Both the position numbers and the translations under genes were made by a program. DNA of 64,000 bases, taken from an uncultured Candidatus Saccharibacteria bacterium (lineage in GTDB: Bacteria > Patescibacteriota > Minisyncoccia > Phycocordibacterales > UBA9973). The notes beneath the pieces are model-generated. The model was not told where the DNA came from, searched no databases, and saw only the letters and a list, made by a program, of their open reading frames with translations. The stretch lies in contig CAYVDC010000005.1 in the NCBI GenBank assembly GCA_964450735.1, positions 22,628 to 86,627 on the forward strand. The letters are read 5' to 3'. Positions 1-64,000 of this stretch are shown here, piece after piece. Positions within the stretch are counted from its first letter, which is position 1. Each line of letters starts with the position of its first letter.

Positions 1-951
1 CTGGAAGCCGAGATCGCTCGAATACAAAAAAATGGCGGCAGGTCATTTATCTTTGCCCTGCGAAATGGAATTGCAAGCATGACTGCCTGCCGAGATTGCT
101 CCGAAGTCCTTTCATGCGAATTCTGCAATGCGCCGCTCGCCCTCTACAAAACTGGCGAAAAACGAGTCTTCATCTGCAACGCCTGCAAGCGCCATGCGCC
201 GAACGACAGCGCTTGCAGGCGTTGCGGCAGCTGGAACTTGCATTCATACGGAGTAGGCATCGAAAGCGTGTATGAAGAATGCGTCGCACGTTTCCCAGAA
301 GCGCAGATATTTCGCATCGACCGCGCGACAATCAAAAACGACAAGGAGGCTCGCACCATGATGGAAAACTTTGAGACGAGTGCTGGCGGTATCCTCGTAG
401 GCACCGAACTTGCACTCAATTACATTACTGCCAAAGTCCCACTGATAGGTGTTGCCTCATTTGATTCACTGTTTTCAATACCAAGTTTCCGAGTCAGCGA
501 ACGAATTGTCGAGCTCGTCACTACGCTTCGAGAAAAAACCGAGAAGCTGCTCATGATCCAAACTATTTATCCAGACGACAGACTGCTCTCAATCACCGCA
601 AAACCTCGCCTCTTTTCATGGTACGCCGAAGAACTCGCAGAACGCCAGGATTTCAACTACCCACCATTTTGTACGCTCATCAAAATCGTCGGACATTTCC
701 CCAAAGACAAGATCAATCAGGCACGAGAATCACTCGCCACAGAACTCGCAGTATGGACGCCCGACATATTTACCGGAAATTCCGCCGAGAACAAAAACTA
801 CGCCAAGCTCGTCGCGCTCATAAAGCTCCCAAAATCAGACTGGTGGTTCCCCCACCTCGGCAAAAACAAACAAAACGCCGACCTCAAAAAAGTCCTTACT
901 TCGCTGCGGCAAAACTATGCAGTCCTTGTAAACCCAGAGGATTTACTCTAA
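1..951 (+). CDS. priA: Primosomal protein N' (PriA), C-terminal part; 5' end lies outside the window
   Basis: Frame open from nt 1; Cys-rich zinc-binding segment (CRDC..CEFC..CNAC..CRRC) then helicase C-terminal and winged-helix region, typical PriA tail. Confidence 0.75.
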   Translation: MEAEIARIQKNGGRSFIFALRNGIASMTACRDCSEVLSCEFCNAPLALYKTGEKRVFICNACKRHAPNDSACRRCGSWNLHSYGVGIESVYEECVARFPEAQIFRIDRATIKNDKEARTMMENFETSAGGILVGTELALNYITAKVPLIGVASFDSLFSIPSFRVSERIVELVTTLREKTEKLLMIQTIYPDDRLLSITAKPRLFSWYAEELAERQDFNYPPFCTLIKIVGHFPKDKINQARESLATELAVWTPDIFTGNSAENKNYAKLVALIKLPKSDWWFPHLGKNKQNADLKKVLTSLRQNYAVLVNPEDLL

Positions 952-977
952 TTTACCAGCATAAACCCAAATCTCTG

Positions 978-1099
978 CCACCTATGGCGATGAGATGCTC
1001 ATGGCGCGTCGGCGCACTTTTGAGCGGAGCACAAAGGTGCCCGATCAAAAGTGCGCCGTAAGCGTTCTCCCAGAACTTCATCCCATTTCACCACCTAGG
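978..1099 (+). repeat. Copy 1 of a conserved structured intergenic element of about 95 nt (long imperfect hairpin)
   Basis: About 90% identical to 5375-5471 and to the reverse complement of 26448-26545; 14-bp stem CGGCGCACTTTTGA/TCAAAAGTGCGCCG around an inner stem-loop. Confidence 0.6.
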
Positions 1100-1130
1100 T
1101 ATTGCTTTTAAAAGGAATTATGCTACTATT

Positions 1131-1394
1131 ATGCCCATGTCAAAAACCGTTATAGAAGTAAAGAAAAACAGCAACGAAAACAACGCAACCCTCTTGCGCC
1201 GATTTTCACGTAAGGTCATGGATGCAGGAATCATCCACTCAGTAAAAAACAACCGCTACAGCGAGCGCGATACATCAAAACTTTCACTCAAAGTCATCGC
1301 ACTCCGCCGACTCGCACGCCGAAAGGAAGTCGAGAAATTGAAGAAGCTCGGCAAAATGAAAGAACGCGAGCACCGCGGCGGCCCACGACAATAA
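1131..1394 (+). CDS. rpsU: 30S ribosomal protein S21-like
   Basis: 87 aa, basic; LLRRFSRKV...SERDTSK..ALRRLARRK pattern resembles S21. Confidence 0.5.
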   Translation: MPMSKTVIEVKKNSNENNATLLRRFSRKVMDAGIIHSVKNNRYSERDTSKLSLKVIALRRLARRKEVEKLKKLGKMKEREHRGGPRQ

Positions 1395-1398
1395 AACC

Positions 1399-1809
1399 AT
1401 GGTTGATACAGATCTCACATCCGTCATCAACAAGACAAAAGGCAAGCTCCCAAGCTTGCCTTTTGTCGAAATGAAAGAAAAAATCCTCGGCAAAGGATAC
1501 GAGCTTTCGATTTCCTTTGTCAGCCCAAAAGAATCACAGAAGCTCAATCTCACCTACCGCGGAAAAGACAACCCAACAAACGTACTTAGTTTCGAACTTT
1601 CAAAAAAATCAGGAGAACTCGTTCTCCAACTTGCATGCGTGAAGCGCGATGCAAAAAAATTCAACATGGATTACCCCAATTTCTTGGCATTTTTACTTAT
1701 CCACGGAATGCTGCATTTGAAAGGAATGCAACATGGTAGTACAATGGAGAAACAAGAGGCTCGTTTCAAAAAAATATTTGGCATCACCGAAGTCGCTTCG
1801 AACAAATAA
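1399..1809 (+). CDS. ybeY: Endoribonuclease YbeY (rRNA maturation factor)
   Basis: HGMLHLKGMQH zinc-binding motif (H-x3-H-x5-H), about 136 aa. Confidence 0.85.
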   Translation: MVDTDLTSVINKTKGKLPSLPFVEMKEKILGKGYELSISFVSPKESQKLNLTYRGKDNPTNVLSFELSKKSGELVLQLACVKRDAKKFNMDYPNFLAFLLIHGMLHLKGMQHGSTMEKQEARFKKIFGITEVASNK

Positions 1810-1844
1810 TTTACTTGAGACGGAACTTTTCGTACCCAACCCTT

Positions 1845-3011
1845 ATGCGAAAAATCACCGTCGGCATTGATATCGGAACACACACGACACGCGTCGTGGT
1901 TTCAGAGCACGTCAAAGAATCTTCCCTCCCAATTATTATCGGTACCGGCCTCGCCGAATCAAAAGGCATGCGCCACGGCTACATCGTTAACTCGAGCGAA
2001 ATCCTCAAATCAATCAAGCGAGCTTTGTATGAAGCCGAAAAAGCAAGCGGCGTAAAGATCAAGCAAGTCGTCGCATCTATCGGCGGCATCAGCCTCAAGT
2101 CAGACATCACTGCGGGCTCAGCAATTATCTCAAAAGCAGATTCTGAGGTCACCGCGCTCGACGTCGACAAAGCAATCAAAGAAAGCGAACAAGCCCTCAC
2201 GCTTACCAATCGCCGTATTATTTTCTCTAACACTCTTTCATGCAAACTCGATGGCAAGGACGTACTTGGCCGACCAGAAGGAATGAAAGGAATCAAGCTT
2301 GAAACTCGCGTACTCTATGTAACTGCGCTTGAACAGCATCTTGATGATTTCGAAGCAGTGCTTCTTGAAGCTGGCGTCGAGGTTATTGATATTCTCCCAT
2401 CTCCAGTTGCCGCAAGCGCAATCGCACTGACTGAGCGCCAGCGCACCGTTGGAGTAGCGCTTGTGAACATCGGCGCAGAAACAGTATCGCTTGCTGTCTA
2501 CGAAAATAGCGCGCTTATCGGCCTGCATGTTTTCTCTATCGGTTCTACTGATATCACCAACGACATTGCTCTCGGCCTGAAGATCCCGCTCGAAGAAGCA
2601 GAAAGCATCAAGATCGGAACTTCAATGAGCAACAGTTTCTCAAAACGAAAACTCGACGACATTGTCGAAGCTCGGCTCACTGATATTTTCGAACTTGTAG
2701 AAAGCTACCTCAAAAAAATAAAACGCAGCGAACTCCTGCCAGCAGGCATCATCATGACTGGCGGCGGAGTTGGACTTCCACTCATAGAAGAAATGGCGCG
2801 CACCGTTCTCAAACTCCCGACCAAAATTGGATCAGGCGAAATGGTTACTGTAGCCAAAGGCAAGCTCCGCGACTCTTCATGGTTCGTTTCCTATGGACTC
2901 GTCGTGACCGCACGCCGCAACTCATCGCTTTTCGACGAATCGTCATTCGGAGGTTTCGCAAAAAGCGCTAAAGACGCAGTACAGTCTTTCTTTAAGCAAT
3001 TTCTGCCATAA
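1845..3011 (+). CDS. ftsA: Cell division protein FtsA
   Basis: ITVGIDIGT actin-fold phosphate-1 motif; about 390 aa; immediately upstream of ftsZ region; ORF opens at 1815, the ATG at 1845 is preferred. Confidence 0.85.
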   Translation: MRKITVGIDIGTHTTRVVVSEHVKESSLPIIIGTGLAESKGMRHGYIVNSSEILKSIKRALYEAEKASGVKIKQVVASIGGISLKSDITAGSAIISKADSEVTALDVDKAIKESEQALTLTNRRIIFSNTLSCKLDGKDVLGRPEGMKGIKLETRVLYVTALEQHLDDFEAVLLEAGVEVIDILPSPVAASAIALTERQRTVGVALVNIGAETVSLAVYENSALIGLHVFSIGSTDITNDIALGLKIPLEEAESIKIGTSMSNSFSKRKLDDIVEARLTDIFELVESYLKKIKRSELLPAGIIMTGGGVGLPLIEEMARTVLKLPTKIGSGEMVTVAKGKLRDSSWFVSYGLVVTARRNSSLFDESSFGGFAKSAKDAVQSFFKQFLP

Positions 3012-3072
3012 AAAAAGTGTCATGCAGAGTATATTCCGCATAACACTTACCATGAATCTTTTTGTTTTAATA

Positions 3073-3750
3073 CTAATTTCCATTCTTATTTAAGAATTTT
3101 TGGGGTTCTCGAACCTCCAGTTTCTTTTTTTTCTTTTTTGTTAAGACAAGCAACTTATCGAATAATGCATTCAGTTCTTTTTGTACTTTTGCAAATTCTG
3201 TTTTCTTAACAAACACCGGAGCAAAGTTATCCTTAATTCTACCTAGCTCATCATACGAACGCAGACCCAATCTTTTGGATTCATACCCGATTGAAGAGAA
3301 ATTGTAATGTAGTGCATTTCCAGTAGAAACCTGGAACCTAGATGCCAAACTAAATAATCCGCCACCTACAGCGAAAGAGGTAAATTGAGTTGAAATATCG
3401 GTATACCATACTTCGCCTTTCTTTAGTTCTGGATGTGTAAAAGGTTTTTTCTTTTTTTTCAATTCCTTTTGGTTTTGCAAATATTCGGACTTTTGCACAA
3501 AGATTGGCCTGTTTGATTCTATTACATCCCCTTTAGAGTTGTATGCTGTAACTCCTAAGCGTTTAGTTTTGAAGCCACAATCATCAAAGTTTTGTTGCGC
3601 GGCTTTTCTCTTATTACTATCAAACATTATAAAGCCCGACTCTGACTTTGTATGTACATATTCACTCGAAATGTTTGTAAGCCACATTTCACCTCGTTTT
3701 AATTCAGGATGAACGAATGGTTTTTTCTTGGTTGGTTTTGGTTTTTTCAT
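3073..3750 (-). CDS. Hypothetical lysine-rich protein built from two tandem domains of about 95 aa
   Basis: Internal duplication KKKPF[VT]HPELK[RK]GE[MV]W...SKRLG...P[IV]FV.K[ST]E[YF].K.QKEL; very AT-rich; inserted on the opposite strand between ftsA and ftsZ. Confidence 0.5.
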   Translation of the reverse strand: MKKPKPTKKKPFVHPELKRGEMWLTNISSEYVHTKSESGFIMFDSNKRKAAQQNFDDCGFKTKRLGVTAYNSKGDVIESNRPIFVQKSEYLQNQKELKKKKKPFTHPELKKGEVWYTDISTQFTSFAVGGGLFSLASRFQVSTGNALHYNFSSIGYESKRLGLRSYDELGRIKDNFAPVFVKKTEFAKVQKELNALFDKLLVLTKKKKKKLEVREPQKFLNKNGN

Positions 3751-3892
3751 TGTTAAGGCTTAAAGTTAATTAAAACAAAACGCACAATTTTTTACGCTCT
3801 TTGTTTTAATTAACTTACAAAAAGTTTGCTGCATTATATACTATTTTATAGTTTTTGTCAATATCACACAGCTTAATTCCCTTTTTCTGCCA

Positions 3893-3904
3893 TTGTGCTA
3901 TGAT
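3893..3904 (+). promoter_or_regulatory. Candidate extended -10 promoter element upstream of ftsZ (TGcTATGAT)
   Basis: TG-N-TATGAT about 60 nt upstream of the ftsZ ATG; sequence pattern only. Confidence 0.3.
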
Positions 3905-3962
3905 ACGGAAAGTTATCAGATATTCAGCACAAATCAGTGCTTTTTAACCAACAGCAACCTTT

Positions 3963-5168
3963 ATGGCAAAAATTAACCCAGACATCGAAACAATCGCACG
4001 AATCAAAGTCATCGGAGTCGGTGGATCAGGCAAAAACGCCTTGAACCACATGATTTCATCAAAAGTCCGCAACGTCGAGTTCATTGCAATGAACACCGAT
4101 ACGCAGGACCTTCACAATTCCCTCGCAGAAAAGAAAATCCACCTCGGCAAGAACTTGACCAAGGGTCTTGGTGCTGGAATGAATCCTGAAGTTGGAAAGC
4201 GTGCTGCCGAAGAAACAAAAGCTGAAGTTCAGGATGCAATCAAAGGCGCTGATATGGTTTTCATTGCTTGTGGTATGGGTGGCGGAACTGGAACAGGTGC
4301 TGCTCCGATCGTTGCTCGCGCTTCAAAGGAACAAGGCATCCTCACTGTTGGTGTTGTCACCAAGCCGTTCTTCTTCGAAGGAAACCAGCGCATGCGCATT
4401 GCTGAGTCTGGACTTGCTGAACTCTCAAAGGAAGTCGATGCAATCATCGTCATTCCTAACGACCGCCTCCTCGCTATTTCTGGAAAGGATACTTCTCTCA
4501 AAGATGCATTCGCACTCTGCGACGATGTTCTCCGCGATGCAGTAGAAGGTATCTCTGACCTCATTACTACTCCAGGTATCATCAACGTTGACTTCGCCGA
4601 TATTCGCGCGATCATGGCTGATGCTGGTACTGCGCTTATGGGTATTGGTTCTGCTTCTGGTGAAAACCGAGCAGTTACTGCTGCAACTGAGGCTATCAAC
4701 TCTCCTCTCCTCGACATTTCAATCAATGGCGCACGTGGCGTACTCTTTGCAATCTCTGGTTCTGATGATCTCACTATGCACGAGATTCAGGAAGCTGCTA
4801 AAGTCATCACTGAAGCTATCGACAAGGATGCAAAAGTTATCTTTGGAACTATCCATGATGAGCGCCTCAAGAAAGGCGAAGTCAAAGTCACTGTTATCGC
4901 AACTGGATTTGCTGGCGAACTTCCAAAGAAATCCCTCTTCACTGATCGTGAAGTATTCCAGTCAGTAAAAGAAGTTGTTACTCCTCCTATCTCAAAGCCA
5001 ACTCCTGTCGCTGAAGAAAAGAAAGAAATCAACAATTCTCTTCCTCCGACAAACGAGTATGTCAAAAAGCCGACTGAAACTATCATCATCGAAGACGACT
5101 CATTCCTTGACGACGCTGGCGAAGATTGGAGCGCAGTTCCTGCATTCCTCCGACGACCTAAAAAATAA
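3963..5168 (+). CDS. ftsZ: Cell division GTPase FtsZ
   Basis: GVGGSGKNA and GMGGGTGTGAAP tubulin signature (GGGTGTG). Confidence 0.95.
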   Translation: MAKINPDIETIARIKVIGVGGSGKNALNHMISSKVRNVEFIAMNTDTQDLHNSLAEKKIHLGKNLTKGLGAGMNPEVGKRAAEETKAEVQDAIKGADMVFIACGMGGGTGTGAAPIVARASKEQGILTVGVVTKPFFFEGNQRMRIAESGLAELSKEVDAIIVIPNDRLLAISGKDTSLKDAFALCDDVLRDAVEGISDLITTPGIINVDFADIRAIMADAGTALMGIGSASGENRAVTAATEAINSPLLDISINGARGVLFAISGSDDLTMHEIQEAAKVITEAIDKDAKVIFGTIHDERLKKGEVKVTVIATGFAGELPKKSLFTDREVFQSVKEVVTPPISKPTPVAEEKKEINNSLPPTNEYVKKPTETIIIEDDSFLDDAGEDWSAVPAFLRRPKK

Positions 5169-5177
5169 GATTTTAAA

Positions 5178-5205
5178 AGACCGCCTGTGTGGCGGTTTTT
5201 TTATT
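5178..5205 (+). terminator. Rho-independent terminator after ftsZ
   Basis: ACCGCC-tgtgt-GGCGGT hairpin followed by a T-run. Confidence 0.7.
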
Positions 5206-5225
5206 TGTGGTTATTTGGAATTATG

Positions 5226-5471
5226 TTCTGGGAGAGCGCACCAGCAGTAGTTTCCTGACTTGCTCACGCTGCGTCAGGAGAACTACTGCTTCGCGCCCTG
5301 TGCATCTCATCACCATACTCATTGGCAATCACTACCTTTACGGTAAAAACATCTAAGTCACTTGCCACCTATGGCACAGAGATGTTCATGGCGCGTCGGT
5401 GCACTTTTGAGCGGAGCACGGATGTGCCCGATCAAAAGTGCACCGTAAGCGCTCTCCGAGGACTCAAATCC
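5226..5471 (+). repeat. Copy 2 of the intergenic structured element, composite: 17-bp hairpin, linker module, then 95-nt core
   Basis: GCAGTAGTTTCCTGAC/GTCAGGAGAACTACTGC hairpin; module cgccctgtgcatctcatcacc...ttacggtaaaaa shared with 26521-26580; core 5375-5471 matches copy 1. Confidence 0.6.
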
Positions 5472-5523
5472 CAATATTAATCTATTTTTGTATTCAAACG
5501 ACCACATGATACAATAGCACTCT

Positions 5524-6447
5524 ATGAACGACCTGATCATTATTGGTGGCGGACCGGCAGCATGTGCTGCGGCGGTTTACGCTTCACGAAAAAGACTTAA
5601 AACTGTACTGCTTGCTTATGAGTTTGGCGGACAATCTACCGTATCTGAAGACATCCAAAACTGGATTGGCACACCTCATATTTCAGGCGCTGATTTAGCC
5701 AAGTCTTTGAAGGCTCACGTTTTTGAATACAAAGCAGACATCCTCGAAGTTCGCGAAGGACAGAATGTAGCAAAAATCGAAAAGGTTGGCGAAACATTCA
5801 AAGTAACCACCGACGCAAACGAATCATTCGAAGCCAGAAGTGTGCTTGTCTGCAGCGGCTCAGGACGACGAAAACTCGAGGTTCCCGGTGCAGCTGAATT
5901 TGAAAACAAAGGCCTCACCTACTGCGCATCATGTGATGGTCCGCTTTTTGCCGACCAAGACGTCATTGTTGTCGGAGGAGGAAACGCTGCCTTCGAATCA
6001 GCAGCCCAGCTTCTCGCCTACTGCAAATCAGTAACGCTCATCAACCGCAGCGAAAAATTCCGCGCAGATGAAATCACTATCGAGAAACTTTCAAAGAATC
6101 CAAAACTCCGCCTCATCACCAATGTAGAAATGAAAGCTGTGACCGGCGAACGATTTGTGAACGGCATGGATATTGTCCACACCAAAGACGGTACAGCTGA
6201 ACACATCACTGCAAACGGTATCTTCATCGAGATCGGACAGATCCCAAACACTGACTACGTAAAAGGCTTTCTAGACCTCGACAAAGGCAACAAGATCATC
6301 ATAGACCCAATGACGCAGCAAACCTCTGTAAAGGGCGTATGGGCTGCTGGAGACGTTACTAACGGCCTCTACCACCAGAACAATATCGCTGCTGGAGACG
6401 CGGTGAAGGCTCTCGAAGATCTCTACGTAAACTTAACTTCAAAATAA
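5524..6447 (+). CDS. trxB: Thioredoxin-disulfide reductase
   Basis: IIGGGPAACAAA FAD site, CASCDG redox-active disulfide, VVGGGNAAFE NADPH site. Confidence 0.85.
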   Translation: MNDLIIIGGGPAACAAAVYASRKRLKTVLLAYEFGGQSTVSEDIQNWIGTPHISGADLAKSLKAHVFEYKADILEVREGQNVAKIEKVGETFKVTTDANESFEARSVLVCSGSGRRKLEVPGAAEFENKGLTYCASCDGPLFADQDVIVVGGGNAAFESAAQLLAYCKSVTLINRSEKFRADEITIEKLSKNPKLRLITNVEMKAVTGERFVNGMDIVHTKDGTAEHITANGIFIEIGQIPNTDYVKGFLDLDKGNKIIIDPMTQQTSVKGVWAAGDVTNGLYHQNNIAAGDAVKALEDLYVNLTSK

Positions 6448-6462
6448 GATCAATCAGATATA

Positions 6463-6498
6463 AAAAAATCCCTCACTTTTTTGAGGGATTTTTTTATA
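6463..6498. terminator. Bidirectional intrinsic terminator between trxB and the convergent nucleotidyltransferase gene
   Basis: aaaaaaa-TCCCTCA-ctttttt-TGAGGGA-ttttttt. Confidence 0.7.
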
Positions 6499-6503
6499 TC
6501 TGA

Positions 6504-7256
6504 TTATCTTTGGTCAAAGAGTTGCTCAAGTACGCCAAGCTGTTCTTTTGAGTTTGCACCAAGTGCCTCTATCGGTGGAATTGAAACTGTTTCTATTGGA
6601 GCGCCTTCTGCAAATGCTGCCTTGATAAGATCTGTCAGGTAGTATTCATGCTGAGCATTTTCTTTTGAAAGCGTTTTGATTTTCTTGAACAACCAGTCTC
6701 GGTTGAAGACGAGATAACATGGATTTACTTCAAGGATCTCTTTTTCAGAATCTGTAGCATCCTTGAATTCTACGGTGCCATGAATCTTTCCTTCCGCATC
6801 ACGGATCACGCGGCTGTAGTTCTGGAATCCTGCACGCCACTCTCCAAAGTCTGGAAGTGTGGTTGTCGCCATCGTAATGATTGGCTTTTTTTCTGTGTGA
6901 GTTTTGAGTAATGATTCAATTGTGCTGCCTTTTAGAAATGGCTGGTCAGCATAGAGAACGACGATGGTATCTACTCCCGGTCGAATCTCATTTTCAGTAA
7001 TTGCTACTGCATGCCCTGTTCCCAACTGTTCTTGCTGATGTACATACCGTTTGTCAGCACCGAGATGATTACGCACATCTTCGTGCTTGTGACCGACAAC
7101 CATGATCGGTTCAGCCTGGACTTTCAAGGTATCAAGCGACTCGAGGATATAGTCGACAAAAGGGCGTCCACGGAGGTCCGTAAGCGCTTTTGGCAAATCT
7201 GACTCCATCCGCTTGCCTTGGCCGGCGGCTAAAATAATGAATTCGGTGTTGTGCAT
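6504..7256 (-). CDS. Sugar-phosphate nucleotidyltransferase (GlmU N-terminal-like uridylyltransferase domain)
   Basis: LAAGQGKRM and GTGHA motifs of the NTP-transferase fold, 250 aa. Confidence 0.65.
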   Translation of the reverse strand: MHNTEFIILAAGQGKRMESDLPKALTDLRGRPFVDYILESLDTLKVQAEPIMVVGHKHEDVRNHLGADKRYVHQQEQLGTGHAVAITENEIRPGVDTIVVLYADQPFLKGSTIESLLKTHTEKKPIITMATTTLPDFGEWRAGFQNYSRVIRDAEGKIHGTVEFKDATDSEKEILEVNPCYLVFNRDWLFKKIKTLSKENAQHEYYLTDLIKAAFAEGAPIETVSIPPIEALGANSKEQLGVLEQLFDQR

Positions 7257-7263
7257 ATTGGTG

Positions 7264-7335
7264 TGATCCCACGGAGAGTCGAACTCCGGTTAACGGATTG
7301 AAAACCCGCTGTCCTAACCACTAGACGATGGGACC
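7264..7335 (-). tRNA. tRNA-Glu (anticodon UUC), no encoded CCA
   Basis: Reverse-strand cloverleaf GGTCCCA/TGGGATC acceptor stem, anticodon loop TTTTCAA; near-identical to 37770-37844. Confidence 0.85.
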
Positions 7336-7430
7336 TAATTGAACGAGGATAATATACCAGAAAAGTTAGATTTTTTCAAGCAAAAGTGGTATTATGCCTG
7401 CGTTCGACCCATAAATCTCTTGATTCTCCT

Positions 7431-7517
7431 GGAGGAGTGCGTGAGTGGTTGAAACGAACGGTTTCGAAAACCGTCATGGGGTCAAACCCATCGAGAGTTC
7501 GAATCTCTCCTCCTCCG
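7431..7517 (+). tRNA. tRNA-Ser (anticodon CGA), long variable arm
   Basis: GGAGGAG/CTCCTCC acceptor stem, anticodon stem ACGGT/ACCGT with loop TTCGAAA, long variable arm CATGGGGTCAAACCCATC, T-arm GAGAG-TTCGAAT-CTCTC. Confidence 0.8.
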
Positions 7518-7645
7518 CAAAATAGGAAGCACGCAGTGCGACCATATTTTGCGTGAGTGCAGAACAAGGGGCACCTGTTGTTTCCTGGTGCGACTATGTT
7601 CTGCCTCCGCCACATAGTCCAGAATTACCACTGTAAAATAATTAC

Positions 7646-8317
7646 ATGCAAAAATCCTACAAATACCTCACCCTCATTACCGTTTCATTCGTCTCAGTAC
7701 TTTTAATCTCTAACATCGCCTCAACCAAGATCGTCGATCTCAAATGGTTCGTTTTCGATGCAGGAACACTCCTTTTTCCGCTCAGCTACATTTTTGGCGA
7801 CATTCTCACCGAAGTCTACGGCTATAAGCAGTCACGCAAAGTTGTGTGGATGGGATTTGCCATGGCGCTGCTCATGTCAGTCGTTTTCATCATTGTCGGA
7901 AAACTTCCGCCTGCGTCAGACTGGGGAAACCAAGCTGCTTATGACGCAATCCTCGGACTTACCCCTCGTATAGTCTTTGCAAGCCTTATCGCCTTCTTTG
8001 TCGGTGAATTTTCAAACTCATACATTCTCGCAAAGCTTAAAATCCTGACCAAAGGGAAATGGCTTTGGATGCGAACAATTGGCTCAACTATCATCGGCGA
8101 ATTGCTCGACACTACCCTCTTCATCATCATCGCGTTTTACGGAGTTCTTCCATCAAGCCTGCTCTTGACCCTTATAGTTTCAAATTACCTCTTCAAGGCA
8201 GGTCTTGAAATCATCTTTACGCCGATCACCTACAAGGTGGTTAATTTCCTGAAGAAAAAGGAAAATGAAGACTACTACGATACGGACACAAACTTCAATC
8301 CGTTTTCGACGAAATAA
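7646..8317 (+). CDS. yhhQ: Queuosine-precursor transporter, YhhQ/COG1738 family
   Basis: FDAGTLLFPLSYIFGDILTEVYG signature region, six TM helices. Confidence 0.7.
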   Translation: MQKSYKYLTLITVSFVSVLLISNIASTKIVDLKWFVFDAGTLLFPLSYIFGDILTEVYGYKQSRKVVWMGFAMALLMSVVFIIVGKLPPASDWGNQAAYDAILGLTPRIVFASLIAFFVGEFSNSYILAKLKILTKGKWLWMRTIGSTIIGELLDTTLFIIIAFYGVLPSSLLLTLIVSNYLFKAGLEIIFTPITYKVVNFLKKKENEDYYDTDTNFNPFSTK

Positions 8318-8369
8318 AAAAGCCAACTCTGACAGTAGAGCTGGCGTTATAATCTCGGATACAATATTC

Positions 8370-9035
8370 TTAATTTCCTGCCTCAGGTTTTACATTCAAA
8401 ATAGTCTTTTCGACCTTTGCATTATTAAACCTGGTTCTTTTATCTGTTTTCTTTTTCTTGCTTGCTCTGCGTTTTTGAATTTGCTTATCGCTAAGCATCT
8501 TCTTAATTTCTGATTTTGTTCGATCCTCATGCACGATACCTGAAACGAATTCACCAAACGGGCAAAGATACATCTCAAAGATTTCTGATTGCGTCTCGAA
8601 TACATCAACTGGTGCAACGCATAAATCATACGGCATAAACGAAAGATCTTCCGTTGCGTCAATAATTTTTATATTCCATTCTGCATCGGGAAGTTTTATA
8701 TTATCGTGGAATATATCAACCAAAGCTTCAAAATCAGAAACTTCGACAAGTATGATGACGGTTGCGCTTTGTTCCTTATCAGCCTTCTCACCTGCAAAAA
8801 GGTCCTGAAAATCAAGTAAGTCGCCCTTGAATAGATCCATGGTGATTTTTTCTACTTGTTCTTCCGTCATTTTTTTGGGCGGATCATAGCAAATAGGAAA
8901 AAGATACACGCCGGTATCGTACAATTCTAGTATCGTGTCTTTTGGCAAGTAAAAAATATCAAGCACTGGATCGGCACCAAAAGTAGCGGCTGATTGTTCA
9001 GCGCTAAGCAGACAGGTAATTATTAGAGTATTCAT
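8370..9035 (-). CDS. Hypothetical secreted protein with basic C-terminal tail
   Basis: N-terminal signal peptide MNTLIITCLLSAEQSAA; KRRASKKKKTDKR tail; no recognised motif. Confidence 0.45.
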   Translation of the reverse strand: MNTLIITCLLSAEQSAATFGADPVLDIFYLPKDTILELYDTGVYLFPICYDPPKKMTEEQVEKITMDLFKGDLLDFQDLFAGEKADKEQSATVIILVEVSDFEALVDIFHDNIKLPDAEWNIKIIDATEDLSFMPYDLCVAPVDVFETQSEIFEMYLCPFGEFVSGIVHEDRTKSEIKKMLSDKQIQKRRASKKKKTDKRTRFNNAKVEKTILNVKPEAGN

Positions 9036-9128
9036 ATGGCAATATTTTTCTTTACTCTATACTCATGTGACAAAAAGTAAAGACCCCTTGAAAAAAACAC
9101 GATTTTAGTGTATCTTGTCTGGGTATTT

Positions 9129-9201
9129 GCGCGGTTAGCTCAGTTGGTAGAGCGACCCCTTGACGTGGGGTAGGTCAGAGGTTCGACTCCTCTATCGCGC
9201 A
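9129..9201 (+). tRNA. tRNA-Val (anticodon GAC)
   Basis: GCGCGGT/ATCGCGC acceptor stem, anticodon loop TTGACGT, T-arm AGAGG-TTCGACT-CCTCT. Confidence 0.85.
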
Positions 9202-9274
9202 CTTTTTGAAAATCAACCCGACCAATAAAAAATAGCCCGGATACATTTCCGGGCTGTTGAAATTTACATATGTT

Positions 9275-10501
9275 CTATTTCATGACCGCATTGTACGTGT
9301 TCATGAAGATTGTTCTGTGGTCCATATAATAAGCGATATCGTCCAGACTACAGGAAACCACATTGCGTCCGAATCCTTGCTTGAGAACTGGCAGACCGCT
9401 ACCGATAGAAGAGAGGATGTTCAAGGTACCCTCAAGATTATTACAATCCATAAAATCTCTTAGCAGTGCAACTTGATCAGGTCCAATAACCGCTGACATA
9501 TAGTTCGCCGGCAGCATTCGAGCCGCACAAAATATATACACCTGACCAAAATAATTGTAAACCAATCGGCCAATGCTTCCTGGCATTTTTTCTGTAGCAA
9601 CCTTGAGTAAATCAAAAAAGGTACAAGCATTTTCATTAATCTCTTTAAGATAATTCTTGTTCCTTTTAATACAAGCTCCAATCAGTTGCATATGCACATT
9701 AAGCTGGCGAAGTTCGTCAAAAATTTTAGCCATATTGCTTCCCATCAAATACTGCTGTCGCAGTTCGGCAAGTACCTTGGTACAAACATCTGAATCTTTT
9801 CCTCCTAAGGTTTGATAGATCTCTGCCTCAGGTGTCTGGTTAATAACAAAATCAATGCTTCCATGTCCTGTGAAGTCATGGCTGAACTCATTGAGGATTA
9901 TATACAGAAGTGCAAACAGACGTTCAAACTCTGGTGTTTTCATCAAAAGCTGCACCGGTTCTTCTTCAAGAAAAACAAGTCCGTAAATCATATGGATAGT
10001 ACTTTTGCCTTTGCCGGTAACAACATGATCATTGGCTGCAAAATAAAACTTCCATGAGCTGTTCTTGAGGTGTAATGCACCGCTAGGCAAACGGAATGTC
10101 GATCTTGAAACTTCTTTGTTTTTTAACTTGAAGTCTTTGCAGTACCTCTCATAATCCGATTTTGGCATCACTTGTGTGGTTTTGAGATACCTAATCGGCG
10201 CAAAATCAGTTGTCGCCGACATAACAATCGGAGAATGAGGAAATTTTTTGAATCTATCAACAGTAAAAGCTTTGAGTGAGAAACCTGTAACATCAACGAA
10301 CGGATCTTTTGAAATCGTTGTTTTAATGTCTTCTCCAGTCTTAGCTTGAATGAAATCATCATAAATCTCCTGCTGACTTATTCGTAGTTGCTGAGGCGTA
10401 TACAGTTTTAACTCCTCGAGGCGTTCAATCATGCACTGGTCAATCTGAGTATTCGACTTGAAAAGTAATCCCTGGTCGTTAATTTTTAATTTCATAATCA
10501 A
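9275..10501 (-). CDS. Hypothetical protein (408 aa), AT-rich gene
   Basis: Long ORF with no recognisable motif; sits in the AT-rich block after tRNA-Val. Confidence 0.45.
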   Translation of the reverse strand: MIMKLKINDQGLLFKSNTQIDQCMIERLEELKLYTPQQLRISQQEIYDDFIQAKTGEDIKTTISKDPFVDVTGFSLKAFTVDRFKKFPHSPIVMSATTDFAPIRYLKTTQVMPKSDYERYCKDFKLKNKEVSRSTFRLPSGALHLKNSSWKFYFAANDHVVTGKGKSTIHMIYGLVFLEEEPVQLLMKTPEFERLFALLYIILNEFSHDFTGHGSIDFVINQTPEAEIYQTLGGKDSDVCTKVLAELRQQYLMGSNMAKIFDELRQLNVHMQLIGACIKRNKNYLKEINENACTFFDLLKVATEKMPGSIGRLVYNYFGQVYIFCAARMLPANYMSAVIGPDQVALLRDFMDCNNLEGTLNILSSIGSGLPVLKQGFGRNVVSCSLDDIAYYMDHRTIFMNTYNAVMK

Positions 10502-10542
10502 TTGGGTTTTCGTGACTATACATAGTTTTTTCTATTTTGTCA

Positions 10543-10580
10543 AAAAAATCCCCGTGCTTTTTAGGCACCGGGATATTACT
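10543..10580. terminator. Bidirectional terminator hairpin, member of a repeated aaaaaaaTCCC..GGGAT family
   Basis: ATCCCCGTGC-tttttag-GCACCGGGAT; 34 of 38 nt identical to 13206-13243. Confidence 0.6.
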
Positions 10581-10591
10581 TTAACCTTACG

Positions 10592-11614
10592 TTACTTAAT
10601 TATTGTTTCAATTTTTCTATATGCAGCCATACGGCTTATTGCAGCAGGGCTCGTAATCATATACGAATCATCCAGTGGATGCGCAGATGAATTCAATACT
10701 ACCCTATGAAGCTCAAAACAAAGTGTTTCCAAATTGCCTTTTCGCTTTAGTAAGTAGATAAACTCATCATACGTTAACCAAAAGTATGGATTTTGTATAT
10801 CGGTAGTCCGATGATTGATACGCACCCCTATTGGAGTAAGCGTAATATATACCTGATCCGCCCGGAACTCCAATTCACTTTTTACCGCACGGCGAGTTAT
10901 ATCCATGTAATCCGCCATTGTAGTATCAAAATGTTTTGAGGCCTTAGCGATAATCCTTCTGCTCATGATAAAAGTTTTCACCCAAGAGTACTGCAAGAAG
11001 GTTGTTCCGTCATACATATCAAGGTCGTAATTTTTTTCATATTCAGTAAGCATGCTAGGCTGTATTTCAAAATCATTGCCGAGCTTATCGATCATAGCTT
11101 CATCTAGCTGTTGTATTGAATGCCGCGAATCGCGAAACTGCCGCAAGGACATAAAATTGGTATTGAAGGATACCTGCAATCTTGAAATCTCAGATTTAAA
11201 AAATGCATCAGCTATGGGAAACACCTGATCGTATTTATTAATACAGATTGCATGCCCAGGAACATAGGACGCGAGATCTAAGTTAATTTGAGGAAAGCGT
11301 TCTGAAATTTGCCTAAAAATTCCTAATGCAACCTTGCCATCAAGCGGAAGATTCACATAGCTCGCCAATTGTTTTGGGGCGTACTGTATCTTAAATTCTT
11401 CAATGTGTTTGGTTAGATTTCGCACATCTCCCAAAAACGACAGCCGATAGTCTGCATTTCTTAGTTTTCTTTCTTCCAGAAGCTTGAAGGTTTCTCTAAT
11501 TTTCTTTGCGTACGGGCCTTTCATAGTTCTGACGGCAGAAGGACACGTGGGGCACGACATAATACATTCTTCTTCGGGAATCGCTATTTCAATGGTAAAA
11601 AACGTTTCTGCCAT
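10592..11614 (-). CDS. Hypothetical protein with N-terminal CX3CX2C motif (possible divergent radical-SAM enzyme)
   Basis: CIMSCPTC at residues 17-24; LSFLGD about 35 aa downstream where a GGE-type SAM motif would sit; otherwise unrecognised. Confidence 0.45.
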   Translation of the reverse strand: MAETFFTIEIAIPEEECIMSCPTCPSAVRTMKGPYAKKIRETFKLLEERKLRNADYRLSFLGDVRNLTKHIEEFKIQYAPKQLASYVNLPLDGKVALGIFRQISERFPQINLDLASYVPGHAICINKYDQVFPIADAFFKSEISRLQVSFNTNFMSLRQFRDSRHSIQQLDEAMIDKLGNDFEIQPSMLTEYEKNYDLDMYDGTTFLQYSWVKTFIMSRRIIAKASKHFDTTMADYMDITRRAVKSELEFRADQVYITLTPIGVRINHRTTDIQNPYFWLTYDEFIYLLKRKGNLETLCFELHRVVLNSSAHPLDDSYMITSPAAISRMAAYRKIETIIK

Positions 11615-11756
11615 TTTTTTATTTTTAAGGGTTATGCCACTATTGGCGGAAATTTAATTCACTTTACTATAGTTTTTTCATTTGTCAAAAGCTCTTATTT
11701 TGAAAATGGTTTTGAGCATGGTATCGTATTCGTTATATAAAATTAATATTTATTTC

Positions 11757-13196
11757 ATGTCTACCACCTCCCACTCAAACAAAAAATGGCTTACCCTCGC
11801 AATCCTCTGTCTCGGCGCTTTGATGATCGTGCTTGATACGACGATCGTTAACGTTGCATTGCCTTCAATCAAGGCCAGCCTTGGATTTTCTGATACCTCT
11901 CTCGCCTGGGTGGTGAATGCGTACATGCTGACATTCGGCGGATTTTTGTTGCTTGGCGGCAGACTTAGTGACATCTATGGGCAGAGAAAGTTCTTCTTAG
12001 TCGGAATTACCATATTCACTATTGCTTCACTTTTATGTGGCCTCGCTCAGTCACAACTATTCCTCATCATTGCTCGCGCAATCCAAGGACTTGGAGGCGC
12101 GTTAGTAACATCAATTGCGCTTTCACTCATCATGAACCTCTTCACGGAAACAAATGAACGGGCAAAAGCCATGGGAGTATACGGATTCGTTTCTGCTGGC
12201 GGAGGCTCGATCGGCGTACTGCTCGGCGGCATCATTACAAGCACATTGAATTGGAATTGGATTTTCTTGGTAAACATTCCAGTCGGAATCGCCGTTTTTG
12301 CACTATGCATGTTCCTCTTGCCAGAATATAAGGACGAAAAAACAAAACATCACCTCGATGTATGGGGCGCAGTAACTATTACTTCAGCCCTTCTTCTTGC
12401 GGTGTATGCAATTATCAATGGAAATGCCGCAGGATGGACTTCGCTTCAGACATTGTCGCTTCTCGGCATAAGCGCGGTATTGATCGGCATCTTTATTTTT
12501 ATCGAAAGAAAAGTTCATTCTCCCCTCATGCCGCTTCATCTTTTTAACAAGAAAACGATCGCTGCATCAAATGTAATCGCCATGCTTTGGGCGGCGGCAA
12601 TGTTCTCATGGTTCTTCCTCTCAGCGCTCTATCTTCAGCTCGTGCTCGGCTATGATCCACTTCATGTCGGGCTTTCATTCCTGCCTGGAAACACCATTAT
12701 GGCTCTTCTCTCACTTGGCATTTCCGCGAAGATCGTCATAAAGTTTGGCATCAAAAAACCTCTTGCTGTTGGTATGGGATTGGTAGCTCTTGGCTTACTC
12801 CTTCTGGCCCGCGCACCAGTTGGCGGCGAATACTTTATACATGTCTTCCCAAGCATGGTATTGCTCGGCATCGGCGGCGGTATTGCTTTCAATCCGCTTC
12901 TCCTTGCAGCAATGAGTGAAGTAACTCCTGCCGAGTCCGGTCTCGTTTCTGGAATGATCAACACGGCGTTTATGATGGGAGGCCCGCTTGGACTCGCGCT
13001 TCTCGCAAGCGTTGCGGACTCTCGAACTCATCATGCATTGTCACTCGGAATGAGCCAGCTTGCTTCATTAGTAAGTGGATACCATGGATCATTTGTTGTT
13101 GGAGGATGCTTCGCCATTGCGGCGGCGCTTCTCGCCTTGGCATTTTTCCCAAACTATTCTGACAACAATCAAAAAGCGGGCCCTTCGATCCATTAG
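11757..13196 (+). CDS. MFS transporter, DHA2 (EmrB/QacA-like, 14-TMS) family
   Basis: LGALMIVLDTTIVNVALPSI and GRLSDIYGQRK motif-A region; 14 predicted TM helices; ORF opens at 11682, start at 11757 preferred. Confidence 0.85.
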   Translation: MSTTSHSNKKWLTLAILCLGALMIVLDTTIVNVALPSIKASLGFSDTSLAWVVNAYMLTFGGFLLLGGRLSDIYGQRKFFLVGITIFTIASLLCGLAQSQLFLIIARAIQGLGGALVTSIALSLIMNLFTETNERAKAMGVYGFVSAGGGSIGVLLGGIITSTLNWNWIFLVNIPVGIAVFALCMFLLPEYKDEKTKHHLDVWGAVTITSALLLAVYAIINGNAAGWTSLQTLSLLGISAVLIGIFIFIERKVHSPLMPLHLFNKKTIAASNVIAMLWAAAMFSWFFLSALYLQLVLGYDPLHVGLSFLPGNTIMALLSLGISAKIVIKFGIKKPLAVGMGLVALGLLLLARAPVGGEYFIHVFPSMVLLGIGGGIAFNPLLLAAMSEVTPAESGLVSGMINTAFMMGGPLGLALLASVADSRTHHALSLGMSQLASLVSGYHGSFVVGGCFAIAAALLALAFFPNYSDNNQKAGPSIH

Positions 13197-13205
13197 CATT
13201 TAGAA

Positions 13206-13243
13206 TAAAAAAAAATCCCTGTGTTTTTAGGCACAGGGATATT
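13206..13243. terminator. Bidirectional terminator hairpin, second copy of the aaaaaaaTCCC..GGGAT family
   Basis: ATCCCTGTG-ttttta-GGCACAGGGAT; A-run upstream and T-run on the other strand. Confidence 0.6.
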
Positions 13244-13269
13244 ACATATCATTCTATTTGTCGCTTTAA

Positions 13270-13719
13270 TTAAAATCCTCCTTTCATATACACCAGCTCG
13301 AAACCCAGTAATTTTTTCATAACTGAGTTCAGTATGCTTTTTTCGGTTAGATTAAGCGGTTCATAAACTTCAATTACAAAAAACCAGACTTCCCTTAGAT
13401 TATCGAAAAAATCTTTTTCTCCTGGTTCTTTCGGGATTTCATAATTTTCTGGCGGCTCTGGAGTCAGTTCTTTGGCTCTTTCTGCCACAGCGATACACCA
13501 ATTGTTAAAAAGAAATACATACCAACTCTTGTGAGCTCGGATTTCTTTATATACCAGAATAAATTCAGCACTCGTCTTTGCAGTATTTATTTTTTCTTGT
13601 AGTTGCTTTGCAGTTACTTTTGCTTTTGATTTCATTCTCGGCCTGCTAACCAAAAAATATATAGCGGCAATAAAAACTGCGACAACAATAAGGTAATCAT
13701 ACCAGTAGAAGTTCCACAT
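13270..13719 (-). CDS. Hypothetical membrane-anchored protein
   Basis: N-terminal TM helix; no motif recognised. Confidence 0.4.
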   Translation of the reverse strand: MWNFYWYDYLIVVAVFIAAIYFLVSRPRMKSKAKVTAKQLQEKINTAKTSAEFILVYKEIRAHKSWYVFLFNNWCIAVAERAKELTPEPPENYEIPKEPGEKDFFDNLREVWFFVIEVYEPLNLTEKSILNSVMKKLLGFELVYMKGGF

Positions 13720-13764
13720 CGTAGCACTATTTTAAGAGTAAAATAATTTGGTTTAGTTCAGAAT

Positions 13765-14076
13765 TTACAAAGTAATTTTTTGAGAATAAGTAAGGCCGCG
13801 GCAGGTAATCGTCAGGTCATATTCACCTTCAAGCTTGCCAGGAATTAGAATAATTAAGCGGTGAAATAGATCATTATCCATTTTTAGCACTGCTTCATAT
13901 TTCTCATCCTTGCGAGATACAACCCCATACACCTTTTCAGACTTGGCGGGCTTTTCTTTGGTGTAAAAATCAATAGCCAATTCTGTTTGGCTGAACAAAA
14001 TATGGGGGTTAATTTGGTAAATAAAACTTTCGGTTTGGGCAAAAAGAAGAAACAAAAAGATAATTAGAGTTTTCAT
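13765..14076 (-). CDS. Hypothetical small secreted protein
   Basis: Signal peptide MKTLIIFLFLLFAQTES; 103 aa. Confidence 0.4.
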   Translation of the reverse strand: MKTLIIFLFLLFAQTESFIYQINPHILFSQTELAIDFYTKEKPAKSEKVYGVVSRKDEKYEAVLKMDNDLFHRLIILIPGKLEGEYDLTITCRGLTYSQKITL

Positions 14077-14192
14077 AGATAAAGTTTAGATGAATAAAAA
14101 CAGAACCAACGATTATTCATTGCCTCTGCTTTTACTCATCATTTTTCAATGAGCTTTGCTTCTCAATTTACAACTTTGCGGCTATTTGTCAA

Positions 14193-15440
14193 TCAATACA
14201 CTTCCCCCATATACGGCAGCGGCAGGTTCCAAATATACGCATCGCGGCTTGTCTGTTCATCGCGCTCAACTTTTCTCCATGATACTGAGCCTAAACTTGC
14301 AGCCAGGTTGATTGCACCCGTCCCAAACCGCGCACGGATCTGGTCCACGGCGTGCAGTATTTCATTTTTCTCCAAAACTTTTTCCTGCGAGCCGAACAGA
14401 TCAAACTGAAGGTCTTTATTTTCCCGGAGCTCCATGACAGTAATTCCCGTTGCGCGATACATCATTCCCCGTTCATGCAGGCCCGTAATTTCTTTTTCGA
14501 GATAGGCCAGCATGTCACTCGGATTGTTCGTATGTTTTGGAAATCGCGTCCATGCAGACGTATAGCCTCTCAAACCATGTTTCCAGAATATCGAAGCTGC
14601 GCCGGCATACTGTCCGCTTTCTCGCAATCGCATACAGATGATTTCTATATTTCGGGAAAGTTCGGAACGCATGAAAGCAATATCGCTCGTCGCGTGGCTG
14701 AACGTGCGCACGGCCTGAAACGATTTCTGGACTTGATGCGATCCACCAACACGCACCGGCATGACGCTTCGGCAATTCAATTCATGCCACATTTCTTTGA
14801 TTGGCATGGCAAATTTTTTGATGTCAAAATCATTCATTCGTGCGAAGTCATATGCATACTGCCAGCCGCGATTGCGGAATTGCTCGCCAAGCCGCCAGCC
14901 AATGCCCCAGATATTTCCAATTGGAATTTTCTTGAGCGTTTCAATCACTTGTTCATCAAGCAAGACAGTACAGCCATCAGGCTTCTGTAATTTAGAGGCA
15001 ACTTTTGCCAGCACTTTTGTACTTGCTAATCCAAATGAAAACGTAATACCAAGCTCTCGCTGAACGGTAGTTTTGATACTGCGAAGCATTGCTTCCCACG
15101 AACCGTATTTCTTCATGTCTTCCTCTGAAAATTCTGCAAAGCATTCATCGATACTGTAGTGCTCGACTCGAGAGGTAAAACGCTTCATGACACTGTACAA
15201 TTTTTCCGAGTACATGTGATAGAGCTCAAAATGCGCATTCAGGATCGTGACCTGCGGAAACTCCCGCTTTATTTTAAAAATCGGCATGGCGCGATGAATA
15301 CCCAACGCTTTCGCTTCGTATGTCATGGCGCAAGCGATACCGCGGTCGCCTCCGACAACGACCGGTTTGCCTTTTAAGTTCGGGAATCTGGCCACCTCGC
15401 AGGCAGCAAAGAATCCGTCTCCATCTACATGCAAGATCAT
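14193..15440 (-). CDS. Y-family translesion DNA polymerase (DinB/UmuC-like)
   Basis: N-terminal ILHVDGDGFFAACE with catalytic Asp pair, SIDECF acidic motif; 4-nt overlap with upstream lexA. Confidence 0.85.
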   Translation of the reverse strand: MILHVDGDGFFAACEVARFPNLKGKPVVVGGDRGIACAMTYEAKALGIHRAMPIFKIKREFPQVTILNAHFELYHMYSEKLYSVMKRFTSRVEHYSIDECFAEFSEEDMKKYGSWEAMLRSIKTTVQRELGITFSFGLASTKVLAKVASKLQKPDGCTVLLDEQVIETLKKIPIGNIWGIGWRLGEQFRNRGWQYAYDFARMNDFDIKKFAMPIKEMWHELNCRSVMPVRVGGSHQVQKSFQAVRTFSHATSDIAFMRSELSRNIEIICMRLRESGQYAGAASIFWKHGLRGYTSAWTRFPKHTNNPSDMLAYLEKEITGLHERGMMYRATGITVMELRENKDLQFDLFGSQEKVLEKNEILHAVDQIRARFGTGAINLAASLGSVSWRKVERDEQTSRDAYIWNLPLPYMGEVY

Positions 15441-15442
15441 GA

Positions 15443-16024
15443 CTAATATTTACGGACTACTGCTTTGACCACGGCGGCAATACGCAGGCCTTCTTTGGGG
15501 TATATCGCCTTGTAGCGCTTGTTTGCAGGCTCAAGATGAGAAACACCACGTTCTGTGCGCAAATACTTCATGGTCCACATTCCATCGACTTCCGCGATCA
15601 CAATCTCACCAGGTTTGGCAGTTTCAGTACGTTCAACAATAACCAAATCGCCTTCTTTGATACCGGCATCATCCATCGAGTCGCCTTTTACTTTGAGCAT
15701 GAAGCTAGCGTCGCGATTGTCTATCAAAAAGTCATCGAGCGTTACCGTATCAAGCAAGTTTTCTTCGCCGGGAGTTGGAAAACCGGCCTCAACCAAGCCA
15801 AGGACTTTCAATGGGCCTTTCTGGAACATAATTTCATTTGGAATCATGCGGCCGCTTTTATCTTTGGAAAGAACTCCCATTGAGCAGAGATGCGAAATGA
15901 TGCGATGGGCAGAATCCTTGGAACGAAGCCCAAAAATGCGCGCGGCTTCTGAGTATGACGGCATGCGGCGCTGGCTTTTGTAAAAATCGGCCAATTTTTT
16001 GATGTAGGAAGCTTCGTTATGCAT
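15443..16024 (-). CDS. lexA: LexA repressor (S24 peptidase with N-terminal winged HTH)
   Basis: wHTH SYSEAARIFGL..AHRIISHL; VEAGFP Ala-Gly cleavage site; GDSM serine and downstream Lys of the S24 dyad. Confidence 0.9.
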   Translation of the reverse strand: MHNEASYIKKLADFYKSQRRMPSYSEAARIFGLRSKDSAHRIISHLCSMGVLSKDKSGRMIPNEIMFQKGPLKVLGLVEAGFPTPGEENLLDTVTLDDFLIDNRDASFMLKVKGDSMDDAGIKEGDLVIVERTETAKPGEIVIAEVDGMWTMKYLRTERGVSHLEPANKRYKAIYPKEGLRIAAVVKAVVRKY

Positions 16025-16030
16025 CCCTCT

Positions 16031-16059
16031 ATTGTACCGAACGATCGTTCGGCATGCAA
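16031..16059 (-). promoter_or_regulatory. lexA promoter (-35 TTGCAT, 17-nt spacer, -10 TACAAT) with a perfect SOS (Cheo-type) box CCGAACGATCGTTCGG in the spacer
   Basis: Palindrome 16037-16052 = GAAC-N4-GTTC; the -10 hexamer ends 6 nt before the ATG, so the mRNA may be leaderless. Confidence 0.7.
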
Positions 16060-16065
16060 GTTTCT

Positions 16066-16102
16066 AATAAAAAAATGCCGCCAGTATAAAAACCGGCGGC
16101 AT
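16066..16102 (-). terminator. Intrinsic terminator after the 372-aa secreted-protein gene
   Basis: ATGCCGCC-loop-GGCGGCAT followed by a T-run on the minus strand. Confidence 0.6.
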
Positions 16103-16118
16103 ATTACAAATTTGTTTA

Positions 16119-17237
16119 TTATTGTTTCTGTATAGTCAGCACCATCGGCTCTTCACCCACAAATGTTCCTAAATCGAACTTTTCGCCGGATTCAAGCTTT
16201 ACGCCAATAGTACAACTTCTCAGTGTACCTTCTGAAACTGCAGTAAATTTAACCACGCTGCCGGGAGATACTGTAAAAGATCTCCATAGAACTGGAGGCA
16301 GTTCAAATGTTTCCGTACTTCCCTGAAATGTATCGTTTACAAATAAGCTAACAAACACACTATCATGGTCATAAACAGAGTTATCGCCAATTGTTACTTC
16401 GATAGACTTATCTGTAAAAAGTGTTGCTTCACGTCCAGAAGTTTGTACGTAACTTTTCTTTTCAGGCTCTATCGGTGGAGCAGTAGCTGGAATTGTTATC
16501 GGCAATTTTTGATCTACTTTGTTGGTAGCCAAAACATTGAAGTACGTACGTGTTCCTTCTTCGCCTCCGCATGCACATTTTCCTACAATGCTATTGCTTA
16601 TTACATATACCGGCATGGGATACATAACGCTTTGCTTGTAGTCATTAACAAACCTGGTAATTGAAACATATACAAGTATATGCAATTCGCCGTTCGGTAT
16701 GTTGATGTTACCTGATTCCAGTACTTCACCCAAGTGGATGTTGCCATTTTTCCAGGCGTCCATGCTTTTGGTGCGACGATCGGAATTTACATACGAAGCA
16801 GCTTTCGCAGAAAGTAGCGAGGTCGCTCTGTCGTATGCAACAATCGGCAATGACTTATTGCTTTCAATATCTGCCTGTACCGGCTTCAGTATAAATGTTA
16901 CATCGCATACTATTCCACTAAAAGCATCTTCCATATTTCGGTAGCTGTCATCAGGATCTTTCAATCCGTATGGCCCAGCGGCGGAATACTTTTTTCTGGC
17001 AGTAGCAATGTCCATTTCTGTGTACCCCACCGGAGTAAATAAGTCCGGGCGAGAATACGCAAACCTCAGCAGCTCACGCGAGTGCAGCTCGATGCTGTTT
17101 GTGCTGCGTTCCTCAATCGTTTGTTTTTGATACTGGCTGATTTGGGCAACCATTTGTTTTGGTTCCATGCCTGATTGAGCAAACACAGATACCGAGAACA
17201 AACATACAAAGGAAAATAGAAAAAGGATTGGTTTCAT
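16119..17237 (-). CDS. Hypothetical secreted protein (372 aa)
   Basis: Signal peptide MKPILFLFSFVCLFSVSVFA; beta-rich C-terminal half; no motif recognised. Confidence 0.45.
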   Translation of the reverse strand: MKPILFLFSFVCLFSVSVFAQSGMEPKQMVAQISQYQKQTIEERSTNSIELHSRELLRFAYSRPDLFTPVGYTEMDIATARKKYSAAGPYGLKDPDDSYRNMEDAFSGIVCDVTFILKPVQADIESNKSLPIVAYDRATSLLSAKAASYVNSDRRTKSMDAWKNGNIHLGEVLESGNINIPNGELHILVYVSITRFVNDYKQSVMYPMPVYVISNSIVGKCACGGEEGTRTYFNVLATNKVDQKLPITIPATAPPIEPEKKSYVQTSGREATLFTDKSIEVTIGDNSVYDHDSVFVSLFVNDTFQGSTETFELPPVLWRSFTVSPGSVVKFTAVSEGTLRSCTIGVKLESGEKFDLGTFVGEEPMVLTIQKQ

Positions 17238-17365
17238 AATAATTGGTTTAATGGGTCAAAAAATATGTTGTTTTTAAAGAGATTTTAGCATATTACCATA
17301 TATTTGACATACAGTCAATGGTGTCCTTGAAAAATACCAGCAAGTAGTGTATCGTGTTGGTATAC

Positions 17366-17914
17366 ATGGCAAAAATCACTATTTTCGGATTAGCAGGTAC
17401 TGGCAAAAGTTCTACAGCAAAAGAACTTGCCGGTATTTTAAACTATGAATACCGATCAACCGGAAACATGTTTCGCGAGATGGCCGAAGAAGCAGGCATG
17501 GGGCTCAATGAGTTTGAAATAGTTTGCCAGGCAAATCCAAACCATGACCGAGAACTCGATGCGCGAACAGCTGATTATGGCAAAACGCATGACAATTTTA
17601 TTTTTGAATCTCGATTAGCATGGCATTTTATCCCCGACTCTTTCAAGATCATGCTTGTATGCGGACAAGAAGAGCGCATTAAGCGCGTTGCCGAACGAGA
17701 AAGTAAAACTGTTGAACTCGTCACAGAACAGACCTTGCATAGAGAATCTTCTATATACCGCCGTTTCAAAGAATTTTATGATATCGATGATATTAACGAT
17801 CCAAGCCATTATGACCTCATCGTTGATACTCAAAAAAACAACCTCATGGAAGTTGTTGCATTGATACTCCAGGCTCTGAAAGACCGCGAAATAGTTTCTA
17901 TTCCACAAAAATAG
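17366..17914 (+). CDS. cmk: Cytidylate kinase-like P-loop kinase (short/archaeal-type CMP kinase)
   Basis: IFGLAGTGKSS Walker A; about 180 aa; ORF opens at a GTG at 17354, ATG at 17366 preferred. Confidence 0.6.
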   Translation: MAKITIFGLAGTGKSSTAKELAGILNYEYRSTGNMFREMAEEAGMGLNEFEIVCQANPNHDRELDARTADYGKTHDNFIFESRLAWHFIPDSFKIMLVCGQEERIKRVAERESKTVELVTEQTLHRESSIYRRFKEFYDIDDINDPSHYDLIVDTQKNNLMEVVALILQALKDREIVSIPQK

Positions 17915-18923
17915 GCTCTGGCTCTATCTCAATATCAAACCTCTCCCGCACTTGTTGCTGTATATCAGCCACAAGTGCTTTGAGTTCGTCCGCAGTCGCA
18001 CCGCCTTTGTTGACGATGACCAATGCGTTTCCTGGATAAAGCTGTAAGTTGCCAAATTCTTTTCCTTTGAGTCCAAGCGTGTCGATAAGCCAACCCGCAC
18101 CCACCTTTACCGTCTGTTCATCAACTGGAAAAACAACAGCTTTCTCAAATGAAGCCTTGAGCTCGTTTCCCTTTTCGACAGATACAAATGGATTCTTGAA
18201 GAATGAACCGACGGATGCGATTTCTCGGGGATCAGGGAGTTTGTTTTTGCGAATTTCGATGATTGCTTCGCGAATTTCTTGAAGGGTCGGCTTGGCAATT
18301 CCTTTTTTCTCAAAGTATGAAGCCACGCCAGGATATGCTGGTGCCGTTGCCTCTTTTTTCTCAAGCTGAAAATCGACAGAAACGATAACATAACGATCTT
18401 TGCCCTCTCCTTTAAAAATACTGTTGCGGTACCCAAACTGACAGTCTTCGTTGAGAAAGGTGACAAATCCACCAAGGAGCGTATCGTAGGCATCAAGAGA
18501 GACGATCGTATCGGCAACTTCTGCGCCATACGCTCCGACGTTTTGAACTGGAGTTCCTCCAACAGATCCTGGTATAGCTGAGAGCGCCTCGAGGCCTGTA
18601 TATCCCATGTCTACTGTTCGAGAAACAACACTGTCCCATTCTTCACCTGCACCAAAACGGAAGATCGCCGTATTACCCTCTTCGTGTGTCTTTTCAAAGC
18701 CCGGGATTGCAATCTGAAGTACCAGCGCCTCAAGATTTGGCTCTGCGAAAATTGTATTTGACCCACCGCCAAGCACGACAACGGGGACGGCGTGAGATTC
18801 TGCGAACAAGTACGCATCAGTGATATCCATTTTGTCGGTAATTCGGGCAAAATACCGGGCCTCGGCCTGCATTCGGAATGTGGACAGTCCACTGAGATCT
18901 TTGTTTTCTTCGATCTGTAACAT
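17898..18923 (-). CDS. murB: UDP-N-acetylenolpyruvoylglucosamine reductase MurB
   Basis: VVVLGGGSNTIF FAD-binding motif; C-terminal MurB domain. Confidence 0.9.
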   Translation of the reverse strand: MLQIEENKDLSGLSTFRMQAEARYFARITDKMDITDAYLFAESHAVPVVVLGGGSNTIFAEPNLEALVLQIAIPGFEKTHEEGNTAIFRFGAGEEWDSVVSRTVDMGYTGLEALSAIPGSVGGTPVQNVGAYGAEVADTIVSLDAYDTLLGGFVTFLNEDCQFGYRNSIFKGEGKDRYVIVSVDFQLEKKEATAPAYPGVASYFEKKGIAKPTLQEIREAIIEIRKNKLPDPREIASVGSFFKNPFVSVEKGNELKASFEKAVVFPVDEQTVKVGAGWLIDTLGLKGKEFGNLQLYPGNALVIVNKGGATADELKALVADIQQQVRERFDIEIEPEPIFVE

Positions 18924-18951
18924 ATTGCAATTATATCATATATGATATAAA

Positions 18952-20502
18952 ATGCTACTTATGAACAAAGCGTCACAAGACACAACTACTACCAGCGAAC
19001 AAGAAAAGGTCGGATTTCTGATCAAAAAGCTCCGCGAACAGCGCGGCATGACCCAGGCCGAGTTTGCCAAAGCGCTTGCTACTTCCCAATCCGCAGTCGC
19101 CCGCATGGAATCTGGCGGCCAAAATCTCACTGTGGATCAACTCTCAAAAATCGGCGAGGTTCTTGACCGAAAGATCATGTCTCTTTCAGATGACTCAGTA
19201 GACTTCCAGATCGAAGGCGGACGCAAGCTTTCAGGAACCATTGAAACCAACTTTTCAAAAAACGGCGCCGTTGCACTCATTCCTGCTGCCCTGCTTAACA
19301 AAGGCACAACCATTTTGAATGGTATTCCAAAGATCGAAGAAGTATTTCGGCAAATTGAACTCTTCAAATCTATAGGAGTAGATGTTCAGTGGACCAAAGA
19401 AAATACTTTGAAGATCACTCCTCCAAAGCAATACGACCTCAAGCATATGGACGCTGGCGTAGCCAAGAAAATCCGCGTATCGCTCTATCTCTTTGGCGCA
19501 CTCGGCAAACAGTTGAAGTCTTTTTCTCTTCCCCATTCCGGCGGATGCAAAATGGGCAAACGAACAATCAAGGCGCATGAAGCTGGCCTTCATGAATTGG
19601 GATTGAATATCAAGACAACTGACACTGCATATGAAGTCAGCCACACGAAACTTTCAGGAGGAGAAGTTACTCTCTATGAATCAAGCGACATGGCAACGAT
19701 CAATATTCTTCTCCTTGCTGCGCAAATTCCACAGGAAACAGTAATTCACTTCGCTCAGGCAAACTACATGGTGCAAGATGTATGCTTCTTCCTCCAGGAA
19801 CTTGGCGTATCTATAGATGGCGTAGGTTCGAGCACCCTTCGCGTTCGAGGAATAGAAAGCATTACTAAGCCGATCGAATATTGCAACAGCGAAGACCCAA
19901 TTGAATCTATGATGTGGCTTTCTGCTGCAATCGTCACCAAGTCAAAACTTATCATCACTCGCTGCCCTATCGATTTCTTGCGACGAGAGCTTCTTGTTCT
20001 TGAAGACATGGGATTGAAGTTCACTACATCAAAAAAATACTTCTCATTTAATAACAAAACCGTACTTGTTGATATTACGGTTTTGCCTTCAAAGCTCCAC
20101 GCTCCAGAAGACAAGATCACTGCTCAGCCATATCCAGGCATTAACACCGACAACCTGCCATTCTTCGTTCCTATTGTTACTCAGGCAGAAGGAACAACGC
20201 TCATTCACGACTGGATGTGGGAAAATCGCGCGATCTATTTCACTGAGCTCAATCGCCTCGGTGCGCAGGTTACTTTGGCAGATCCGCATCGTGCATTCAT
20301 TACCGGCCCAAGCAAATTAAAAGGCGCACAAGTTGTTTGTCCTCCGGCACTTCGTCCTGCAACAATTATCCTTATCGCCATGCTTGCGGCCGAAGGCACT
20401 TCAACGCTTCGCAACGTGTATTCGATCAAACGCGGCTATGCTGAGATCGCTGAGCGTTTGAACTCAATCGGCGCGAATATTAAAGTCTTGAAAGGAATGT
20501 AA
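18952..20502 (+). CDS. murA: UDP-GlcNAc 1-carboxyvinyltransferase MurA with an in-frame N-terminal XRE-family HTH domain
   Basis: Residues about 20-75 are a Cro/C1-type HTH (LREQRGMTQAEFAKALATSQSAVARMESG); MurA begins at MSLSDDSVDFQIEGGRKLSG; active-site Cys in PHSGGCKMGKR. Confidence 0.85.
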   Translation: MLLMNKASQDTTTTSEQEKVGFLIKKLREQRGMTQAEFAKALATSQSAVARMESGGQNLTVDQLSKIGEVLDRKIMSLSDDSVDFQIEGGRKLSGTIETNFSKNGAVALIPAALLNKGTTILNGIPKIEEVFRQIELFKSIGVDVQWTKENTLKITPPKQYDLKHMDAGVAKKIRVSLYLFGALGKQLKSFSLPHSGGCKMGKRTIKAHEAGLHELGLNIKTTDTAYEVSHTKLSGGEVTLYESSDMATINILLLAAQIPQETVIHFAQANYMVQDVCFFLQELGVSIDGVGSSTLRVRGIESITKPIEYCNSEDPIESMMWLSAAIVTKSKLIITRCPIDFLRRELLVLEDMGLKFTTSKKYFSFNNKTVLVDITVLPSKLHAPEDKITAQPYPGINTDNLPFFVPIVTQAEGTTLIHDWMWENRAIYFTELNRLGAQVTLADPHRAFITGPSKLKGAQVVCPPALRPATIILIAMLAAEGTSTLRNVYSIKRGYAEIAERLNSIGANIKVLKGM

Positions 20503-20503
20503 T

Positions 20504-21694
20504 ATGGCAGTTGAAATTATCCTTGGAATTGAATCATCCTGCGACGATACTGGTATCGCCGTTTTAAAGGCGTCTCCAACTAAAACAAAAACAAATTTTG
20601 AAATTCTTGCAAATGAAATTAGTTCACAAACCAAGCTACATGAACAATATGGCGGCGTATTCCCTGCAATGGCAAAACGCGAACATGCAAAAAACATCGT
20701 TCCGCTTTTTACTGTTGCACTTGATAAAAGCAAACTGCTCAAAAAACGCAAAAAAGTAAAAGAGATAGACCCTAAGGTATTGCAAAAACTTACCAAGCTT
20801 CTCGAACGAGAAGCGGAAATGGTTTCGGTTATTGTTGATTTCGTTCAAACATATGAAAAACCAAAAATTGATAAAATTACTGTAACATCTGGGCCAGGAC
20901 TGGAACCGACATTGTGGGTTGGAATCAATTTTGCCCGAGCACTGGGCTTCCTCTTTGATGTACCGGTTATTCCGACAAACCACATGGAAGGACATATCCT
21001 TTCTGTAGCAATTCCTGAAGAGAAGACCTTTAGTATTTCTAAAGATAGTTTTAATTTCCCGCTAATCTCTCTCTTGGTTTCAGGAGGACACACAGAACTG
21101 GTTTTAGTAAAAGATATTGGCAAATACAAGCTCATAGGCGCAACGCGCGACGATGCAGCAGGCGAAGCATTCGACAAAGTCGCCCGCATGATGGACTTCC
21201 CCTATCCTGGCGGACCAAAGATATCTCAGCTCGCCCATGAAGGCCGCACAACGCTGGCATTTTCAGAATTCTCCTTCCCTCGTCCAATGATCCACTCAGG
21301 AGATCTTGATTTCTCTTTCTCAGGATTAAAAACAGCCGTACTCTACACGCTTCGCGATATGGGCGGCGTACTTTCAGAGAGCCGCAAGAAAGATCTTTCT
21401 CGAGAGTTCGAAGATGCAGTCGTTGAAGTATTGGTTACCAAGACACTGAAAGCCGTTCAGCAGAACAATGCTCGCGCCATAGTAGTTGGCGGCGGCGTAT
21501 CTGCAAACCAATGGCTCCGTTCTGAGCTCATGCGACGAGGAAAAGAATTCAATAAAAACCTTGCAATATATTTCCCAACCAAGCAGCTTTCAACCGACAA
21601 TGCACTTATGATCACCCTCGCTGGCTATTTAAAGTCACTTCGCATAAAAAAATTCCCCCGCACCATAAAGGCGGAGGGAAATTTGAAATTATAG
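20504..21694 (+). CDS. tsaD: tRNA N6-adenosine threonylcarbamoyltransferase TsaD (Kae1/Gcp family) with a lysine-rich insertion
   Basis: GIESSCDDTG and HMEGH metal-binding motifs; about 45-aa K-rich insert before TSGPG. Confidence 0.9.
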   Translation: MAVEIILGIESSCDDTGIAVLKASPTKTKTNFEILANEISSQTKLHEQYGGVFPAMAKREHAKNIVPLFTVALDKSKLLKKRKKVKEIDPKVLQKLTKLLEREAEMVSVIVDFVQTYEKPKIDKITVTSGPGLEPTLWVGINFARALGFLFDVPVIPTNHMEGHILSVAIPEEKTFSISKDSFNFPLISLLVSGGHTELVLVKDIGKYKLIGATRDDAAGEAFDKVARMMDFPYPGGPKISQLAHEGRTTLAFSEFSFPRPMIHSGDLDFSFSGLKTAVLYTLRDMGGVLSESRKKDLSREFEDAVVEVLVTKTLKAVQQNNARAIVVGGGVSANQWLRSELMRRGKEFNKNLAIYFPTKQLSTDNALMITLAGYLKSLRIKKFPRTIKAEGNLKL

Positions 21695-21703
21695 CTAGTT
21701 GTA

Positions 21704-22279
21704 TTATTTGTTTTTAGTGACAGTAAAATAGTGAAGCGAATTGTTTGCAATATCGACTACTCCTCTTTTATCTTGTCTTTTAGAGAACTCTTCGTACGGA
21801 GCTAAAAGAGCATTACCCCACACATCTTTTTTGTTATGGCCTGGGCGTTTAAGAATTAAGGAATTTTTCTCGTTATTCTTATATATGTCAGCGTTGCCGA
21901 AATGATGGATAGCAACACAATATATTTGTTGGTGAATTTCAATTGCACCATTAGCACCTAACAACAAATACTGATGACTTCGATAATCATAATGAATAGT
22001 AGTAGCATTATTTTTTAGCTGCGACCAACTAGAAAAATTCCCGAGTTCCATCTCCCTAAAATCACAGAAAGTAAGATTCTGGTATTGTGCTACTTTTTTC
22101 TCTTGCTCGTGGGCGCTTGCCTCAACCGCAGCAAGTTCATTTTTTATAAATGTAAACGCACTCATAGCATTTCGGGCGATAAAAGCAGAAGCGTGAATGT
22201 TCACATATAACTGCTGAACCCTAGCGGCTTTGGGAACCGAAGTCTCATGGTCATATTCAAGGAAGTATTGCTGTTCCAT
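21704..22279 (-). CDS. Hypothetical protein, AT-rich gene divergent from valS
   Basis: ORF extends to 22381 but that overlaps valS; internal start MEQQYF at 22279 preferred; no motif recognised. Confidence 0.35.
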   Translation of the reverse strand: MEQQYFLEYDHETSVPKAARVQQLYVNIHASAFIARNAMSAFTFIKNELAAVEASAHEQEKKVAQYQNLTFCDFREMELGNFSSWSQLKNNATTIHYDYRSHQYLLLGANGAIEIHQQIYCVAIHHFGNADIYKNNEKNSLILKRPGHNKKDVWGNALLAPYEEFSKRQDKRGVVDIANNSLHYFTVTKNK

Positions 22280-22365
22280 TTTTATGTATTTTTTATTATT
22301 TAAACATGAAAAAAAATTAAAGTCAATTTTGTGGCAGTATAGCGTATATGATATAGTCTTTCTAT

Positions 22366-25143
22366 ATGGAAAACCCTCCAAACATTCCGGAAAAGTTCCT
22401 CAAGGCCTATGATGCTGCGGCTACTGAAAAAGATGTGTATCAGCGCTGGGAAGCCAGCGGCTTTTTTAATCCAGACAAATGCATAGAAGCTGGCGTCACT
22501 GCCCCCGATGCAAAGGCATTCACTATCATGATGCCTCCTCCGAACGTCACCGGCGTTCTTCACATGGGACATGCCATGATGCTCACCCTCGAAGACATTA
22601 TGATCCGATTCAAGCGAATGCAGGGCTACAAGACATTATGGCTTCCAGGAACTGACCACGCCGCAATTGCAACGCAATCAAAAGTAGAAAAAGAAATTCA
22701 AAAAAAAGAAGGCAAGTCTCGCCACGATCTCGGGCGAGAAGAATTGTTGAGCCGAGTGAATGCGTTTGCCCAAGACAGCCACGACACTATTGTCTCGCAG
22801 GTAAAAGTGATGGGCGCATCATGTGACTGGTCACGAGAGGCCTTTACCCTTGATGCTCCTCGCAATCGCGCGGTAAACACCATGTTCAAGAAAATGTACG
22901 ACGATGGATTGATCTATCGCGGACATCGCATCGTCAACTGGGATCCAAAAGGCCAAACAACTATCGCTGACGATGAAATCGTATACGAAGAGCGAAAGTC
23001 AAAGATGTACACATTTAAGTACTCAAAAGACTTCCCTATCTCGATCTCTACTACTCGACCTGAAACAAAGGTTGGTGACTCTGCGGTTGCAGTTCATCCC
23101 GAAGACCCTCGATACCAGGAATTTATCGGAAAAGAGTACGATGCAGTATTCTGCGGAGTTCCAATCCATATCAAAATCATTGCAGATGAATCGGTAGAAA
23201 AAGACTTTGGCACTGGCGCACTCGGCGTTACTCCTGCTCATTCGATGACAGACTGGGAAATCGCTGATCGTCACAACCTTCCACGCAATCCTGTCATCAA
23301 TGAATACGCAAAAATGACCGTTGGTGGAGAGAATATTAAAGGGAAAAAGACGACCGAAGCACGCGAAGTCATTGTTCAATGGTTGCGCGATGAGGGTTTG
23401 CTTGAAAAAGAAGAAGACGTCACTCAAAACATTGGAACTGCTGAACGAACCGGCGGCATTATTGAGCCGTTGCCGAAACTTCAGTGGTTTGTAGACGTAA
23501 ACAAGGAGTTCGAACTTCCTCACTCAAATCTCACCGGAATTCCAAGTGGATCAAAAACTACATTCAAAGAAATCATGCGCAAGACCGTCGAAAGCGGACA
23601 GATCAAAATTCTGCCTGAGTATTTCGACAAAACATATTTCCACTGGATCGACAATTTGCGCGACTGGTGCATCTCACGACAGATTTGGTACGGACACCGC
23701 GTGCCAGTGTGGTATGACGCAGAAAAGAAAGAACATCTTCCAAAAAAGATAACTCTTTTGCTTGCTCGGCACGGGGAAAGCGAAGCTAATGCCAACGACA
23801 TATTTAGCGGCGGCAATTTTGACAGCCCGCTCACTCAAAAAGGAATCGATCAAGCGCATGAACTCGGCAAGAACTGCAAGACAATGAAAATCGACGGCGT
23901 TCTTTCATCGGCAATGAGCCGCAGCAAAGACACTGCGAAGTTTGCTTGCGAGGAACTCGGTATCAATCCTACCTCGGTCATTGAAATTCCTGAACTGCAT
24001 GAAGTTAAAAGCGACATGGACGGAAAGCCGAAGACAAAAGACCACTTCCGATTGAGCCAATTGATTCGTGAAGGAAAGGGAGAAACGATTGAACAAATAA
24101 AAGACCGTGCGGATGCGGCGCTTGCGAAAATTTCTGCCCTCGACGAAGGCACGTATCTCGTTGTTGCTCATAATGCATTCAATGCCTGCCTCCAAGCCCG
24201 CATCATGGGGATGGACGGAGAAAAAATTATTCAGCACTGGGAACATGTTGGTATCCGAGATAATGGCTCGGTAATGGAAGTTACTCTCATTGTTAATCCT
24301 ACTGATCCAGAACTTAAACAAGATGAAGACACGCTCGACACTTGGTTTTCATCTGCTCTTTGGACATTCTCAACCCTCGGATGGCCTGACAAAACAAAAG
24401 ACTTGGAAATCTATCACCCAACCGATGTTCTTGAAACTGGATACGAGATCCTTTTCTTCTGGGTTGCCCGCATGATCCTCATGACTGGCTACGCACTCGG
24501 AGACATTCCATTCCACACCGTATACCTGCACGGTACTGTTCGAGACGGCCAAGGACGCAAAATGTCCAAATCACTCGGCAATGGAATCGATCCGCTCGAC
24601 ATCGCTGCAAAATACGGCGCTGACGCGGGACGTATGGCTCTTGTTGTTGGAACTGCAGCTGGAACTGACTCAAAAATTTCTGAAGACAAAATCAAAGGTT
24701 ACAAGAACTTCTGCAATAAGCTCTGGAACATTACACGATTCATTCTTTCCAACACAGAAAATGTCACTCTCGATGAATCCTTCGGCGCATGGAGCGAACA
24801 AGACACAAAACTGATCGCGGAATTCAATACCATCAAAGCAGAAGTCACCCGAGAATATTCTGAGTACAAATTCCATATCGTTTCTGAAAAATTGTATCAC
24901 TATGCATGGCACAGCCTCGCTGATGTGATACTTGAAGACAGTAAAAAAATATTTACCGAAGGCACCGATGCTGAGAAAGCTTCGCGAGCACAGTTCTTGC
25001 TTGCAACACTCTACGATCTCTTGAAGCTTCTCCATCCGCTCATGCCGTTTGTTACCGAAGAAATTTGGAGTTTGCTTCCTACACAGGGTCGACTCTTAAT
25101 GGTAACAAAGTGGCCTGCATTGGCCGAGCAGCATGAATCCTAA
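22366..25143 (+). CDS. valS: Valyl-tRNA synthetase carrying an inserted histidine-phosphatase domain
   Basis: HIGH motif PNVTGVLHMGHA, KMSKS motif, WYGHRVPVWYD and QDEDTLDTWFSSALW blocks; insert at residues about 458-648 has an RHGESEAN signature; no C-terminal coiled coil. Confidence 0.95.
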   Translation: MENPPNIPEKFLKAYDAAATEKDVYQRWEASGFFNPDKCIEAGVTAPDAKAFTIMMPPPNVTGVLHMGHAMMLTLEDIMIRFKRMQGYKTLWLPGTDHAAIATQSKVEKEIQKKEGKSRHDLGREELLSRVNAFAQDSHDTIVSQVKVMGASCDWSREAFTLDAPRNRAVNTMFKKMYDDGLIYRGHRIVNWDPKGQTTIADDEIVYEERKSKMYTFKYSKDFPISISTTRPETKVGDSAVAVHPEDPRYQEFIGKEYDAVFCGVPIHIKIIADESVEKDFGTGALGVTPAHSMTDWEIADRHNLPRNPVINEYAKMTVGGENIKGKKTTEAREVIVQWLRDEGLLEKEEDVTQNIGTAERTGGIIEPLPKLQWFVDVNKEFELPHSNLTGIPSGSKTTFKEIMRKTVESGQIKILPEYFDKTYFHWIDNLRDWCISRQIWYGHRVPVWYDAEKKEHLPKKITLLLARHGESEANANDIFSGGNFDSPLTQKGIDQAHELGKNCKTMKIDGVLSSAMSRSKDTAKFACEELGINPTSVIEIPELHEVKSDMDGKPKTKDHFRLSQLIREGKGETIEQIKDRADAALAKISALDEGTYLVVAHNAFNACLQARIMGMDGEKIIQHWEHVGIRDNGSVMEVTLIVNPTDPELKQDEDTLDTWFSSALWTFSTLGWPDKTKDLEIYHPTDVLETGYEILFFWVARMILMTGYALGDIPFHTVYLHGTVRDGQGRKMSKSLGNGIDPLDIAAKYGADAGRMALVVGTAAGTDSKISEDKIKGYKNFCNKLWNITRFILSNTENVTLDESFGAWSEQDTKLIAEFNTIKAEVTREYSEYKFHIVSEKLYHYAWHSLADVILEDSKKIFTEGTDAEKASRAQFLLATLYDLLKLLHPLMPFVTEEIWSLLPTQGRLLMVTKWPALAEQHES

Positions 25144-25885
25144 CTTCGCACAGGATCCTCTCACATTTCTCATCGCCCTTACTGGCGGCATGCTGCCGTC
25201 AGTAATTTGGCTATGGTACTGGATCAAGGAAGACGACATCAAGAAGCCGCCGCTCATGCTGGTGGGGCTTACTTTTGTCACCGGAATGCTGATGGTAGTC
25301 CTCGTCGTTCCGCTTGAAAAATTCATGGAAACACGATTTCATGACCAAGCGACGCTCATTGTCATGTGGGCAATCTGCGAAGAAGCTCTCAAGCTTGTTG
25401 CGTTTGGAATTATCGCCTACGCATCTGACTACATCGAAGAACCGATCGACTTCCCCGTCTACTGTATGACAGCGGCGCTTGGATTTGCCGCATTTGAAAA
25501 CACAATGTACCTCATCAAGCCGATTGGAATGCAAGATACGACCATCACGCTTCTCACGACTAACTTGCGATTCCTTGGATCAACACTACTCCACTCAATC
25601 ACTACTGGATTTGTTGGACTAATGATGGGACTTGCCTTCTTTCAGAACAAAACTATTCGATTTGGATCGCTTGTTATCGGCTTTGCACTCGCAGTCGGCT
25701 TGCACTCGGTCTTTAACTTTTTTATAATGAAGAACAACGGAGAAAATTTCCTGCAAGTGTTCGCTGTTCTCTGGGTTGTCTCTATTATCAGCATTCTAGT
25801 ATTTGAAAAAGTTAGACGTATGAGCGAAGCGATGTACATGAAAAGCGTGTACGCCGACCACCGCCGCACCTCTAATAATTCCTAA
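25133..25885 (+). CDS. PrsW-family intramembrane protease-like protein
   Basis: EEALK, FxxxEN (AAFENTMY) and HxxxN (LHSVFN) motifs in a multi-TM protein. Confidence 0.6.
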   Translation: MNPNFAQDPLTFLIALTGGMLPSVIWLWYWIKEDDIKKPPLMLVGLTFVTGMLMVVLVVPLEKFMETRFHDQATLIVMWAICEEALKLVAFGIIAYASDYIEEPIDFPVYCMTAALGFAAFENTMYLIKPIGMQDTTITLLTTNLRFLGSTLLHSITTGFVGLMMGLAFFQNKTIRFGSLVIGFALAVGLHSVFNFFIMKNNGENFLQVFAVLWVVSIISILVFEKVRRMSEAMYMKSVYADHRRTSNNS

Positions 25886-25891
25886 AGCCTT

Positions 25892-26392
25892 ATGACTAAA
25901 AAAAGATCTTTTTTCGAGCGTCTCACTGGCAGCGTCAATCTTGAAGATGAATTCGAAGAAGAAGAAAATCCTGAATTCGAACCGATCGAAAAGAAACCTG
26001 CGCACAGCATCAAGTCCATCACCAGAGAAGAAAAAGACGAGTGGATGGAAGCTGAGGCAGAAGAGGGCCAGCTCACCGTTGATGTATATCAGAACAATAC
26101 TGATCTGTATGTAGAAACAATGGTTGCCGGCGTTCGCCCTGAAGACCTCCACATCAGCATCACTCGAGATATGATCACTATCCGCGGCAAGCGCGAACAG
26201 GCTCGCAAGGTAAACGATGACGACTTCTTTACTCGCGAACTCTACTGGGGTTCATTCTCTCGAACAATCTCACTTCCTGCTGAAGTAGAAGCCGAAGACG
26301 CTGAGGCAATTGAAAAGCACGGCCTTCTCGTCATCCGACTTCCAAAGATCAACAAAGACAAACAAACAAATCTCAAAGTAAAATCAGTCTAA
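25892..26392 (+). CDS. Small heat-shock protein, Hsp20/alpha-crystallin family
   Basis: Alpha-crystallin domain GQLTVDVY...LYVETMVAGVRPEDLHISI...YWGSFSRTISLP...LLVIRLPK. Confidence 0.85.
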   Translation: MTKKRSFFERLTGSVNLEDEFEEEENPEFEPIEKKPAHSIKSITREEKDEWMEAEAEEGQLTVDVYQNNTDLYVETMVAGVRPEDLHISITRDMITIRGKREQARKVNDDDFFTRELYWGSFSRTISLPAEVEAEDAEAIEKHGLLVIRLPKINKDKQTNLKVKSV

Positions 26393-26399
26393 ACAATAC

Positions 26400-26436
26400 A
26401 AAAGAGCGGCGCCTTCGGCGCCGCTCTTTTGTATTT
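26400..26436 (+). terminator. Rho-independent terminator after hsp20
   Basis: AAGAGCGGCGCC-ttcg-GGCGCCGCTCTT followed by a T-run. Confidence 0.75.
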
Positions 26437-26445
26437 AGATCGTTT

Positions 26446-26745
26446 ATGGATTTGAGTCCTCGGAGAGCGCTTACGGTGCACTTTTGATCGGGCACCTTTG
26501 TGCTCCGCTCAAAAGTGCACCGACGCGCCCTGAGCATCTCATCGCCTTACTCATTTGCAATCGAAACTTTTACGGTAAAAATTTCGATTGCAATACTCTG
26601 GGAAAGAAGATGCCAGGAGCACGGAGCCGAGTATGCCTGAAAGGGGCTTTCGGAGCGCGACCCGGCGCGAGAACGAGCCAAAAACTCAGCAGAGTTTTAT
26701 GGCGTCCCCTTTCAGGCATACTCGGCGTAGTGCCCTCCGAGAACC
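26446..26745 (-). repeat. Copy 3 of the intergenic structured element (core inverted), plus linker module and a large hairpin with 21-bp perfect arms
   Basis: Reverse complement of 26448-26545 matches the core of copies 1 and 2; module 26521-26580 matches 5291-5352; arms GCCGAGTATGCCTGAAAGGGG (26626-26646) and its complement (26706-26726). Confidence 0.6.
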
Positions 26746-26770
26746 CTAATCCAAACGACCTATGAGATCA

Positions 26771-28024
26771 TTAGTATCCCATTGCTTTCTGAATTCGCTC
26801 CAAAGCAACGATGAACGCGGCGCGGCGGAGGTCAGTTTTGAGATCGGTCGCTTTTGTGTAGATGACAGTGGACTGCTCGTCGAGGATTTTTTGGAGTTTT
26901 GCGTTTACGTCAGCTTCTGACCATCGCTCGCCTTTGAGATTCTGCTCCCATTCAAATGTAGAAACCGTCACGCCACCAGAGTTAGCCAAGATATCTGGCA
27001 CCACAGGAATTCCCATTGAAAGAAGAATTTCATCTGCTTCCGGAGTAAGCGGTCCATTTGCAAGCTCGAGAATAAGCTTTGCTTTTACATTAGCAGCATT
27101 TGCATCAGTGATCTGGTTTTCAAGAGCGGCTGGAATCAAAACATCACATGAAAGCTCAAGAAGTTCTGCATTGGTAATTGTTCGTGATCCTGGGAAGCCT
27201 TCAAGCTTGCCGTTTTCTTTCTTGTAGGCAGCAAGTGCTGCAATATCCAAACCGTCTTCTTTGATGATCGCATGCTTTGAGTCAGACGTTGCAATAACCT
27301 TGTGTCCGTGTGCAGTAAAGATTTCTGCAGCATGCCCTCCAACGTTTCCAAATCCTTGGATGACTACTGTTGAAGATTCTGGAAGATTGTAATGCTTTCG
27401 CAAAACATCAAAGACGTAAAATCCTCCGAGGCCTGTTGCCGCTCCGCGTCCTTCTGATCCGCCTTTGTCGAGCGGCTTGCCGGTAAATGTAGCACCAGTT
27501 GTATCTCCTGAGATCTTTGCGAATTCGTCAGTCATCCATGCCATGATTTCTGGTGTTGTGTTTACGTCTGGAGCTGGAACGTCTTTCTTTGGACCGAGGA
27601 TATCTGCCATACCGCGGACCCATCCACGTGACAATTTCTCAAGTTCAGATTTTGAGAGCTTCTTTGGATCTACGGTGATTCCTCCTTTTCCTCCTCCCAT
27701 AGGAATATCCACTACAGCGCATTTCAAAGCCATCCAAAACGCCAAAGCGCGGACTTCGTTGATATCGGTATCCTGGTGATAGCGAATTCCGCCTTTATAT
27801 GGACCTCGGGCATTGTTATGTTCCACTCTGTAGCCCTCATAAACGGCCGTAGAACCGTCATCCATGACAACTGGGATACTTATCATGACTTCGCGTTCTG
27901 GACGTGAAATTCGGCTCATAAAGGCCTCTGGGAAGTTTCCTAATGAGGCTGCGCGCTTCAATTGCTCAAGCGCATTTTCAAATGGATTGTGTTGCATATG
28001 GGACAAGTATACTCCTCTCACCAA
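26771..28024 (-). CDS. gdhA: Glutamate dehydrogenase (Glu/Leu/Phe/Val dehydrogenase family)
   Basis: PMGGGKGG catalytic glycine-rich motif; GFGNVG NAD(P) Rossmann motif. Confidence 0.9.
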   Translation of the reverse strand: MVRGVYLSHMQHNPFENALEQLKRAASLGNFPEAFMSRISRPEREVMISIPVVMDDGSTAVYEGYRVEHNNARGPYKGGIRYHQDTDINEVRALAFWMALKCAVVDIPMGGGKGGITVDPKKLSKSELEKLSRGWVRGMADILGPKKDVPAPDVNTTPEIMAWMTDEFAKISGDTTGATFTGKPLDKGGSEGRGAATGLGGFYVFDVLRKHYNLPESSTVVIQGFGNVGGHAAEIFTAHGHKVIATSDSKHAIIKEDGLDIAALAAYKKENGKLEGFPGSRTITNAELLELSCDVLIPAALENQITDANAANVKAKLILELANGPLTPEADEILLSMGIPVVPDILANSGGVTVSTFEWEQNLKGERWSEADVNAKLQKILDEQSTVIYTKATDLKTDLRRAAFIVALERIQKAMGY

Positions 28025-28090
28025 ACCTCACAACATCTAGACAGCAACAAAAAAGTGTTTCAATAAAACTGAAACACTTTTTGAGATGAA

Positions 28091-28705
28091 CTATTCTGAT
28101 GTTAGGACTTGAACAAATTTTTCCTGAAGCTTTGTTTCAAATGCAGCTTTTTCGTCATTTCCTACTTTTGAAACTTCTCCAGCAGAAGAATCATAAATTT
28201 TGTATTCTGAGGTACTGAGATCGAAATATACAAAATTTTCTCCTGTTATTGAACTTAATGACAATTCAGTTTCTGAAGGCGATGACATGAACAAAAGTTT
28301 TTGGGCAATTTCTACATCAGTAACTTCTTTGTGTCCTTCGTTTTTATCTAAATACACACCATCAGTTTTTCCATCTCCATTTCGATCCCAATAATACTTG
28401 CCTTCTTTGTGGACCAAAAAGCCCGTTGCATGTTGTCGTGAATCGTCTGAGTAGCTCACTTGGGTCAATTTACCATTACCAGAGAGAGATGCGGTTGGTA
28501 CGTTATTTACCGTACCCAGCGCATTTCCTTTTGCCGCTTTTTGGGCGATATCCAATTCTATCTTTTTTGCTTTGCTGATTAAGTCTTCCATTGTTCCCTG
28601 TGCCACAGCTTTTTCTGCCATACTCATCCCAACAACCAATATCAAAGCCTTGAGGACTTTTGAAGAGAGGCCTTCTTTCTTAAAAAATGAGGTTAGTTTT
28701 TCCAT
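28091..28705 (-). CDS. Hypothetical secreted protein
   Basis: Signal/TM segment near the N-terminus; D/G-rich repeats (DRNGDGKTDGVY); no confident motif. Confidence 0.4.
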   Translation of the reverse strand: MEKLTSFFKKEGLSSKVLKALILVVGMSMAEKAVAQGTMEDLISKAKKIELDIAQKAAKGNALGTVNNVPTASLSGNGKLTQVSYSDDSRQHATGFLVHKEGKYYWDRNGDGKTDGVYLDKNEGHKEVTDVEIAQKLLFMSSPSETELSLSSITGENFVYFDLSTSEYKIYDSSAGEVSKVGNDEKAAFETKLQEKFVQVLTSE

Positions 28706-28733
28706 TACAGAATTGTATCATGCGAATAAAAAA

Positions 28734-29450
28734 TTACTCAACATCCGCAACAATCGCCATATGATCGCTCACGCCGCTTATCAGTCGGACATTCTTGGCC
28801 GTATATGATGGTGTTGTAAACAATCCATCCACCATCCACTGCAAACCTTTTACTCGATGCAGGTCTTGGTCAAGGCTCGTCATGTAATGCGCAGGAATAT
28901 TATCTGTGTATCGTTCTGCCAACTTTGCAAAAGCTTCTTTGCCACGCGGCGCATTGAAATCGCCAGTAAGGATAAATTGCCCAGACTTTTCGAGAATGCT
29001 GATCATGGCATCAAAGTCAGTAAGCTGGTAATCAGTCGTATCACCATTTTGTGTCCACGGTCCATGAGTTGTTGCAACACGATAGCGCATATCTCCGATC
29101 TGAATTACGCACAAAAGCACTGCGTTTTGAACAGACTCTGGCAAAGCGGCTGGTGATGATTTATCAACAACAACCACGCGTTCTTCAGAACCGACATAAT
29201 AGCTTTTGTGAATTTCAGTCATCGGATATTTTGAAAAGACAGCAATGCCTGTTAATCCTTTTTGTTCAGTCGGAAGATCATATCCCATCGGGACAAAGTA
29301 TCCCTTCATACCAAGCTCAAGTCCAAAGAACGTAACATCAGCGCTCATGATTTCCTGCACACAAACAACATCGGGTTTTTCGATCCGCAAAAACGGAATG
29401 ACGCGATGGAGATGTTTGCTGCCTTCGATGTTGATTGAAACTAATTTCAT
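28734..29450 (-). CDS. Endonuclease/exonuclease/phosphatase (EEP) family protein
   Basis: VVCVQE, GDFNA and SDH catalytic motifs of the EEP fold. Confidence 0.75.
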   Translation of the reverse strand: MKLVSINIEGSKHLHRVIPFLRIEKPDVVCVQEIMSADVTFFGLELGMKGYFVPMGYDLPTEQKGLTGIAVFSKYPMTEIHKSYYVGSEERVVVVDKSSPAALPESVQNAVLLCVIQIGDMRYRVATTHGPWTQNGDTTDYQLTDFDAMISILEKSGQFILTGDFNAPRGKEAFAKLAERYTDNIPAHYMTSLDQDLHRVKGLQWMVDGLFTTPSYTAKNVRLISGVSDHMAIVADVE

Positions 29451-29522
29451 GATGACTTAGGATATATTTTTTAACCCAATTTGGCAAGAAAAAATCCGCC
29501 CCAAAGCGGAGTATTCCAACTT

Positions 29523-29930
29523 TTATTTTTCTATTTTCTCTCCTTCAACTATTTCCGTATCAACCTTTCCAAGATTCTTCCGAGTTGTGAGAAACGCTGG
29601 AATCAGCATACTTACCACCAATCCAACTAATGAAGCAATAATGACGCTTACTAACACAAGAAGTACATAGCCAAATTTTTTGTAGAGTTTTTTCTCTTTT
29701 AAAACAATACAAGAAATAATAAGAGCATATATCGGTCCAGCGATAATCCCAACTCTCATTCCCACAGTAAAACCAGATTGGAATGTTGAAGCCTGATCCA
29801 AGATGAATCCGCCAACAATTCCTGCAAGTATTGAGATTGCCAGAAGTCCCATAAGCAAAAAAGCCAGATAGAAGCCGATCGCTTCTTTCCAGTTTCGTTC
29901 ATAAGAGAAATCCATCAAATGTTTAAACAT
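29523..29930 (-). CDS. Hypothetical membrane protein (start trimmed to avoid tRNA-Ala)
   Basis: ORF track extends to 30047 across tRNA-Ala and its terminator; internal ATG at 29930 (MFKHL) chosen; three to four TM helices. Confidence 0.4.
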   Translation of the reverse strand: MFKHLMDFSYERNWKEAIGFYLAFLLMGLLAISILAGIVGGFILDQASTFQSGFTVGMRVGIIAGPIYALIISCIVLKEKKLYKKFGYVLLVLVSVIIASLVGLVVSMLIPAFLTTRKNLGKVDTEIVEGEKIEK

Positions 29931-29957
29931 ACGCCCTATAGTAGCAATAGTTTCGTA

Positions 29958-29986
29958 AAAAGCAAAAACGCCTTTCGGCGTTTTTT
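29958..29986 (-). terminator. Intrinsic terminator downstream of tRNA-Ala
   Basis: AAACGCC-tttc-GGCGTTT with a T-run on the minus strand. Confidence 0.5.
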
Positions 29987-29990
29987 CTGT

Positions 29991-30063
29991 GGACCCTAGC
30001 GGATTCGAACCGCTGACCTCCTCTTTGCAAAAGAGGCGCTCTACCAACTAAGCTAAGGGCCCA
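29991..30063 (-). tRNA. tRNA-Ala (anticodon UGC), no encoded CCA
   Basis: Reverse complement gives GGGCCCT...anticodon loop TTTGCAA...TTCGAATCC T-arm; G3:T70 (G3:U70) Ala identity pair present. Confidence 0.85.
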
Positions 30064-30111
30064 TGGCTATTTAACTCCGATAATCTTACCCTATTTTAGA
30101 TTTTTTGCAAC

Positions 30112-31023
30112 CTACGAGGCCTTGCCAAGGGCTTGTTTTATGATGTGATCTATAAAGTCAGGTACATGCGCCCCAACCTCTCGGAGCGACTCTCGAACCA
30201 TTGAGCTTTCGTGCATCGCAGGGTTTATAGTGGCTTTGGAGAAATATGCCTTCTTGGGAGCAACAACAAAGTGAAGCTCTGCAAAATGACGCAGTCCAAG
30301 CTTGTCATACAATGTCCGCGCATGCTTTGAAATCATCTCTTTTTCATTGCGGCTGATCCCCTGCCCAATAGGCAAAAATGAATATACCGGCTGGCCTCTA
30401 AAATTGTCAGCAACCAAGACCGAGGCATGTTTACCAGAAATGAATTCTTCTACGACGCAATCACCCGGCTTCTCCGATGCAGCTCGAAGCGCATCCAAAA
30501 GCTCGCCGCGAGTCTTGGCAGCAACTGACTGACCATCTGCAGATATAATTAACCACGGTGGTGAAAATTTGAGGAAAATATTTTGTGCATGCTCTTTGAG
30601 ATACACTTCTGGCGTGAGTTCAACTTGAGTCCGATAATCAGGAACAACATATTCATCGCTCGTATGGATCTTGTTTTCACGGGCGCGGTCCTTTGAGAGC
30701 AAGCTAGTAGCAACAGCAGAAGCAACTGGGCCAGAACCAGTGTACGGAATACCAAGCTCATCAAGCTGCGATTGCACAGTACCATCTTCGCCATATGCCC
30801 CGTGCAGAGCATTCCACACAACATCGACGCTCGACTTTAGTTGTTGAGAATCAACAGGCCGTCCAGCAATATGCCAGACACCATCTTTGGTCACCAAAAT
30901 ATCCACTGCTTTGTATGAGCTCGGAAAATGATCACGCAGCACCTGCAAAACAGCAGCGCCATTTTCAAGCGATGCAGCATACTGATGACTGATTCCTCCG
31001 CGAACAACTCCAACTCGTATCAT
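30112..31023 (-). CDS. ddl: D-alanine--D-alanine ligase
   Basis: NALHGAYGEDGTVQSQLDELGIPYTGSG N-terminal Ddl block; ATP-grasp C-terminal domain. Confidence 0.85.
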   Translation of the reverse strand: MIRVGVVRGGISHQYAASLENGAAVLQVLRDHFPSSYKAVDILVTKDGVWHIAGRPVDSQQLKSSVDVVWNALHGAYGEDGTVQSQLDELGIPYTGSGPVASAVATSLLSKDRARENKIHTSDEYVVPDYRTQVELTPEVYLKEHAQNIFLKFSPPWLIISADGQSVAAKTRGELLDALRAASEKPGDCVVEEFISGKHASVLVADNFRGQPVYSFLPIGQGISRNEKEMISKHARTLYDKLGLRHFAELHFVVAPKKAYFSKATINPAMHESSMVRESLREVGAHVPDFIDHIIKQALGKAS

Positions 31024-31035
31024 GCAAATATTATA

Positions 31036-32322
31036 CTACTTCAAAAAACTTTTTGCCCGTTTCTGCTTATGAAACGCAATTCCATACCGATGCGCTTCAC
31101 TATTAGCAAGAATAATTTCGCGCTTGTATTTTTTTGCCATAGCCTCGTCGCCCAAAATCTCACGGGCTTTGTGACGATCATCTTTGACTACCGAAACAAC
31201 CGGAACTTCCAGCTGATACCGATTCAACACCTGCTTGCCAATACGCAACTGCGCCTCGCCGCCATCCATTACCACAAGATCAGGCATGCCCCATTCAGTA
31301 TGACGAAAACGACGAGACAGAACTTCCTCGAGCGATCCAATATCATTGCTTCCGGTTTGGGTACGGATAATAAACTTGCGATATTCATTCTTCGCAACCT
31401 CTCCACCTTCGATAACCGTCATAACGCCAACCATGTTTTTGCCGCTCATATGCGCAATATCATACGCCTCAATACGAAATGACCGCTCTCCAGGAACCAC
31501 ATACCCCGTTTTTTCATTCTTGATCAGCGCGACATCGTTGATATGTTCAAGCGCAAATAGCTGGCGTCGGATTTCCCCCGCGCGCTCGAATTCCAATTTC
31601 TTGGCAAATGCCATCATCTGCTTGGTCAGCTCTTTGATAATGATTTTCTTCTTTCCTTCAAAAAACAATTGTATGTTTCGAATGTTTCGGAAATACGCTT
31701 TGCAATTTTCGTCAGACTGAATTTTCTCAATCGGATCGTCAGGATTGACTGTAGGAGTCAGCCCCAATTGCCGATAGAAATGATAATTATCTTTCTTGGC
31801 GGAACTCGCATCTATGTACGGAAAAATACGGCGAATGATTTTCATCGCTTCTTTGAGCGCGCCTCCAGAAGTAAACGGGCCGTAGATAGATTTCAGCTTG
31901 AAGCCTTCTGCTTCTTTGGTATCAAAATCAATTTCTTTGCCGCGGATCACCAACACCTTGGGCAGATCTTCTTTGGTAATACAAACATAGTTCCAGCTTT
32001 TGTCATCCTTTTCTTTGACGTTATAGTATGGCTGGTGTTTTTTGATCAAGTTCGCTTCCAGGATAAGCGCTTCAAGAACAGTATCAGTTTCCTGGTACTC
32101 GATCTTGGTTGATTTGAAGACCATGTCCAGGATCGATGGTCCGCGAGTGACAATAAGATCTTTGGTAAAATAACTTCGCGTACGGTCACGCAACGAAGTA
32201 GCTTTTCCGATATACAACAAAGTAGCGCCTTTCTTAAAGAAATAGACGCCAGGCTTGTCAGGAAGTTTCAATTTTGCGTGCTGTTTGATATCCACGATAT
32301 GGGCATTATAACAAATAGCCAT
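31036..32322 (-). CDS. uvrC: Excinuclease ABC subunit C-like, short form lacking the C-terminal (HhH)2 domain
   Basis: GIY-YIG (PGVYFFKKGATLLYIGKATSLRDR), UVR domain (KKLEFERAGEIRRQL), RNaseH-like endonuclease block (EAYDIAHMSG); ends at 428 aa. Confidence 0.75.
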   Translation of the reverse strand: MAICYNAHIVDIKQHAKLKLPDKPGVYFFKKGATLLYIGKATSLRDRTRSYFTKDLIVTRGPSILDMVFKSTKIEYQETDTVLEALILEANLIKKHQPYYNVKEKDDKSWNYVCITKEDLPKVLVIRGKEIDFDTKEAEGFKLKSIYGPFTSGGALKEAMKIIRRIFPYIDASSAKKDNYHFYRQLGLTPTVNPDDPIEKIQSDENCKAYFRNIRNIQLFFEGKKKIIIKELTKQMMAFAKKLEFERAGEIRRQLFALEHINDVALIKNEKTGYVVPGERSFRIEAYDIAHMSGKNMVGVMTVIEGGEVAKNEYRKFIIRTQTGSNDIGSLEEVLSRRFRHTEWGMPDLVVMDGGEAQLRIGKQVLNRYQLEVPVVSVVKDDRHKAREILGDEAMAKKYKREIILANSEAHRYGIAFHKQKRAKSFLK

Positions 32323-32345
32323 TAAATTTAATCGCTATTTGATGT

Positions 32346-32771
32346 TTGACTATTAGCTTAAAATATAGTATAATACCGACAACTAAAACAAATTCGATGA
32401 AAACTAAATCCCTACTTATTGCTGGAGTCGCACTGCTGACCATTCATCCGTACGACAAAAAAGTTGCACCAACAACTACGTCAGAATTGATTACATTTGT
32501 ATCACCTGAAGACAGAACACCAGGACAGCTTGCCTATGCCGTGATTACCTACTTGTGGGAAAAAAGCAAAATCTCTACTGAGGTGCTGCAGAACCACATT
32601 AACAGCTTGAGTTTAGATACTTCCGAAATTAAGATTACGGAACTAAAAGTATTCGATACTGACTACAAGGAAATCAAGAACGCTGCCGACAACATTTTGG
32701 ATGTATTCAATACATCGATTATGGACAAAAAACAAATTAAAGAACTCAAACCCAAAAAAGCAACGGCATGA
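32346..32771 (+). CDS. Hypothetical protein (possible secreted; alternative start at 32397)
   Basis: MKTKSLLIAGVALL signal-like segment; no motif. Confidence 0.35.
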   Translation: MTISLKYSIIPTTKTNSMKTKSLLIAGVALLTIHPYDKKVAPTTTSELITFVSPEDRTPGQLAYAVITYLWEKSKISTEVLQNHINSLSLDTSEIKITELKVFDTDYKEIKNAADNILDVFNTSIMDKKQIKELKPKKATA

Positions 32772-33046
32772 AAGAGAACTATTTAACCTTAAAAAGAATC
32801 TTCAGTATTATTGGCGGTACGCTGCTCGCAATCGGATTGAATATTGCGTATATACGCTTGAACCCATCACTTTTTGGCCCTACAACTCTTACTGGCCCTG
32901 AAGGTGCTCCTGTGCACATATCGGTGAACACTATAATTGGTTTCAGTAGTATATTTGTATTGATTGTGATTGCTTTTATTATTGGGCTTCACTATTGCAT
33001 ATGGTCCGAAAACAAAAAAGATGCCCGAAGAACTATAGAAATGTAA
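32768..33046 (+). CDS. Hypothetical small membrane protein
   Basis: Two TM helices; 92 aa. Confidence 0.35.
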   Translation: MKENYLTLKRIFSIIGGTLLAIGLNIAYIRLNPSLFGPTTLTGPEGAPVHISVNTIIGFSSIFVLIVIAFIIGLHYCIWSENKKDARRTIEM

Positions 33047-33067
33047 CAAAATACGATTATCCAAACT

Positions 33068-33097
33068 AGCCCTGAGTAATTCTCGGGGCTGTTTTTT
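33068..33097 (+). terminator. Rho-independent terminator
   Basis: AGCCCTGAG-taatt-CTCGGGGCT followed by a T-run. Confidence 0.65.
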
Positions 33098-33181
33098 ATT
33101 GAATATGTTCCGTTGACGCATCTGGGAGTATGTACTATAGTCACGGAAATACTGCGATTTTGCGAAAACTTATTTAACATT

Positions 33182-33517
33182 ATGGACATGGTACTTTTAA
33201 CTCTTAACGTCAACAGTAAAATGTACGCTCGACTGAAAAATAATTCTAAAACAATTGAGCTGCGAACTTCTTCGAAAATTATAGATTCTATTCAGACGGG
33301 ATATACGATCAAGTTTAGAGAAACAGGAACAGAGGCATTTCTCAACAAAACTATTTCCAATGTCCAACGGTTTCAATCGCTCGAAGTTGCGCTTTTAGAA
33401 CTTGATGTATCTGCAGTTATACCCAATACGTCTTACGCTGAAGCAAAACAAGCGATAAAAAATTCATTTCCACTTCATAACCACGACAAAGAAATTGTTG
33501 CATTTTATTTACAATAA
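33182..33517 (+). CDS. ASCH/PUA-like domain protein
   Basis: ARLKNNSKTIELRTSSK...IQTGYTIKFRE pattern resembles the ASCH fold (sGrKtvElR...vGD); ORF opens at 33113. Confidence 0.45.
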   Translation: MDMVLLTLNVNSKMYARLKNNSKTIELRTSSKIIDSIQTGYTIKFRETGTEAFLNKTISNVQRFQSLEVALLELDVSAVIPNTSYAEAKQAIKNSFPLHNHDKEIVAFYLQ

Positions 33518-33547
33518 TTCATTTACCGCCAAAACAATATAGTAATA

Positions 33548-33577
33548 TCGCCCGAACATAATCGGGCGTTTTTTTAT
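33548..33577 (+). terminator. Rho-independent terminator
   Basis: CGCCCGA-acataa-TCGGGCG followed by a T-run. Confidence 0.65.
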
Positions 33578-33654
33578 TGCATTGACTGAAATTACCAATA
33601 TTGTATAGTCAGCATAAGACACCAATTATCTAACAACACTAAATACCACAATGT

Positions 33655-33966
33655 ATGGAAACAGCAGGAAAATCCCTTTCGAAAGGCTCATGCGTACGCA
33701 TTAGTACTTTTACGTATCAACAATGGATTGCTCGCGCGATTCAACTTCAAATTGATTTAAAAGACTACTACGAACCATCGAGTACACCCAGCGAAGCACC
33801 GTCACCACCAATGTGCAGCAAGCTTAAAGAAGGCAAGGAAAAAGAATGGATTGAAATGAACACCAAGCTTGACTACCCCGGCAGAGAATTTACCGTTGAG
33901 GTAAAACATCAGGGAATGATGCGGGCATGGGTTACATTAACCAATGAACCAACTAAATCTGAATAA
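33655..33966 (+). CDS. Hypothetical protein
   Basis: 103-aa ORF; no motif. Confidence 0.3.
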   Translation: METAGKSLSKGSCVRISTFTYQQWIARAIQLQIDLKDYYEPSSTPSEAPSPPMCSKLKEGKEKEWIEMNTKLDYPGREFTVEVKHQGMMRAWVTLTNEPTKSE

Positions 33967-34333
33967 AATTAAATTACGACCTAAAACAAATTTTATGAAA
34001 ACGAAACAAATCCTTATCGCCTTATTCTGGATTACACTGTATACCGGATATACCTATTTATTTTGGACACACTTTGCTCCTTCCTTGCAGAACGATCCTC
34101 GGAACGAGACTCGCGACCCGGGCTTCTTTGCTTCTTCCTTTTTTATGATTTGGCTCGGTCCTATATTGGCCGGGACAATAAACAAGACTCACCCAAGAAT
34201 AACACTGGGGATACTGTGGTTTTCTTCTCTACTATCTCCTTTTTGGTATCTTGCAATAGGCCTCATCTGGCTCTGCATACAAGGAGCCAAGAAAGTAGTT
34301 ATCTTTTTCAGAACCGTCAACTGGGCAATTTAA
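33944..34333 (+). CDS. Hypothetical membrane protein
   Basis: Three TM helices; 129 aa. Confidence 0.35.
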   Translation: MNQLNLNKIKLRPKTNFMKTKQILIALFWITLYTGYTYLFWTHFAPSLQNDPRNETRDPGFFASSFFMIWLGPILAGTINKTHPRITLGILWFSSLLSPFWYLAIGLIWLCIQGAKKVVIFFRTVNWAI

Positions 34334-34362
34334 AATTCAATCGAGGTTTTCACCTAAAATAC

Positions 34363-34399
34363 AAAAGCCGCCTTTCTTTCGACTGGCGGCTTTTTTTCT
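34363..34399. terminator. Bidirectional terminator between the convergent hypothetical gene and uvrA
   Basis: AAGCCGCC-tttctttcgact-GGCGGCTT with T-runs on both strands. Confidence 0.65.
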
Positions 34400-34438
34400 T
34401 TCCCACTTCGCTCGAGACGAGCTTCGCGGGACAGGCCT

Positions 34439-37042
34439 TTATTTCCGCAATACTTTCTTGAGATACTTTCCCGTATGCGACTTTGGATTGTTCGCCACTT
34501 CTTCTGGCGTTCCAACTGCTACGATCTTTCCACCGCCGACGCCGCCCTCTGGGCCAATGTCGATGAGATAGTCAGAGCATTTGATGATATCCATGTTGTG
34601 CTCAATGAGGACGACAGTATTCCCTTTCGTAACAAGCAATTGTAATACTTCGAGCAGTTTCGCCACATCGTCGTAGTGAAGTCCGACAGTAGGTTCATCC
34701 AACAAGTAAATTGTTTTCTCAACATGTGGACGATAGAGTTCAGAGCTGATCTTCACGCGCTGCGCTTCTCCACCGGAGAGTGTTGTTGCGCTCTGGCCAA
34801 GCTTCACATATGACAATCCTACTTCTCCAAGCGTCTTGATGCGGTCATGGATAGCAGGAACATCTTCGAAAAATGTCAGAGCTTCCTCAACAGTCATTTC
34901 AAGAATGTCGTGAATATTTTTCTTTTTGTATTTAACAGCCAATGTTTCCTTGTCGAATCGTTTTCCTCCGCAGATATCACAGGTTACATACACAGTCGGG
35001 AGGAAGTGCATTTCAACAGCAATCTCGCCGTTTCCTTCGCAGGCCTCGCAGCGTCCGCCTTTGACGTTAAATGAAAATCGGTTCGACTTCCATCCGCGCA
35101 AGCGAGCTTCTTCGGTTGCAGCAAACATGTCGCGGATATGAGTCCATGCTCCAGTATAGGTAGCAATGTTTGAACGCGGTGTTCGGCCAATCGGAGACTG
35201 GTCGATCAAAATTGCGCGAGACACATACTCTGCGCCAGTAAATGAAGCTACATTGTAGCGATTGTTTGAACGATAGCGTCGGTCAAGCTTTGCAGCCAAG
35301 TTCTTGTGCAAGATCTCGTACATAAACGATGACTTTCCTGAACCAGAAACACCGGTGATAGTGATCATGCGTCCAAGCGGAACTTCAACATTCATATCTT
35401 TGATATTGAATACATTTCCGTTGACGATCTTGATCGAGCCTTTGTCTTTGTTTCGACGCTCGTCTGGTACTGGGATCTTGATCTCTTCGCGAAGGTATCC
35501 GAGCGTTCGTGAACCGCTGTCGTTTTTCTTGGCTGCGATGAGATCATCCAAATATCCTGAGACAATCACCTGTCCTCCGTGAACACCCGCTTTTGGTCCG
35601 ATATCAACGATATAGTCTGAAGCATAAATAGTATCTTCGTCGTGTTCAACAACGAGGATCGTGTTACCAAGATCTCTGAGGTTCAAAAGTGTTTCAATCA
35701 GGCGTTCATTGTCTCGCTGGTGAAGTCCAATCGTCGGTTCATCGAGCACATACAAAGCTCCCACTAGTCGTGAACCGAGCTGTGAAGCGAGACGAATGCG
35801 CTGCGCTTCTCCACCTGAGAGCGTATTAGCGCGGCGATCAAGGGTGAGATAATCTAGTCCCACATCGAGCATAAACTGCAAACGGGCTTCGATTTCTCGA
35901 ACGACGGGAACTGAGATTTCTTTGTCTTTGGGTGAAAGTTTCAATCCTTGCGTAAATGTTTGTGCGTCAAAAATTGACTGTGAAGCAAACTTCACGATAT
36001 TGATGCGAGTTTTTGGATTGTCACCAATGAAAACGTTCAAGGCTTCTTTGCGAAGACGTGCGCCTCCGCAGTCATCACATGGCTCATCGCCAAAGAAATG
36101 CTTGGTTCCAAGACCATTACAGGTAGGACATGCGCCGTATGGTGAGTTAAATGAGAACAATCGTGGTTCGATTTCTGGGAATGAGAATCCATCGTTTGGA
36201 CATGCGAACTTTGCAGAGAGTAAAAACTCTTCCTGGCCATCAAACTGCACGATCACCAAGCCGTCAGCTTCTAGGAGTGCTCGCTCAACTGCTTCTGAGA
36301 GTCGCAATCGGCTGGCATCTTTGTCGGACTTGAATTCATGCACGCCGAACTCATCCACCAATACTTCGATATTGTGAGCTTTTGTTTTTGAGAGAACGAT
36401 CTGTTCGCGCAAATTCTTCATCGTTCCATCAAGTCGGATGTGTGAAAATCCTTTGCCGAGCAAATCATAGAGCATCTGGTAGTGCTCGCCTTTTCGTCCA
36501 CGAACAAGCGGTGCAAAAATGTGTACCTTTGCTGTATCCCATTCAACACCCATGACTGACTTTTTCTTTGAACCGTCTTTCATGTATGTCTGCATCTTTT
36601 CCAATACAAAGTTCACAATTTCTTCATTTGAAAGTTTCTTGATCTCTGTTCCGCATTCAGGACAGATTGGTTTACCAACACGCGCGTAAAACACGCGGAG
36701 GTAGTCGTATATCTCCGTAATAGTAGCAACTGTTGAACGCGGGTTATTTGAGCGAGATTTTTGGTCGATTGAAATAGCTGGCGACAAACCAGTAATCTCG
36801 TCAACATCAGGCTTTGGCATTTGATTGAGGAACTGTCGTGCATATGCAGAAAGTGACTCAACATAGCGTCGCTGGCCTTCGGCGAAAATAGTATCAAAAG
36901 CAAGCGATGACTTTCCTGATCCTGACATACCTGTAATAACCACCATCTTGTTTCGTGGCATTTCTACGTCGATATTTTTCAGGTTATGAGTTCTGGCACC
37001 TTTTACGATGATTGAATCTTGTTGTTTGAGTTCTTTTTTCAT
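34439..37042 (-). CDS. uvrA: Excinuclease ABC subunit A
   Basis: Two ABC ATPase modules ([14 protein letters not shown]; GVSGSGKSS), zinc-finger [22 protein letters not shown] signatures. Confidence 0.95.
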
Positions 37043-37112
37043 TTGTATACACTCGCTTACACGATAATCGCACCCGCCAAGCTCGCTTGGGGGTGTCTAT
37101 CTCTATTTCCCT

Positions 37113-37141
37113 ATTGTACCATGGCTGTCAAATGTTGACAA
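37113..37141 (-). promoter_or_regulatory. Candidate uvrA promoter (-35 TTGTCA, 17-nt spacer, -10 TACAAT) overlapping the palindrome TGTCAAATGTTGACA
   Basis: Hexamers and spacing read directly; shares ccctattgtacc with the lexA promoter region; no GAAC-N4-GTTC box. Confidence 0.35.
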
Positions 37142-37181
37142 AAGCATTACATGAGCGCAAAATCAAAGAAAACGAGAACAT

Positions 37182-37640
37182 ATGAGCGAGATAATTGTAA
37201 ACCCAGTGCAGATACACACCCTGCCAAAAATTGAGCAATTGCTTGAAGCAAATTTGCCCGAACTTAGAAACAATATTTTAGAATTCTTTAAAAAAGAGAT
37301 TACACAGTACAGCATACTAGGAGCCCCACTGGAACTTCTAGTTGAATCGGAACAAGAAAGCTTTGAAATCAGACCAGCACCAATGCACAGCCCTGAGATG
37401 AAAGTTACTGCCGAATCAAAAAAAGTTGAACTTATCGAAAATAAATTATTTTTCACCACTGACAAGCAAATATATCTTGAAGACGGTGACAGCATTTATT
37501 TCATTAGTTCCCAACTTATGATTGAAAAGAAGAAGAACAATGACATGAAAGTCGTTTACGTATACGAGCACCAACTCACCGAAATGGAAGCTCGCAATAC
37601 TGCAAACGGCGAAAGCTATGTTAACGAACACAATCACTAG
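37182..37640 (+). CDS. Hypothetical protein
   Basis: 152-aa ORF; no motif. Confidence 0.35.
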   Translation: MSEIIVNPVQIHTLPKIEQLLEANLPELRNNILEFFKKEITQYSILGAPLELLVESEQESFEIRPAPMHSPEMKVTAESKKVELIENKLFFTTDKQIYLEDGDSIYFISSQLMIEKKKNNDMKVVYVYEHQLTEMEARNTANGESYVNEHNH

Positions 37641-37769
37641 TCCTATACCTCCCCGCCCCATGACCAAAAGTCATCGGGGCATTTTTTATTGAAAAAAAAC
37701 CTTTTTTCTGGTATCGTACACCCGTGCCATCAAAGGCCTGCCCTGCGAAGCTCGCCTCGAGCGAAGAAG

Positions 37770-37844
37770 GGTCCCATCGTCTAGTGGTTAGGACAGCGGG
37801 TTCTCAATCCGTTAACCGGAGTTCGACTCTCCGTGGGATCACCA
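37770..37844 (+). tRNA. tRNA-Glu (anticodon CUC) with encoded CCA
   Basis: Same sequence as the 7264-7335 tRNA except for the anticodon loop TTCTCAA; ends ACCA. Confidence 0.85.
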
Positions 37845-37895
37845 TAAATAGCTAGCGTAACAAGCTCACTTAAACTTTTCTGATATAATGAAATT

Positions 37896-38675
37896 ATGCC
37901 CGAAATCAATCCTTTCAAAAATGTAAATTTTGTTAAAAAAATTTCAGAAGAGAAACAGAATGAAAACCTGTTTCGTAACCCTGAGGGTTTTGAAAAAATA
38001 GCTGAAGAGTTTGGTATAAGAAAACTAGGCTCAGGAAATGAGTGTTTTGTAGTTGATGATCCTGAAAGTAAGGAAAAAGTTATTTCGATAAGCTTCAATA
38101 ATCTTTCACACGAAGAAGCGAAAGATATATATTACTCTGCAAAAATTTGGAGTACACTGTTTCCGCATAATTTCCCTAAGATTTACTCGGCAAGTGCTGA
38201 AACAGATGATGATAAATTTAATGGAACAGTGAGACAAAAAATACATGGCAAAACTTTAGCTGATCAAAACTATAATTATGCTCGAATGATTAATGCGGAT
38301 ATAAAAGAAAAAACAAGTCTCTCGTCAGTGATAAAGAATATTAAAAGTTATCTTTTGAATAAGAACACTGAAACACAATATCCTTTTGCAAATACATTAC
38401 AAGAAATGAAAATTCTTAGCCATGCGCCATACAACCTTCCATTCTTCATTGATATAAATGGAAAAAACTTCATAAAAAATGATGATGGAGATGAATATTA
38501 TGTTGATACTATAAAGATGGGAGAGCATATTAGACAAATGAATGCTGAAATAAATACTGAGGGAATAATAGAATACATGACAGAAAAAGGTTATCATAAA
38601 TCGGATATAACAAAAGTCATTAATTCAATAAAACGACTTAATGCGATTTTCATAAACAATAATCAGGAAGAATAG
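37896..38675 (+). CDS. Hypothetical protein (possible atypical kinase-like fold), very AT-rich
   Basis: GIRKLGSGNECFVV glycine-loop-like segment and DINGKNF..DDGDEYYVD; weak, by pattern only. Confidence 0.4.
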   Translation: MPEINPFKNVNFVKKISEEKQNENLFRNPEGFEKIAEEFGIRKLGSGNECFVVDDPESKEKVISISFNNLSHEEAKDIYYSAKIWSTLFPHNFPKIYSASAETDDDKFNGTVRQKIHGKTLADQNYNYARMINADIKEKTSLSSVIKNIKSYLLNKNTETQYPFANTLQEMKILSHAPYNLPFFIDINGKNFIKNDDGDEYYVDTIKMGEHIRQMNAEINTEGIIEYMTEKGYHKSDITKVINSIKRLNAIFINNNQEE

Positions 38676-38780
38676 TGGCACGAGAAGGGTTGTTTTACTT
38701 TATTAAAATTTATTAGACCAACCTTTCATGGTAAGGAATCAAGTTGGTTCTATCTGCTGAACGCTCACAGATACAAAAAA

Positions 38781-38812
38781 AATAGAGCCTCGGGTTAGGA
38801 GGCTCTATTGCT
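38781..38812 (-). terminator. Terminator hairpin after the 109-aa membrane-protein gene
   Basis: ATAGAGCCTC-gggttag-GAGGCTCTAT with a T-run on the minus strand. Confidence 0.55.
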
Positions 38813-38864
38813 AAATCATCTATTGGCTATGCCAAGTACTGGATAGATGCCAGTATTTTTTGTT

Positions 38865-39194
38865 CTACCATGGGCTTTTGAAAATAAAGTGGTAATACAG
38901 GCCGGCAATAAAACATACTAATGCAATCACAAAGATTGCCCATAGAAATGTATTACCCTGCATTTTTTCACCTATAAATAAATACGCGGAAATCCAAAAA
39001 TAAGCAACGGCGCATCCAACCATTAACAAAACAAAGAAAAACGTATCCCAACTGGAATCAAGTATTTCAGGGTTAATTGTTGAATGCGGGCCCATCATTT
39101 GTAGTCCAGCATAAATAAGTACGGCGGCAGCGATGCTGCTCAAAATTCCTGTTAAAACGCGAAGTGCTTTCATGTGTGTGTATATTTTTAGCAA
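38865..39194 (-). CDS. Hypothetical membrane protein (109 aa)
   Basis: Three TM helices. Confidence 0.4.
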   Translation of the reverse strand: MLKIYTHMKALRVLTGILSSIAAAVLIYAGLQMMGPHSTINPEILDSSWDTFFFVLLMVGCAVAYFWISAYLFIGEKMQGNTFLWAIFVIALVCFIAGLYYHFIFKSPW

Positions 39195-39344
39195 GTTCGT
39201 AACAACTCACGTTTGTTTAAGGTAACCCGGTTACGCGGTTTTGAATTATCGGTATTATAGTACATTTTGTTGTTTTTGTCAAACAAAAAAATAAAGGCAC
39301 CGAAGTACCTTTATAAACTACAATATCTATTCAAACTATATTCC

Positions 39345-39764
39345 CTACGCAACAACCAGCCGGTTGTCTTCTCCAAAATAGCATTTGGTTAATTCCGCAA
39401 AAACAGCGGGCACAACCACCACGATAACGGTGTTGCTCTTGCTGAGCATATTTGTAATATGCGACACTGCAAGATCCTTAAACATTCTCGGTATAAAACC
39501 GTCGGATGAAATAAAATTTTCTTTATCCAGAAAAGCAGTACTCGACATGTAAACCTGGCCAAAGTAATTACTGTATGTACCTATATTATTCTTAAAGTAC
39601 GAAGCATCTGCTCGAAGCGAATTCGCCGTACTGGTAATAATATGGATAATTCCAAGGTTAATTGTATCGGAATCTCCGAGAGTATTTTTCATACCCTGCA
39701 TAACCTTGTTTAAGTCCTTTCCTGGTTCTCCTTCGAGCTTTACTAGTATTATCGATTTTCCCAT
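39345..39764 (-). CDS. Hypothetical protein (139 aa)
   Basis: No recognised motif; AT-rich. Confidence 0.35.
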   Translation of the reverse strand: MGKSIILVKLEGEPGKDLNKVMQGMKNTLGDSDTINLGIIHIITSTANSLRADASYFKNNIGTYSNYFGQVYMSSTAFLDKENFISSDGFIPRMFKDLAVSHITNMLSKSNTVIVVVVPAVFAELTKCYFGEDNRLVVA

Positions 39765-39877
39765 AGCAAAATGTTTTAAGTGAATTGAATATTCACATCA
39801 CTTTACTACAAAAAATCTGTACGTCAAATCCATACAAGATTTAAAACTCACACTTGATATAAAAAAATCTGAAACAA

Positions 39878-40618
39878 CTATTGTTGTTTCAGATAGGGGT
39901 TTTCCCATATAAGTAGATTTTTGTTTTCTCGCACAAAAGCACGGAAATCTTTCTCATTGATGTTTCCATCAGGAAATCGTTGAGTTAGATATTTGGTGAA
40001 TATGTGCTGCACAAAGAGCGCATCGCATTCTAATTCTAATTGATCTTTCTTTATCTTTTTAAAAGTAAGGGATTCAATGGCACTTTCTCTCCCCGCCTCA
40101 TAAATAGACAACAATTGCTTGTTTTCGTAAGTCTGACCTCTCTTGGTCATTTTGCCTTTGATATAGTAATGCTGAAATCTATGTCTGACTTCATGATATG
40201 CAATACCGGCAAGTCTTACTGCATTCATATTTTGTAGATGCTTTTGCTTTGTAATAAAATATGATTCTCCACCTAATATTATTTTAATGAAACGCAAAGC
40301 ATTGCACGCTATCATTATATTATGGCGGTTTTGTAAACTTCTTTTGAAAAAGAAAACTATTCCCCCATACAAATATGCAACTAAAAATGCAAAAGGAAGG
40401 AGTAAAAATTTTATGTAATAACCGTGGTTATAACTTGCAGTATTAGTGTTTTCTAAAACTGACTGGTTTAAAATATGTACATCCAATGTATTATTAGGAA
40501 AATGTTCTTCTTCGCAAATTTCAATGAATTTCTTGAGCATTTCTGCCTGTCTTTTTATACTCATAACTCTCTTTTTTGTTTTAAAATAGCATGAAAAACA
40601 GAGTGTGTCAATGTACAC
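39878..40618 (-). CDS. Putative membrane-associated zinc metalloprotease (HExxH)
   Basis: IAYHEVRHRFQH HExxH motif plus a central TM segment; AT-rich. Confidence 0.4.
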   Translation of the reverse strand: MYIDTLCFSCYFKTKKRVMSIKRQAEMLKKFIEICEEEHFPNNTLDVHILNQSVLENTNTASYNHGYYIKFLLLPFAFLVAYLYGGIVFFFKRSLQNRHNIMIACNALRFIKIILGGESYFITKQKHLQNMNAVRLAGIAYHEVRHRFQHYYIKGKMTKRGQTYENKQLLSIYEAGRESAIESLTFKKIKKDQLELECDALFVQHIFTKYLTQRFPDGNINEKDFRAFVRENKNLLIWENPYLKQQ

Positions 40619-40651
40619 ACCCTGTTTAAAATCTAAGTTAACGAGTCTTAA

Positions 40652-41953
40652 CTACCTAACCTCCCATTCCCTCTCCTGTCGCACCAAAAATTGAGAGTCT
40701 GATTCCAATGCAAGCAAGTGTTTGACTGCTCGTTCCAGTCGAACGCTCTGTGATCCCTTTATCAGTATCACGTCTCCGGGAGAAATAACTGTTTTCAAAA
40801 ACTCCCCTGCTTGATCTGCGGTATCAAAATGTTTTATCTTTGTAAGATTAAATCCAGCTTCTTTTGCTCCTTCATCGATATATTTTGCACGGATACCGAC
40901 AGTGACGAGGAAGTCTGCTGAACCTGGAACTTGTTTTCCGAGTTCTTCGTGAGCTTCTTGAGTAAATTTACCAAGCTCCATCATATCGCCGAACACAGCG
41001 ATCTTGCGGCCATGCGCTTCTAATTCTTTGAGAAGTTCAAGCGAGCTCTTTGCAGCAATTGGCGAAGAGTTGTAAGTGTCATCGATGAGCGTGCTGTCAT
41101 TTACGCCATTAATAAGTGAGAGTCGTCCTGGCGGTGTGTGGTAGTCATGAAGTGCGGCAACTGCTTTCTCGAGATTGTAACCAAGTCCGTACACAACAGC
41201 ACAGGCAGCAAGCGCAGCACTGATGTGGCTCTCGCCGATGATGTACGGCATTGAAACAATGTAATTGTATTCGGGCAATGCAAGCGTAAACTCGCGACCA
41301 ATTGGAGAACGATGGCCTACTCCGTCATCAACGTAACTGAATTTCAGCTGTGTCGCGCGAACTGAGAGCGCATCGCTGAAGCCATACGAAATTGTCTTTG
41401 CGCCAAATTTGCCTGAGAGCGCAGCCACAACAGGATCGTCTCCATTTACTACGAGCAATCCGTCTGCACGCAAAGCCTCAGCCAAGCTCGTCTTCTCGGC
41501 GATAACATGTTCTTTGGATTCAAAAAATTCGATGTGCACTGGAACATCAGGAAAACGTGTGAGCACTACGACATCTGGCTTGAGCCACTTGGCAATGTCT
41601 TTGATATCGTTCGGTTTGTCTGCCCCGATTTCAAGCACCAGCCACTGCGGATATTTGTGCGGAAGTACAATCAAGCCAAAACCGCTCAAAAGCGTTCGAG
41701 CCCAGAGGATTGGATTGGTCCAGCCATTCGGTAAGCCAAGGATTGAGAGCGGAACACCCATTTCGCTGTTATAGCTCTTCTCGCTGCGTCTAACATGCGT
41801 ATAGGGCGCTAGGGCTGTATAAACAGCGTCTTTGGTAGAGGTTTTACCAACGCTTCCTGTAATTGCGATAATTTTCGGTTTATATCGGCGAAGGACCATT
41901 TTGGCTTCCCATGTAAGGATATGTACGATGATGTTTTTGAATGTTGATTTCAT
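40652..41953 (-). CDS. murF: UDP-MurNAc-tripeptide--D-Ala-D-Ala ligase MurF
   Basis: ITGSVGKTSTKD P-loop; Mur ligase central and C-terminal domains; downstream of ftsI in the dcw block. Confidence 0.85.
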   Translation of the reverse strand: MKSTFKNIIVHILTWEAKMVLRRYKPKIIAITGSVGKTSTKDAVYTALAPYTHVRRSEKSYNSEMGVPLSILGLPNGWTNPILWARTLLSGFGLIVLPHKYPQWLVLEIGADKPNDIKDIAKWLKPDVVVLTRFPDVPVHIEFFESKEHVIAEKTSLAEALRADGLLVVNGDDPVVAALSGKFGAKTISYGFSDALSVRATQLKFSYVDDGVGHRSPIGREFTLALPEYNYIVSMPYIIGESHISAALAACAVVYGLGYNLEKAVAALHDYHTPPGRLSLINGVNDSTLIDDTYNSSPIAAKSSLELLKELEAHGRKIAVFGDMMELGKFTQEAHEELGKQVPGSADFLVTVGIRAKYIDEGAKEAGFNLTKIKHFDTADQAGEFLKTVISPGDVILIKGSQSVRLERAVKHLLALESDSQFLVRQEREWEVR

Positions 41954-41986
41954 ATATTTTTCACTTTTTCTTCAGGCTAATCTGAT

Positions 41987-43702
41987 TTATCTATCTGGAG
42001 CTACATCATAGTACGTAAGGAGGAATTTGGCGAGATTCATGAACGGTATGGCCATGGTTTGAGATGAGTAGTCTACCCCTTTTGGATTTATGCCGTAGAG
42101 TAAGACAAGGAAGCGAGGATTGTAGGCTGGATAGTACCCGAACATTGAGTGAAGATATTGATCAGCGTAGTATCCTTTGCCATCTTCTCGAGCCATCTGC
42201 GCAGTTCCTGTTTTTGCGGCAACTGCGTAATGTTCCATTTTAAGCGTTCCACCGAGAAGATTGGTATCCACTGTTTGTACTAGCATGCGAGTAACTGTTG
42301 CTGCAGTCTCGGGTTTGATTACTTGCACTGGATCTGGTCGCGGAACGGTGTGAATGAATCCGTCAGGATAACTTATGGACTTCACTACTCGAGGAGAAAC
42401 AATTGCTCCCTCGTTTGCAAGTGCCGAGAATGCTCTCACTGCAGCAACTGGAGTAAGCGCTATACCCTGTCCGAATGATGCAGTTGCGTATTCAACTTCT
42501 CGCGTACTCTTGAGGTTTGTCATGATGTCATTAACTTCTCCTGGCATATCTACGCCAGTTTTTTCCATCAATCCGAATTTTGTAAAGTAATCTTTAAATT
42601 TGTCTTTGCCAAGCTGCTGCATGATGAATGTCGCGCCCATGTTGAGAGATTTATCAAAAATAGTCTGCATCGTTGTTGTATGCCGAGCAACTTTGTCGAA
42701 GTTACAAATCGTTTTAGTATTGAGCTTCATGCAGCCCGTATCATTGTAGGTAGTGTTTTGGGTAATTACGCCAGCATCAAGTCCAGCCGCCATGGTAAGG
42801 GCTTTCATAACGGATCCAAGCTCGTACACATCTTCAACATTGGGGTTCTGGAACACGCCAATATTTTTGACGCTGCCATAGTTTGCAGGATCAAAGTCGG
42901 GCGTACCGGCCATTGCAATAATGTCACCAGTTTTTGGATCGATAATAATGCCTCCAGCGCTATCGGTATGCCACTTTGCTGTAACATCGCCGAGAGTAGT
43001 TTCAAGCATATGCTGAGCTTCTGGTTCAATTGTCGCAATCAAGTCTCCTTCTGCATGCGGATCTCGAAAGAGCGTCTTGTGAAGATTGGTAAATAGTTCT
43101 GCGAAAAAGTTTACGTACAGATCACCCTTGCTTCGAGACAGGACGTCGTTGTATTCACGTTCAAGTCCATAACGACCGATGAGATCGTCACCTTTGAAAC
43201 CAACGAAGCCAAGCGTCTGTGATGCCATATGTCCTCCTGGATAAAAACGTTCTTTTCCATCTTCAAATCTCACGCCCTTGATCTTGAGATCCATGATTTT
43301 TGTTTTGAGCGACTCTGAAACACGATCAGCAAGCACTTCATACTGATCTCCTGGTTTTGTAAAAGAAACATCGTACGCTTTCCTGTCGATAGGAATGATT
43401 TCATTCAATGCAGCGTATGTGCTTTCGCGGTTTTCTGGCTTGATATCAATTGGTGAAATGACCAACTTGTAACGAGCATTTAGAGTTGCAGCAGGAACGA
43501 GTGTGCCGTTAGCTTGTGTAAAATAAATTGTGCCGCGGTCGTAGAGACCATTTACTTGGCTTGTGTACTCGCCGATTGCGGCGCTCGCATAATCATCATG
43601 ATGCACGATCTGCACCAAAAAAAGCTTGGTGATGATAAAAAAGCCAAGAACAATAAAAGCTGCTGCGACTATTTTGAGACGTAATGGAAAACTAGAATTC
43701 AT
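41987..43702 (-). CDS. ftsI: Penicillin-binding protein (FtsI/PBP3-like transpeptidase)
   Basis: SVMK (SxxK), SFG/SxN-type and KTGTA motifs; N-terminal TM anchor. Confidence 0.85.
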   Translation of the reverse strand: MNSSFPLRLKIVAAAFIVLGFFIITKLFLVQIVHHDDYASAAIGEYTSQVNGLYDRGTIYFTQANGTLVPAATLNARYKLVISPIDIKPENRESTYAALNEIIPIDRKAYDVSFTKPGDQYEVLADRVSESLKTKIMDLKIKGVRFEDGKERFYPGGHMASQTLGFVGFKGDDLIGRYGLEREYNDVLSRSKGDLYVNFFAELFTNLHKTLFRDPHAEGDLIATIEPEAQHMLETTLGDVTAKWHTDSAGGIIIDPKTGDIIAMAGTPDFDPANYGSVKNIGVFQNPNVEDVYELGSVMKALTMAAGLDAGVITQNTTYNDTGCMKLNTKTICNFDKVARHTTTMQTIFDKSLNMGATFIMQQLGKDKFKDYFTKFGLMEKTGVDMPGEVNDIMTNLKSTREVEYATASFGQGIALTPVAAVRAFSALANEGAIVSPRVVKSISYPDGFIHTVPRPDPVQVIKPETAATVTRMLVQTVDTNLLGGTLKMEHYAVAAKTGTAQMAREDGKGYYADQYLHSMFGYYPAYNPRFLVLLYGINPKGVDYSSQTMAIPFMNLAKFLLTYYDVAPDR

Positions 43703-44045
43703 GTGGAGCAGCGACCGAAACCTGTGAGACAGTTGGAGCAGTCCTGCTTACGAATGATATCTCATGAGCCTCATGTAAGCCAAGTGTTGCACCACGATCA
43801 AGGTTGATCGACTGTGCCTGAGCAAGGTATTCAACCTGGAGAGTTCCTATGCGCGCTGAGAGAGCTTGAGCTTCCTTCTGATAGGCTGAGCGTTCAATAA
43901 CAAAGTGGATAGTAGAACCAAGTGCATATGCATAGAGAATGATGCAAACGCCGATCAAGCCAAGTGCGATCAAAGCTGCGCGCTTATAGAGCGTTGCTTC
44001 TTCGATATCTCGAGTATGTGATTGTATGAATGCTGCTGTAGTCAT
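43692..44045 (-). CDS. ftsL: Cell division protein FtsL-like (small bitopic membrane protein)
   Basis: Single TM helix plus coiled-coil-like tail; positioned between rsmH and ftsI. Confidence 0.5.
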   Translation of the reverse strand: MTTAAFIQSHTRDIEEATLYKRAALIALGLIGVCIILYAYALGSTIHFVIERSAYQKEAQALSARIGTLQVEYLAQAQSINLDRGATLGLHEAHEISFVSRTAPTVSQVSVAAPHEF

Positions 44046-44062
44046 ATATTCAACTTTATTAC

Positions 44063-44956
44063 TTATGCTTTTTCGACGATTCTTAATTTTGCACTGCGTG
44101 ATCGAGGGTTTGATCTAGATTCGGTGTCTGTAGGAACAATGGGCTTCTTCGTCACTATGTTCACGATTCCTTCTGTCTGAGCTTCTCTGAAGGCATTTTT
44201 TACGATGCGATCTTCGAGAGAATGAAATGTAATAATGGCCAATCGTCCTTGTGGTGCAAGCATCTCAAGCGCTCCTGCGATTCCCTGTTTGAGAGCACCA
44301 AGCTCGTCGTTCACTGCAATACGGAATGCTTGGAATGTCTTGGTTGCAGGATTCGTTTTACCTTTCCTGAATCGAGCAGGAATTGAAGCTTCGACAACTC
44401 GCACGAGATCAAACGTTGTCTTGATCGGAGCAATCTCTCGAGCTTCAACGATGCCTTTGGCAATCCTTCGAGCGAATGTATCTTCGCCGTATGCATAGAT
44501 GATATCTGCAATCGCTGACTCGCTTGAAGTATTCACCAAGTCATACGCAGTGAGTGTCACATCAGGGACGATCTCATCTTCCATTGTCATCAGAAGCGGC
44601 TCGTCTTTCTGGAATGTAAATCCACGTCCAGAATCATCGAGCTGCACAGAGCTGATGCCAATGTCCATAAGAATCGCGTCTACCTCGGTGAAACCATGCG
44701 ACTTGAGCTGTGAAGCAATATTTCTAAAGCTGTCATTGATCAAGATCGGTTCCGCGCCAGCTGATGCAAGCAATGCACCTGCACGCTTGATAGCATCGCC
44801 TTCACGATCGAATCCAATGATCGTCAGATTCTCCTGCGATTGAAATGCCGCAAGAGCGTGACCACCGGAACCAAGCGTGCCATCCACATAGACAGCTCCA
44901 GGCTTAAGATTGAGGCCATTAATAGTTTCTTCTAAAAGGACAGGAATGTGCGCCAT
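44063..44956 (-). CDS. rsmH: 16S rRNA (cytosine1402-N4)-methyltransferase RsmH/MraW
   Basis: HIPVLLEE...VDGTLGSGGHA SAM-binding motif. Confidence 0.9.
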   Translation of the reverse strand: MAHIPVLLEETINGLNLKPGAVYVDGTLGSGGHALAAFQSQENLTIIGFDREGDAIKRAGALLASAGAEPILINDSFRNIASQLKSHGFTEVDAILMDIGISSVQLDDSGRGFTFQKDEPLLMTMEDEIVPDVTLTAYDLVNTSSESAIADIIYAYGEDTFARRIAKGIVEAREIAPIKTTFDLVRVVEASIPARFRKGKTNPATKTFQAFRIAVNDELGALKQGIAGALEMLAPQGRLAIITFHSLEDRIVKNAFREAQTEGIVNIVTKKPIVPTDTESRSNPRSRSAKLRIVEKA

Positions 44957-45086
44957 AAATGTTATTTTGTAACACCGCACACATAAGGAATTTTGAATCC
45001 GAGGAAACGCAGCCCGCCTTTGTGCTGCATATTGCGGGCGAACCCGCAGGATTAAAAATTACTTATGTGTAAGGTGTGCATGATTA

Positions 45087-45521
45087 CTAAAGTACTCCAA
45101 CACTGCCCAATTTTTCTGCCAACTGGTCAGCTTCCTTTTCGACCACTGCCTTGTAATCAGCCCAGATCTTCTCGTTCCAAATTTCAACGCGATTCTGAAC
45201 ACCAATAACAGCAACTGTCTTTTTGAGATTCGCACGATCTTTCAAAAAGTCAGGCACCAAGATGCGTCCGCTGCCATCAACGTCAACTTCAACCGCGCCT
45301 CCAAACATAAAACGGTTAAAACTACGATTGTCAGCCTGGAGCATAGAATTCTCGCCCAAGCGGCTAGCGATCTTTTCCCATTCTTTGACAGTGAACATGA
45401 AAATCGACTTATCCAAGCCCGGAGCAAGCACTACTTTCTTTCCCAACTCGCTTCGAAATTTCGCAGGTAACGACATGCGGTTCTTTTCATCCAACGTATG
45501 TATGTATTCTCCGATGAGCAT
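45087..45521 (-). CDS. mraZ: Transcriptional regulator MraZ
   Basis: MLIGEYIHTLDEKNRMSLPAKFR, the first of two DxxxR-type MraZ repeats. Confidence 0.85.
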   Translation of the reverse strand: MLIGEYIHTLDEKNRMSLPAKFRSELGKKVVLAPGLDKSIFMFTVKEWEKIASRLGENSMLQADNRSFNRFMFGGAVEVDVDGSGRILVPDFLKDRANLKKTVAVIGVQNRVEIWNEKIWADYKAVVEKEADQLAEKLGSVGVL

Positions 45522-45601
45522 TTTTGTTTGGACTATTGATCGCACGCCGACCAAGCTACTTCTCTAATAAATCTCTCAACTTTTCTCACAAAAACTAGTT
45601 C

Positions 45602-45667
45602 CCCACTTCCTCCCACTTAAGTCTAAGTTTACTCCACTTTATCCCACAATGCAAAGCAATAACCCAC
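45602..45667 (-). promoter_or_regulatory. mraZ promoter (-35 TTGCAT 45654-45649, -10 TAAACT 45631-45626) overlapped by a phased array of five GTGGG/GTGGA MraZ-box repeats
   Basis: CCCAC/TCCAC on the plus strand at 45602, 45612, 45633, 45643, 45663, i.e. 10- and 20-bp phasing spanning the hexamers. Confidence 0.6.
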
Positions 45668-45696
45668 AAAAAACTGTGGATAAATAAGGGTTTTTT

Positions 45697-45712
45697 GTGA
45701 ACGGACGTTCAC
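45697..45712. promoter_or_regulatory. LexA-like palindrome GTGAACGGACGTTCAC (GAAC-N4-GTTC) upstream of the mraZ promoter
   Basis: Same half-site architecture as the lexA autoregulatory box; flanks differ (T/A rather than C/G). Confidence 0.35.
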
Positions 45713-45774
45713 TTACCTAAAAATAAAAAAACGCAGGTTGTTAGCCCGCGTTATCAAAAAATTTTGTGTAGTAA

Positions 45775-47043
45775 CTATTTCTCAAATACTGTAATCTGCT
45801 TTCTAAAAGTAAAATTTTCTTTCCAAAGCTTAAGAACATCCTTAAAGGTAAGTGCTGCTTCCCTTTCATATTCTTCTTGTACTGAGAAGTTGCGATGAGT
45901 TTCTGGTAGACGCCGAGACATTCTATCGCGCAAATATTTGAAGATCGCAATAGTATCGAATTCAGTAAGCTCATAATCAAGCATAAATTCTTCGTGCATC
46001 TCATCAAAAACAGGCTTTAGAGAAGAAGGGTCATTCAATATTCCTAAAATAGAATTAACTATCTTATCTAGACCTTGAGTATCTTCTTCAGAATCGAGCG
46101 AACATACATTCATGAAAACATTGCCGCATATCTTCTTGTTATATTCGGTACCATAAATCAGATGCTGCTTTTCCCTCAAGTCATTGAATATCCACCTATC
46201 AAACATGCTGCCAGTATAGAATAAATGCTCGTGATAATTCCCTGTTGTGAAAATTTGTACTGACGAATCGATTAGCGTAGGATTAAAATCACTCATTTTT
46301 TTAGTAACAACATGCTCTCGACGAGCATGTTGTTCAGAAAATATAAAGCAATTTCTTTTTATAACCTGACCATTTCGTTCCCTCATAACAATTTTCCCAA
46401 GCGCTTGCTCGAGTTCTAACGCAGTTATGTTTCCATACACTACGAGAAATGCATTTTCATATACGAACATTTGATCAAAGTGCTTCTGCAGATCGGCAAG
46501 TGATATTGCTTTAATGCTTTCCCTAATACCTAATACGCTGGAACGAACCTGGTGAGGCGTATCATTCAATAGTGCCTGAGTAATGGAATCCTCATGTTGG
46601 TTGAGCGTAAGAGATGAATTTGATTCAGCATGTTCGCGTAGAATAATTTTTGTTTGTTTTTCCCAACCTTTTTCAATTTTGAGGTTAAAAGTGCCATCAA
46701 TCAAGAATTGTAATGCGGGTACAATATTTAACGGTAATACCTTGCATCCAAATCTCATATCAAGCATACCAGTATCCGGAGAGTGTAATTCGCCGCGTAG
46801 TCTGCGCATATGATTTCTTTGAGCACGAATGGTTTGAGCAAGAGGATTATTTTCCAGGATCATGTGCTCCAGTTTGTGCACTAAGCCTTCTTTTCCAGGA
46901 ACGTCATCAATGGCTCCGGTTTCAACAACTAATTGTATTTCAACGAAATTCACTTCTGTTTTGGGATAAAGTGCAACACGAAGGCCGTTTTGCAAAGTAA
47001 AGCAATCCGTTTTCTTAAATGGATCAAATAAGGTTGTATTCAT
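45775..47043 (-). CDS. M16-family (pitrilysin/insulinase-like) zinc peptidase
   Basis: Inverted zincin motif HKLEH (HxxEH) near the N-terminus; about 420 aa. Confidence 0.7.
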   Translation of the reverse strand: MNTTLFDPFKKTDCFTLQNGLRVALYPKTEVNFVEIQLVVETGAIDDVPGKEGLVHKLEHMILENNPLAQTIRAQRNHMRRLRGELHSPDTGMLDMRFGCKVLPLNIVPALQFLIDGTFNLKIEKGWEKQTKIILREHAESNSSLTLNQHEDSITQALLNDTPHQVRSSVLGIRESIKAISLADLQKHFDQMFVYENAFLVVYGNITALELEQALGKIVMRERNGQVIKRNCFIFSEQHARREHVVTKKMSDFNPTLIDSSVQIFTTGNYHEHLFYTGSMFDRWIFNDLREKQHLIYGTEYNKKICGNVFMNVCSLDSEEDTQGLDKIVNSILGILNDPSSLKPVFDEMHEEFMLDYELTEFDTIAIFKYLRDRMSRRLPETHRNFSVQEEYEREAALTFKDVLKLWKENFTFRKQITVFEK

Positions 47044-47192
47044 ATAACTAATGTTTATTAAGTTTTAAATGTAGTGACTCCAAAATAGCACAAAATTCCA
47101 ATTTGTCAAAATGTAGCATATTGGCATCTAGTAAAATAAAAAGCCTCTCGCACACATATGCAGAGGCTTTTTTATCCCAATTTCAGTAGGAT

Positions 47193-47942
47193 TTATTTTT
47201 TAGCAAATCCTTCGAGAGCTTTCAAGATTTCCATCGGAATCATGTACACAACTGTGTTTGATTGATCAGATGACATGTCGTTGATGGACTGAAGCGTTCG
47301 CAAGTGGAGAGCACCTGGCGAAGATGCGAGCATTGCAGCGGCCTTGGCCATGTTTTCGGATGAAGCGAGCTCTCCTTCTGAGGTAATGATCACGGCTCGC
47401 TTTTCTCGTTCTGCTTCTGCCTGTTTTCCTATTGTCCGTTCAAGTTCCGGAGGAAGACTTACGTCTTTGAGTTCGACGTTCTGAACCTTCAATCCCCATG
47501 CGTCTGTCTCGCTATCAACGATTTCGCGGATACGATCAGCGATCTTGTCTCGGCTCGCAAGCAGTTCATCGAGCGTCACTTCGCCGACGATGTTTCGCAT
47601 CGTTGTCTGTGCGTACTGGGAAATAGCGTGGCGAAAATCCTCAACTTCAATAATAGCTTTTGCTGCATCGCTTACCTTGTAGTAAATAACAGCATTAACA
47701 CGAACAGAAACATTGTCTCGAGTGATTGCGTTCTGATCTGGGACATCGACTGCTTTGGTTCGCACGTCTACCTTTTCATACGACTGCACGATTGGCAGTA
47801 CGAGGCGCCATCCTGGCTCCATCATGCCGGTAAATTTTCCGAAGGTAAACCGAACCCCACGTTCATACTGGTTTATTTGGCGGATACTTACTAGAAGGAT
47901 AGCGAGTACTCCGATTACGATTGCGATAAATAATACTTCCAT
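47193..47942 (-). CDS. SPFH/band-7 (stomatin/prohibitin-like) membrane protein
   Basis: N-terminal TM helix; SPFH core YERGVRFTFGKF...VDVRTK...RDNVSVRVNAV. Confidence 0.85.
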   Translation of the reverse strand: MEVLFIAIVIGVLAILLVSIRQINQYERGVRFTFGKFTGMMEPGWRLVLPIVQSYEKVDVRTKAVDVPDQNAITRDNVSVRVNAVIYYKVSDAAKAIIEVEDFRHAISQYAQTTMRNIVGEVTLDELLASRDKIADRIREIVDSETDAWGLKVQNVELKDVSLPPELERTIGKQAEAEREKRAVIITSEGELASSENMAKAAAMLASSPGALHLRTLQSINDMSSDQSNTVVYMIPMEILKALEGFAKK

Positions 47943-47966
47943 AAATACTCTAAGTTTATTTATTAA

Positions 47967-49874
47967 TTATGAATAACGCTCAAACTGCGCTGTTAATTTT
48001 TCTACTTCGCTCTTTGGTCCATATACCAATACGCCGAGGTATTCAATATCGCTAAAGTCTTTTGATTTCGTCATTTCGATCACTTTTTTGTCGTTAGTAG
48101 TCTCAATCATTTCGCGAGTGAATTCATCTACCTCAAGCTTTGCTTCTTTTGCAGAATGAGCAAGGGACTGGAGGTCGCTCGAAGAAGAAGCTGATTTGAT
48201 GATGATTGCCTGTTTTGTATTGAGCTTAATCGAAACATTATCCTTGGAAGTGATGGTGTCTTGAGTGAACAATTCCTTGCCTACTCGCGCACCAAAGGCC
48301 GCATTGAGATGCGCAACGGTATTCATTTCCTGCCACTTTTCAAGATTGATGCCAGTATTCAAAACCGCAACAGCAACCATAGTTTCTTTTTTCTTTGGAG
48401 CACCTTCGCCTTTCGGACGCATAAGAGGAAACATCACTGTTTCGCGAATTGGCTTTCCTGCAAGGACCGCAAACATACGATCACCCACAGGAGCGGAGCC
48501 GAACGCTGGCGGCATACCATGTTCAAGCATTTCTACGAATTCCCAGTCAGGCATCATTGCTTCATCATCTCCGCGTTCAATAAGTTTCTGCTGTTCTTCG
48601 AAACGTGCGCGCTGATCGAGCGGATCATTGAGCTCAGAGAAGCTGTTAGAAAATTCGCTTCCAGCCATAATAAGCTGACAGCGTTCTACTGTCTCAGGAT
48701 TTTCTGGACGTGCCTTTGCGAGCGGAGAAACGAGCTTTGGATGGTTGGTAAGCCACACAGGACCAGCAATTCCCTTTCGGCAATACTTCCAGAGCGAGTC
48801 GATCATTCGTTCACGAGTTGCGCCTTCGTATTCAACACCGAGTTCTTCGAGCTTGTCTGCAAGTTCTTTTTCGGAAGCCGTAAGCACGTCTACGCCGGTC
48901 TTTTCCAAAACGTATGGCACATATTCGATAACATCCCATTTTGGAGATAGATCGACATCGTAGCCTTTGACATTGAATTGCAATGTTCCAAAAGTCTTTT
49001 GGACGACGTCTTTGACCATTCGTTCAACGAGCTCCATGCCGCCTTTGTAATCCATGTATGCTGCATAGCACTCCATGTTGGTGAATTCCTGAAGATGTTC
49101 AGGAGATGAGCCTTCATTGCGGTATACGCGGCCAATCTCAAATACTTTCGGAAATCCTGCTGCAAGAGCGCGTTTCTGCCAGAGTTCTCCAACTGAGATA
49201 CGCATGTATACATCCATGCTGAAATCATTGTGATATGTTTTGAATGGTCGAGCTTCCGCACCTCCGGTAGTTGTCTCAATGGTAGGTGTTTCAATTTCCA
49301 GGAAACCTTCATTCAGCATGAATTCACGTGCTGACCTCCAAAAGAGCGATCGCTTTTCAAGAAGCGCGCGGAGATCCGCGTCCATGAGGATATCAAGATA
49401 TCGTTTGCGGTAGCGTTCATCTGGGTCGGTAATACCATGCCATTTTTCTGGAAGTGGAGCGAGTGTTTTGGTTCCCATTTTCCAATTTGAAACAAGGATA
49501 GATGGCTCCCCTCGTTCTGTAGTAAAGAGCGTTCCGGTGACCTGGATAAAATCCCCAAGGTCTACGGTTTCAGTGAATAATGAAAAGATTGATTCTTCAA
49601 TATCGTCTTTTTTGAAAACAGCCTGAAATTTTGCCGTGCCGTCATTGAGCACTGCAAAGAGGATCGCTCCTTGTCCGCGGAGGGCCATAACACGGCCAGC
49701 AAGCGTGATTGGGGCTTTGATATTATCAAACTGCGCTCGAACGTCAGCCAAGCTTTTGTCGCGGTCAATATGCGCTGGGTATGATTCCATGCCAGCGGCA
49801 GTAAGTTTCTCAAGTTTTTCCAACCGGTTCGCGCGTATTTCTTCGAGTGATGCCATATGGGACGAGTATAGCAA
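47967..49874 (-). CDS. lysS: Lysyl-tRNA synthetase (class II) with a C-terminal extension of about 147 aa
   Basis: OB anticodon-binding N-domain, class II motifs (FLEIETP; GGAEARPF; ELCNAFTE-like region), core ends ...MFPLMRPK at about residue 488, then an extra domain. Confidence 0.9.
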   Translation of the reverse strand: MLYSSHMASLEEIRANRLEKLEKLTAAGMESYPAHIDRDKSLADVRAQFDNIKAPITLAGRVMALRGQGAILFAVLNDGTAKFQAVFKKDDIEESIFSLFTETVDLGDFIQVTGTLFTTERGEPSILVSNWKMGTKTLAPLPEKWHGITDPDERYRKRYLDILMDADLRALLEKRSLFWRSAREFMLNEGFLEIETPTIETTTGGAEARPFKTYHNDFSMDVYMRISVGELWQKRALAAGFPKVFEIGRVYRNEGSSPEHLQEFTNMECYAAYMDYKGGMELVERMVKDVVQKTFGTLQFNVKGYDVDLSPKWDVIEYVPYVLEKTGVDVLTASEKELADKLEELGVEYEGATRERMIDSLWKYCRKGIAGPVWLTNHPKLVSPLAKARPENPETVERCQLIMAGSEFSNSFSELNDPLDQRARFEEQQKLIERGDDEAMMPDWEFVEMLEHGMPPAFGSAPVGDRMFAVLAGKPIRETVMFPLMRPKGEGAPKKKETMVAVAVLNTGINLEKWQEMNTVAHLNAAFGARVGKELFTQDTITSKDNVSIKLNTKQAIIIKSASSSSDLQSLAHSAKEAKLEVDEFTREMIETTNDKKVIEMTKSKDFSDIEYLGVLVYGPKSEVEKLTAQFERYS

Positions 49875-49913
49875 AATCCGCTCATTTAGGAAATGAGCGG
49901 ATTTTTGAGATCA

Positions 49914-50408
49914 TTATTTGATGTTTACAATCGTGTACTTTGTTTCTCCTTTTGGAGTATTGAAGGTGACGATTTCACCTTTCTTTTTTCCATACAACGC
50001 TTCACCAAGCGGTGAGTTATGAGAGATCATGCCGCGGGCCATGTCTGATTCCTGAGCGCCTACGACGGTAAAGATCTTTTCTTCTTTTTCCTTTTCTTTG
50101 CGAACGGTCACTACTGAGCCAATACCGACAACGGATGTCGTATGTTCTGTAACGAGTTCAGAATTCTGGAGGATTTCCTCGATCTGTCCGATTCGTTCTT
50201 CGAGGCGGCCTTGTTCTTCGCGAGCATTGTGGTACTCAGCGTTTTCAGAAAGGTCTCCAAGTGACTTTGCGAATGCAAGAGCATCGAGAATCTTCTGGCG
50301 AGCTGGTCCTTTGAGGTCGGCTAATTCATGTTCAAGCTCCAATTTCTTTTCAGATGATATAAAGTTTTGTCCGTTTTGCATGGCAACACTATAGCCTTTT
50401 TTTGTCAA
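49914..50408 (-). CDS. greA: Transcription elongation factor GreA
   Basis: N-terminal coiled-coil with acidic tip (DLSENAEY) and C-terminal FKBP-like domain. Confidence 0.9.
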   Translation of the reverse strand: MTKKGYSVAMQNGQNFISSEKKLELEHELADLKGPARQKILDALAFAKSLGDLSENAEYHNAREEQGRLEERIGQIEEILQNSELVTEHTTSVVGIGSVVTVRKEKEKEEKIFTVVGAQESDMARGMISHNSPLGEALYGKKKGEIVTFNTPKGETKYTIVNIK

Positions 50409-50443
50409 AAGGTCAACGGAGATAGGAGTGCGAATACTGTACG

Positions 50444-51451
50444 CTAGTACAGTCGCTGAATTTGTTTGCGAAGTTTGAACATGATTTGATAGATCTTATA
50501 CAAGAACGGAAATACCACCAAGTCATAGCTTCCGATCATTTCTACGGCTTCCCCGCCATAGCCTTTTTTGAAATCAGAAAATCCTGCCCAAGGGTTTGTA
50601 GGATCCGTGCTGTCTGGCGGGAGTATACCCCACAGGTCGAGCGATCTTGCGCCGTTTTCTTTGCCGAACACAATAACATTCCACATGAGAGCATTCATTG
50701 CTTTAAGATTGCGGTGTTCCATTGATGATCCTGCGTATGTGTAATAGAGAGTTCCTTTGTAGAGAAAAAGTTCGCAAGCACAGAGGATCTTGTCTTGGTA
50801 TTTTGCGGTAAGTATGTGAGCAATACCTATTTTTGAAAAGATGTCCCAGATTGTCTTGTGGTACTTTTTGGTATGACCACCAAAACGCTGTCGCTTTGTT
50901 GTTTCAGAATATATAGCATAAAAATCTTCAAAGCCTTGGTCCGTATCATTGTTTAAAACAACAACACCTTTTCGTTCTGCGAGGCCAATATTGTACCGTG
51001 TGTTTGCCTCGAGCTCTTTTTTGAGTGTTTCGATTGGCTTTGAAAGATCTATGATTCGTGTCCACTGATAAAAAAGCGGCGTGCCAGACTTTTGCAACAG
51101 TGGTGATGGAGTTTCAAAAGCATCATCATGACCGCCAGTAACAATCTGATCAGGCTCGAACATCACAAAAATAATCTTGTACTTTTTGCAATAAATTTGA
51201 AGGTAGCTCAAAAATTCTTCGCTTGGTATTTTTGATCGTGGAATATACCCGATGCTATAGTTTATGAATGGAACAGCATGCAAGGTCATCTGATACGTTT
51301 CAATCAGAATTTCATTTTCGCACACACCAAAACGCACAACGCGAAGGCCAGTCGTTTCTCGGATGGTACCCCAAGCATAATCCTGCAGTGGATGCGGAGC
51401 GCCTTGGTTAAAATCTGATGGTTCAATTGTAGGAAGTTCGCGGACTGACAT
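50444..51451 (-). CDS. FemAB/MurM-family peptidoglycan interpeptide-bridge aminoacyltransferase-like protein
   Basis: About 335 aa; GNAT-like duplicated fold pattern of FemAB; adjacent to PBP2; family call by overall pattern, moderate. Confidence 0.55.
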   Translation of the reverse strand: MSVRELPTIEPSDFNQGAPHPLQDYAWGTIRETTGLRVVRFGVCENEILIETYQMTLHAVPFINYSIGYIPRSKIPSEEFLSYLQIYCKKYKIIFVMFEPDQIVTGGHDDAFETPSPLLQKSGTPLFYQWTRIIDLSKPIETLKKELEANTRYNIGLAERKGVVVLNNDTDQGFEDFYAIYSETTKRQRFGGHTKKYHKTIWDIFSKIGIAHILTAKYQDKILCACELFLYKGTLYYTYAGSSMEHRNLKAMNALMWNVIVFGKENGARSLDLWGILPPDSTDPTNPWAGFSDFKKGYGGEAVEMIGSYDLVVFPFLYKIYQIMFKLRKQIQRLY

Positions 51452-53208
51452 TATTGAGTGTACTCAGGAGTATTTTCAGCCATCCATGAAAGCTGGTCGA
51501 GCGCCACAGCAGCAGCACCTAGAGAAGTAACTTCAGTTCCCTTTTCCATCATAACGACAATGACATACTTTGGATTGTCATATGGAAAGAACCCAGTCAT
51601 CCAAGCATTCAAAAATTCATTTCGTACGCCAACCTGAGCCGTACCTGTCTTTGCTGCAACTTTGAATGGAAGTACATTCAATGCCTTGGCGGATCCTAAA
51701 TTGTCGGTAACAACCAATCGCATACCCTCATGCACTACATTGAAGAATTCCTTGCTGAGATTAAGCTGGGTCTTTTTTGCCTCAAATGTTTTGTCGTCTT
51801 TGGTGATATGCGGAGATACAAGTAGCCCATTGCTTGCAATACCGGCTACAGCGCGAGCCATTTCAATCGGAGTAACTTGTACTCCGTACTGTCCGATTGC
51901 AGTGTTATAGGTGTCACCAATACGCCAAGCATCACCGTTGAAATTCTTGGCTTTCCAGGCAGGGCTTGGAATAACGCCGCCCTTTTCATTTGGAAGATCG
52001 ATGCCTGTTGGAACTCCGATACCGAACATAGTCAGATATTTTCCAATATTATCTATGCCGATACCCCGCTGCGATTGATATCCGCCGCCAACGTTATAAA
52101 AGAAAATGTTCGATGAATATGCGAGCGCATGGCGAACATCAATGACGCCGTTATCAGCACGATAATCGCGGAAGATCGTAGGATGAGCGGGGTCATAAGG
52201 ATTTGGCACGCTGATGGTACCGTGCGCAGCAATCTGGGTGTGCTCAGTGATCACTCCCTCAGTAAGCCCTGCCATTGCCATATAGGGTTTAACGATGGAA
52301 CCAGGAGAATAGAGACCTGCCACCGCGCGATCAAGAAATGGCTTTGCAGAATCTGTCAGATACTTTTGAATAAGCCCGCGGTCGTCGCCGGACGACATAA
52401 CCTGGGAAGAATATTCAGGAATGCTTGTAAGAGCGAGGAGCTCTCCGTTTTCAATATTCATAATGATTCCTGCTCCTCCTTTGTATCCTGATTGCTGCAT
52501 GATTTTGTGAATAGCACTGGCAAAATGCGACTGCAGTCGAGCATCAATCGAAAGTGTTATGTTGTCGCCTGGAATTGGTTTATAGATTTGGTTTGAGAGC
52601 GTCGTCTTGCCGTGCACATCGCGCTCAATCAACCGCGTGCCATTTTCTCCCTGCAGTTTGTCATTGTATTGTTTTTCAACTCCGTCTTTGCCCAAAAACT
52701 CTGTTTGCCAGAAGTTACCTGATGAATCTTTTGCTGGATAGCTAACATATCCCAGCAAATGACTGAAGCCTGGCTGATCAATATACGCACGTTTTGAAAA
52801 CGCTTCGTCAGTTGTTTGTGTTTCGTTCCAAGCAAGCAGCTGCTCATTACGGTCATAGATAACGCCGCGCTCAGCAAAGAGCGGCTCACGAGCAAGCTGG
52901 TTCTGCTGGCTTTGATTGTAGTATGCTGTTCCTTTGATCCCCTGCATGTAAAGCAGCCGGCCGACAAAAATGATAAAAACAATCAGGAAGAAAATCTGAG
53001 TACCGACAATAGTTTGCTTGCTGATTGCCTTCTCTATGCGGCCTTCAAATTGCTGTTTGTCGAACTGTGGCAGGTTTTTGGAATCCAAAAAGATCTCGTC
53101 TGGTTCAACGAATGCGTGCGAATATTTTCTGTTTTTTCGAAAAAAGTTAAGAAAGGCCATATCGGGTAAATCGCTTGCCGAGCTCAATAGCTGCAAAGAG
53201 CGCCGCAC
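51451..53208 (-). CDS. mrdA: Penicillin-binding protein 2 (elongation-type transpeptidase)
   Basis: SIVKP (SxxK), SSN and KTGTA motifs; N-terminal TM anchor. Confidence 0.85.
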   Translation of the reverse strand: MRRSLQLLSSASDLPDMAFLNFFRKNRKYSHAFVEPDEIFLDSKNLPQFDKQQFEGRIEKAISKQTIVGTQIFFLIVFIIFVGRLLYMQGIKGTAYYNQSQQNQLAREPLFAERGVIYDRNEQLLAWNETQTTDEAFSKRAYIDQPGFSHLLGYVSYPAKDSSGNFWQTEFLGKDGVEKQYNDKLQGENGTRLIERDVHGKTTLSNQIYKPIPGDNITLSIDARLQSHFASAIHKIMQQSGYKGGAGIIMNIENGELLALTSIPEYSSQVMSSGDDRGLIQKYLTDSAKPFLDRAVAGLYSPGSIVKPYMAMAGLTEGVITEHTQIAAHGTISVPNPYDPAHPTIFRDYRADNGVIDVRHALAYSSNIFFYNVGGGYQSQRGIGIDNIGKYLTMFGIGVPTGIDLPNEKGGVIPSPAWKAKNFNGDAWRIGDTYNTAIGQYGVQVTPIEMARAVAGIASNGLLVSPHITKDDKTFEAKKTQLNLSKEFFNVVHEGMRLVVTDNLGSAKALNVLPFKVAAKTGTAQVGVRNEFLNAWMTGFFPYDNPKYVIVVMMEKGTEVTSLGAAAVALDQLSWMAENTPEYTQ

Positions 53209-53419
53209 TTATCAGCGTTCCAACCAATAAAAGATTGTGGAAGCGTGCAAGCGGCGACCCAAACAGTACGTCAGTCAGAATGACAGCAAGGATACCTTCA
53301 ATATACCAGTCAAAGAGCGCATAGCCAACTGCTGCTATAAAAAACGTTACCCAGTAAGGGAAAAGTAATGCGGAACAGAGGCATAGAATGCCGTACAGAG
53401 GTCGGTAATATGTCTTCAT
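53147..53419 (-). CDS. Small membrane protein (possibly MreD-like)
   Basis: 90 aa, three TM helices; lies immediately upstream of PBP2 and overlaps it by 62 nt. Confidence 0.3.
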   Translation of the reverse strand: MKTYYRPLYGILCLCSALLFPYWVTFFIAAVGYALFDWYIEGILAVILTDVLFGSPLARFHNLLLVGTLISAALFAAIELGKRFTRYGLS

Positions 53420-53916
53420 ACGATAATATTAAAATAACGGAATATAATGCGAAGGCCAAAAAAGATTGCAGCGAGAATTGCTCCATAGAAAATGAAGCGG
53501 TATCCAAAGAAAAACGCCAATGCAGCATAAAGATAGTACCAAGCTTTTGGGGCGGCATCGACCGATGCTTGTACCTTGCTGCCTTTTACCTCAACCGAAA
53601 CAGCGCTTGCCTTCTCGGAAGTGTCGCGAAGCTCGGAATATTTTCCAGCGAGCTCTGCCCGCTTTGCGTCAAAATTATTTACGCTGTCTTTGATAGATTG
53701 TGGAATTGCGGCTACGATCTTTGTTTCCCACTTAGAAAGAATCTCGAACTCATCTGAAAAAGTTGCAGTGGTCGGTTGCTGCGCCGGCGACTCATTTCGA
53801 GCAGGAGCGAACTGTATAGTTTGCTCTGCAAAGGCAGTCGAAGCCATCGCACAAAGCGATAGAACACCGACGACACATGCAATAGCATTTCTTTTCATGC
53901 ACACAGTATATCGCAC
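53416..53916 (-). CDS. Hypothetical exported protein with C-terminal TM anchor
   Basis: Signal peptide; coiled region; C-terminal hydrophobic helix. Confidence 0.4.
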   Translation of the reverse strand: MRYTVCMKRNAIACVVGVLSLCAMASTAFAEQTIQFAPARNESPAQQPTTATFSDEFEILSKWETKIVAAIPQSIKDSVNNFDAKRAELAGKYSELRDTSEKASAVSVEVKGSKVQASVDAAPKAWYYLYAALAFFFGYRFIFYGAILAAIFFGLRIIFRYFNIIV

Positions 53917-53943
53917 AAAACAGCCTACCGCAAAATAAGCCTT

Positions 53944-54213
53944 TTAGAGAGCATCTTCGCTAATTGGAGCAGTGGCAATCAATTCTAATTTCCTGTCACG
54001 ACGAAGGGCTTTTATTTCATGTTCACGCGAAAGTGCCTCACCGAGGGTTTCATATGGTTCAATATACTTCAAAGAAACTGGCCGTCGCATTTTTGTATAA
54101 TGCGCTCCAGATTTTGAATGGTTATGACGATAGAGTCGTCGTTTAAGATCATTAGTGCAACCAACGTACAATGTCTCGTCAGCGCATTCTACAATGTAAA
54201 CATAATGCTTCAT
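53944..54213 (-). CDS. GIY-YIG nuclease-family small protein (YhbQ/UPF0213-like)
   Basis: YVYIVEC...LYVGCTNDLKRRLYRHN GIY-YIG core. Confidence 0.8.
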   Translation of the reverse strand: MKHYVYIVECADETLYVGCTNDLKRRLYRHNHSKSGAHYTKMRRPVSLKYIEPYETLGEALSREHEIKALRRDRKLELIATAPISEDAL

Positions 54214-54214
54214 A

Positions 54215-55768
54215 TTATTTGTCGAGGTCGAGCGTTTCGTCGATGCGAATCTGTTCGACGAATTCTGGAACGTGAGAAACGAGGATCATAGCACCTTCAT
54301 AAGAATCGAGTGCTTTAGCGATGACTGGCAAATGACGGAAGTTGATATGGTTCGTTGGTTCGTCAAGGATAAGCAAACCTGGTTTCTGCAAAACTAGTCG
54401 TGCAAATGCAACGAGACCTTTTTGTCCTTCAGAAAGCGAGCCAATTTTGGTATAGACCATGTCTCCTGTTATCAAAAAGCTTGCCGCTGTTGCACGCAAT
54501 CGTTCTTCGTTTACTTTCTCTCCTGAGAACTCAATACCTGAGGCTAGTGACTGAAAAACAGTATCGTTAAAGTCCAATGTTGAAAAGTCCTGTCGGTAAT
54601 AGCCAACTCGAACACCTTCCATGATCGTTGATCCTTCAGCTTCCCCGCTTGCAATCTTTTCGAGCAAGGTACTCTTACCAATACCGTTTGGGCCTTTCAA
54701 AAGCAGGTGCTGTTTCTTTTTCAATGAAACATTGGCCTTGTATTTGACGATTTTGTGGTTCTTCATGACAGTACATGAAGTAATGCCGATAATTTCACCG
54801 ATCAAATCTGGCTGGCATGGAATAGTGAAGTTTCTAATAGTCTTGTCTTCTTTTCGAACATCAACCATTTCTTCTTCGAGATCTTCGGCAAGCTCACGCA
54901 TGCGTTTCGCAACGAGACGCAATCGTCCTCCTTTGTGAGCGAATTCATTGGACTTGTCTTTCTTGGCTTGGATTTCTTTTGCCAACTGAGCGTTCTTCAT
55001 GTTTTCTTTTTCTACTCGAGCTGAAATGTCCTTTACTACGTTGTAGTAGTTTCCAACATACTGTTCAATCTTGCGAGTATAGATATCCAAATACAAGACG
55101 CCTTCAGTAAAGGCATTCAAAAACTCCGCATCGTGGGAGATAACGACAACAGTCTTAGAATAGTTCTGCAAAAATTCTGTGAGATGAGCGATACCGGCCT
55201 TGTCGAGATTGTTCGTCGGCTCATCAAGGAGCAAGATATCAGGATTTTGAATAAGCGCTGAAGCCAACAACAATCGAGCTTGCTGACCACCCGAAAATGT
55301 TTTTATGACGCGATCATGCACTTTTTCATGTCCAACCAAATGAACGATCTCAAGCGCCTCATCTATTCGAGGATCGATGTCATATACTTTTTCTTTGAAA
55401 CATTTCTGGAAAAATTCTCTCACGGTCAGATCCATCTGATCGCGAGGAATTACCTGACGGCTGATCGCAATACTGACGCCTTTGACGATATTGATCATGC
55501 CATCTTCTGGCTCCATTGTTCCCATGATGAGCCCGAAAATCGTGCTTTTTCCGGCACCGTTCTGTCCCATGAGCGTTAATTTCGCGCCACGTCGAATACC
55601 AAAGCTCACCTCTTCAAGAATTGGCTTTGTGTGGCTATATTCAAATGATACTTCTTCAAACCGAACGATAGTCTCGCCTCGTGACATGGAACTTCTCGAT
55701 AAATGATAATTGCTCAATAATAGTGCCCGCCAAATTGACGGGCTGTGTAACACTTGCAATTCTAACAC
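54215..55768 (-). CDS. ABC-F family ATPase (two tandem ABC domains, no TM domain)
   Basis: Two Walker A motifs (GQNGAGKST; GPNGIGKST), two LSGG signatures (LSGGQQARL; LSEGQKGLV), linker between them; likely start at the internal MSRGET. Confidence 0.85.
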   Translation of the reverse strand: MLELQVLHSPSIWRALLLSNYHLSRSSMSRGETIVRFEEVSFEYSHTKPILEEVSFGIRRGAKLTLMGQNGAGKSTIFGLIMGTMEPEDGMINIVKGVSIAISRQVIPRDQMDLTVREFFQKCFKEKVYDIDPRIDEALEIVHLVGHEKVHDRVIKTFSGGQQARLLLASALIQNPDILLLDEPTNNLDKAGIAHLTEFLQNYSKTVVVISHDAEFLNAFTEGVLYLDIYTRKIEQYVGNYYNVVKDISARVEKENMKNAQLAKEIQAKKDKSNEFAHKGGRLRLVAKRMRELAEDLEEEMVDVRKEDKTIRNFTIPCQPDLIGEIIGITSCTVMKNHKIVKYKANVSLKKKQHLLLKGPNGIGKSTLLEKIASGEAEGSTIMEGVRVGYYRQDFSTLDFNDTVFQSLASGIEFSGEKVNEERLRATAASFLITGDMVYTKIGSLSEGQKGLVAFARLVLQKPGLLILDEPTNHINFRHLPVIAKALDSYEGAMILVSHVPEFVEQIRIDETLDLDK

Positions 55769-55792
55769 AAGATTTCATTTTTGTCTTGTTTT

Positions 55793-57286
55793 CTACTCAA
55801 CGTGTACTTGGACATCAGTTCGTTCATTCTTAACCTTAAGGAAAAGCACGGCGAATGCTCCAACAAGAACTAGTATGCTCGCAATAAGAAAAACATAATC
55901 ATACGCGTTGATTTGAGCTTTGAGTGATATAAGTGCAATGTATTTTTGTACATCGACAGGATTGGTGCTATTCAAGAAACTGTGACTGTTAATTGCAAGC
56001 ACATTATGCGTCACACGGTTACTCAAAATCGTACCGAACAAAGCAATTCCAAACGCTCCCGCCAAATTTCGCACGAGCGCGAGAATAGAAGAAGCAATAC
56101 CGATCTCATGAGAATCTACAACTGAAGCAACAACGTTGGTACGCTGAGCCATTCCAAAACCAAGTCCAAATGCCATGATCGAAAGCGGAATAATAATATC
56201 GAGCGCGGTTGATTTTGGATCAAGGAATGAGAAGAAATAAATACCTATTCCCGCTACAAGCGTACTTGCAAAGATCACATATCGCGCTGAAACACGACCA
56301 GTAAGCGCTCCTCCGATTGGAGCAGCGAGCATCAATGCTCCAGCCATTGGCATAAACAAGTAGCCAGATTCTGTTGCGTTGTAACCGAGGAATGTTTGCG
56401 CAAATACCGGAATCAAAAATAATCCTCCCATCATTCCCATAAACACGACGAAGTTATTGAAAAGCGTGTTCACGAACGCAGGGATCTTGAAGAACCGCAA
56501 ATCAACGATTGGCTCAGGTACTGTCTTTTCAATTTTAATAAAGAGCATCATTAACACAATGGTGACAATGTAACAAATGAGAGACTCAATTGAGAACCAA
56601 CCCCAGTCCATTCCCTTGTCGAGCACGAGCACAAAAGCAGAAAGTGATCCACCCAAAGTGATTGCTCCCCACCAGTCAAAGAACTGCAACTTCTTTTCGG
56701 AAACAGATTCATTGATAAATCGAAGCGCCATCCAAATACCAAGTATTCCAATCGGGAGATTGATCAAGAAAACTGAACGCCAGCCAAAGACATCGATCAA
56801 TGGTCCGCCAAGCAATGGTCCAAAAACTGATGCCGCCGCAAAGGAGCTAGACCAAATACCAAGCGCCTGTGCGCGTTCTTTGCCTTCGCTAAACGTTACC
56901 GCGATGATCGCCATTGCCGTTGGATAGTCTGCTGAACCAGCAATTGCTTGGATAACGCGAAACACAATCATTGACGAAAGATTCCACGCAAGCCCCGCCA
57001 GTACTGATCCGGCAATAAATATGGAAAATCCAATGATATACACTTTCTTGCGTCCAATTGTGTCACCGAGCTTGCCCCAAATCGGAACAAAGATAGCATT
57101 AGCCAAAATGTATGCTGTAGCAATCCATCCCGCGGCAGAAACACTGATGCCGAAGTCATTGATGATCTTTGGGAGCGCAAGGTTCACAATTGTTTGGTCA
57201 AGTCGCCCCAAAAACGTTCCCACGATAACCGTGAGAAGTATCCACCAGCGTAAATTGTTTTTTTTAGTTTCTGGTGCTGCTTCCAT
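55793..57286 (-). CDS. MFS transporter, DHA2 family (EmrB-like)
   Basis: 14 TM helices; LGRLDQTIVNLALP; GKLGDTIGRKK motif A. Confidence 0.8.
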   Translation of the reverse strand: MEAAPETKKNNLRWWILLTVIVGTFLGRLDQTIVNLALPKIINDFGISVSAAGWIATAYILANAIFVPIWGKLGDTIGRKKVYIIGFSIFIAGSVLAGLAWNLSSMIVFRVIQAIAGSADYPTAMAIIAVTFSEGKERAQALGIWSSSFAAASVFGPLLGGPLIDVFGWRSVFLINLPIGILGIWMALRFINESVSEKKLQFFDWWGAITLGGSLSAFVLVLDKGMDWGWFSIESLICYIVTIVLMMLFIKIEKTVPEPIVDLRFFKIPAFVNTLFNNFVVFMGMMGGLFLIPVFAQTFLGYNATESGYLFMPMAGALMLAAPIGGALTGRVSARYVIFASTLVAGIGIYFFSFLDPKSTALDIIIPLSIMAFGLGFGMAQRTNVVASVVDSHEIGIASSILALVRNLAGAFGIALFGTILSNRVTHNVLAINSHSFLNSTNPVDVQKYIALISLKAQINAYDYVFLIASILVLVGAFAVLFLKVKNERTDVQVHVE

Positions 57287-57291
57287 GCTAA

Positions 57292-57933
57292 TTAATTTTT
57301 AGTGTGAACGGTGATTTTTGCTGACATGCCGTTTTTAAGTTCAGGATATGAAGCTACATCAAAACGAACTTTGATGGCAAACTTTTTCGTCGGTCGCTTG
57401 TCAGAGATAGAAAAGAGAACTCCAGTTTCAACAGATGTCTGGCTTACTTCATCAACGATTCCAACATAGGTAGTGCCCGGGAAAGCATCAACTGTAAATG
57501 TTGCGCGCTGCCCAACTGCAATGTCTTTGAGGCCTTTGTTTTCTTCTATTGAGCCAACGACTTTCATATCGCTTGTTTTGACCATCGAAACAACAACTGA
57601 ACCCGGATTGTAGTAACCACCAAGTGCCTCAGGAGTGTGGATGATAGTACCTCCTTCTTTTGCAGTAATGGTCGTAGTCCCGACAAGTGCAACTGGAGTA
57701 TTGGCAGTGATAACATCACCAGTATGCACATAGAGATCATTCAAAGTTCCTGCTGTGACTGGAGAAAGATTAATAATCGGAGCTTCGAGATCAGAATTCT
57801 CAACGAGGATTGAACCGCGTGATGACTGCCAATACAGAAAAGCTCCGAGTATTCCAAACACGACAACAAGCGCGACCATGCTGCCCACCCACGGTTTCTT
57901 TATAAAAATATTTTCCTTTTTTTGTTCTTCCAT
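57292..57933 (-). CDS. Short HlyD-like periplasmic adaptor lacking the coiled-coil hairpin
   Basis: N-terminal TM; biotin-lipoyl-like half-motifs (VHTGDVI...ALVG; TFTVDAFPGTTYVGIVDEV). Confidence 0.5.
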   Translation of the reverse strand: MEEQKKENIFIKKPWVGSMVALVVVFGILGAFLYWQSSRGSILVENSDLEAPIINLSPVTAGTLNDLYVHTGDVITANTPVALVGTTTITAKEGGTIIHTPEALGGYYNPGSVVVSMVKTSDMKVVGSIEENKGLKDIAVGQRATFTVDAFPGTTYVGIVDEVSQTSVETGVLFSISDKRPTKKFAIKVRFDVASYPELKNGMSAKITVHTKN

Positions 57934-57951
57934 ATACTGTAAATGTGATTA

Positions 57952-59211
57952 TTAATGAGTCGCCACAGAGTCGGCATTTGTAAGACCAGTCAGCACTTCG
58001 ACATTCGTGCCATCAGTAAGTCCAGTTGTTATGCTTGTTTCTACTGTTGATGTACCAACCTTTTTTAGTACATAGCTTGAGCCATTTCTGACAAAGACTG
58101 CTGATTTTGGAATCATTAACGCTACATCTTTTTTAGTCACCGTCGCTAGAATTTCAATCGCTGGAGAATTCGCTCCTGCGATCTGTCCGGGAGCAATAAA
58201 TACCGCAGTTACCGTGCCACTGCCTGGAGCAGTTATAACAGTGTTGCCGTATGCAGCTTCTGCCACTTGAAGTGAGCCTCGAGCGCTTTCAACTTGTGCC
58301 TCAGCTGCCGCAACATCTTCTGGACGTGCAGTGCTTACTGTCTGAGTAAGGCTCGCTTGCGCCTGATCGACAACTGCTTGCGCGGAAGCAACTGCCTGGC
58401 TTTTTGCCTGAACTGCCTGCTGATATGCATTGTAATTTGTTAAATAGGTAGCAGATGCAGTGTTCGGAATACTGATAGTCCATGTTGCGCTTGTAGAGAA
58501 TGACGAGGATGGAAACTGTATAAACAATCCAGAATCTCCAATAGCAACTGGCACTGTTGTTTTAATATCACCTGTTCCAGTTACTAATCCAGAAGCCGTA
58601 AAATATCCTTCTCCAGAAATAGGATGGGTTTCAATTGTAATTATTCCTTCGGCAGTTTTTGTATATGCTCCGGAAATAGTCGGCGCTGCAAGTGTTGTGT
58701 CGCTGCTTGATCGAGCGACAAGGCCTGAGTTTAAATATGTTCGACGCGCATTTTCAACAAGCACGTTCTGCTGTTTTGTGACTTCAGCTAGATTCACCTG
58801 CGCTGTATTGAGGGCTGCCTTTGCAACGTCAATAGCAGTACCGGTAGCACCGTTAATCACTTTTTGATAATTTGCCTGCGCGCTTGCATATGCAGCTCGA
58901 GCCTGTGAAAGAATACCTGCTGCATTGCCTGCATCAAGCATAGCAAGCACCTGGCCAGAAGTAACAGTATCGCCTGCTTTCACTTTTACTGAAGCAATCC
59001 GGCCGCCTGAAACAAAACCAAGAGTAAGGTCACGCACGGCTGAAGCAGCATCTTTTTGGTCAATAGTTCCTGGCTGAACTTGGACGAATGTGTAACTCGG
59101 CGCCCGGTTAATTGCAAAATATCCAATCAGACCGACTGGAATAGCGATAATGATTGCAACGATCGTTACAAGTTTTGGGTTATTAAAAAATCGAATGATT
59201 GATTGTTTCAT
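57952..59211 (-). CDS. HlyD-family membrane fusion protein (EmrA-like)
   Basis: TM anchor; lipoyl half (VKVKAGDTVTSGQVLAMLD); long Ala/Gln-rich coiled coil; TVITAPGSGTV second lipoyl half. Confidence 0.75.
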   Translation of the reverse strand: MKQSIIRFFNNPKLVTIVAIIIAIPVGLIGYFAINRAPSYTFVQVQPGTIDQKDAASAVRDLTLGFVSGGRIASVKVKAGDTVTSGQVLAMLDAGNAAGILSQARAAYASAQANYQKVINGATGTAIDVAKAALNTAQVNLAEVTKQQNVLVENARRTYLNSGLVARSSSDTTLAAPTISGAYTKTAEGIITIETHPISGEGYFTASGLVTGTGDIKTTVPVAIGDSGLFIQFPSSSFSTSATWTISIPNTASATYLTNYNAYQQAVQAKSQAVASAQAVVDQAQASLTQTVSTARPEDVAAAEAQVESARGSLQVAEAAYGNTVITAPGSGTVTAVFIAPGQIAGANSPAIEILATVTKKDVALMIPKSAVFVRNGSSYVLKKVGTSTVETSITTGLTDGTNVEVLTGLTNADSVATH

Positions 59212-59221
59212 ACTCTACAAT

Positions 59222-59644
59222 TTAATTGCTAATAAGTATCTTGATAATTCTCTCAAGCGAGACCCTATCTTTGGCATTGAGCCTTGAAAGCATGTCGTGC
59301 AGGATATTTTCTTTGTGCTTAGCCATTGCGCCATACAGGGCTTTGGCTTTCTTCGTTAAAGAGACTGAAACGATGCGTCTATCCTGTGGGTCTGGCTGTC
59401 TTGTGACGACGCCTTTTTTCTCTAGCTCATCTACAATAGATGTTACTGATGGCGGCGTAATCTTGAGATGATCGGCTATGGCCCTCATCGGCACCGAACG
59501 ATCAAGTCCAATGAATTTAACGATCTCGATCTGAGAGAACGTAAGATCGCTGGTCAGGCCCTCTTTGCGACAGACATCCATGACTTTACGACGAAACGTC
59601 AGGATGAGATCCTCGAGGTTTGGTTTTGATGATTGTGGTTGCAT
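59222..59644 (-). CDS. MarR-family transcriptional regulator
   Basis: wHTH LTFSQIEIVKFI...MRAIADHLKITPPSVTSIVDELEKKGVV...DRR. Confidence 0.85.
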   Translation of the reverse strand: MQPQSSKPNLEDLILTFRRKVMDVCRKEGLTSDLTFSQIEIVKFIGLDRSVPMRAIADHLKITPPSVTSIVDELEKKGVVTRQPDPQDRRIVSVSLTKKAKALYGAMAKHKENILHDMLSRLNAKDRVSLERIIKILISN

Positions 59645-59655
59645 ATGATTAGTGT

Positions 59656-59676
59656 TCCTAATAGTTAGGTTACCTA
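59656..59676 (-). promoter_or_regulatory. Candidate MarR operator: overlapping palindromes CCTAA-tag-TTAGG and TTAGGT-t-ACCTAA
   Basis: Three TTAGG/CCTAA half-sites within 21 bp, 12 nt upstream of the marR start codon. Confidence 0.35.
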
Positions 59677-59730
59677 AGTATATAGGACATAGTAAAGTCT
59701 GTCAAATGAGGTGTAATCTGGCATATACAC

Positions 59731-59770
59731 AAAAAAACGCGCGCGGGCTTCGCCCGCGCGCGTTTTTTGG
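59731..59770. terminator. Bidirectional intrinsic terminator (GC-rich 14-bp stem)
   Basis: AAACGCGCGCGGGC-ttcg-GCCCGCGCGCGTTT with an A-run before and a T-run after. Confidence 0.75.
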
Positions 59771-59776
59771 TTGTTA

Positions 59777-60397
59777 TTAATACTCGATTGTCACTGGTAT
59801 CGATACTGATGCTTCCTTCTCAGAAAGCCCGGAAGGGTTGTCTTTTTTTAGAATAATCGTAGCCTCGCCAATATATGTTTCTGGAATCTTTACGACAGTC
59901 TCAAACGAAGTAAAATCAGTGTTCATCCATGCTTCCCCTACTTCTACAAGCCCAGATGCAAGTGTCTTGCCGTCTTTGTCCAAGACTTCATACGGAGCAG
60001 AACCTTCGAAGAACCATGTTCCGCGCGCTTTGCCGATAATGCTGAATTCTTTGCCCGTAACGGCGCCAGAAAAAGGTAACATGACAACAATGTCGTCTTT
60101 TGTTGCATTCACATACGTGTTTTTTTCTTGCAATACTTCGGTAAATGTTTTGCCATAGGTCAGATCACGACACTGTCGAGGATAGCTCTCCATGACTGGA
60201 TAACCAATAGCGGCGCAATCATCAAACGATGTTGCAGGTGTAAAGATTACTTTCTTTGGCATTTGCAGGTAGCTCTGTATACCCAACATAATGCAAACTT
60301 CTAGAATTAAGACGAAAATCAACCATGTGATAACGGTTGCATTAAAATGTTTTACAGAAGAAGATGCGCGAGCTGTTTTTTTTCTTGGCATGAACAA
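59777..60397 (-). CDS. Hypothetical membrane-anchored protein
   Basis: Basic N-terminus plus one TM helix; beta-rich C-terminal domain; no motif recognised. Confidence 0.4.
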   Translation of the reverse strand: MFMPRKKTARASSSVKHFNATVITWLIFVLILEVCIMLGIQSYLQMPKKVIFTPATSFDDCAAIGYPVMESYPRQCRDLTYGKTFTEVLQEKNTYVNATKDDIVVMLPFSGAVTGKEFSIIGKARGTWFFEGSAPYEVLDKDGKTLASGLVEVGEAWMNTDFTSFETVVKIPETYIGEATIILKKDNPSGLSEKEASVSIPVTIEY

Positions 60398-60508
60398 AAA
60401 TGTTAGCGACTAATGCGTATATTGTATCATCTTTATTTTTAATTCCATAGATATAATGTGCATATGTATTTTTCTATTGCACTCTGATATACTCACACCT
60501 ATAACTAT

Positions 60509-61507
60509 ATGTCACATACTACAGGTTCCAAGTCGGTCGGATTCGCCCTTGCAGGAAACATTTTCGTAACGATACTCAAAACAATCGTCGCGGTAATGAC
60601 TGGGTCTGCCAGCATGTTCGCAGAAAGCGTTCACAGCTTCGCCGACACGCTCAATCAATCTCTCCTTATGATCGGCATCAAGCGCTCCAAGCGCCCTGCT
60701 GATAAGATTCGCGGCTACGGGTATGGTATCGAACGATTTTTCTGGTCTCTCATCTCTGCGTGCGGCATTCTGTTCGTTGGTGCAGGCATTACCATCTATC
60801 ACTCAGTTGAAACGCTCATGCATGGAAACACTGAGTATAGTTTCAATATTGTAAGCATCGCTGTTTTGTCTGTCGCTTTTGTTGTTGAAAGCTTTACGCT
60901 CTATATCGCCCTTAAAGAGTTAAAAGGTACCAAGAAATTCTCAAAGAAATTGTTTGACGAAGCTGATCCTGTAACATTAGCTGTTGTCTACGAAGACGGA
61001 GCTGCAGTGTTGGGTGTTCTGGTTGTAATGATCTCTCAATTCCTTATGTATATCACCAAGAACGCCTACTTTGATGCATGGGGCGGTATTATCGTTGGTG
61101 TAATTCTTGGATTCCTCGCCATTGTATTGATAATCAAGAACCATCATTATCTTATTGGTAAATCGATTCCAGAAGACACGAGCGAAGCAATTATTGAGCT
61201 TCTCCTTGCAGATACATGTATCGAAAAAATCATTGAATTTAAGTCAGTAGCAGTTGATATCGGCAAGTATCGCATCTTTGCCACTGTTGAATGGAATGGC
61301 ACACCACTCTACAGCGAGATCTATGATGCTGGCGACCTCAAGCAAGAGTTCGAGGAAATCAAAGACGACTTCGGCGAATTCACCAAACTTATGTACAAAA
61401 CTATTGACCGTATTCCCCGCTTGGTCGGAACACGAATCGATGAGATCGAAAAGAAGATCACTGAAGAGTTCCCTGAAGTAGCGTACGTAGATATCGAAAT
61501 AAACTAA
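60509..61507 (+). CDS. Cation diffusion facilitator (CDF) family metal transporter
   Basis: Six TM helices; AESVHSFADT signature of TM2 metal site; cytoplasmic C-terminal domain. Confidence 0.8.
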   Translation: MSHTTGSKSVGFALAGNIFVTILKTIVAVMTGSASMFAESVHSFADTLNQSLLMIGIKRSKRPADKIRGYGYGIERFFWSLISACGILFVGAGITIYHSVETLMHGNTEYSFNIVSIAVLSVAFVVESFTLYIALKELKGTKKFSKKLFDEADPVTLAVVYEDGAAVLGVLVVMISQFLMYITKNAYFDAWGGIIVGVILGFLAIVLIIKNHHYLIGKSIPEDTSEAIIELLLADTCIEKIIEFKSVAVDIGKYRIFATVEWNGTPLYSEIYDAGDLKQEFEEIKDDFGEFTKLMYKTIDRIPRLVGTRIDEIEKKITEEFPEVAYVDIEIN

Positions 61508-61510
61508 TAT

Positions 61511-61548
61511 AAAAAGCCGGGAATATATTCCTGGCTTTTTATTTATTT
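61511..61548. terminator. Bidirectional terminator between the CDF gene and the convergent minus-strand genes
   Basis: AGCCGGGAAT-atat-ATTCCTGGCT followed by a T-run. Confidence 0.65.
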
Positions 61549-61662
61549 CTTTTTAGGATCTTTGGATTTCTCGTAATTCCAACAAATCTGGCAGCGACTG
61601 CCAACATACTCGTGCCCGCGGCTGCAGACTTTTCCTTCAGAATTTTTTTTCTGCTTGCTCAT
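61543..61662 (-). CDS. Candidate 39-aa zinc-ribbon-like small protein, start overlapping the upstream stop (TAATG)
   Basis: MSKQKKNSEGKVCSRGHEYVGSRCQICWNYEKSKDPKKK; C-x3-H-x6-C-x2-C; below the ORF-track length cut-off; found by reading the strand. Confidence 0.3.
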   Translation of the reverse strand: MSKQKKNSEGKVCSRGHEYVGSRCQICWNYEKSKDPKKK

Positions 61663-64000
61663 TAGTGAGAATTTACGAATGATCTGGTAAGCGGTCCGAA
61701 GTACCCAATGGCAGGCGCAATTTTGTTCGCTTTCTGGAATTTAATCAAGGCGGCAGCTGTCTTTGCACCAAAGGTGGTAACCTCGTTACCGGCTGAACCC
61801 ATTCCAGAAGTTGCTATTGGAAAACCATGAGTGTTTAAGTACTTTTGCAATTGTAGTACTTCCTCACTGCCTGAACCAAGCTTCAACGTTTGAGTAAATA
61901 CAAACTTGGCAGCTGATGGCTGTGTATTTAGGGATGTAATAGTAGCAGGCTGTAATGTAGTTAAAGTTCCTACTGACGGTGTCTGACTTGAAACGAATTG
62001 TACGGGAACACCGCCACCGTTCGTTGTATTTGCCTGTGCAGCAATACCAACACATCCAGAGACGACACCTCCATCTATGACTGACCAATTATATACCCCC
62101 ATCAAACGAGCTCGAGACGCTGATGCCAAGCAATACTTGCTTTGTCCTCCGTCAAAAGAAACATTTGATCGGAGATTTTGGCTTGCCCAAGAGCTCAGCA
62201 TGGCATCATAATTTGTCCGTGAAAGCGTAACTCCAGTAAACATATCAACCATATTGGTAACATCAGCGACATCCCACGAGCTCAAATTCTGGTCAAAATC
62301 TGTGGTGAGATAAAACATGCTGTCCATGTTTGTAACATTACTAGTATCCCACGAGCTAATATCCTGATTGAAGTGCGTGTCATACGCAAACATTGCATAC
62401 ATATCTGTTGCAGCACTTACATCCCAACCGCTGATGTCTTGATTGAAACTTGTGCCTTGAAATGCGTTTCCAAAATATGTCACATGGCTGACATCCCAAT
62501 TATCCAGTGGCTGATTAAAAAGCTCAGCACCCATAAACAGTGTCCCCATTCCAATGACGCTTGAAGTATCCCAATTATTGAGTGGCTGGTTGAATGCATT
62601 CGCCTCATAGAACATTCCGCCCATTCCGGTAACATGTGACACATCCCATGAATTGAGCGGCTGGTTGAATGCATTTGTGCTCATAAACATTGAAGACATA
62701 TTCGTCACATTGGCAGTATTCCAGTTGCTTATGTTTTGGTTGAATACGGAAGCTCCCATAAACATGCCATCAAAACTTGTCGCACTTGATACATCCCAGT
62801 TATTGAGCGGCTGGTTGAATGCAGCTGCACCGGTAAACATCGAATCAAATCGAGTAACATGAGAGACATCCCAAGAGTTGAGCGGCTGGTTGAATGCGGC
62901 ATCAGCGTAAAACAAACCAATCATATTAGTCACATTTGAAGTGTCCCACGATGAAATGTCTCCATTGAATGCTGTTCCTTGAAAAACCCCGATCATTGAA
63001 ATGATAGATCCAGTATCCCAACCGCTCAGATCTTCGGTAGTGACTCCGCTGTCTCGAAGCATATATGTCATATCTGTGACGCCGGAAAGGTCGGGAGCAT
63101 CAGTGGCGGTAATTGCAAGATTGGTACATCCAAAAAATGCACCAGCCATATTTTCCCATGCTATCGTGCCCCATTGATCAACTGAGAGTATTTTATTTTT
63201 ATCACCAGCATATGCAAACGTTATCGCTGGAAAAACACCAGAAATTGATACTGTGTATGTACCGGGCGTCACATAGGTATGTGTAATTGCCCCTGTAACA
63301 CCAGTATCTGTATTTGAATCTCCCCAATCAACATTGTAGTTATACGTAAGACCATTTGTTGTTGGAATAGTGATCTGATTGCTGCTGGATACTCCAGGAT
63401 TGTCTGTTTTCCAAGTAGTAATAAATTCTGTTGCAGGAGCATCAAGGTCCGTAATTACAATCTCATCAACATAGTCACGATCAACTGCAGCTCCATATCC
63501 AGCTGTGTATTGAACAAGACCAGATGGGTAGGTCGCATCTGTTGCAGAACCAAGCAGCGTATAGGTAACGCCGTCATCTGAATAGTAAAAACTCAATGAA
63601 GTGCCAATTGCGGTTGCTTTAAACCAGCGAGGCTGTGATTTCGGCAAACTACCACTCCACAGCGGAGTATATGTTCCTGAAGAAACTCGCCAAATATATA
63701 CGTTGCTTGAATCATAGACATGGAATAAATATCCCATTCGCGCACCTGCTGAGTTTACTACGCTCGTATCAATTGCTTGGGCGCGAAGAGTAAATCCACC
63801 GCGACCAAGATTGTTCGAGTAAGCCTGTTTCCATATTACTGATTGATCCGCTGAACCAGCAAAGTTATCAAATAATATTCCGGCAATAACGCCAGTTTGC
63901 GTAACAGCTCGTAATGAATTACCCAATGTTGGTTCATTTTGAACATCAAAAGTTCCTGCAGTTACTGTTGTATTTGCAGGAACTTGGCCGATTGTATCAG
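61662..64000 (-). CDS. Large surface protein with PKD domain, DUF285-type repeats and C-terminal peptidoglycan-binding domain; 5' end lies outside the window
   Basis: Frame open to the window edge; PKD-like VDWGDSNTDTG..PGTYTV; about 12 repeats FNQPLN[NS]WDVS.VT.M; C-terminal PG_binding_1-like LQLQKYLNTHGF... Confidence 0.7.
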   Translation of the reverse strand, partial: DTIGQVPANTTVTAGTFDVQNEPTLGNSLRAVTQTGVIAGILFDNFAGSADQSVIWKQAYSNNLGRGGFTLRAQAIDTSVVNSAGARMGYLFHVYDSSNVYIWRVSSGTYTPLWSGSLPKSQPRWFKATAIGTSLSFYYSDDGVTYTLLGSATDATYPSGLVQYTAGYGAAVDRDYVDEIVITDLDAPATEFITTWKTDNPGVSSSNQITIPTTNGLTYNYNVDWGDSNTDTGVTGAITHTYVTPGTYTVSISGVFPAITFAYAGDKNKILSVDQWGTIAWENMAGAFFGCTNLAITATDAPDLSGVTDMTYMLRDSGVTTEDLSGWDTGSIISMIGVFQGTAFNGDISSWDTSNVTNMIGLFYADAAFNQPLNSWDVSHVTRFDSMFTGAAAFNQPLNNWDVSSATSFDGMFMGASVFNQNISNWNTANVTNMSSMFMSTNAFNQPLNSWDVSHVTGMGGMFYEANAFNQPLNNWDTSSVIGMGTLFMGAELFNQPLDNWDVSHVTYFGNAFQGTSFNQDISGWDVSAATDMYAMFAYDTHFNQDISSWDTSNVTNMDSMFYLTTDFDQNLSSWDVADVTNMVDMFTGVTLSRTNYDAMLSSWASQNLRSNVSFDGGQSKYCLASASRARLMGVYNWSVIDGGVVSGCVGIAAQANTTNGGGVPVQFVSSQTPSVGTLTTLQPATITSLNTQPSAAKFVFTQTLKLGSGSEEVLQLQKYLNTHGFPIATSGMGSAGNEVTTFGAKTAAALIKFQKANKIAPAIGYFGPLTRSFVNSH
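62232..63164 (-). repeat. In-frame tandem repeats of about 66-69 nt (22-23 aa) inside the surface-protein gene
   Basis: Protein-level repeats F[ND]Q.[LI][SN].WD[VT]S.VT.M.[SG]MF repeated about 12 times. Confidence 0.6.

Follow-up and report, generated by a model that had tools for sequence, protein, structure and literature searches.

A probable family of hairpin-forming mobile DNA units, mostly arranged as inverted doublets, in a CPR bacterial genome

Introduction

CPR bacteria (Patescibacteria) have small, densely packed genomes, in which repeats are generally assumed to be few. In the 64-kb stretch of DNA analysed here (the window), the spacer behind priA holds a segment, 978-1099, which recurs in nearly identical form at 5375-5471 and, inverted, at 26448-26545. 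A first-pass annotation had described this segment as a structured element of about 95 nt in three copies, and had proposed that it is either a mobile repeat of the MITE/REP kind or one of a family of structured small RNAs. Which of these is it, and what are its true limits? We addressed this question by delimiting the element, collecting its counterparts in related metagenomic contigs and comparing loci with and without it.

Results

The repeated segments belong to longer units

Each of the three segments was found where it had been described, and they are 88-91% identical pairwise. A repeat search of the window aligned 976-1077 with 5363-5464 (88% identity), 983-1086 with 26446-26549 in inverted orientation (89%) and 5370-5471 with 26448-26549 (91%). 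Their 19-mer core, GCACTTTTGAGCGGAGCAC, occurs exactly three times in the window and was absent from 100 shuffles. The hairpin is also as described: it is made of an outer 14-bp stem, CGGYGCACTTTTGA/TCAAAAGTGCRCCG, and an inner CGG-A-GCAC/GTGC-CCG stem, closed by a 4-nt loop, which is GGAT in copy 2 and AAAG in the other two. The pyrimidine/purine difference that separates copy 1 from copies 2 and 3 is a true compensatory change from C-G to T-A (U-A). Folding of the three copies is stable, with z-scores of -5.5 to -6.6 relative to shuffles; in the same comparison their reverse strands fold about equally well.

The copy number and the length of the element had to be revised. Motif searches with the conserved flanks revealed two diverged units that had been overlooked, c2rc and c3B, which brings the count in the window to five units at three loci, and the unit is about 145 nt long instead of about 95 nt. 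Profiles of the 5' and 3' parts (nhmmer) together with a covariance model, R1, retrieved exactly these five units in the 64 kb (Table 1). They occupy the largest intergenic gaps of the window, and their G+C content is 48-53%, against 43% for the window. The bracket CCACCTATGG...CCACCTAGG around copy 1 was considered as a target duplication and rejected: CCACCTATGG is part of the conserved leader, being found also in copy 2 and in the unit of the related contig L014, while CCACCTAGG is the 3' tail of the unit.

Table 1. Units and palindromes in the 64-kb window. P3 is the main hairpin of each unit; scores are those of covariance model R1.
Feature	Start	End	Strand	P3	Score (bits)	Description
c1 (copy 1, solo)	952	1099	+	1010-1058	58.5 (983-1082)	Lies after the priA stop (951) and ahead of the rpsU promoter; made up of TTTAC, leader, 5' box, P2, P3, 3' box, tail ending in ACC with TA beyond
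c2rc	5203	5347	-	5244-5289	62.2	Diverged unit with common boxes and a different hairpin (GCAGTAGTT-C-TCCTGAC...); 3' end adjoins the ftsZ terminator
Junction palindrome TTACGGTAA	5338	5346	.			Common to the c2rc/c2 pair
c2 (copy 2)	5337	5487	+	5397-5445	63.1	Joined 5'-to-5' to c2rc; stops just ahead of the trxB promoter
c3 (copy 3)	26433	26579	-	26474-26522	67.4	3' end adjoins the bidirectional hsp20/gdhA terminator (26395-26435)
Central palindrome TTGCAATCGAAAcTTTTAC-G-GTAAAAaTTTCGATTGCAA	26555	26593	.			19+19 nt, from the two leaders of c3/c3B; arms 95% complementary
c3B ('type B')	26569	26765	+	26626-26726	39.8	Diverged unit with common boxes, 5'-to-5' against c3; hairpin of 101 nt with branched apex; 3' end adjoins the gdhA stop

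Units share a common anatomy and most lie in inverted doublets

A unit measures about 145 nt, or about 197 nt with the larger 'type B' apex. YTTAC stands immediately 5' of all 14 units known from the window and from related contigs. It is followed by a leader of about 30 nt, which has the form (S)GTAAA..GATTGnnAAT..TATGG or a variant ending in ..CTAAGTCAYTTGCCACYTATGG, and by the 5' box, GAGATGCTCAnGGCGCG. Helix P2, with GGCGC as its 5' strand and GCGCT as its 3' strand, leads through a small internal loop to P3, a nearly perfect hairpin of 14-21 bp whose sequence is variable and which often carries one bulged base after 9 bp. The apex of P3 often reads CGCGAG-n3-5-ACGAGCG. The likeness between the apex AGTACGAG and the sarcin-ricin loop was judged coincidental. 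The unit is completed by the 3' box, AGYGCTCTCCnRGRACnnnAWTCC, and by some 10 nt of tail (A.ATAAC.AYC), beyond which TA is usually found. The lengths of these parts are nearly constant, with 56-62 nt ahead of P3 and 38-44 nt after it.

At six of the eight loci, the units form doublets of about 290-340 bp, in which two units are joined 5'-to-5' in inverted orientation with an exact TTAC-S-GTAA junction at their common centre. The 9-nt motif TTACSGTAA occurs only at pair centres (two in the window and five in the related loci) and nowhere else in about 530 kb; these seven centres include an identical copy in contig L053, and are six when it is left out. Several pairs have leaders that together make up a palindrome whose arms measure 19-22 nt. 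The conserved 3' boxes thereby constitute the outer, inverted ends of the doublet. In the 12 paired units YTTAC is the complement of the partner's 5' end, and it lies against host DNA only in the solo units c1 and L014. Two models for the origin of the pairs were rejected. Insertion of a second copy 3' of the TTAC of a first one predicts SGTAA beyond one 3' end, where it is absent. An origin by fold-back hairpin replication does not agree with the odd single base at the centre, nor with arms that carry different hairpins.

The family is found in close relatives of the window

Syntenic loci of relatives were obtained through FtsZ and GdhA homologues. Nine further units were found beyond the window, in five related metagenomic contigs, giving a total of 14 units at eight loci, namely six inverted pairs and two solos. 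The pairs are located in the ftsZ-trxB and gdhA-hsp20 spacers of the window, in the priA-rpsU spacer of L004, and in L029, L046 and L052, the last of which has an identical copy in L053; the solos are c1 in the window and the unit of L014. Model R1, which was built from 12 of the 14 units, recovered both unseeded L052 units, at 62.8 and 45.3 bits. A search of 207 kb (window and relatives) with this model gave no units beyond the 14, and nhmmer box profiles run over about 460 kb agree with it. No units were present in the examined loci of L005, L007, L009, L010, L011, L012 and L054.

Wider searches added little. The exact hairpin 19-mer gave three chance matches in the GTDB species representatives, none of them with the hairpin. 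A degenerate 3'-box pattern gave 37 matches in JGI metagenomes, two of which were real (L029 and L046); this pattern is too strict, as it misses the L052 units. Pattern scans of viral contigs and blastn searches of phage and plasmid collections returned no matches, and a literature search on CPR MITEs and palindromic repeats returned nothing relevant. The relevant sequence covered amounts to only about 0.5 Mb. Judging from the labels 'Candidatus Pacebacteria' and 'Nomurabacteria' on FtsZ and GdhA matches of 73-76% identity, the family appears to be hosted by a narrow Paceibacteria/Nomurabacteria-like CPR lineage.

The hairpin is conserved as structure and the boxes as sequence

Covariation was analysed on an alignment of 12 units, hand-anchored and ungapped, with N as gap placeholder. 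We observed that 94.1% of the cells are paired and that 11 of 16 pairs have changed on both sides, which bears out the selection on structure that had been proposed from the three copies. The observed pairing score was reached by 0 of 500 shuffles, and in slid controls the pairing dropped to 20-53%. For P3 the pairing is 100%, partly by construction, as its arms were picked by complementarity; every unit has at the same place a perfect stem of at least 9 bp, with a differing sequence, and eight of the nine pairs of outer P3 have changed on both sides. P2 was aligned on its flanks only: 87% of its cells are paired, three pairs are doubly changed, and one G-T (G-U) pair is kept in 11 of the 12 units. 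Between c3 and L052f, its positional orthologue, a double change from C-G to T-A is seen in the outer stem and the apex is different. The apex of c3B is 78% identical to that of a unit of L004 (7211-7406, L004c), with a compensatory change from CTC/GAG to TTT/AAA in the apex stem. An outer flank helix suggested by RNAfold on single copies was discarded: it is 70.5% paired, 186 of 500 shuffles pair as well, and it has no covariation support. RNAalifold retains P2 and P3 only. The boxes are thus conserved as sequence and the hairpin as structure.

Outer P3 shows no wobble pair in 104 cells, and in the predicted full hairpins G-U accounts for 2 of 292 pairs. In 14 of 14 units, which represent about eight independent lineages, the hairpin of the forward strand equals or exceeds that of the reverse strand in stability, a slight asymmetry. 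The GA-rich apex motif is strand-asymmetric. The stability of the forward hairpin, the G-T pair of P2 and the asymmetric apex point to strand specificity. Fold z-scores range from -5.5 to -8.2 across the units examined.

Several of these features would suit a structured ncRNA family. Every unit would then give rise to a transcript, the two members of a pair being read outwards from the central palindrome, and the fold made of P2, P3 and the boxes would serve as a protein-binding site or as a cis-acting signal for adjacent mRNAs. The strong covariation of both helices, the stems that are kept while the loop varies (AAAG or GGAT), the conserved G-U of P2, the better or equal folding of the forward strand, the apex motif common to many units and the low fold z-scores all speak for such a family. 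The near absence of G-U speaks against it, 2 of 292 pairs being far below what is usual for drifting RNA stems; moreover, copies c1-c3 have lost the common apex motif, yet they are the most recently multiplied ones. Overall, we consider transcription of the units as a family of RNAs unlikely, and the proposed functions of that RNA equally so.

Units are present or absent at the same loci in close relatives

The presence of individual copies was compared between related genomes, as had been suggested with the first description, and all three loci of the window are empty in some close relatives. The priA-rpsU spacer is empty, with 43-70 nt, in L005, L007, L009 and L014; it is filled in the window (c1, 179 nt) and in L004, which has a pair with other hairpins. 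In L011 this spacer contains a different hairpin element. The ftsZ-trxB spacer is empty, with 76 nt, in L011, L012 and L013, whose FtsZ is 98% identical to that of the window, and is filled by a solo unit in L014, at the same junction as c2rc, and by a pair in the window. The gdhA-hsp20 spacer is reduced to 8 nt in L054, while the window and L052/L053 have pairs. The relatives with empty loci have FtsZ that is 88-98% identical or GdhA that is 90% identical, and presence or absence differs between genomes with 96-98% identical proteins. Comparison of filled and empty sites shows TA after most 3' ends and runs of T on either side of the ftsZ-trxB insertion. Because the empty sites themselves have diverged, no clear-cut target-site duplication can be demonstrated.

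The units are also mosaic. L014 and L046f share a hairpin that is 93% identical, with leaders 53% identical. In c1-c3 the 5' box and hairpin are 90-96% identical and the 3' parts 64-81%. The leader of c3B is 89% identical to that of L052r, and its hairpin module is of type B, as in L004c (78%). Although c3 is the positional orthologue of L052f, it carries the derived apex common to c1 and c2; the three near-identical cores have therefore spread very recently within the lineage of the window. Either transposition or gene conversion into resident units may explain this recent spread, and part of the pattern of empty and filled sites could be due to strain-to-strain recombination instead of transposition.

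Of the two options raised at the outset, that of a MITE/REP-like mobile repeat is thus supported by the empty loci of relatives, the mosaic modules and the inverted-doublet organization. Units which come and go between very close genomes look like selfish mobile DNA and not like an RNA gene, and their dispensability between genomes with 96-98% identical proteins counts against the ncRNA family.

The units show no sign of transcription signals, coding capacity or a linked enzyme

A promoter scan found no sigma-70-like promoter in or beside the units of the window. A central bidirectional promoter was considered and rejected, since position 6 of its -10 candidates (TAAAAG, TAAGGA and similar) is not a T and the scan was negative. 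The units have no terminators of their own: all that the scan reports is the adjacent terminator of ftsZ (5175-5201) and minor hairpins within units. P3 is not an intrinsic terminator either, as no T-run follows it. Searched against Rfam at gathering thresholds, the whole window gave five tRNAs only and no match to a unit, in agreement with the initial failure to recognize any ncRNA family; in E-value mode, the unit regions gave only sub-threshold hairpin-type miRNA and terminator-like sRNA models. Expression as RNA is further disfavoured by the solo units, which have no partner to supply the upstream sequence, and by the mixed orientation of units to genes, the L014 unit being antisense to both its neighbours and c3B converging on gdhA. 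The option of structured small RNAs thus received no positive support from the Rfam, promoter and terminator searches, from unit orientation or from the base-pair composition, with hardly any G-U.

All units are intergenic, with a stop codon or terminator on one side and a promoter or another stop codon on the other, and five of them adjoin terminators (c2rc, c3, L014, L029r and L052f). The view that there is one copy per terminator zone, downstream of a gene, is partly correct; it does not extend to orientation, which is mixed once all units are counted. Together with the exact and conserved central palindrome, this placement would be compatible with signals that serve the host, as transcription barriers, mRNA 3'-end stabilizers, insulators or an operator palindrome. 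Transcription-barrier, mRNA-stabilizer, insulator or operator roles have been proposed for REP, ERIC and Correia elements. The hairpins studied here are not followed by T-runs, close relatives lack them at the corresponding loci, the neighbouring genes (rpsU, trxB, gdhA, hsp20 and holA) have no function in common and there is no linked regulator, all of which makes a host-serving role quite improbable. The same applies to its operator variant, in which TTAC-S-GTAA and the GATTG arms would be bound by a dimeric DNA-binding protein.

The units might also be taken for short genes, encoding peptides of 25-50 aa from the ATG of the conserved TATGG. An open reading frame does run from this ATG through the hairpin in c1, c2, c2rc, L004a, L014 and L029f, another starts from the ATG of a downstream GAGATG in c3, c3B and L004c, and the annotation of L004 calls a gene of 151 aa through the unit. 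The first ATG is absent from L046f and L046r, however, and in L029r a stop follows after five codons. A 2-nt indel between c3B and L004c puts the two in different frames upstream of it. The likeness between the peptides is confined to the part that the conserved box encodes, they are not preceded by a ribosome-binding site, and compensatory changes in the stem alter them freely. Frame shifts and missing ATGs largely refute this small-ORF reading, which we regard as barely credible.

According to Pfam, the 67 sizeable ORFs of the window are ordinary housekeeping genes, and none contains a transposase, recombinase, integrase, HUH or reverse-transcriptase domain. The elements are therefore non-autonomous, at least within the window. 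Among the called genes of the flanks obtained from relatives, no transposase (TnpA and TnpB included), recombinase, HUH or reverse-transcriptase domain was found either.

Discussion

The best-supported answer to the question raised by this locus is a new family of hairpin-forming mobile DNA, closest in logic to REPINs and also near MITEs. We consider it reasonably probable that the units are non-autonomous, REPIN/MITE-like palindromic mobile elements, probably acting as single-stranded DNA. The number of copies known, 5 in the 64 kb and 14 overall, is low, which counts against a mobile element, as do the absence of a transposase from the window ORFs and the flanks obtained and the lack of a clear target-site duplication.

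REPINs are described as pairs of inverted units with frequent compensatory changes in the hairpin, singlets being their remnants (PMC3116915). As in the REPIN/RAYT system (PMC3116915, PMC3337134), our units are extragenic and non-coding, inverted pairs are usual and singlets occur alongside them; boxes bracket a hairpin with compensatory changes, folding as single-stranded DNA is presumed, and the element contains no transposase. REP units are 20-40 nt long and have a GTAG or CGTC tag at one end (PMC3733652), whereas the units described here are about 145 nt long and neither tag is conserved in the 12-unit alignment, where CGTC stands ahead of the hairpin in c1-c3 alone and GTAG is confined to c3B. 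In contrast to REPINs, each unit has its own long hairpin, the hairpins of a pair may differ in type, and no spacer separates the two units, which are joined through an exact palindrome of 9 nt. Further differences are that Pfam finds no RAYT gene, which would encode a Y1 HUH transposase and is typically flanked by REPs, in the 64-kb window, that the copy number is apparently low and that the host belongs to the CPR.

The units resemble MITEs such as Correia, ERIC, RUP and BOX (PMC3184786, PMC10969869, PMC11602168) in being short, intergenic and multi-copy, with long hairpins (units of 145-197 nt and doublets of 290-340 nt, within the 50-800 bp of MITEs), in their presence/absence polymorphism copy by copy and in their lack of coding capacity. 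The doublet as a whole has long imperfect inverted ends, most of which are followed by TA, and the outer 3' parts of doublets are 63-68% identical as inverted repeats. A MITE is expected to end in inverted repeats of 10-15 bp or more (PMC11602168); single units have none, and the outer flank helix is no better than in shuffles. The units also differ from MITEs in that no target-site duplication (2-10 bp in MITEs) is demonstrable, no parent insertion sequence with matching ends is known, and the conserved parts are the internal boxes and the covarying hairpin, beyond the termini. The strict definitions of both REP and MITE fail for these units, and we assign them to neither class.

A third comparison concerns insertion sequences that move as single strands. 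IS608 inserts 3' of TTAC, has strand-specific hairpins and lacks inverted repeats and duplications. The units recall the IS200/IS605 family in several respects: YTTAC lies at the 5' side of all 14 copies, against host DNA in the two solos only, and the hairpin is strand-asymmetric with bulged bases; single units have no terminal inverted repeats, no clear target-site duplication is seen, and the empty sites of relatives look clean. Unlike these insertion sequences, they possess one central P2+P3 hairpin instead of separate left-end and right-end hairpins, the leader and tail of the aligned units showing no conserved hairpin. Moreover, TTAC is supplied in pairs by the partner's 5' end, and there is no TnpA/TnpB gene in the window or in the flanks. 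Integron attC sites were considered and rejected: R''/R' cores (RYYYAAC...GTTRRRY) are absent from the aligned units, the units are head-to-head and not in the same-orientation arrays that attC sites form behind cassettes, and no integrase domain was found. Strand-specific folding, nearly pure Watson-Crick stems and bulges are typical of single-stranded DNA recombination sites (IS200/IS605 ends, REPs and attC). Strong covariation, an asymmetry between strands and a kept G-T pair would be expected of an RNA just as well.

From these likenesses a mode of propagation can be sketched for the mobile element. The doublet would be the replicative unit, and solos would be half-remnants. Movement would occur in trans, through a transposase encoded elsewhere in the genome, whose type we infer by analogy. 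While the element is transposed or replicated, one specific strand may fold in single-stranded form, as happens with IS200/IS605 and RAYT enzymes. The sequence of the hairpin drifts by compensatory change or is swapped between copies, and copies would exchange modules by recombination or gene conversion.

It is also conceivable, though we give it a rather small chance, that the units represent a previously undescribed system, either a new single-stranded DNA transposon or a new CPR-specific divergent class of structured RNA. In the transposon form of this joint reading, itself improbable, the TTAC-S-GTAA doublet would be replicative and the hairpin would be a 'cassette' exchanged between scaffolds; in the similarly doubtful RNA form, the conserved G-U and the GA-rich apex motif would serve as features for protein recognition.

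These elements have consequences for annotation and for the study of CPR genomes. Annotators mistake the units for genes, as in L004, where a unit was read as a 151-aa protein fused to S21. In comparative screens, the strong covariation that they show can make them pass for a new RNA family. The units may serve as a marker for strain-level typing, and the TTAC-S-GTAA junction, with YTTAC on every unit, offers a handle for finding the mobilizing enzyme. Turnover of these elements between genomes with 96-98% identical proteins would mean that mobile DNA is active within a reduced genome.

Other features of the window and of related contigs

The features considered here are collected in the table below.

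Coordinates of the features in the window and in related metagenomic contigs (L numbers, each with its own coordinates)
Source	Position	Strand	Feature
Window	7263-7335	-	tRNA gene
Window	37770-37842	+	tRNA gene
Window	14193-16024	-	S24 peptidase and IMS genes
Window	22366-25143	+	class I aminoacyl-tRNA synthetase ORF, 925 aa
Window	26395-26435		hsp20-side terminator
L052	5150-5190		hsp20-side terminator
Window	44972-45077		mraW-mraZ inverted repeat
Window	61662-63926	-	DUF285/PKD/PG-binding ORF, 754 aa
Window	62485-62897		tandem repeats
L004	7253-7708		public gene call, 151 aa
L004	11395-12144	-	ftsZ-trxB gene
L005	11297-12010	-	ftsZ-trxB gene
L007	11270-11450		intergenic units
L011	4040-4130		intergenic units

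Coding regions and repeats

The synthetase ORF contains a histidine-phosphatase domain (His_Phos_1) at residues 464-640; none is seen in its orthologues in L052 and L054 (738 and 743 aa, respectively). The gene for a LexA-like S24 peptidase adjoins that of a Y-family polymerase (IMS), and this pair is a small SOS-type cassette. The two tRNA genes are 99% identical and lie in inverted orientation 30 kb apart. Tandem repeats with a period of 75 nt (four 113-nt copies spaced by 75, 150 and 75 nt, 64-76% identical) fall within the DUF285/PKD/PG-binding ORF, which is therefore probably a repetitive surface protein.

Intergenic spacers

The public gene call in L004 is an annotation artefact brought about by the repeat element: its reading frame crosses a type B unit, the hairpin-repeat variant with a larger, branched hairpin, and continues without a shift into rpsU. 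Between ftsZ and trxB, L004 and L005 carry a gene of 237-249 aa, in which no Pfam domain was found. Because this gene is missing from the window, L011 and L014, the spacer is a general hot spot of gain and loss.

Other intergenic hairpins

In the mraW-mraZ spacer, two arms of 29 nt that are 86% complementary enclose a loop of 48 nt. This long inverted repeat was rejected as a member of the hairpin-repeat family as it matched neither the HMM profiles nor the covariance model. Further units in L007 and L011, built to the family's general plan, occupy exactly those spacers in which the window carries the family, and may constitute a sister family. In these units a conserved flank ..TGATGGCCTGC is followed by a perfect, variable hairpin of 16-18 bp and then by ..CTYCGGC.TMCCGTARG. 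The L007 units form a head-to-head pair with TCGTAAACTC common to both loops.

A bidirectional terminator separates hsp20 from the repeat element. Comparison of the window with L052, a 98%-identical relative, showed that the outer arms AATACAAAA...TTTTGTATT are kept and that the inner G+C stem is wholly different. Stem replacement is a general mode of evolution for the intergenic hairpins of this lineage.

Follow-up and report, generated by a model that had tools for sequence, protein, structure and literature searches.

Two inverted repeat units between ftsZ and trxB

The spacer between the ftsZ stop codon and the trxB ATG (5168 to 5524) in the 64,000-nt stretch of DNA analyzed here (the window) contains, in this order, an intrinsic terminator, a repeat-derived segment (5215–5474), and 49 nt of ordinary promoter DNA. 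The terminator (5175–5201, plus strand), located by a terminator scan, forms the left context of the segment and lies outside the repeat. The original prediction had placed a composite element between this terminator and the trxB start at 5524, where it indeed lies, and had divided it into a separate hairpin, a linker module, and a 95-nt core. We re-derived the features of the segment in the window and checked their coordinates against the sequence. The segment consists of two copies of one hairpin-bearing repeat unit, placed head to head in opposite orientations (hereafter pair 2).

The first copy (unit w2a, 5215–5349, minus strand) was delimited by unit alignment, leave-one-out profiles, and folding; it is complete and takes up both the predicted hairpin and the predicted linker. 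Read on the minus strand, its 3' tail and 3' box (GCGCTCTCCCAGAACATAATTCCAA, 5215–5239) pair with 5449–5474 in the folds and constitute the left terminal inverted repeat of the pair; the box itself (5225–5239, minus strand, box pattern) has 0 mismatches. The variable hairpin of w2a (class H2, 5244–5289, minus strand) has arms GCAGTAGTTTCCTGAC (16 nt) and GTCAGGAGAACTACTGC (17 nt), which form 16 bp with one bulged base around a 13-nt loop. A hairpin is thus present where a perfect 17-bp one had been announced (5241–5290), only not a perfect one. Its counterpart in locus L013 of a related genome (7124–7163) has the identical bulged C and a different outer stem sequence. The 5' box of w2a (GAGATGCACAGGGCGCG on the minus strand, 5292–5308) also has 0 mismatches. 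The 60-nt linker was said to recur almost verbatim at 26521–26580; it does recur, at 86% identity (50 of 58 positions, 5292–5349 against 26524–26581), which falls short of verbatim. Its first 17 nt (CGCGCCCTGTGCATCTC) agree at 14 of 17 positions with the reverse complement of 5379–5395, the inverted 5' end of the core, as had been noticed. Because both boxes lie on the minus strand (5225–5308) in family order and enclose the hairpin, the hairpin and linker are not extra parts; together with 5215–5239 they make one complete minus-strand unit of the same family, whose hairpin slot is filled by a sequence different from the hairpin of the 95-nt core.

The second copy (unit w2b, 5337–5474, plus strand; box patterns, fold, and self-alignment) contains that core and comprises a 5' box (5379–5395), a hairpin of class H1 (5397–5445), a 3' box (5449–5463), and a tail ending at 5474. 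It is 88% identical to 976–1077 and 91% complementary to 26448–26549. The 5' ends of w2a and w2b have in common a 13-nt junction palindrome, TTTAC-G-GTAAAAA (5337–5349), evident in the sequence. Module and core had been proposed to pair into a large hairpin, and the predicted RNA fold of 5226–5471 does pair them, within a large structure that takes the form of a four-helix junction (−121.9 kcal/mol, z = −11.6, 0 of 200 shuffles as good). The DNA fold of 5215–5474 reaches −73.6 kcal/mol (z = −10.9).

A repeat family with a conserved frame

Pattern searches of the window yielded five matches to the 5' box GAGATGnnCAnGGCGCG (four exact and one with two mismatches) against 0.3 expected, and five to the 3' box GCGyTCTCCsAGrAC (four exact, the fifth, in unit w3b, with two mismatches) against 0.5 expected. 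The two-mismatch 5'-box match (23659–23675) is unrelated sequence, and the 5' box of w3b is too diverged for the pattern. The order 5' box, hairpin, 3' box occurs at 992–1076 (plus), 5379–5463 (plus), and 26456–26540 (minus), which are the three cores of the original prediction, as well as on the minus strand at 5225–5308. A diverged version at 26607–26744 (plus) encloses a 21-bp hairpin that carries a branched insert of 59 nt. Profiles of the 5' arm and 3' tail built with both pair-2 units omitted recovered the 5' arms of the two halves at 5346–5292 (minus, E = 2.8e-8) and 5338–5395 (plus, E = 4.8e-6) and the 3' tails at 5449–5474 (plus, E = 5.6e-5) and 5239–5214 (minus, E = 2.6e-3); profiles from units of other genomes alone likewise re-found the window units. 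With box counts above expectation and both halves recovered by leave-one-out profiles, chance is excluded for the pair-2 repeat.

Only ten units of the family are known, and the four or five genomes that hold them are close relatives: the window has five, L013 and L077/L078 two each, and L084 one. Besides pair 2, the window has a solo unit in the priA–rpsU spacer (w1, 952–1086, plus; H1 hairpin at 1010–1058) and a second pair (pair 3), whose left half is w3 (26446–26581, minus; H1 hairpin at 26474–26522) and whose right half is w3b (26569–26756, plus; H3 hairpin at 26626–26726); w1 and w3 were located by box patterns, self-alignment, and fold, and w3b by box patterns, unit alignment, and fold. 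The modules therefore recur together, as a modular repeat should, at the third window copy and in L013, L077/78, and L084. A unit is ~135 nt long, or 188 nt in the long-hairpin form, and is laid out as a TTTAC-initial 5' arm, the 5' box, a closing helix GCGC:GCGC, a variable imperfect hairpin of 15–21 bp, and the 3' box with its tail. All ten start with TTTAC and end in ..A(T)TCC(C)AA (tail ..ATCCCAA). In the four head-to-head pairs the two units overlap in the palindrome TTTAC-S-GTAAA (5337–5349 and 26567–26581 in the window; also in L013 and L077), and the solos w1 and L084 have their 5' boundary at TTTAC without a partner.

Three hairpin classes fill the frame: H1 (GGTGCACTTTTGAGCGG...), a class to which we also assign the H1-type hairpins of L077 and L084, though diverged; H2 (..TTCTCCT.., in which one C is bulged); and H3, long and branched, with a 21-bp perfect stem in w3b. 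The pairs combine them as H2/H1 (window pair 2), H1/H3 (window pair 3), H2/H3 (L013), and two diverged H1-type hairpins (H1'/H1'' in L077/78). The window copies of the H1 units are dispersed, 88–91% alike over ~100 nt, with unrelated flanks. Profiles of the 5' and 3' modules (nhmmer) and a hairpin-plus-box scan detected no copies beyond these, either in the window or among the related loci scanned. The mraZ–mraW spacer of the window (44972–45077) holds a 29-nt inverted repeat, 86% complementary with arms 48 nt apart, whose inner part GGAATTTTGAATCCGAGGAAACGC loosely resembles the family 3' tail; the family profiles do not detect it.

Pairing is kept while sequences differ

Hairpin pairing is conserved while the copies differ in sequence. 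Closing helix and main hairpin formed in all nine units folded (L084 was not among them), and each of the nine hairpins tested was more stable than its own shuffles (z = −5 to −9). Folds of the pairs reached z = −11 to −15, with a four-helix junction available to the pair and the 3' boxes predicted to pair as ~25-nt terminal inverted repeats. In an alignment of the six H1-type units, 87% of cells were paired, compared with 74% in shuffles, a level reached by 0 of 500 shuffles; both sides had changed in 10 of 20 pairs (0 of 500 shuffles as high), and controls in which the partner was slid gave 23–42% paired. The H3 stems of w3b and the second L013 unit (L13b) differ at 7 of 21 positions, each doubly compensated. 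The closing helix has changed from GCGC:GCGC to GCAC:GTGC in both H3 units, with L084 as a G.T intermediate, and the boxes of w3b have diverged to ..GCACG and GTGCCCTCC, a compensatory change in that helix. Imperfections, too, are retained by class and on one strand only: the 5' arm of H1 hairpins has a G.A mismatch, that of H2 hairpins a bulged C. Covariation of this kind would be expected from a functional RNA; in a DNA palindrome, compensatory change can also come from template-switch "quasi-palindrome correction", with no selection needed. Comparison of the hairpin arms with the window and the related loci returned no other matches and hence no indication of a guide/target relation. A conserved frame around a variable, always-paired hairpin amounts to a natural experiment on the upkeep of structure in DNA or RNA palindromes.

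Presence and absence at orthologous spacers

Searches with FtsZ and Gdh placed the window among CPR/Patescibacteria, with Candidatus Nomurabacteria and Pacebacteria as the best-named relatives. Genomes in this group are small and usually reported to contain little mobile DNA. In the data examined, units were confined to genomes whose FtsZ or Gdh is 96–98% identical to that of the window, and none appeared in the loci of relatives at 87–94% identity. Presence is polymorphic at orthologous sites. The ftsZ–trxB spacer holds the pair in the window, one minus-strand solo in L084 (FtsZ 96%), no element in L017/18/19 (FtsZ 98%; 76 nt with terminator and promoter only), and an unrelated ORF in L013, L014, and L020. 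The priA–rpsU spacer holds the solo in the window and a pair in L013, and is empty in L084 and L014. Between hsp20 and gdh, the window and L077/78 (Gdh 98%) each have a pair, with different hairpins, and in the more distant L079/80 and L081 the genes abut (8 nt and 1 nt). This spacer polymorphism, combined with the 88–91% identity of the dispersed H1 units, is the signature of DNA that moves or is being actively exchanged.

Each of pairs 2 and 3 follows an intrinsic terminator, which at pair 3 is a terminator-shaped inverted repeat. The ftsZ and hsp20 terminators have completely different stems in strains with 98% identical proteins (window 5175–5201 against L017 7983–8008; window 26395–26435 against L077 ~5155–5185). 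As terminator stems are also replaced between 98% relatives, fast local evolution is general in these spacers.

Several other spacer features were seen alongside the family. Intergenic hairpins turn over much faster than genes in these genomes. Relatives have a second kind of spacer hairpin (L017 4050–4125, priA–rpsU; L022 11268–11345, ftsZ–trxB) with shared flanks ACGGnACGnCGG...GG.AT.AAAATTGC / GCAATTTT..AT.CC, and the ftsZ–trxB spacer of L023 (11244–11333) has yet another hairpin, of 20 bp. We considered whether the H3 insert is a nested copy of the L017/L022 hairpin family, for which the alignment gives no support. Just after rpsU, at the ybeY start, lies a perfect 12–15-bp palindrome, GACAAAAGGCAAGCT-nnnn-AGCTTGCCTTTTGTC (window 1434–1467; L013 7758–7789, L014 8305–8338, L017 4486–4519, L020 8274–8307, L022 8282–8315, L023 7480–7509). 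It falls inside the called ybeY ORF in most relatives, where it would encode ..KGKLPSLPF.., and unlike the other intergenic hairpins its sequence is kept across all relatives. The ftsA–ftsZ and ftsZ–trxB spacers are hot spots of strain-specific minus-strand ORFs of 125–250 aa without a Pfam family (window 3073–3750, minus; L013 9381–9836 and 11395–12144; L014 11297–12010; L020 11248–11664). Public gene calls also run across units, as a 55-aa ORF in L077 (5035–5202) and a 151-aa ORF in L013 (7253–7708, from the unit into rpsU). Both are probably annotation artefacts, spurious calls for which the units account.

The trxB core promoter lies outside the element

The original prediction had the 3' end of the element as the only sequence upstream of trxB and a possible carrier of its promoter. 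Between the element and the ATG, however, lie 49 nt (5475–5523), and these contain an extended −10 motif (TGATACAAT, 5507–5515, plus strand) 8 nt before the ATG and a likely −35, TTGTAT (5488–5493, by sequence). The arrangement TGcTACAAT-N8-ATG is present in L017/18/19, which have no element, in L084 with its solo unit, and in L013 with the unrelated ORF upstream. A promoter scan of 5100–5600 found none, inside the element or elsewhere in that interval. With the motifs outside the element and the −10 arrangement kept in element-free relatives, the element is not the source of the core promoter; it sits in an untranscribed gap from terminator to promoter, and an element driving trxB can be dropped as a false lead. 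A TGnAATACT motif, considered as an internal unit promoter, occurs only in w3b and L77R and fails the promoter scan. We also looked for terminators inside the units and found none convincing.

Taken together, the features originally described were largely confirmed and their interpretation was partly supported: the modular repeat stands, the three modules and the promoter do not.

Searches for an enzyme and for copies elsewhere

No 2–9-bp direct repeat, as a target-site duplication would leave, abuts pairs 2 and 3, the L013 and L077 pairs, or the solos w1 and L084. Among the ~40 window ORFs there was no transposase, RAYT, TnpB, or integrase, and Y1_Tnp had no match among these ORFs or the called genes of ~20 related loci, the window holding five units in 64 kb. 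A lone integrase-family gene (Phage_integrase) was found in the relatives' loci, on L021, ~5 kb from the ftsZ–trxB spacer of a locus without a unit. Neither the window nor the loci yielded an autonomous insertion sequence with matching ends.

Elsewhere among the window genes, a Y-family DNA polymerase with IMS domains (14193–16024, minus) adjoins an S24 LexA/UmuD-like peptidase, an SOS-mutagenesis-type gene pair, and a class II aminoacyl-tRNA synthetase of the Asp/Lys/Asn type (47967–49874, minus) has a C-terminal DUF2000 domain. Four copies of a 113-nt segment (62485–62897), 64–76% alike with start spacings of 75, 150, and 75 nt, lie inside a 754-aa minus-strand ORF (61662–63926) that looks like a repeat-containing protein.

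Rfam 15 at the gathering score detected only five tRNAs in the window. A permissive search of 5150–5560 produced noise only: its best match had E = 0.3 and 18.5 bits, the gathering score being 90 bits. Two near-identical tRNA genes (7264–7335, minus; 37770–37841, plus) are 99% complementary over 73 nt, inverted and 30 kb apart. Exact-pattern scans, defined by the two boxes with a free hairpin, were run on genome, metagenome, and viral collections and returned 12 matches in GTDB species genomes, 53 in JGI metagenomes, and 2 in IMG/VR viral contigs; all lie in DNA of 52–75% GC without the hairpin and are thus chance matches. Viral scans with the H3 loop insert and with part of the H1 hairpin gave 0 matches each. 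To stand in for ORFs mis-called across the element, we searched with its translations; these had 0 matches among 5.8 billion proteins, and against 1.84 billion representatives they had one irrelevant repeat-translation match (P0241).

Interpretation

Our favored reading, which we hold with slightly better than even confidence, is that 5215–5474 comprises two head-to-head units of a lineage-specific palindromic repeat, which is a form of non-autonomous selfish DNA and not the source of the trxB core promoter. The anatomy of the unit and the family membership of both halves are direct observations from the alignments and profiles; the retained pairing, the variable occupancy of orthologous spacers, and the position of the promoter beyond the element are likewise observed. 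We infer mobility as the cause of the polymorphism, a mechanism that depends on single-strand hairpins, and an enzyme acting in trans. The units may spread or be exchanged among intergenic "safe" sites right after gene ends and terminators, and the single-stranded hairpin may be the feature required for propagation, as in REP/REPIN or IS200/IS605-type elements; a pair could fold into the four-helix junction as single-stranded DNA or RNA. If propagation needs that hairpin, the persistence of pairing through sequence drift would be accounted for. The family is young, apparently mobile, and specific to one CPR lineage.

The units could instead be structured RNAs, either sRNA genes or cis-acting 3'-UTR elements (mRNA stabilizers, RNase III sites, or terminator helpers) that were duplicated incidentally. 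The strong covariation with a G.U intermediate in the closing helix suits an RNA, as does the retention of the class-specific 5'-arm imperfections (the H1 G.A mismatch and the H2 bulged C). The w1 unit and the L013 pair directly follow priA with no terminator between, so these units would be transcribed, and REP-like repeats are described as thought to work as RNA elements in many genomes (PMC3733652). The RNA reading is nevertheless hard to square with the strong intrinsic terminators upstream of pairs 2 and 3 and of the L084 solo, with the lack of any promoter or terminator found in the units by scan, and with the lack of an Rfam match. Moreover, the units come and go at one spacer among near-identical strains and occur in both orientations relative to their neighbors. 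We consider structured RNAs possible though unlikely.

Distinctly less probable in our view is a more specific mobile scenario, an undescribed hairpin-dependent (single-strand) CPR element in which a frame would carry an exchangeable hairpin "cassette". TTTAC-S-GTAAA would recreate the insertion site on the opposite strand and so give rise to head-to-head dimers, and an unrecognized non-Pfam enzyme would move the units.

Another possibility takes the pair, not the half, as the unit, that is, a classical MITE with ~25-bp terminal inverted repeats, a DDE transposase elsewhere, and solos as decayed halves. The pairs are 260–311 bp long and end in inverted repeats (GGAAT..GTYCTSGGAGAGCGC and its complement), with the inverted repeat continuing outwards to TTnTTTGGAAT, all features that such an element could have. 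None of the four pairs has a target-site duplication, however, the solos w1 and L084 share a clean TTTAC 5' boundary, and no transposase with matching ends was found. The halves also differ in hairpin class (H2/H1, H1/H3, and H2/H3; L077/78 has two diverged H1-type hairpins), which fits independent units better than the pair as the unit. We give this proposal little credence.

The same low probability attaches to non-mobile local palindromes, terminator-like spacers evolving in place, with complementarity upheld by template-switch correction and with copies dispersed by occasional recombination. Complete stem replacement in ordinary terminators between 98% relatives points in this direction, and so does the hsp20–gdh pair, which occupies one site in the window and L077 and yet is strongly diverged. 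Evolution in place does not readily account for three dispersed H1 units in one genome that are 88–91% identical over ~100 nt, non-palindromic boxes included, for non-palindromic 5'/3' modules conserved at unrelated loci in different genomes, or for spacers that are empty in more distant relatives (L014 at priA–rpsU; L079–L081 at hsp20–gdh). Three different modules with a trxB promoter at the 3' end are very improbable: although no other large feature lies as close upstream of trxB as the element, which could affect upstream promoter context or ftsZ read-through, the −10 (5507–5515) and likely −35 (5488–5493) lie outside it, the −10 and leaderless-type ATG spacing are kept in element-free relatives, no promoter was found in it by scan, and the modules resolve into two units of one family.

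On our preferred reading, a young family with fair local density (five units in 64 kb) and no visible transposase reflects ongoing intergenic turnover in a small CPR genome. It offers a handle for strain typing and a lead towards the enzyme moving the units.

Comparison with known repeat systems

REP/BIME/REPIN sequences are the closest analogues, and MITE-type repeats are also close. A REP/REPIN system is recognized by a flanked RAYT (Y1 tyrosine transposase) gene and >100 copies per genome. The present family differs from the proteobacterial REP/RAYT systems in its CPR host and in that no RAYT was found in the window or related loci. REP/BIME sequences are described as intergenic imperfect palindromes whose close units alternate in orientation and form larger folds (PMC2817692, PMC3733652), and as mosaics of palindrome types with conserved linkers, located downstream of genes and between unidirectional or convergent ORFs (PMC2817692, PMC3733652, PMC3337134). 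The four pairs here share with REP/BIME/REPIN the inverted orientation, the larger fold, and the mosaic of types with linkers, and the family shares with REP/BIME an intergenic position downstream of genes and the lack of target duplication. A REP is by definition an imperfect palindrome of 20–40 nt, one end of which bears a conserved GTAG or CGTC tag that stays unpaired (PMC3733652), whereas the units here are 135–190 nt long with hairpins of 40–50 nt (101 nt for H3). Only the three H1 copies have CGTC ahead of the stem; the other classes have CGAA, CGGC, CGGA, or CGAC. The conserved part differs as well: here the non-palindromic frame is conserved and the palindrome varies, and in REPs it is the reverse.

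MITE-type repeats (Correia/NEMIS, ERIC/IRU, and Rickettsia palindromic elements) resemble the family in their size of 100–300 bp, potential for long imperfect hairpins, intergenic dispersal, and strain-to-strain presence or absence, and the pair ends are MITE-like in being inverted copies of 3' box and tail that pair in folds. Unlike in MITEs, there is no target-site duplication, no parent insertion sequence was found in the window or loci, the half-unit is seemingly an independent module, and the hairpins are exchangeable.

With IS200/IS605 PATEs and HUH transposition the family has in common the lack of target duplication, hairpins with a conserved asymmetric imperfection, and a fixed TTTAC 5' boundary in all ten units. 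PATEs are recognized by the lack of a TIR or TSD, insertion 3' of a fixed site of 4–5 nt, and a TnpA Y1 enzyme. IS608 inserts 3' of TTAC, and we treat this likeness at the boundary as a lead only. Unlike the PATEs, each unit has one large hairpin instead of sub-terminal hairpins at both ends, and neither TnpA nor TnpB was found among the window ORFs and related loci. Integron attC sites likewise combine a conserved frame with a variable, structure-conserved hairpin and asymmetric extrahelical bases, but the units lack R''/R' core sites (RYYYAAC / GTTRRRY), having GCGCG.. and ..GCGCTCTCC as hairpin flanks, and have neither cassette ORFs nor an integrase; their neighbors are the housekeeping genes ftsZ, trxB, hsp20, gdh, priA, and rpsU. 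The H3 stem was also considered as a group II intron domain V and rejected, since its GAAAG lies in the stem and not in the loop.

Since the family departs from the REP definition in size, tag, and conserved part, and from the MITE definition in target duplication, we file it in the broad class of small palindromic intergenic repeats, REP/BIME- or MITE-like, as a new lineage-specific member, unusual in that the frame is conserved and the hairpin within it varies.

Follow-up and report, generated by a model that had tools for sequence, protein, structure and literature searches.

The question raised by this locus is whether the lineage-specific genes beside a tRNA-Val gene, two of which are bracketed by near-identical hairpin repeats, form one functional and mobile unit. 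An earlier note on the window, meaning the whole 64,000-nt stretch of DNA analysed here, had read the locus as an AT-rich accessory cassette, and had proposed that a radical-SAM-like enzyme, an unknown partner and a dedicated exporter act as a small biosynthetic or detoxification module. To judge this reading, we examined the layout of the locus, the families of the encoded proteins, the repeats and the occurrence of the same genes elsewhere.

Gene organization and composition of the locus

The tRNA-Val (GAC) gene lies at 9129–9202 on the plus strand (ARAGORN; Rfam RF00005, 66.5 bits) and is convergent with a gene encoding a 406-aa orphan protein (9275–10495, minus strand). The open reading frame 9275–10501 reported for this protein is present, reaching mechanically to a TTG at 10501 (408 aa), but homologues place the real start at the ATG at 10495, which leaves 406 instead of 408 aa. 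The second gene, encoding a 340-aa protein, occupies 10592–11614 on the minus strand. These two genes had been described as divergently oriented; they are in fact arranged in tandem on the minus strand, the 340-aa gene first and the 406-aa gene second. The one gene that diverges from the 340-aa gene is the exporter gene (11757–13196, plus strand, 479 aa from the ATG), and a 142-bp promoter region is common to the two. Beyond the exporter, a gene encoding a 149-aa single-pass membrane protein lies at 13270–13719 (minus strand).

Mapping of promoters and terminators showed that the 340-aa, 406-aa and exporter genes are three separate transcription units. Promoter-like sites on the minus strand were found for the 340-aa gene (TTGACA-16-TAAAGT, 11661–11688) and for the 406-aa gene (TTGACA-17-TATAGT, 10515–10543, 11 of 12 matches), and the two sites have TTGACAAA...GAAAAAACTAT in common. 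The terminator of the 406-aa gene (9234–9255, minus strand, −15.4 kcal/mol, z = −4.0) consists of AGCCCGG...CCGGGCT and a U-tract behind it. As both signals belong to it alone, the 406-aa gene is transcribed independently.

The sequence had been thought to become AT-richer directly after the tRNA gene. A dip in GC content does exist (38–39% GC), but it starts at about 8000, some 1 kb before tRNA-Val, and runs to about 11500; it leaves out the exporter gene (48% GC) and falls within the normal range of the window. When gene GC content was compared with that of the window genes (43.2 ± 4.5%), the 340-aa and 406-aa genes (39.5%) were no outliers, with z-scores of −0.8 each and +1.1 for the exporter gene, and no compositional break was found at either hairpin-repeat boundary.

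All window proteins checked were singleton clusters at 90% identity. Among close relatives there is a single contig, L019, with 81% nucleotide identity. It stops inside the 149-aa gene; the start of that gene and the genes upstream of it are syntenic there, and the IMS protein is 92% identical. L019 is labelled Candidatus Paceibacterota, and no other relative from a neighbouring genome carries a taxon label.

The 340-aa protein probably belongs to a divergent radical SAM family

The 340-aa open reading frame carries CIMSCPTC at residues 17–24, as had been noted. Its family is small and unannotated, comprising 38 clusters at 50% identity among 1.84 billion proteins, and is fast-evolving; in most genomes the family gene stands alone amid housekeeping genes. 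Residues C17, C21, C24 and P25 are invariant or near-invariant, the three cysteines being kept in at least 90% of 45 family members. The protein has just five cysteines; those outside the triad all fall short of 90% conservation among the 45 members, C299 being invariant only in the 12 closer ones.

The proposed radical-SAM-like identity gained support as probable from several weak but concordant signals. The 340-aa protein of the window (P0001) gave no PF04055 match at E ≤ 1 and no NCBIfam match. The family member P0029 matched PF04055 with E = 1.4e-5 over residues 8–121 (114 residues; profile positions 3–121 of 166); with 25.8 bits it scores highest of all members against Pfam, still below the PF04055 gathering cut-off of 29.5. 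Three members matched NF038073 (rSAM_STM4011; best E = 0.007), and the family profile reached BtrN at E = 0.2. In the AlphaFold model (pLDDT 76.8, pTM 0.79) beta and alpha elements alternate, and a Foldseek comparison with the PDB placed DesII, a radical SAM enzyme, in each of the top four positions (E = 4e-4, probability 0.99, TM 0.44). The N-terminal CX3CX2C motif directly follows strand beta-1 (E5–10), and its loop is modelled with a pLDDT below 50.

The family is like the radical SAM superfamily (PF04055; DesII, BtrN and the STM4011 family) in the placement of its cysteine motif, in its weak profile matches and, as far as the model goes, in a beta/alpha repeat core with DesII chains as nearest structures. 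It is unlike the superfamily in that no member reaches a curated threshold, in that the motif reads CxxxC[PAG]TCP without an aromatic residue before the third cysteine, and in that neither a recognisable GGE nor SPASM/twitch cysteines are present. No GGE-type SAM motif was evident in strand beta-2, where the family has SFLGD, FSLQSD or LHF-TS; hhalign, which gave no significant match between the family and one bona fide HemN-like radical SAM protein, sets the LHFGG of the latter in register with this segment, non-significantly. Unique to the family is a C-terminal segment, GVRxxHxSxDIxNPxLWxSYxEF, strongly conserved across its members and represented by IGVRINHRTTDIQNPYFWLTYDEF in the window protein.

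These differences could mean that the family is some other alpha/beta protein with a cysteine cluster (Zn or Fe–S), its CX3CX2C spacing being coincidental. The lack of a recognisable GGE, the threonine where an aromatic residue is usual, the absence of any match at a curated threshold, the TM of only 0.44 and the negative hhalign result would all fit such a protein. However, four independent weak signals (PF04055, NF038073, BtrN and the DesII fold) agree on radical SAM and favour no other family, and the motif has the position typical of that superfamily, immediately behind beta-1 and at the very N-terminal end of a beta/alpha repeat fold. We therefore regard the coincidence as unlikely, though of all alternatives considered here it keeps the most weight, and conclude from sequence and model that the radical SAM superfamily probably includes the 340-aa family as a very divergent branch. 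The CX3CX2C loop would then bind a [4Fe-4S] cluster for cleaving S-adenosylmethionine and initiating radical chemistry, and the conserved C-terminal segment would make up the substrate site.

The 406-aa orphan protein recurs beside members of the 340-aa family

Among 5.8 billion proteins the 406-aa protein has only two relatives (60–62% identity). The Pfam search proposed for 9275–10501 returned nothing, and there was no match in NCBIfam, PADLOC, PHROG or the PDB either; the AlphaFold model has a pLDDT of 35. Its conserved motifs are NEFSHDFTGHGS and DDIAYYMDHRT.

The suggestion that this protein is a partner of the 340-aa protein was strengthened by genome context, as the pair recurs in one other lineage. 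In L003–L007, the gene for the 405-aa orthologue is followed, two genes further downstream, by that for the 346-aa protein P0031, a member of the 340-aa family, with a 154-aa four-helix membrane protein encoded between the two in L003; the window has its 340-aa gene directly upstream of the 406-aa gene. The window 340-aa protein and P0031 are 22% identical, versus 62% for their 406-aa-type partners. In each of the two linked genomes, a terminator stands between these genes. The 406-aa gene's own signals also have counterparts in L003, namely a promoter (TTGACA-16-TATAGT) and a similar AGCCCGGG stem after the orthologue, at 2219–2248.

A neighbour of the 340-aa family was thus found in two of the three known lineages of the 406-aa family. 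In the third (L008–L013), no 340-aa homologue was present within 10 kb, and at least six other contexts of the 340-aa family are without a 406-aa-type gene. The recurring adjacency suggests a functional link between the two proteins, which, coming from two lineages, could also be inherited synteny. The 406-aa protein would be the probable functional partner of the 340-aa protein, either as a second enzyme or as its substrate.

The hairpin repeats are terminators of two unrelated genes

Near-identical 38-nt hairpins in direct orientation are indeed present, at 10542–10579 (−19.1 kcal/mol, z = −3.9) and 13208–13245 (−18.9 kcal/mol, z = −5.4), within 1–2 nt of the coordinates given earlier, and they bracket the 340-aa gene and the exporter gene in a segment of 2.67 kb. 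The copies match at 35 of 38 positions, with two substitutions and a 1-nt indel; copy 1 has one G.G mismatch in its stem, and copy 2 has a perfect 9-bp stem. The degenerate motif gave no matches in 100 shuffles.

Each copy is a stable stem-loop with a U-tract on the minus strand downstream of a same-strand stop codon, in keeping with their identification as terminators. Copy 1 starts 12 nt past the stop of the 340-aa gene and copy 2 starts 24 nt past that of the 149-aa gene, and the U-tract of copy 1 is overlapped by the −35 hexamer of the 406-aa gene promoter. Copy 2 sits between convergent genes, the exporter gene and the 149-aa gene; its minus-strand U-tract rules it out as the terminator of the exporter gene, and it ends the 149-aa gene (13270–13719). 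The repeats resemble Rho-independent terminators in their GC-rich 9–10 bp stem, 7–8 nt loop, run of 7–9 U and position 12–30 nt past the stop, and differ from them in that the terminators of two unrelated genes agree so closely. Since the agreement at 35 of 38 positions includes 7 nt of 5′ flank (GTAATAT), it points to copying rather than convergence. The second copy would most likely have come from a local duplication when the intervening segment was rearranged or inserted.

In the window, 14 further hairpins look like strong terminators, and none of them has the stem of the repeats, which argues against this hairpin being the general terminator of the genome. A third terminator had been said to have the same start. 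That hairpin exists, as a 20-bp palindrome that terminates in both directions (6455–6502, −33 kcal/mol), but only AAAAAAATCCCT...AGGGATTTTTTT, an ATCCCT/AGGGAT clamp, is common to it and the repeats. Counting it, there are three ATCCC...GGGAT hairpins where 0.5 would be expected, and the window holds another structured intergenic repeat family, so the genome does propagate small repeats. The two copies might accordingly be members of a dispersed REP/MITE-like family of terminator repeats that lie close together by chance. This is quite improbable: besides the unrelated stems of the other terminators, no further true copy was found in the 64-kb window, and two copies placed at random would have a chance of about 8% of lying 2.7 kb apart. 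Searches of other genomes and loci, including 185,579 species-representative genomes (this genome not among them) and viral contigs, gave no copy of the hairpin either.

The exporter probably has a separate origin

The third gene proved to encode the DHA2-family MFS transporter that had been predicted, matching TIGR00711 with 247.2 bits (cut-off 230.2) and PF07690 with E = 1.8e-53; a hydropathy scan gave about 14 peaks, in line with the 14 TMS claimed. In its score above cut-off, its hydrophobic segments and its many soil-bacterial homologues, the protein is like the DHA2 (EmrB/QacA/LmrA-type) 14-TMS MFS drug:H+ antiporters, and nothing in it is unlike them; it is notable for its setting in a CPR genome and for a GC content above that of its neighbours. 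A DHA2 paralogue resident at 55793–57286 is far more divergent, with about 30% identity to the same relatives.

The exporter is 58–66% identical to the products of at least 464 metagenome genes (confirmed by tblastn) of high-GC soil bacteria, and the best 80 of these 464 loci have a median GC content of 68%. None of these best 80 contains a homologue of the 340-aa or 406-aa protein or any of the genes that flank the exporter in the window, and this MFS is absent from all of the approximately 11 contexts of the 340-aa and 406-aa families elsewhere. Since it was never found with these genes elsewhere, the exporter was probably acquired independently by horizontal transfer, most likely from high-GC bacteria. 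It would be an ordinary proton-coupled efflux pump, unrelated to the 340-aa and 406-aa genes.

Origin and meaning of the locus

Like tRNA-flanked genomic islands and integrative elements, the region adjoins a tRNA gene and has lineage-specific genes and a pair of direct repeats. Unlike them, it has neither an integrase nor a compositional break, the 3′ end of the tRNA is not the source of the repeats, and the 406-aa gene that abuts the tRNA lies outside them. No integrase, recombinase or transposase domain was found in any open reading frame from 5524 to 17237; a search for the last 23 nt of tRNA-Val, allowing up to three mismatches, gave a single occurrence in the window; and neither protein family has a member on viral contigs.

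The segment between the hairpins might still be an integrated cassette that lacks an integrase. A terminator already present between the 149-aa and 406-aa genes would then have been the target of site-specific or short-homology recombination, and the repeats would be its attL/attR-like scars. The direct repeats, each of 38 nt, are near-identical and have no further copy in the 64 kb; the two genes that they enclose seem to differ in origin, the exporter gene being foreign in look; and nucleotide homology of the 406-aa unit with L003 stops at 10545, exactly at hairpin 1. Against such an integration stand the lack of recombination genes nearby, of a tRNA-derived repeat and of any composition change at the repeats, as well as the absence of the hairpin from the genomes and viral contigs searched. 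Moreover, the segment combines an unrelated exporter gene with a gene from a family that is linked to the 406-aa gene elsewhere, which argues against a single imported unit. We consider this origin rather improbable.

That enzyme, partner and exporter together make or modify a compound and export it is very unlikely: the three genes are adjacent, two of them have a promoter region in common, and a membrane component loosely recurs in L003, but their transcription is separate, the composition and closest relatives of the exporter indicate another origin, its distribution, over the 80 best loci and the 11 or so contexts of the other two families, speaks against a place in the module, no free-standing small open reading frame for a RiPP precursor was present in the three intergenic gaps, and the 340-aa protein does not have the auxiliary-cluster cysteines of a RiPP maturase.

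A mobile cassette is not demonstrable here. Building on what was directly observed (gene anatomy, the membership and size of the families, terminator folds, the recurring linkage and the distribution of the exporter), we hold with moderate confidence that these are lineage-specific genes grouped on the chromosome of a Candidatus Paceibacterota (CPR) bacterium with a tiny genome, and that they do not make up a self-contained cassette, be it mobile or biosynthetic. A further and more doubtful possibility is that the 340-aa and 406-aa families represent an unrecognised two-protein radical-SAM system, in which a fast-diverging enzyme would act on or with a conserved 406-aa protein that has a putative HDxxGH-type metal site, and the duplicated terminator would mark the recruitment of the enzyme gene to a place beside its partner.

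Gene arrangement and base composition beside tRNA-Val

Three long open reading frames lie to the right of tRNA-Val(GAC) (9129-9202), namely a 408-aa ORF at 9275-10501 and a 340-aa ORF at 10592-11614, both on the minus strand, and a transporter ORF (11682/11757-13196) on the plus strand. The earlier note described the first two as divergent, while they form a tandem pair of which the 340-aa gene is the upstream member, and the sole divergent gene is the transporter, relative to the 340-aa gene. The AT-richness said to start right after the tRNA is only loosely placed there, as the dip sets in within a 221-aa gene, over 1 kb ahead of the tRNA; GC is 38-39% over about 8000 to 11500 and increases to 46-50% across the transporter span. 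When compared with 51 genes of the window (43.2 ± 4.5% GC), the 408 and 340 genes are each at 39.5% (z = -0.8) and the transporter gene is at 48.1% (z = +1.1), and several other hypothetical genes of the window are far lower, down to 30%. A compositional island is absent at this locus.

The 340-aa protein belongs to a family with radical SAM-like features

The 340-aa protein possesses CIMSCPTC at residues 17-24, as had been claimed, and by itself has no match in Pfam (including the suggested PF04055 profile), NCBIfam, PADLOC or PHROGs. A word-indexed search gave 12 family members, and 38 clusters at 50% identity were found among 1.84 billion representatives, all about 325-370 aa long. The window protein is an outlier, with at most 28% identity to any other member. 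Across 45 members, R220, H268 and W279 are invariant, with conservation of 90% or more at C17, C21, C24, P25, N153, G263, N275, P276 and R333; the N-terminal consensus is IEI-x6-7-CxxxCxTCP, and that near the C-terminus is GVRxxHxSxDIxNPxLWxSYxEF.

Several signals of radical SAM ancestry were obtained from the family. The member P0029 matched PF04055 (E = 1.4e-5; residues 8-121, profile positions 3-121 of 166) with 25.8 bits, just below the 29.5-bit cut-off, three members matched NF038073 (the STM4011 radical SAM family) weakly, with a best E of 0.007, and BtrN was the sole relevant PDB match of the family profile (E = 0.2). The AlphaFold model of the 340-aa protein, built with 12 sequences (pLDDT 76.8, pTM 0.79), has strand/helix alternation from the N-terminus on, and its best four Foldseek matches in the PDB are chains of DesII, a radical SAM enzyme (E = 4e-4 to 2e-3, probability 0.96-0.99, TM 0.41-0.44), followed by low-probability Rossmann-like noise. 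On the other side, the family reaches none of the curated thresholds for radical SAM and lacks an obvious GGE motif, model confidence is low at the Cys loop, phmmer of P0029 against the PDB gave no match, and hhalign of the family against one bona fide HemN-like radical SAM protein (L031) was not significant, though aligned in register. Given that the PF04055, NF038073, BtrN and DesII signals are each weak and all concordant, the proposed reading as a radical-SAM-like enzyme is likely, and we consider that the family has a good chance of belonging to the radical SAM superfamily.

The 406-aa protein and its linkage to the 340-aa family

Homologues of the 408-aa ORF all begin with MxLKINEQGLL, and therefore the real start is the ATG at 10495, giving a 406-aa protein. 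A search of 5.8 billion proteins yielded just two relatives, P0004 at 62% identity and P0005 at 60%. The Pfam search proposed for this protein gave no match, nor did NCBIfam, PADLOC, PHROGs or a profile search of the PDB, and its AlphaFold model (pLDDT 35) is unusable. The conserved His/Asp-rich motifs AANDH, NEFSHDxxGHGSxD and DDIAYYMDHRT suggest a putative metal site, and HDxxGH may resemble the HExxGH of M49 peptidases. A pairing of glycyl-radical enzyme and activase was also considered and rejected: the glycyl-radical fingerprint is RVxG[FWY], and by eye it is missing from the C-terminus of the 406-aa protein (…KQGFGRNVVSC…).

The 408 unit, consisting of promoter, coding sequence and AGCCCGG-stem terminator, is shared as an orthologous stretch of DNA by the window and the lineage carrying P0004 (L003-L007). 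In that lineage, a 405-aa gene is followed by genes for a 154-aa four-helix membrane protein and a 346-aa protein (P0031), the latter a member of the 340 family with CTANCGTCP and GVRFQHQSFDPANPFLWFSYAE. In one metagenome sample (L006, 3394-4301), this 346-aa gene is split into two overlapping frames, which makes it a frameshift pseudogene or else reflects a mistake in assembly. The two families are neighbours in two lineages, the 340-family gene lying upstream of the 408 unit in the window and downstream of it in L003-L007. In both linked genomes, every one of these genes is served by a promoter and a terminator of its own. Between these lineages the 408 orthologues are 62% identical and the 340-family members 22%, a value to be read with caution since small hypothetical proteins of this lineage evolve fast. 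As an example, the 103-aa hypothetical protein (13765-14076) is 42% identical to its syntenic counterpart in the relative L019, with adjacent LexA and polymerase at 92-95%.

In the third lineage with a 408 gene (L008-L013), the 10 kb around it contain no 340 homologue, a profile search found no 408 homologue in the 340-family contexts L001, L015, L016/17, L018, L101/102 and L103/104, and none is present on the P0019 contig, judged from gene sizes and Pfam labels alone. On longer contigs, the 340-family gene lies among housekeeping genes (RecJ, MreB, PheST, GatB and adenylate kinase). A functional association of the two families, not an operon, may be called probable and unproven, and we put it at about an even chance.

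The hairpin repeats are terminators of minus-strand genes

The 38-nt hairpin repeat reported previously is real, its coordinates having been 1-2 nt off. Copy 1 (10542-10579; GTAATATCCCGGTGCCTAAAAAGCACGGGGAUUUUUUU) and copy 2 (13208-13245; GTAATATCCCTGTGCCTAAAAACACAGGGAUUUUUUUUU) differ, by direct reading, in two substitutions and one 1-nt indel, and the two substitutions together affect a single base pair of the stem, where copy 2 has T-A and copy 1 a G.G mismatch. Copy 1 starts 12 nt past the stop of the 340-aa gene and copy 2 starts 24 nt past the stop of a 149-aa gene (13270-13719, minus strand). Because both U-tracts are on the minus strand and both folds are stable (-19.1 kcal/mol, z = -3.9 for copy 1; -18.9 kcal/mol, z = -5.4 for copy 2), these hairpins are Rho-independent terminators of the two minus-strand genes. 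The exporter gene is not terminated by copy 2, since the plus strand has no U-tract after this hairpin.

The motif, written as ATCCCNGTG(N)TTTTTAGGCACNGGGAT, had 0 matches in 100 shuffles in its degenerate form and 0 in 185,579 species-representative genomes (GTDB representatives, the host genome not being among them), was not found in IMG/VR viral contigs, and was absent from all fetched loci but L014, which is the same strain. A scan of the window revealed 14 other strong terminator-like hairpins, all with unrelated stems, so that the motif is not a universal terminator, the refutation considered at the outset. The third terminator regarded as kin, at 6455-6502, is a 20-bp palindromic bidirectional terminator separate from the repeat, with which it has the ATCCCT/AGGGAT clamp and nothing else in common.

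The U-tract of copy 1 runs directly into the -35 hexamer of the near-consensus promoter of the 406-aa gene (TTGACA-17-TATAGT), and the nucleotide homology of the 408 unit with the P0004 lineage ends exactly at this hairpin. The arrangement of the repeats would fit an inserted or rearranged 2.67-kb segment, made up of the 340-aa gene and the exporter, at a pre-existing terminator-promoter junction that separated the 149-aa gene from the 406-aa gene. It would fit the plain copying of a terminator just as well, and terminator duplication at this locus is ordinary.

The exporter was probably acquired independently

The DHA2 exporter (11757-13196) is genuine (TIGR00711, 247 bits with the cut-off at 230; PF07690, E = 1.8e-53), with about 14 hydrophobic segments in a hydropathy scan. 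Scanning of metagenomes revealed at least 464 relatives that share 58-66% identity with it. The best 80 of these loci have a median GC of 68%, and a 340 homologue, a 408 homologue or a window flank gene occurred in 0 of the 80, which leaves the exporter unsupported as part of a module. Independent horizontal transfer of the exporter gene from high-GC bacteria is the simplest explanation, and an acquired DHA2 pump is ordinary. A second DHA2-type MFS paralogue (55793-57286) is about 27-33% identical to soil-bacterial relatives of this exporter; the genome thus has one divergent resident pump and one apparently foreign pump.

Mobility and other readings of the locus

No integrase or transposase was found between 5524 and 17237, where the flank genes encode a thioredoxin-reductase-like protein, a nucleotidyltransferase, a Vut_1 transporter, a Y-family polymerase and LexA. 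Neither a second copy of the tRNA 3' end in the window nor a tRNA beside 340/408 homologues at other loci was found. A RiPP cluster was rejected, with neither a precursor ORF nor auxiliary cysteines present, as was phage origin, with nothing meaningful in PHROGs and neither family on IMG/VR viral contigs. PADLOC gave no defence-system match for the 408, 340, 149 and 221-aa proteins, by eye there is no GTTRRRY core or integrase of an integron cassette (attC), and in a riboswitch/ncRNA search the tRNA was the only Rfam match in the region at E ≤ 1.

SOS regulation was likewise rejected, as the 340/408 promoters have no perfect LexA-type box. A single perfect palindromic box exists in this neighbourhood, GAACGATCGTTC at 16039-16050; it precedes the start of lexA (15443-16024, minus strand) by 15 nt, and lexA is followed by the Y-family polymerase gene (14193-15440) in what looks like an SOS cassette. 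This arrangement is kept in L019 and also in L015, there about 2 kb from a 340-family gene.

Relatives of the region and neighbouring elements

The closest relative found, with the IMS protein as anchor, is L019, a 5-kb Candidatus Paceibacterota MAG contig that is collinear with the window between lexA and the beginning of the 149-aa gene, where it ends (IMS protein 92% identical, DNA 81%). The collinear stretch is interrupted by 281-2727 of L019 (about 2.4 kb) against 16059-17288 of the window (about 1.2 kb, the 372-aa gene region), a variable spot that adjoins lexA. The window proteins checked are all singleton clusters, and exact-protein matches came only from short contigs of the same strain.

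A GC-rich, highly structured intergenic element occurs in three copies (976-1077, 5292-5464 and 26460-26581; 86-88% identity), the third partly in inverted order, with an 18-bp core stem (CGGTGCACTTTTGAGCGG/CCGATCAAAAGTGCACCG). The segment 5285-5470(+) folds at -73 kcal/mol (z = -7.2). The element matches no Rfam family and may represent either an ncRNA specific to CPR or a repeat of MITE-like type. Tandem repeats of 75-nt periodicity (62485-62897) lie inside a 754-aa ORF (61662-63926) resembling the DUF285/PG_binding surface protein of L002.

Significance

Overall, the earlier observation is partly confirmed and its interpretation partly supported, the radical-SAM-like enzyme being likely and the partner plausible, whereas a module that includes the exporter and a role of the repeats as recombination sites gained no support. 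No novel type of mobile element or biosynthetic cluster emerges from the locus; the most interesting outcome is an unannotated, divergent radical-SAM-like family with an ultra-rare neighbour, all else being ordinary. CPR/Patescibacteria genomes are full of unannotated genes, and this locus singles out a concrete family of about 330 residues in 38 clusters at 50% identity, together with a candidate partner, the 406-aa protein, that has hardly any counterpart in present databases. The conserved motifs and predicted fold suggest that the 340 family forms a not yet described branch within the radical SAM superfamily. If the enzyme activity holds true, this would be a new radical SAM family from organisms with minimal metabolism.

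Follow-up and report, generated by a model that had tools for sequence, protein, structure and literature searches.

Question raised by the locus

Does the murA gene at this locus encode an enzyme that carries its own DNA-binding domain and, if so, which DNA would that domain recognise? MurA catalyses the essential committed step of peptidoglycan synthesis and is the target of fosfomycin. To our knowledge, control of the MurA level has been worked out for only a few model organisms, where it is post-translational. In Firmicutes, the level is set by ClpCP proteolysis via ReoM/ReoY and not by the enzyme itself. The gene was analysed within a 64-kb stretch of DNA, hereafter the window, in which its neighbours are murB and tsaD. 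An earlier note on this DNA had left two options, namely a true fusion of an XRE-family helix-turn-helix (HTH) with MurA, or translation from an internal methionine, Met76, which would leave the HTH out of the protein.

Layout of the reading frame

The open reading frame encodes, in this order, an XRE/Cro-C1 HTH, an 8-residue linker and a complete MurA. The features are as follows:

18952–20502, plus strand: HTH-murA coding sequence, 516 aa
19003–19176, plus strand: XRE/Cro-C1 helix-turn-helix domain, aa 18–75 (Pfam HTH_3, AF2 helices)
19081–19110, plus strand: recognition helix T44-SQSAVARME-53, near-invariant in alignment A1
19177–19200, plus strand: linker, aa 76–83, short and poorly conserved, including Met76
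19201–20499, plus strand: MurA (UDP-GlcNAc 1-carboxyvinyltransferase) domain, aa 84–516 (Pfam, NCBIfam, solved-MurA alignment)

On re-reading, the frame proved to be open throughout, exactly as the earlier note had described it, with no stop codon separating the HTH from MurA, and the codon of Met76 lies where it had been placed (19177–19179). The description of the N-terminal region as a Cro/C1-type HTH also held, as the suggested HTH_3 (PF01381) search yielded a match at aa 24–74 (E 2e-12, 47.4 bits, cutoff 23; Pfam). HTH_31 likewise scored above its cutoff (33.1 versus 27; Pfam). The assignment combines HMM scores over the gathering cutoff with a predicted helical HTH fold, for which AF2 placed N-terminal helices at aa 16–30, 35–42, 46–53 and 61–71 (pLDDT ~75–89), while linker residues 77–81 fell below a pLDDT of 50. 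The nearest solved structures for the HTH are those of R-M controller proteins, HipB and MBF1.

Conservation of the fusion

Relatives are encoded in at least 473 species-level Patescibacteria genomes, and the best 80 loci were examined. PF01381 and PF00275 were found together in one protein of ~500–518 aa in all of the 120 best homologues (100% to 61% identity). Comparison with relatives, as proposed in the earlier note, revealed the HTH to be conserved in frame, with tblastn returning a single in-frame segment over HTH and MurA at 80 of the 80 best genome loci. The stop codon or separate upstream HTH gene that would have spoken against a fusion was present in no close orthologue. Conservation is alike in the two domains, with pairwise identities of 0.66 for the HTH and 0.67 for MurA, compared with 0.81 for helices 2–3 and 0.35 for the linker, and purifying selection on the HTH is, as far as conservation shows, as strong as that on the enzyme.

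Of the two options, the fusion was thus upheld and the internal start was not: the column of Met76 is occupied by V, I or F in most homologues (alignment A1), and this lack of conservation rules out translation from that codon. Similarly, an assembly or frameshift artefact is ruled out, since each of the 120 homologues and each of the 80 loci has the fusion in frame. The notion that the fusion arose from assembly, frameshift or gene calling, or that the protein starts at Met76 without the HTH, draws on nothing but an architecture that is unusual a priori and the missing Shine–Dalgarno sequence. It is countered by hundreds of independent assemblies with the same in-frame fusion, by the variable Met76 column and by the strong purifying selection on the HTH. 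Moreover, the absence of a Shine–Dalgarno sequence at either start, correctly observed in the earlier note, is a genome-wide trait, with an SD-like motif preceding just 4 of the 61 window genes (crude gene calls), and is normal here since the transcripts look leaderless (see below). On comparative grounds, this notion is already refuted and retains practically no probability, and the HTH–MurA fusion is genuine and anciently conserved.

Catalytic competence of the MurA domain

The C-terminal domain matched EPSP_synthase (PF00275) at aa 88–503 (E 2.5e-42; Pfam) and the MurA family model PRK09369 at aa 85–513 (324.5 bits, cutoff 297; NCBIfam), whereas the cutoff of the stricter equivalog TIGR01072 was missed (320.8 versus 392.7). 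Residues K103, C199, R204, D400, R468 and R494 are invariant in alignment A1. We take C115, K22, R120, D305, R371 and R397 of E. coli MurA to be the counterparts of C199 and the other key residues. Further, Cys199 (codon 19546–19548) is matched in the alignment to the GGCAIG cysteine of PDB 6q03. All residues checked for catalysis or substrate binding are kept, and the domain is predicted to be catalytically competent. In all 33 solved MurA-family sequences that were matched (32 MurA and NikO), the alignment begins at query residue 84 or later, and these sequences hence lack an N-terminal HTH. An HTH–MurA fusion was not found among solved structures, and a literature search for a description of such a fusion returned nothing relevant.

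At this point, the window protein might also be read as a transcription factor whose MurA-like domain is a ligand sensor of the BzdR kind, with the real MurA encoded elsewhere. Pseudoenzymes of this type do exist among the more distant relatives: in P0127, P0130, P0134, P0137, P0141 and P0195, the HTH has been retained, whereas the loop with the catalytic Cys and a number of arginines are gone. Three of them (P0127, P0130 and P0134) are found in mur-gene clusters with a canonical murA nearby, two being divergent from murA–murB and the third from an unknown gene, a Mur ligase and murA. The TIGR01072 score below the cutoff points in the same direction. However, the six residues listed above are kept in both the window protein and its close homologues, the PRK09369 cutoff is passed, and no second murA was found either in the 64-kb window or among the ORFs read in the flanks of close homologues. 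In addition, the only loci at which a canonical unfused murA neighbours the fused gene are those with a degenerate fused copy. We therefore consider it improbable that the window protein is a mere sensor, and it is treated below as a predicted active enzyme.

A palindrome in the murA/murB promoter region

The upstream operator palindrome that the earlier note had suggested searching for was found between murA and the divergent murB, and is strikingly conserved. The features of this region are:

17898–18923, minus strand: murB (UDP-N-acetylenolpyruvoylglucosamine reductase), divergent (Pfam MurB_C and FAD_binding_4)
18925–18953, plus strand: predicted sigma-70 promoter of murA (promoter scan), spanning the palindrome
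18932–18949, no strand assigned: perfect 18-bp palindrome TATATCAYATRTGATATA (also TATATCATATATGATATA), proposed HTH operator common to the murA and murB promoters

The half-sites TATATCA and TGATATA surround a 4-bp variable centre. The murA promoter consists of a −35 box TTGCAA (18925–18930), a 17-nt spacer and a −10 box TAAAAT (18948–18953), followed by 7 nt to the ATG at 18961, and the palindrome fills its spacer and −10 region. At the same time, it mirrors the −10 box of murB, which also looks leaderless and whose ATG lies 8 nt from the left edge of the palindrome; on the minus strand towards murB, TGATATAAT is followed by 6 nt and the ATG, and the two divergent promoters overlap completely. 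This predicted geometry implies a leaderless murA mRNA, and a −10 box ending 6–7 nt before the ATG recurs in many HTH-murA loci as well as in other window genes. No paper on leaderless translation in Patescibacteria was found in the literature search. The reading frame has two in-frame ATGs near its 5' end, at 18952 (the ORF opening) and at 18961 (MNKAS..., 513 aa). The latter is likely the real start, because the ATG at 18952 falls within the predicted −10 box, and P0001, a database protein of 100% identity, is annotated with 513 aa.

The window holds one exact copy of the palindrome in 64 kb, and two sites within three mismatches versus 0.06 expected by chance. Upstream of HTH-murA, it was found with at most two mismatches in 73 of 77 loci (51 exact, 19 with one mismatch and three with two). 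It is present in 74 of the 75 evaluable HTH-murA loci and is kept whatever the upstream gene. Information content is ~2 bits inside the palindrome and <0.6 beyond both edges, the flanks being unconserved. Of the 53 loci containing the core 16-mer, 52 have just one copy of it in their 7.5 kb, and it lies upstream of murA. In the more distant set, the palindrome is present at the HTH-bearing loci L201, L204 (as a variant), L207, L209 and L211, and absent at the murA loci L205, L206 and L210, which are unfused or HTH-decayed; the pseudoenzyme relatives retain it together with their HTH.

This conservation has to be set against promoter function. At the right half-site, TGATATA plus AT matches the extended −10 consensus of other leaderless window genes, and part of the conservation of this half-site is therefore attributable to the promoter. 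The left half doubles as the −10 box of a divergent murB in 37 of 73 loci, and in 27 of these 37 the murB ATG lies 8–10 nt from the palindrome. The whole element could accordingly be a compact bidirectional or strong extended −10 element, with the HTH serving for protein contact, as in RodZ, where an XRE-type HTH fold is used in protein binding, or for localisation of MurA. A generic promoter motif was nevertheless rejected as the full explanation, given that the 64 kb contain a single exact copy and other window genes share only the extended −10 of the right half. Nor is the palindrome merely a bidirectional promoter in which the −10 boxes of murA and murB stand back to back, as 25 of the 27 loci that lack a divergent gene still have an exact left half. 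In addition, the palindrome is missing at precisely those loci that have no HTH or a decayed one, and it recurs with related HTH antitoxins in unrelated operons (next section). A RodZ-like, protein-binding HTH was likewise rejected, since the window protein has no match to HTH_25 (RodZ-type) and MurA follows directly after the HTH with no membrane segment. Finally, a recognition helix of ten invariant residues that goes together with an invariant DNA site is what characterises a protein–DNA pair. In our judgement, it is thus unlikely that promoter function alone accounts for the palindrome, and we retain it as the candidate operator of the HTH. An RNA hairpin or attenuator is also unlikely, since transcription is predicted to begin downstream of the palindrome and the hairpin that it could form as DNA is weak (−6.3 kcal/mol).

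Further copies of the palindrome

Within the window, one further site was detected:

22338–22355, plus strand: second, imperfect palindrome copy TATAGCGTATATGATATA, with two left-half mismatches, 10 nt upstream of the valS ATG (22366)

The copy upstream of valS recurs unchanged at L112 (96% identity) and at L001 (85% identity), with differing flanks, and may be a weak second site or merely an extended −10 promoter. Locus L055 has a second exact palindrome before a NUDIX–NTP_transferase operon, away from its own murA promoter; no NUDIX/NTP_transferase pair was found in the window.

A motif scan of metagenomes gave 120 matches, at least 24 of which adjoin HTH-MurA. About 20 others adjoin Gp49-toxin/XRE-antitoxin operons or stand-alone XRE genes, and the recognition helix of these XRE proteins, T[KT]QSN[IV]AR[MI]E.G.QNF, closely matches that of the HTH of MurA. 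The Gp49 toxin was found only in these separate metagenomic loci that share the palindrome. As 76 of the 120 matches, many of them AT-rich and of low complexity, have no recognisable XRE gene next to them, the motif is not exclusive.

Proposed mechanism

The reading that we favour, with a probability of about 0.75, is that HTH–MurA is a "trigger enzyme" with two functions, catalysis and repression of murA and murB, its DNA binding being deduced by comparison. Two HTH domains would each occupy one half-site and block RNA polymerase. Transcription of murA and murB would thereby be set by the level of MurA protein through negative autoregulation, and in some genomes the same site would also control the NUDIX and sugar-nucleotidyltransferase operon. 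It speaks against this arrangement that a palindromic operator calls for a dimer and that the MurA enzymes of known structure are mostly monomeric. More speculatively, occupancy or conformation of the MurA domain, as determined by UDP-GlcNAc, PEP or the feedback inhibitor UDP-MurNAc, might modulate DNA binding, which would couple precursor supply to transcription. The direct link between cell-wall precursor synthesis and transcription that the earlier note had raised is thus well supported computationally, by the conserved fusion and the palindrome.

That the effect would be repression rather than activation is deduced from the position of the site. HTH–MurA might instead bind the palindrome as an activator, or as a switch between the overlapping murA and murB promoters. 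Some of the XRE controller proteins (C-proteins), the nearest solved structures, both activate and repress from adjacent operators, and with promoters that overlap completely a bound protein could bias the choice between them. A single site between −35 and −10 that overlaps the −10 box is, however, the classical position of a repressor, and no second upstream site was seen. Activation or switching is accordingly rated as unlikely, and repression of murA and murB is kept as the preferred reading.

Evolutionary reading and significance

It is possible, and we put it forward tentatively, that Patescibacteria hold side by side the stages by which an enzyme becomes a transcription factor, with possible cross-regulation between cell-wall and toxin–antitoxin genes. 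The series would begin with plain MurA. It would continue with a still active MurA that has gained an HTH of the antitoxin type and regulates its own gene along with murB, as proposed for the window protein. It would end with a duplicated copy whose MurA domain is a dead ligand sensor and which regulates a canonical murA–murB operon. Since the same proposed 18-bp operator is found at Gp49/XRE modules, cell-wall precursor synthesis and toxin–antitoxin expression could be cross-regulated through a common operator code.

If the proposed mechanism holds, a whole radiation of uncultured bacteria with reduced genomes would appear to use MurA as the repressor of its own gene, acting at a defined 18-bp operator. 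Such a system would provide a directly testable regulator–operator pair in organisms in which almost no transcriptional regulation is characterised. It would also define a candidate small regulon (murA, murB, and NUDIX plus nucleotidyltransferase) for homeostasis of UDP-sugars and cell-wall precursors in Patescibacteria.

Comparison with known systems

The enzyme domain shares its fold and catalytic residues, including the fosfomycin-target Cys, with canonical MurA from E. coli, Enterobacter cloacae and Clostridioides difficile (PDB 1UAE and 6Q03, among others).

The HTH resembles XRE antitoxins partnered with Gp49/RelE-like (HigB-like) toxins, with 37–49% identity and a near-identical recognition helix. 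These antitoxins have the same 18-bp palindrome on their own promoter, which fits autoregulation. In contrast to type II antitoxins, no toxin gene adjoins murA in the window, and the C-terminal partner of the HTH is an enzyme rather than a toxin-binding segment. Moreover, the XRE antitoxins possess an N-terminal extension of ~40 aa, whereas in HTH–MurA the HTH itself is N-terminal.

As to trigger enzymes, the computational analysis found their architecture here, namely a predicted-active enzyme and an HTH in one chain, with a candidate operator at the murA/murB promoters. As in BirA (biotin ligase–repressor), PutA (proline dehydrogenase–repressor) and NadR, the proposed operator sits at a promoter that serves genes of the same pathway, and enzyme or substrate status would be coupled to transcription. 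HTH–MurA differs from them in its XRE HTH, compared with a winged HTH in BirA and a ribbon-helix-helix in PutA, and in the pathway concerned: no enzyme-regulator of this kind is known to us for the committed step of peptidoglycan synthesis, and none was found in the literature search.

The same domain arrangement is found in the BzdR subfamily, which combines an XRE HTH and a linker with a shikimate-kinase-like sensor domain (PMC3602430). The BzdR-type model PRK08154 gave a weak N-terminal match to the window protein (NCBIfam). Shared traits are the XRE-type HTH, the short linker and an enzyme-derived C-terminal domain, which in HTH–MurA has the MurA/EPSP synthase fold rather than that of shikimate kinase. 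The exact BzdR analogues are P0127, P0130, P0134 and others, in which a dead enzyme domain is kept as a presumed sensor, whereas the window protein keeps all catalytic residues. The "missing link" of BzdR, with an intact enzyme domain, had to be built artificially (PMC3602430). With an enzyme domain that is catalytically intact judging by its residues, the window protein would be the natural counterpart of that construct.

Conservation of the HTH-MurA fusion

The HTH-murA open reading frame comprises 516 codons and runs from the N-terminal extension into MurA without a stop, as the earlier note had read it. The XRE-family HTH it recognised at the N-terminus was confirmed by Pfam, which matched HTH_3 to residues 24–74 (E = 2e-12; residues are counted from the first ATG) and EPSP_synthase to residues 88–503 (E = 2.5e-42). 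Residues 85–513 scored above the cutoff of the NCBIfam MurA subfamily PRK09369. The window has a G+C content of 43%, and the genes considered here are arranged as follows.

Genes around HTH-murA
17354–17914, plus strand: cytidylate-kinase-like gene, ORF start GTG at 17354, convergent with murB and overlapping it by 17 nt at the 3' ends
17898–18923, minus strand: murB, divergent neighbour of HTH-murA (Pfam)
18952–20502, plus strand: HTH-murA
immediately downstream of HTH-murA: tsaD (Pfam)

Homologues were retrieved from a collection of 5.8 billion proteins, and the best 120 matches (489–579 aa, 100% to 61% identity) all carried both PF01381 and PF00275. At each of the 80 best loci, tblastn returned one segment spanning query residues ~15 to 516; the in-frame conservation that the earlier note had proposed to look for is thus present in these relatives. 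When each species was represented by a single genome, at least 473 genomes encoded a relative. They are metagenome-assembled Patescibacteria of the Paceibacteria/Parcubacteria, labelled Nomura-, Zambryski-, Jorgensen-, Yanofsky- and Uhrbacteria. In alignment A1 (14 sequences), the recognition helix T44-S-Q-S-A-V-A-R-M-E53 was invariant together with G55, Q57 and N58. Most sequences had V, I or F at the position of Met76, and translation from this internal methionine, the alternative start considered in the earlier note, was therefore ruled out. Pairwise identity was 0.66 for the HTH, rising to 0.81 in helices 2–3, and 0.67 for MurA, against 0.35 in the linker. Constraint on the HTH equals that on the essential enzyme. 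The AlphaFold2 model (mean pLDDT 84) showed a four-helix HTH at residues 16–71, a low-confidence linker at 72–83 and a confident MurA body. C199 aligned with the catalytic cysteine of solved MurA structures, and none of the 33 matched solved MurA-family sequences aligned N-terminal of query residue 84. As judged from these sequence comparisons, the in-frame fusion is genuine.

Upstream palindrome and promoter geometry

The search for an XRE-type operator suggested in the earlier note was successful, as the 28-nt murB–murA intergenic region contains a perfect 18-bp palindrome, TATATCATATATGATATA, at 18932–18949. When the upstream regions of 77 loci were aligned on the start codon, the consensus TATATCAYATRTGATATA was exact in 51, with one mismatch in 19 and two in 3, its 3' edge usually lying 8–12 nt upstream of the ATG. 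Two of the four remaining loci were truncated by contig ends (one, L023, starts within the right half), and at L071 the palindrome heads a three-gene operon with HTH-murA last; these set aside, it was absent only at L064 among the 77. Information content was ~2 bits within the motif and below 0.6 bits at both edges, and of the 53 loci containing the 16-bp core, 52 had a single copy in their 7.5 kb. The 64-kb window held one exact and one two-mismatch copy, against a chance expectation of 0.06 sites within three mismatches. A single asymmetric right-half change, TGAGATA for TGATATA, occurred at L016, L022, L030, L032, L041, L057, L059 and L074; this subgroup appears to carry a lineage-specific variant of the operator or of the -10 box.

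An independent consensus scan placed a promoter, TTGCAA-17-TAAAAT, at 18925–18953. The first ATG (18952) falls within the predicted -10 box and, because this box ends 7 nt upstream of the second ATG (18961), the HTH-murA mRNA is probably leaderless. On the minus strand, the mirrored TGATATAAT is followed by 6 nt and then the murB ATG. Across the whole window, an SD-like motif preceded 4 of 61 crudely called genes, and many genes had a TAnnnT box, often TGnTAnAAT, 6–9 nt upstream of the ATG. This points to leaderless transcripts as the rule in this organism and explains the weak ribosome-binding sites correctly reported in the earlier note for the ORF start and the internal Met.

The right half-site, TGATATA, is the same as the general extended -10 consensus of window genes, and we therefore tested whether the palindrome is a bidirectional promoter only. 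Among 73 palindrome loci, 37 had a divergent murB (its ATG 8–10 nt from the left edge in 27 of these), 9 another divergent gene and 27 none. The left half was still exact in 25 of these last 27, so the symmetry is independent of a second promoter and the promoter-only reading is unlikely. Conservation of the right half-site is in part promoter function.

Palindrome and HTH in other contexts

Among the 1.84 billion cluster representatives searched, fused relatives reached as low as 32% identity, and unfused MurA matched at 52–55% identity over the enzyme part.

HTH and palindrome at distant loci (locus; protein; HTH; palindrome)
L205, L206; P0122, P0124, unfused; none; none
L210; P0125; N-terminal extension decayed, without Pfam HTH; none within three mismatches in 5.8 kb
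L201; P0127; intact; one mismatch, immediately 3' of TTGACA
L204; P0134; intact; variant TATAACATATATGCTATA
L207; P0137; intact; one mismatch, at the start of the operon
L209; P0195; intact; ATATCAGATATGATAT, 4 nt upstream of the ATG
L211; P0130; intact; one mismatch, overlapping the ATG

At L208 (P0141, HTH intact), no palindrome was found in the short upstream stretch at hand, where the gene overlaps the preceding one. Across contexts, palindrome presence follows HTH presence.

In alignment A2, P0127, P0130, P0134, P0137, P0141 and P0195 were without the GGC.G.R catalytic loop and the equivalents of R91, R371 and R397, and kept TSQSA[VI][AN]R[IM]E. Pseudoenzyme genes at L201 (6001–7503), L204 (5211–6740) and L211 (3498–5003) each lie beside a canonical murA, within a mur cluster. 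The genes for P0127 and P0134 are each divergent to an unfused, canonical murA-murB operon and have ddl or Mur-ligase genes behind them; the gene for P0130 diverges from an operon in which an unknown gene and a Mur-ligase gene accompany murA. P0127, P0130 and P0134 are putative dedicated regulators descended from MurA. Such pseudoenzymes, with an HTH and a MurA-like domain, would be the natural analogue of BzdR (PMC3602430).

Metagenome contigs scanned for the exact motif yielded at least 120 loci. At least 24 of the 120 listed adjoin HTH-MurA genes, including variants of 49–57% identity with helices TSQSAINRIE or TSQSAVNRIE; 14 adjoin a Pfam Gp49 (RelE/HigB-like) toxin gene, 12 of them with a recognisable XRE antitoxin too, and 6 adjoin stand-alone XRE genes. 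The other 76 fall largely in AT-rich or low-complexity DNA or lie beside no gene recognisable as XRE. The motif is over-represented near HTH-MurA/XRE genes without being exclusive to them. The antitoxin HTHs share 37–49% identity with that of MurA and have the recognition helix T[KT]QSN[IV]AR[MI]E.G.QNF, and L123 encodes a stand-alone 74-aa protein with TSQSAVARME itself. Type II antitoxins control their own expression by way of palindromes located at their promoters. The same palindrome and helix recur here in an unrelated operon type, which is strong, if indirect, evidence for recognition of the palindrome by this HTH subtype. At L106, L107, L133, L167, L169, L170, L189, L192 and others, the Gp49 toxin ATG lies inside the 18-bp palindrome and the protein starts MIY...; several of these Gp49/XRE loci have TTGACA just 5' of it.

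A NUDIX and sugar-nucleotidyltransferase gene pair is a possible further regulon member. At L055, a second exact palindrome precedes this pair as an operon separate from murA (5641–6964, minus strand, 2.4 kb away); at L071 (1677–2980) and L207 (3685–4996), the pair lies behind the palindrome and ahead of HTH-murA and an HTH-MurA-like gene, respectively. In the window, the near-copy TATAGCGTATATGATATA (22338–22355, two mismatches) lies 10 nt upstream of the valS ATG and is kept exactly in L112 and L001 with different flanks; its role may be that of a weak second operator or simply of an extended -10 promoter. The valS product (22366–25143, plus strand) carries a complete His_Phos_1 (histidine-phosphatase, phosphoglycerate-mutase-like) domain at residues 464–640 (Pfam E = 8.7e-28), inserted inside the class I catalytic domain, which is unusual for ValRS.

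Proposed mechanism and comparison with known systems

Sequence comparison shows that the fusion is conserved with its catalytic residues intact and that the HTH is under selection. The palindrome overlaps the spacer and -10 box of both the murA and murB promoters. In the proposed mechanism, two HTH domains bound to its half-sites would block RNA polymerase, with murA negatively autoregulated and murB repressed along with it. MurA is usually monomeric, which is a weak point for an HTH-MurA dimer on the palindrome. UDP-MurNAc is a feedback inhibitor of MurA and, speculatively, its binding or the open/closed state of the enzyme might tune DNA binding.

Public database entries for the fused proteins carry the plain name UDP-N-acetylglucosamine 1-carboxyvinyltransferase, and a full-text literature search uncovered no account of the fusion, of its operator or of the related pseudoenzymes. 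HTH-MurA would be a trigger enzyme in function, like BirA, PutA and NadR, and is not RodZ-like. Its HTH is closest to those of XRE antitoxins and restriction-modification controller proteins, although antitoxins are defined by an adjacent toxin gene, which HTH-MurA does not have. Architecturally, it corresponds to a still-active precursor of BzdR-type regulators, with activity predicted from the catalytic residues, whereas a dead enzyme domain is the defining feature of that group.
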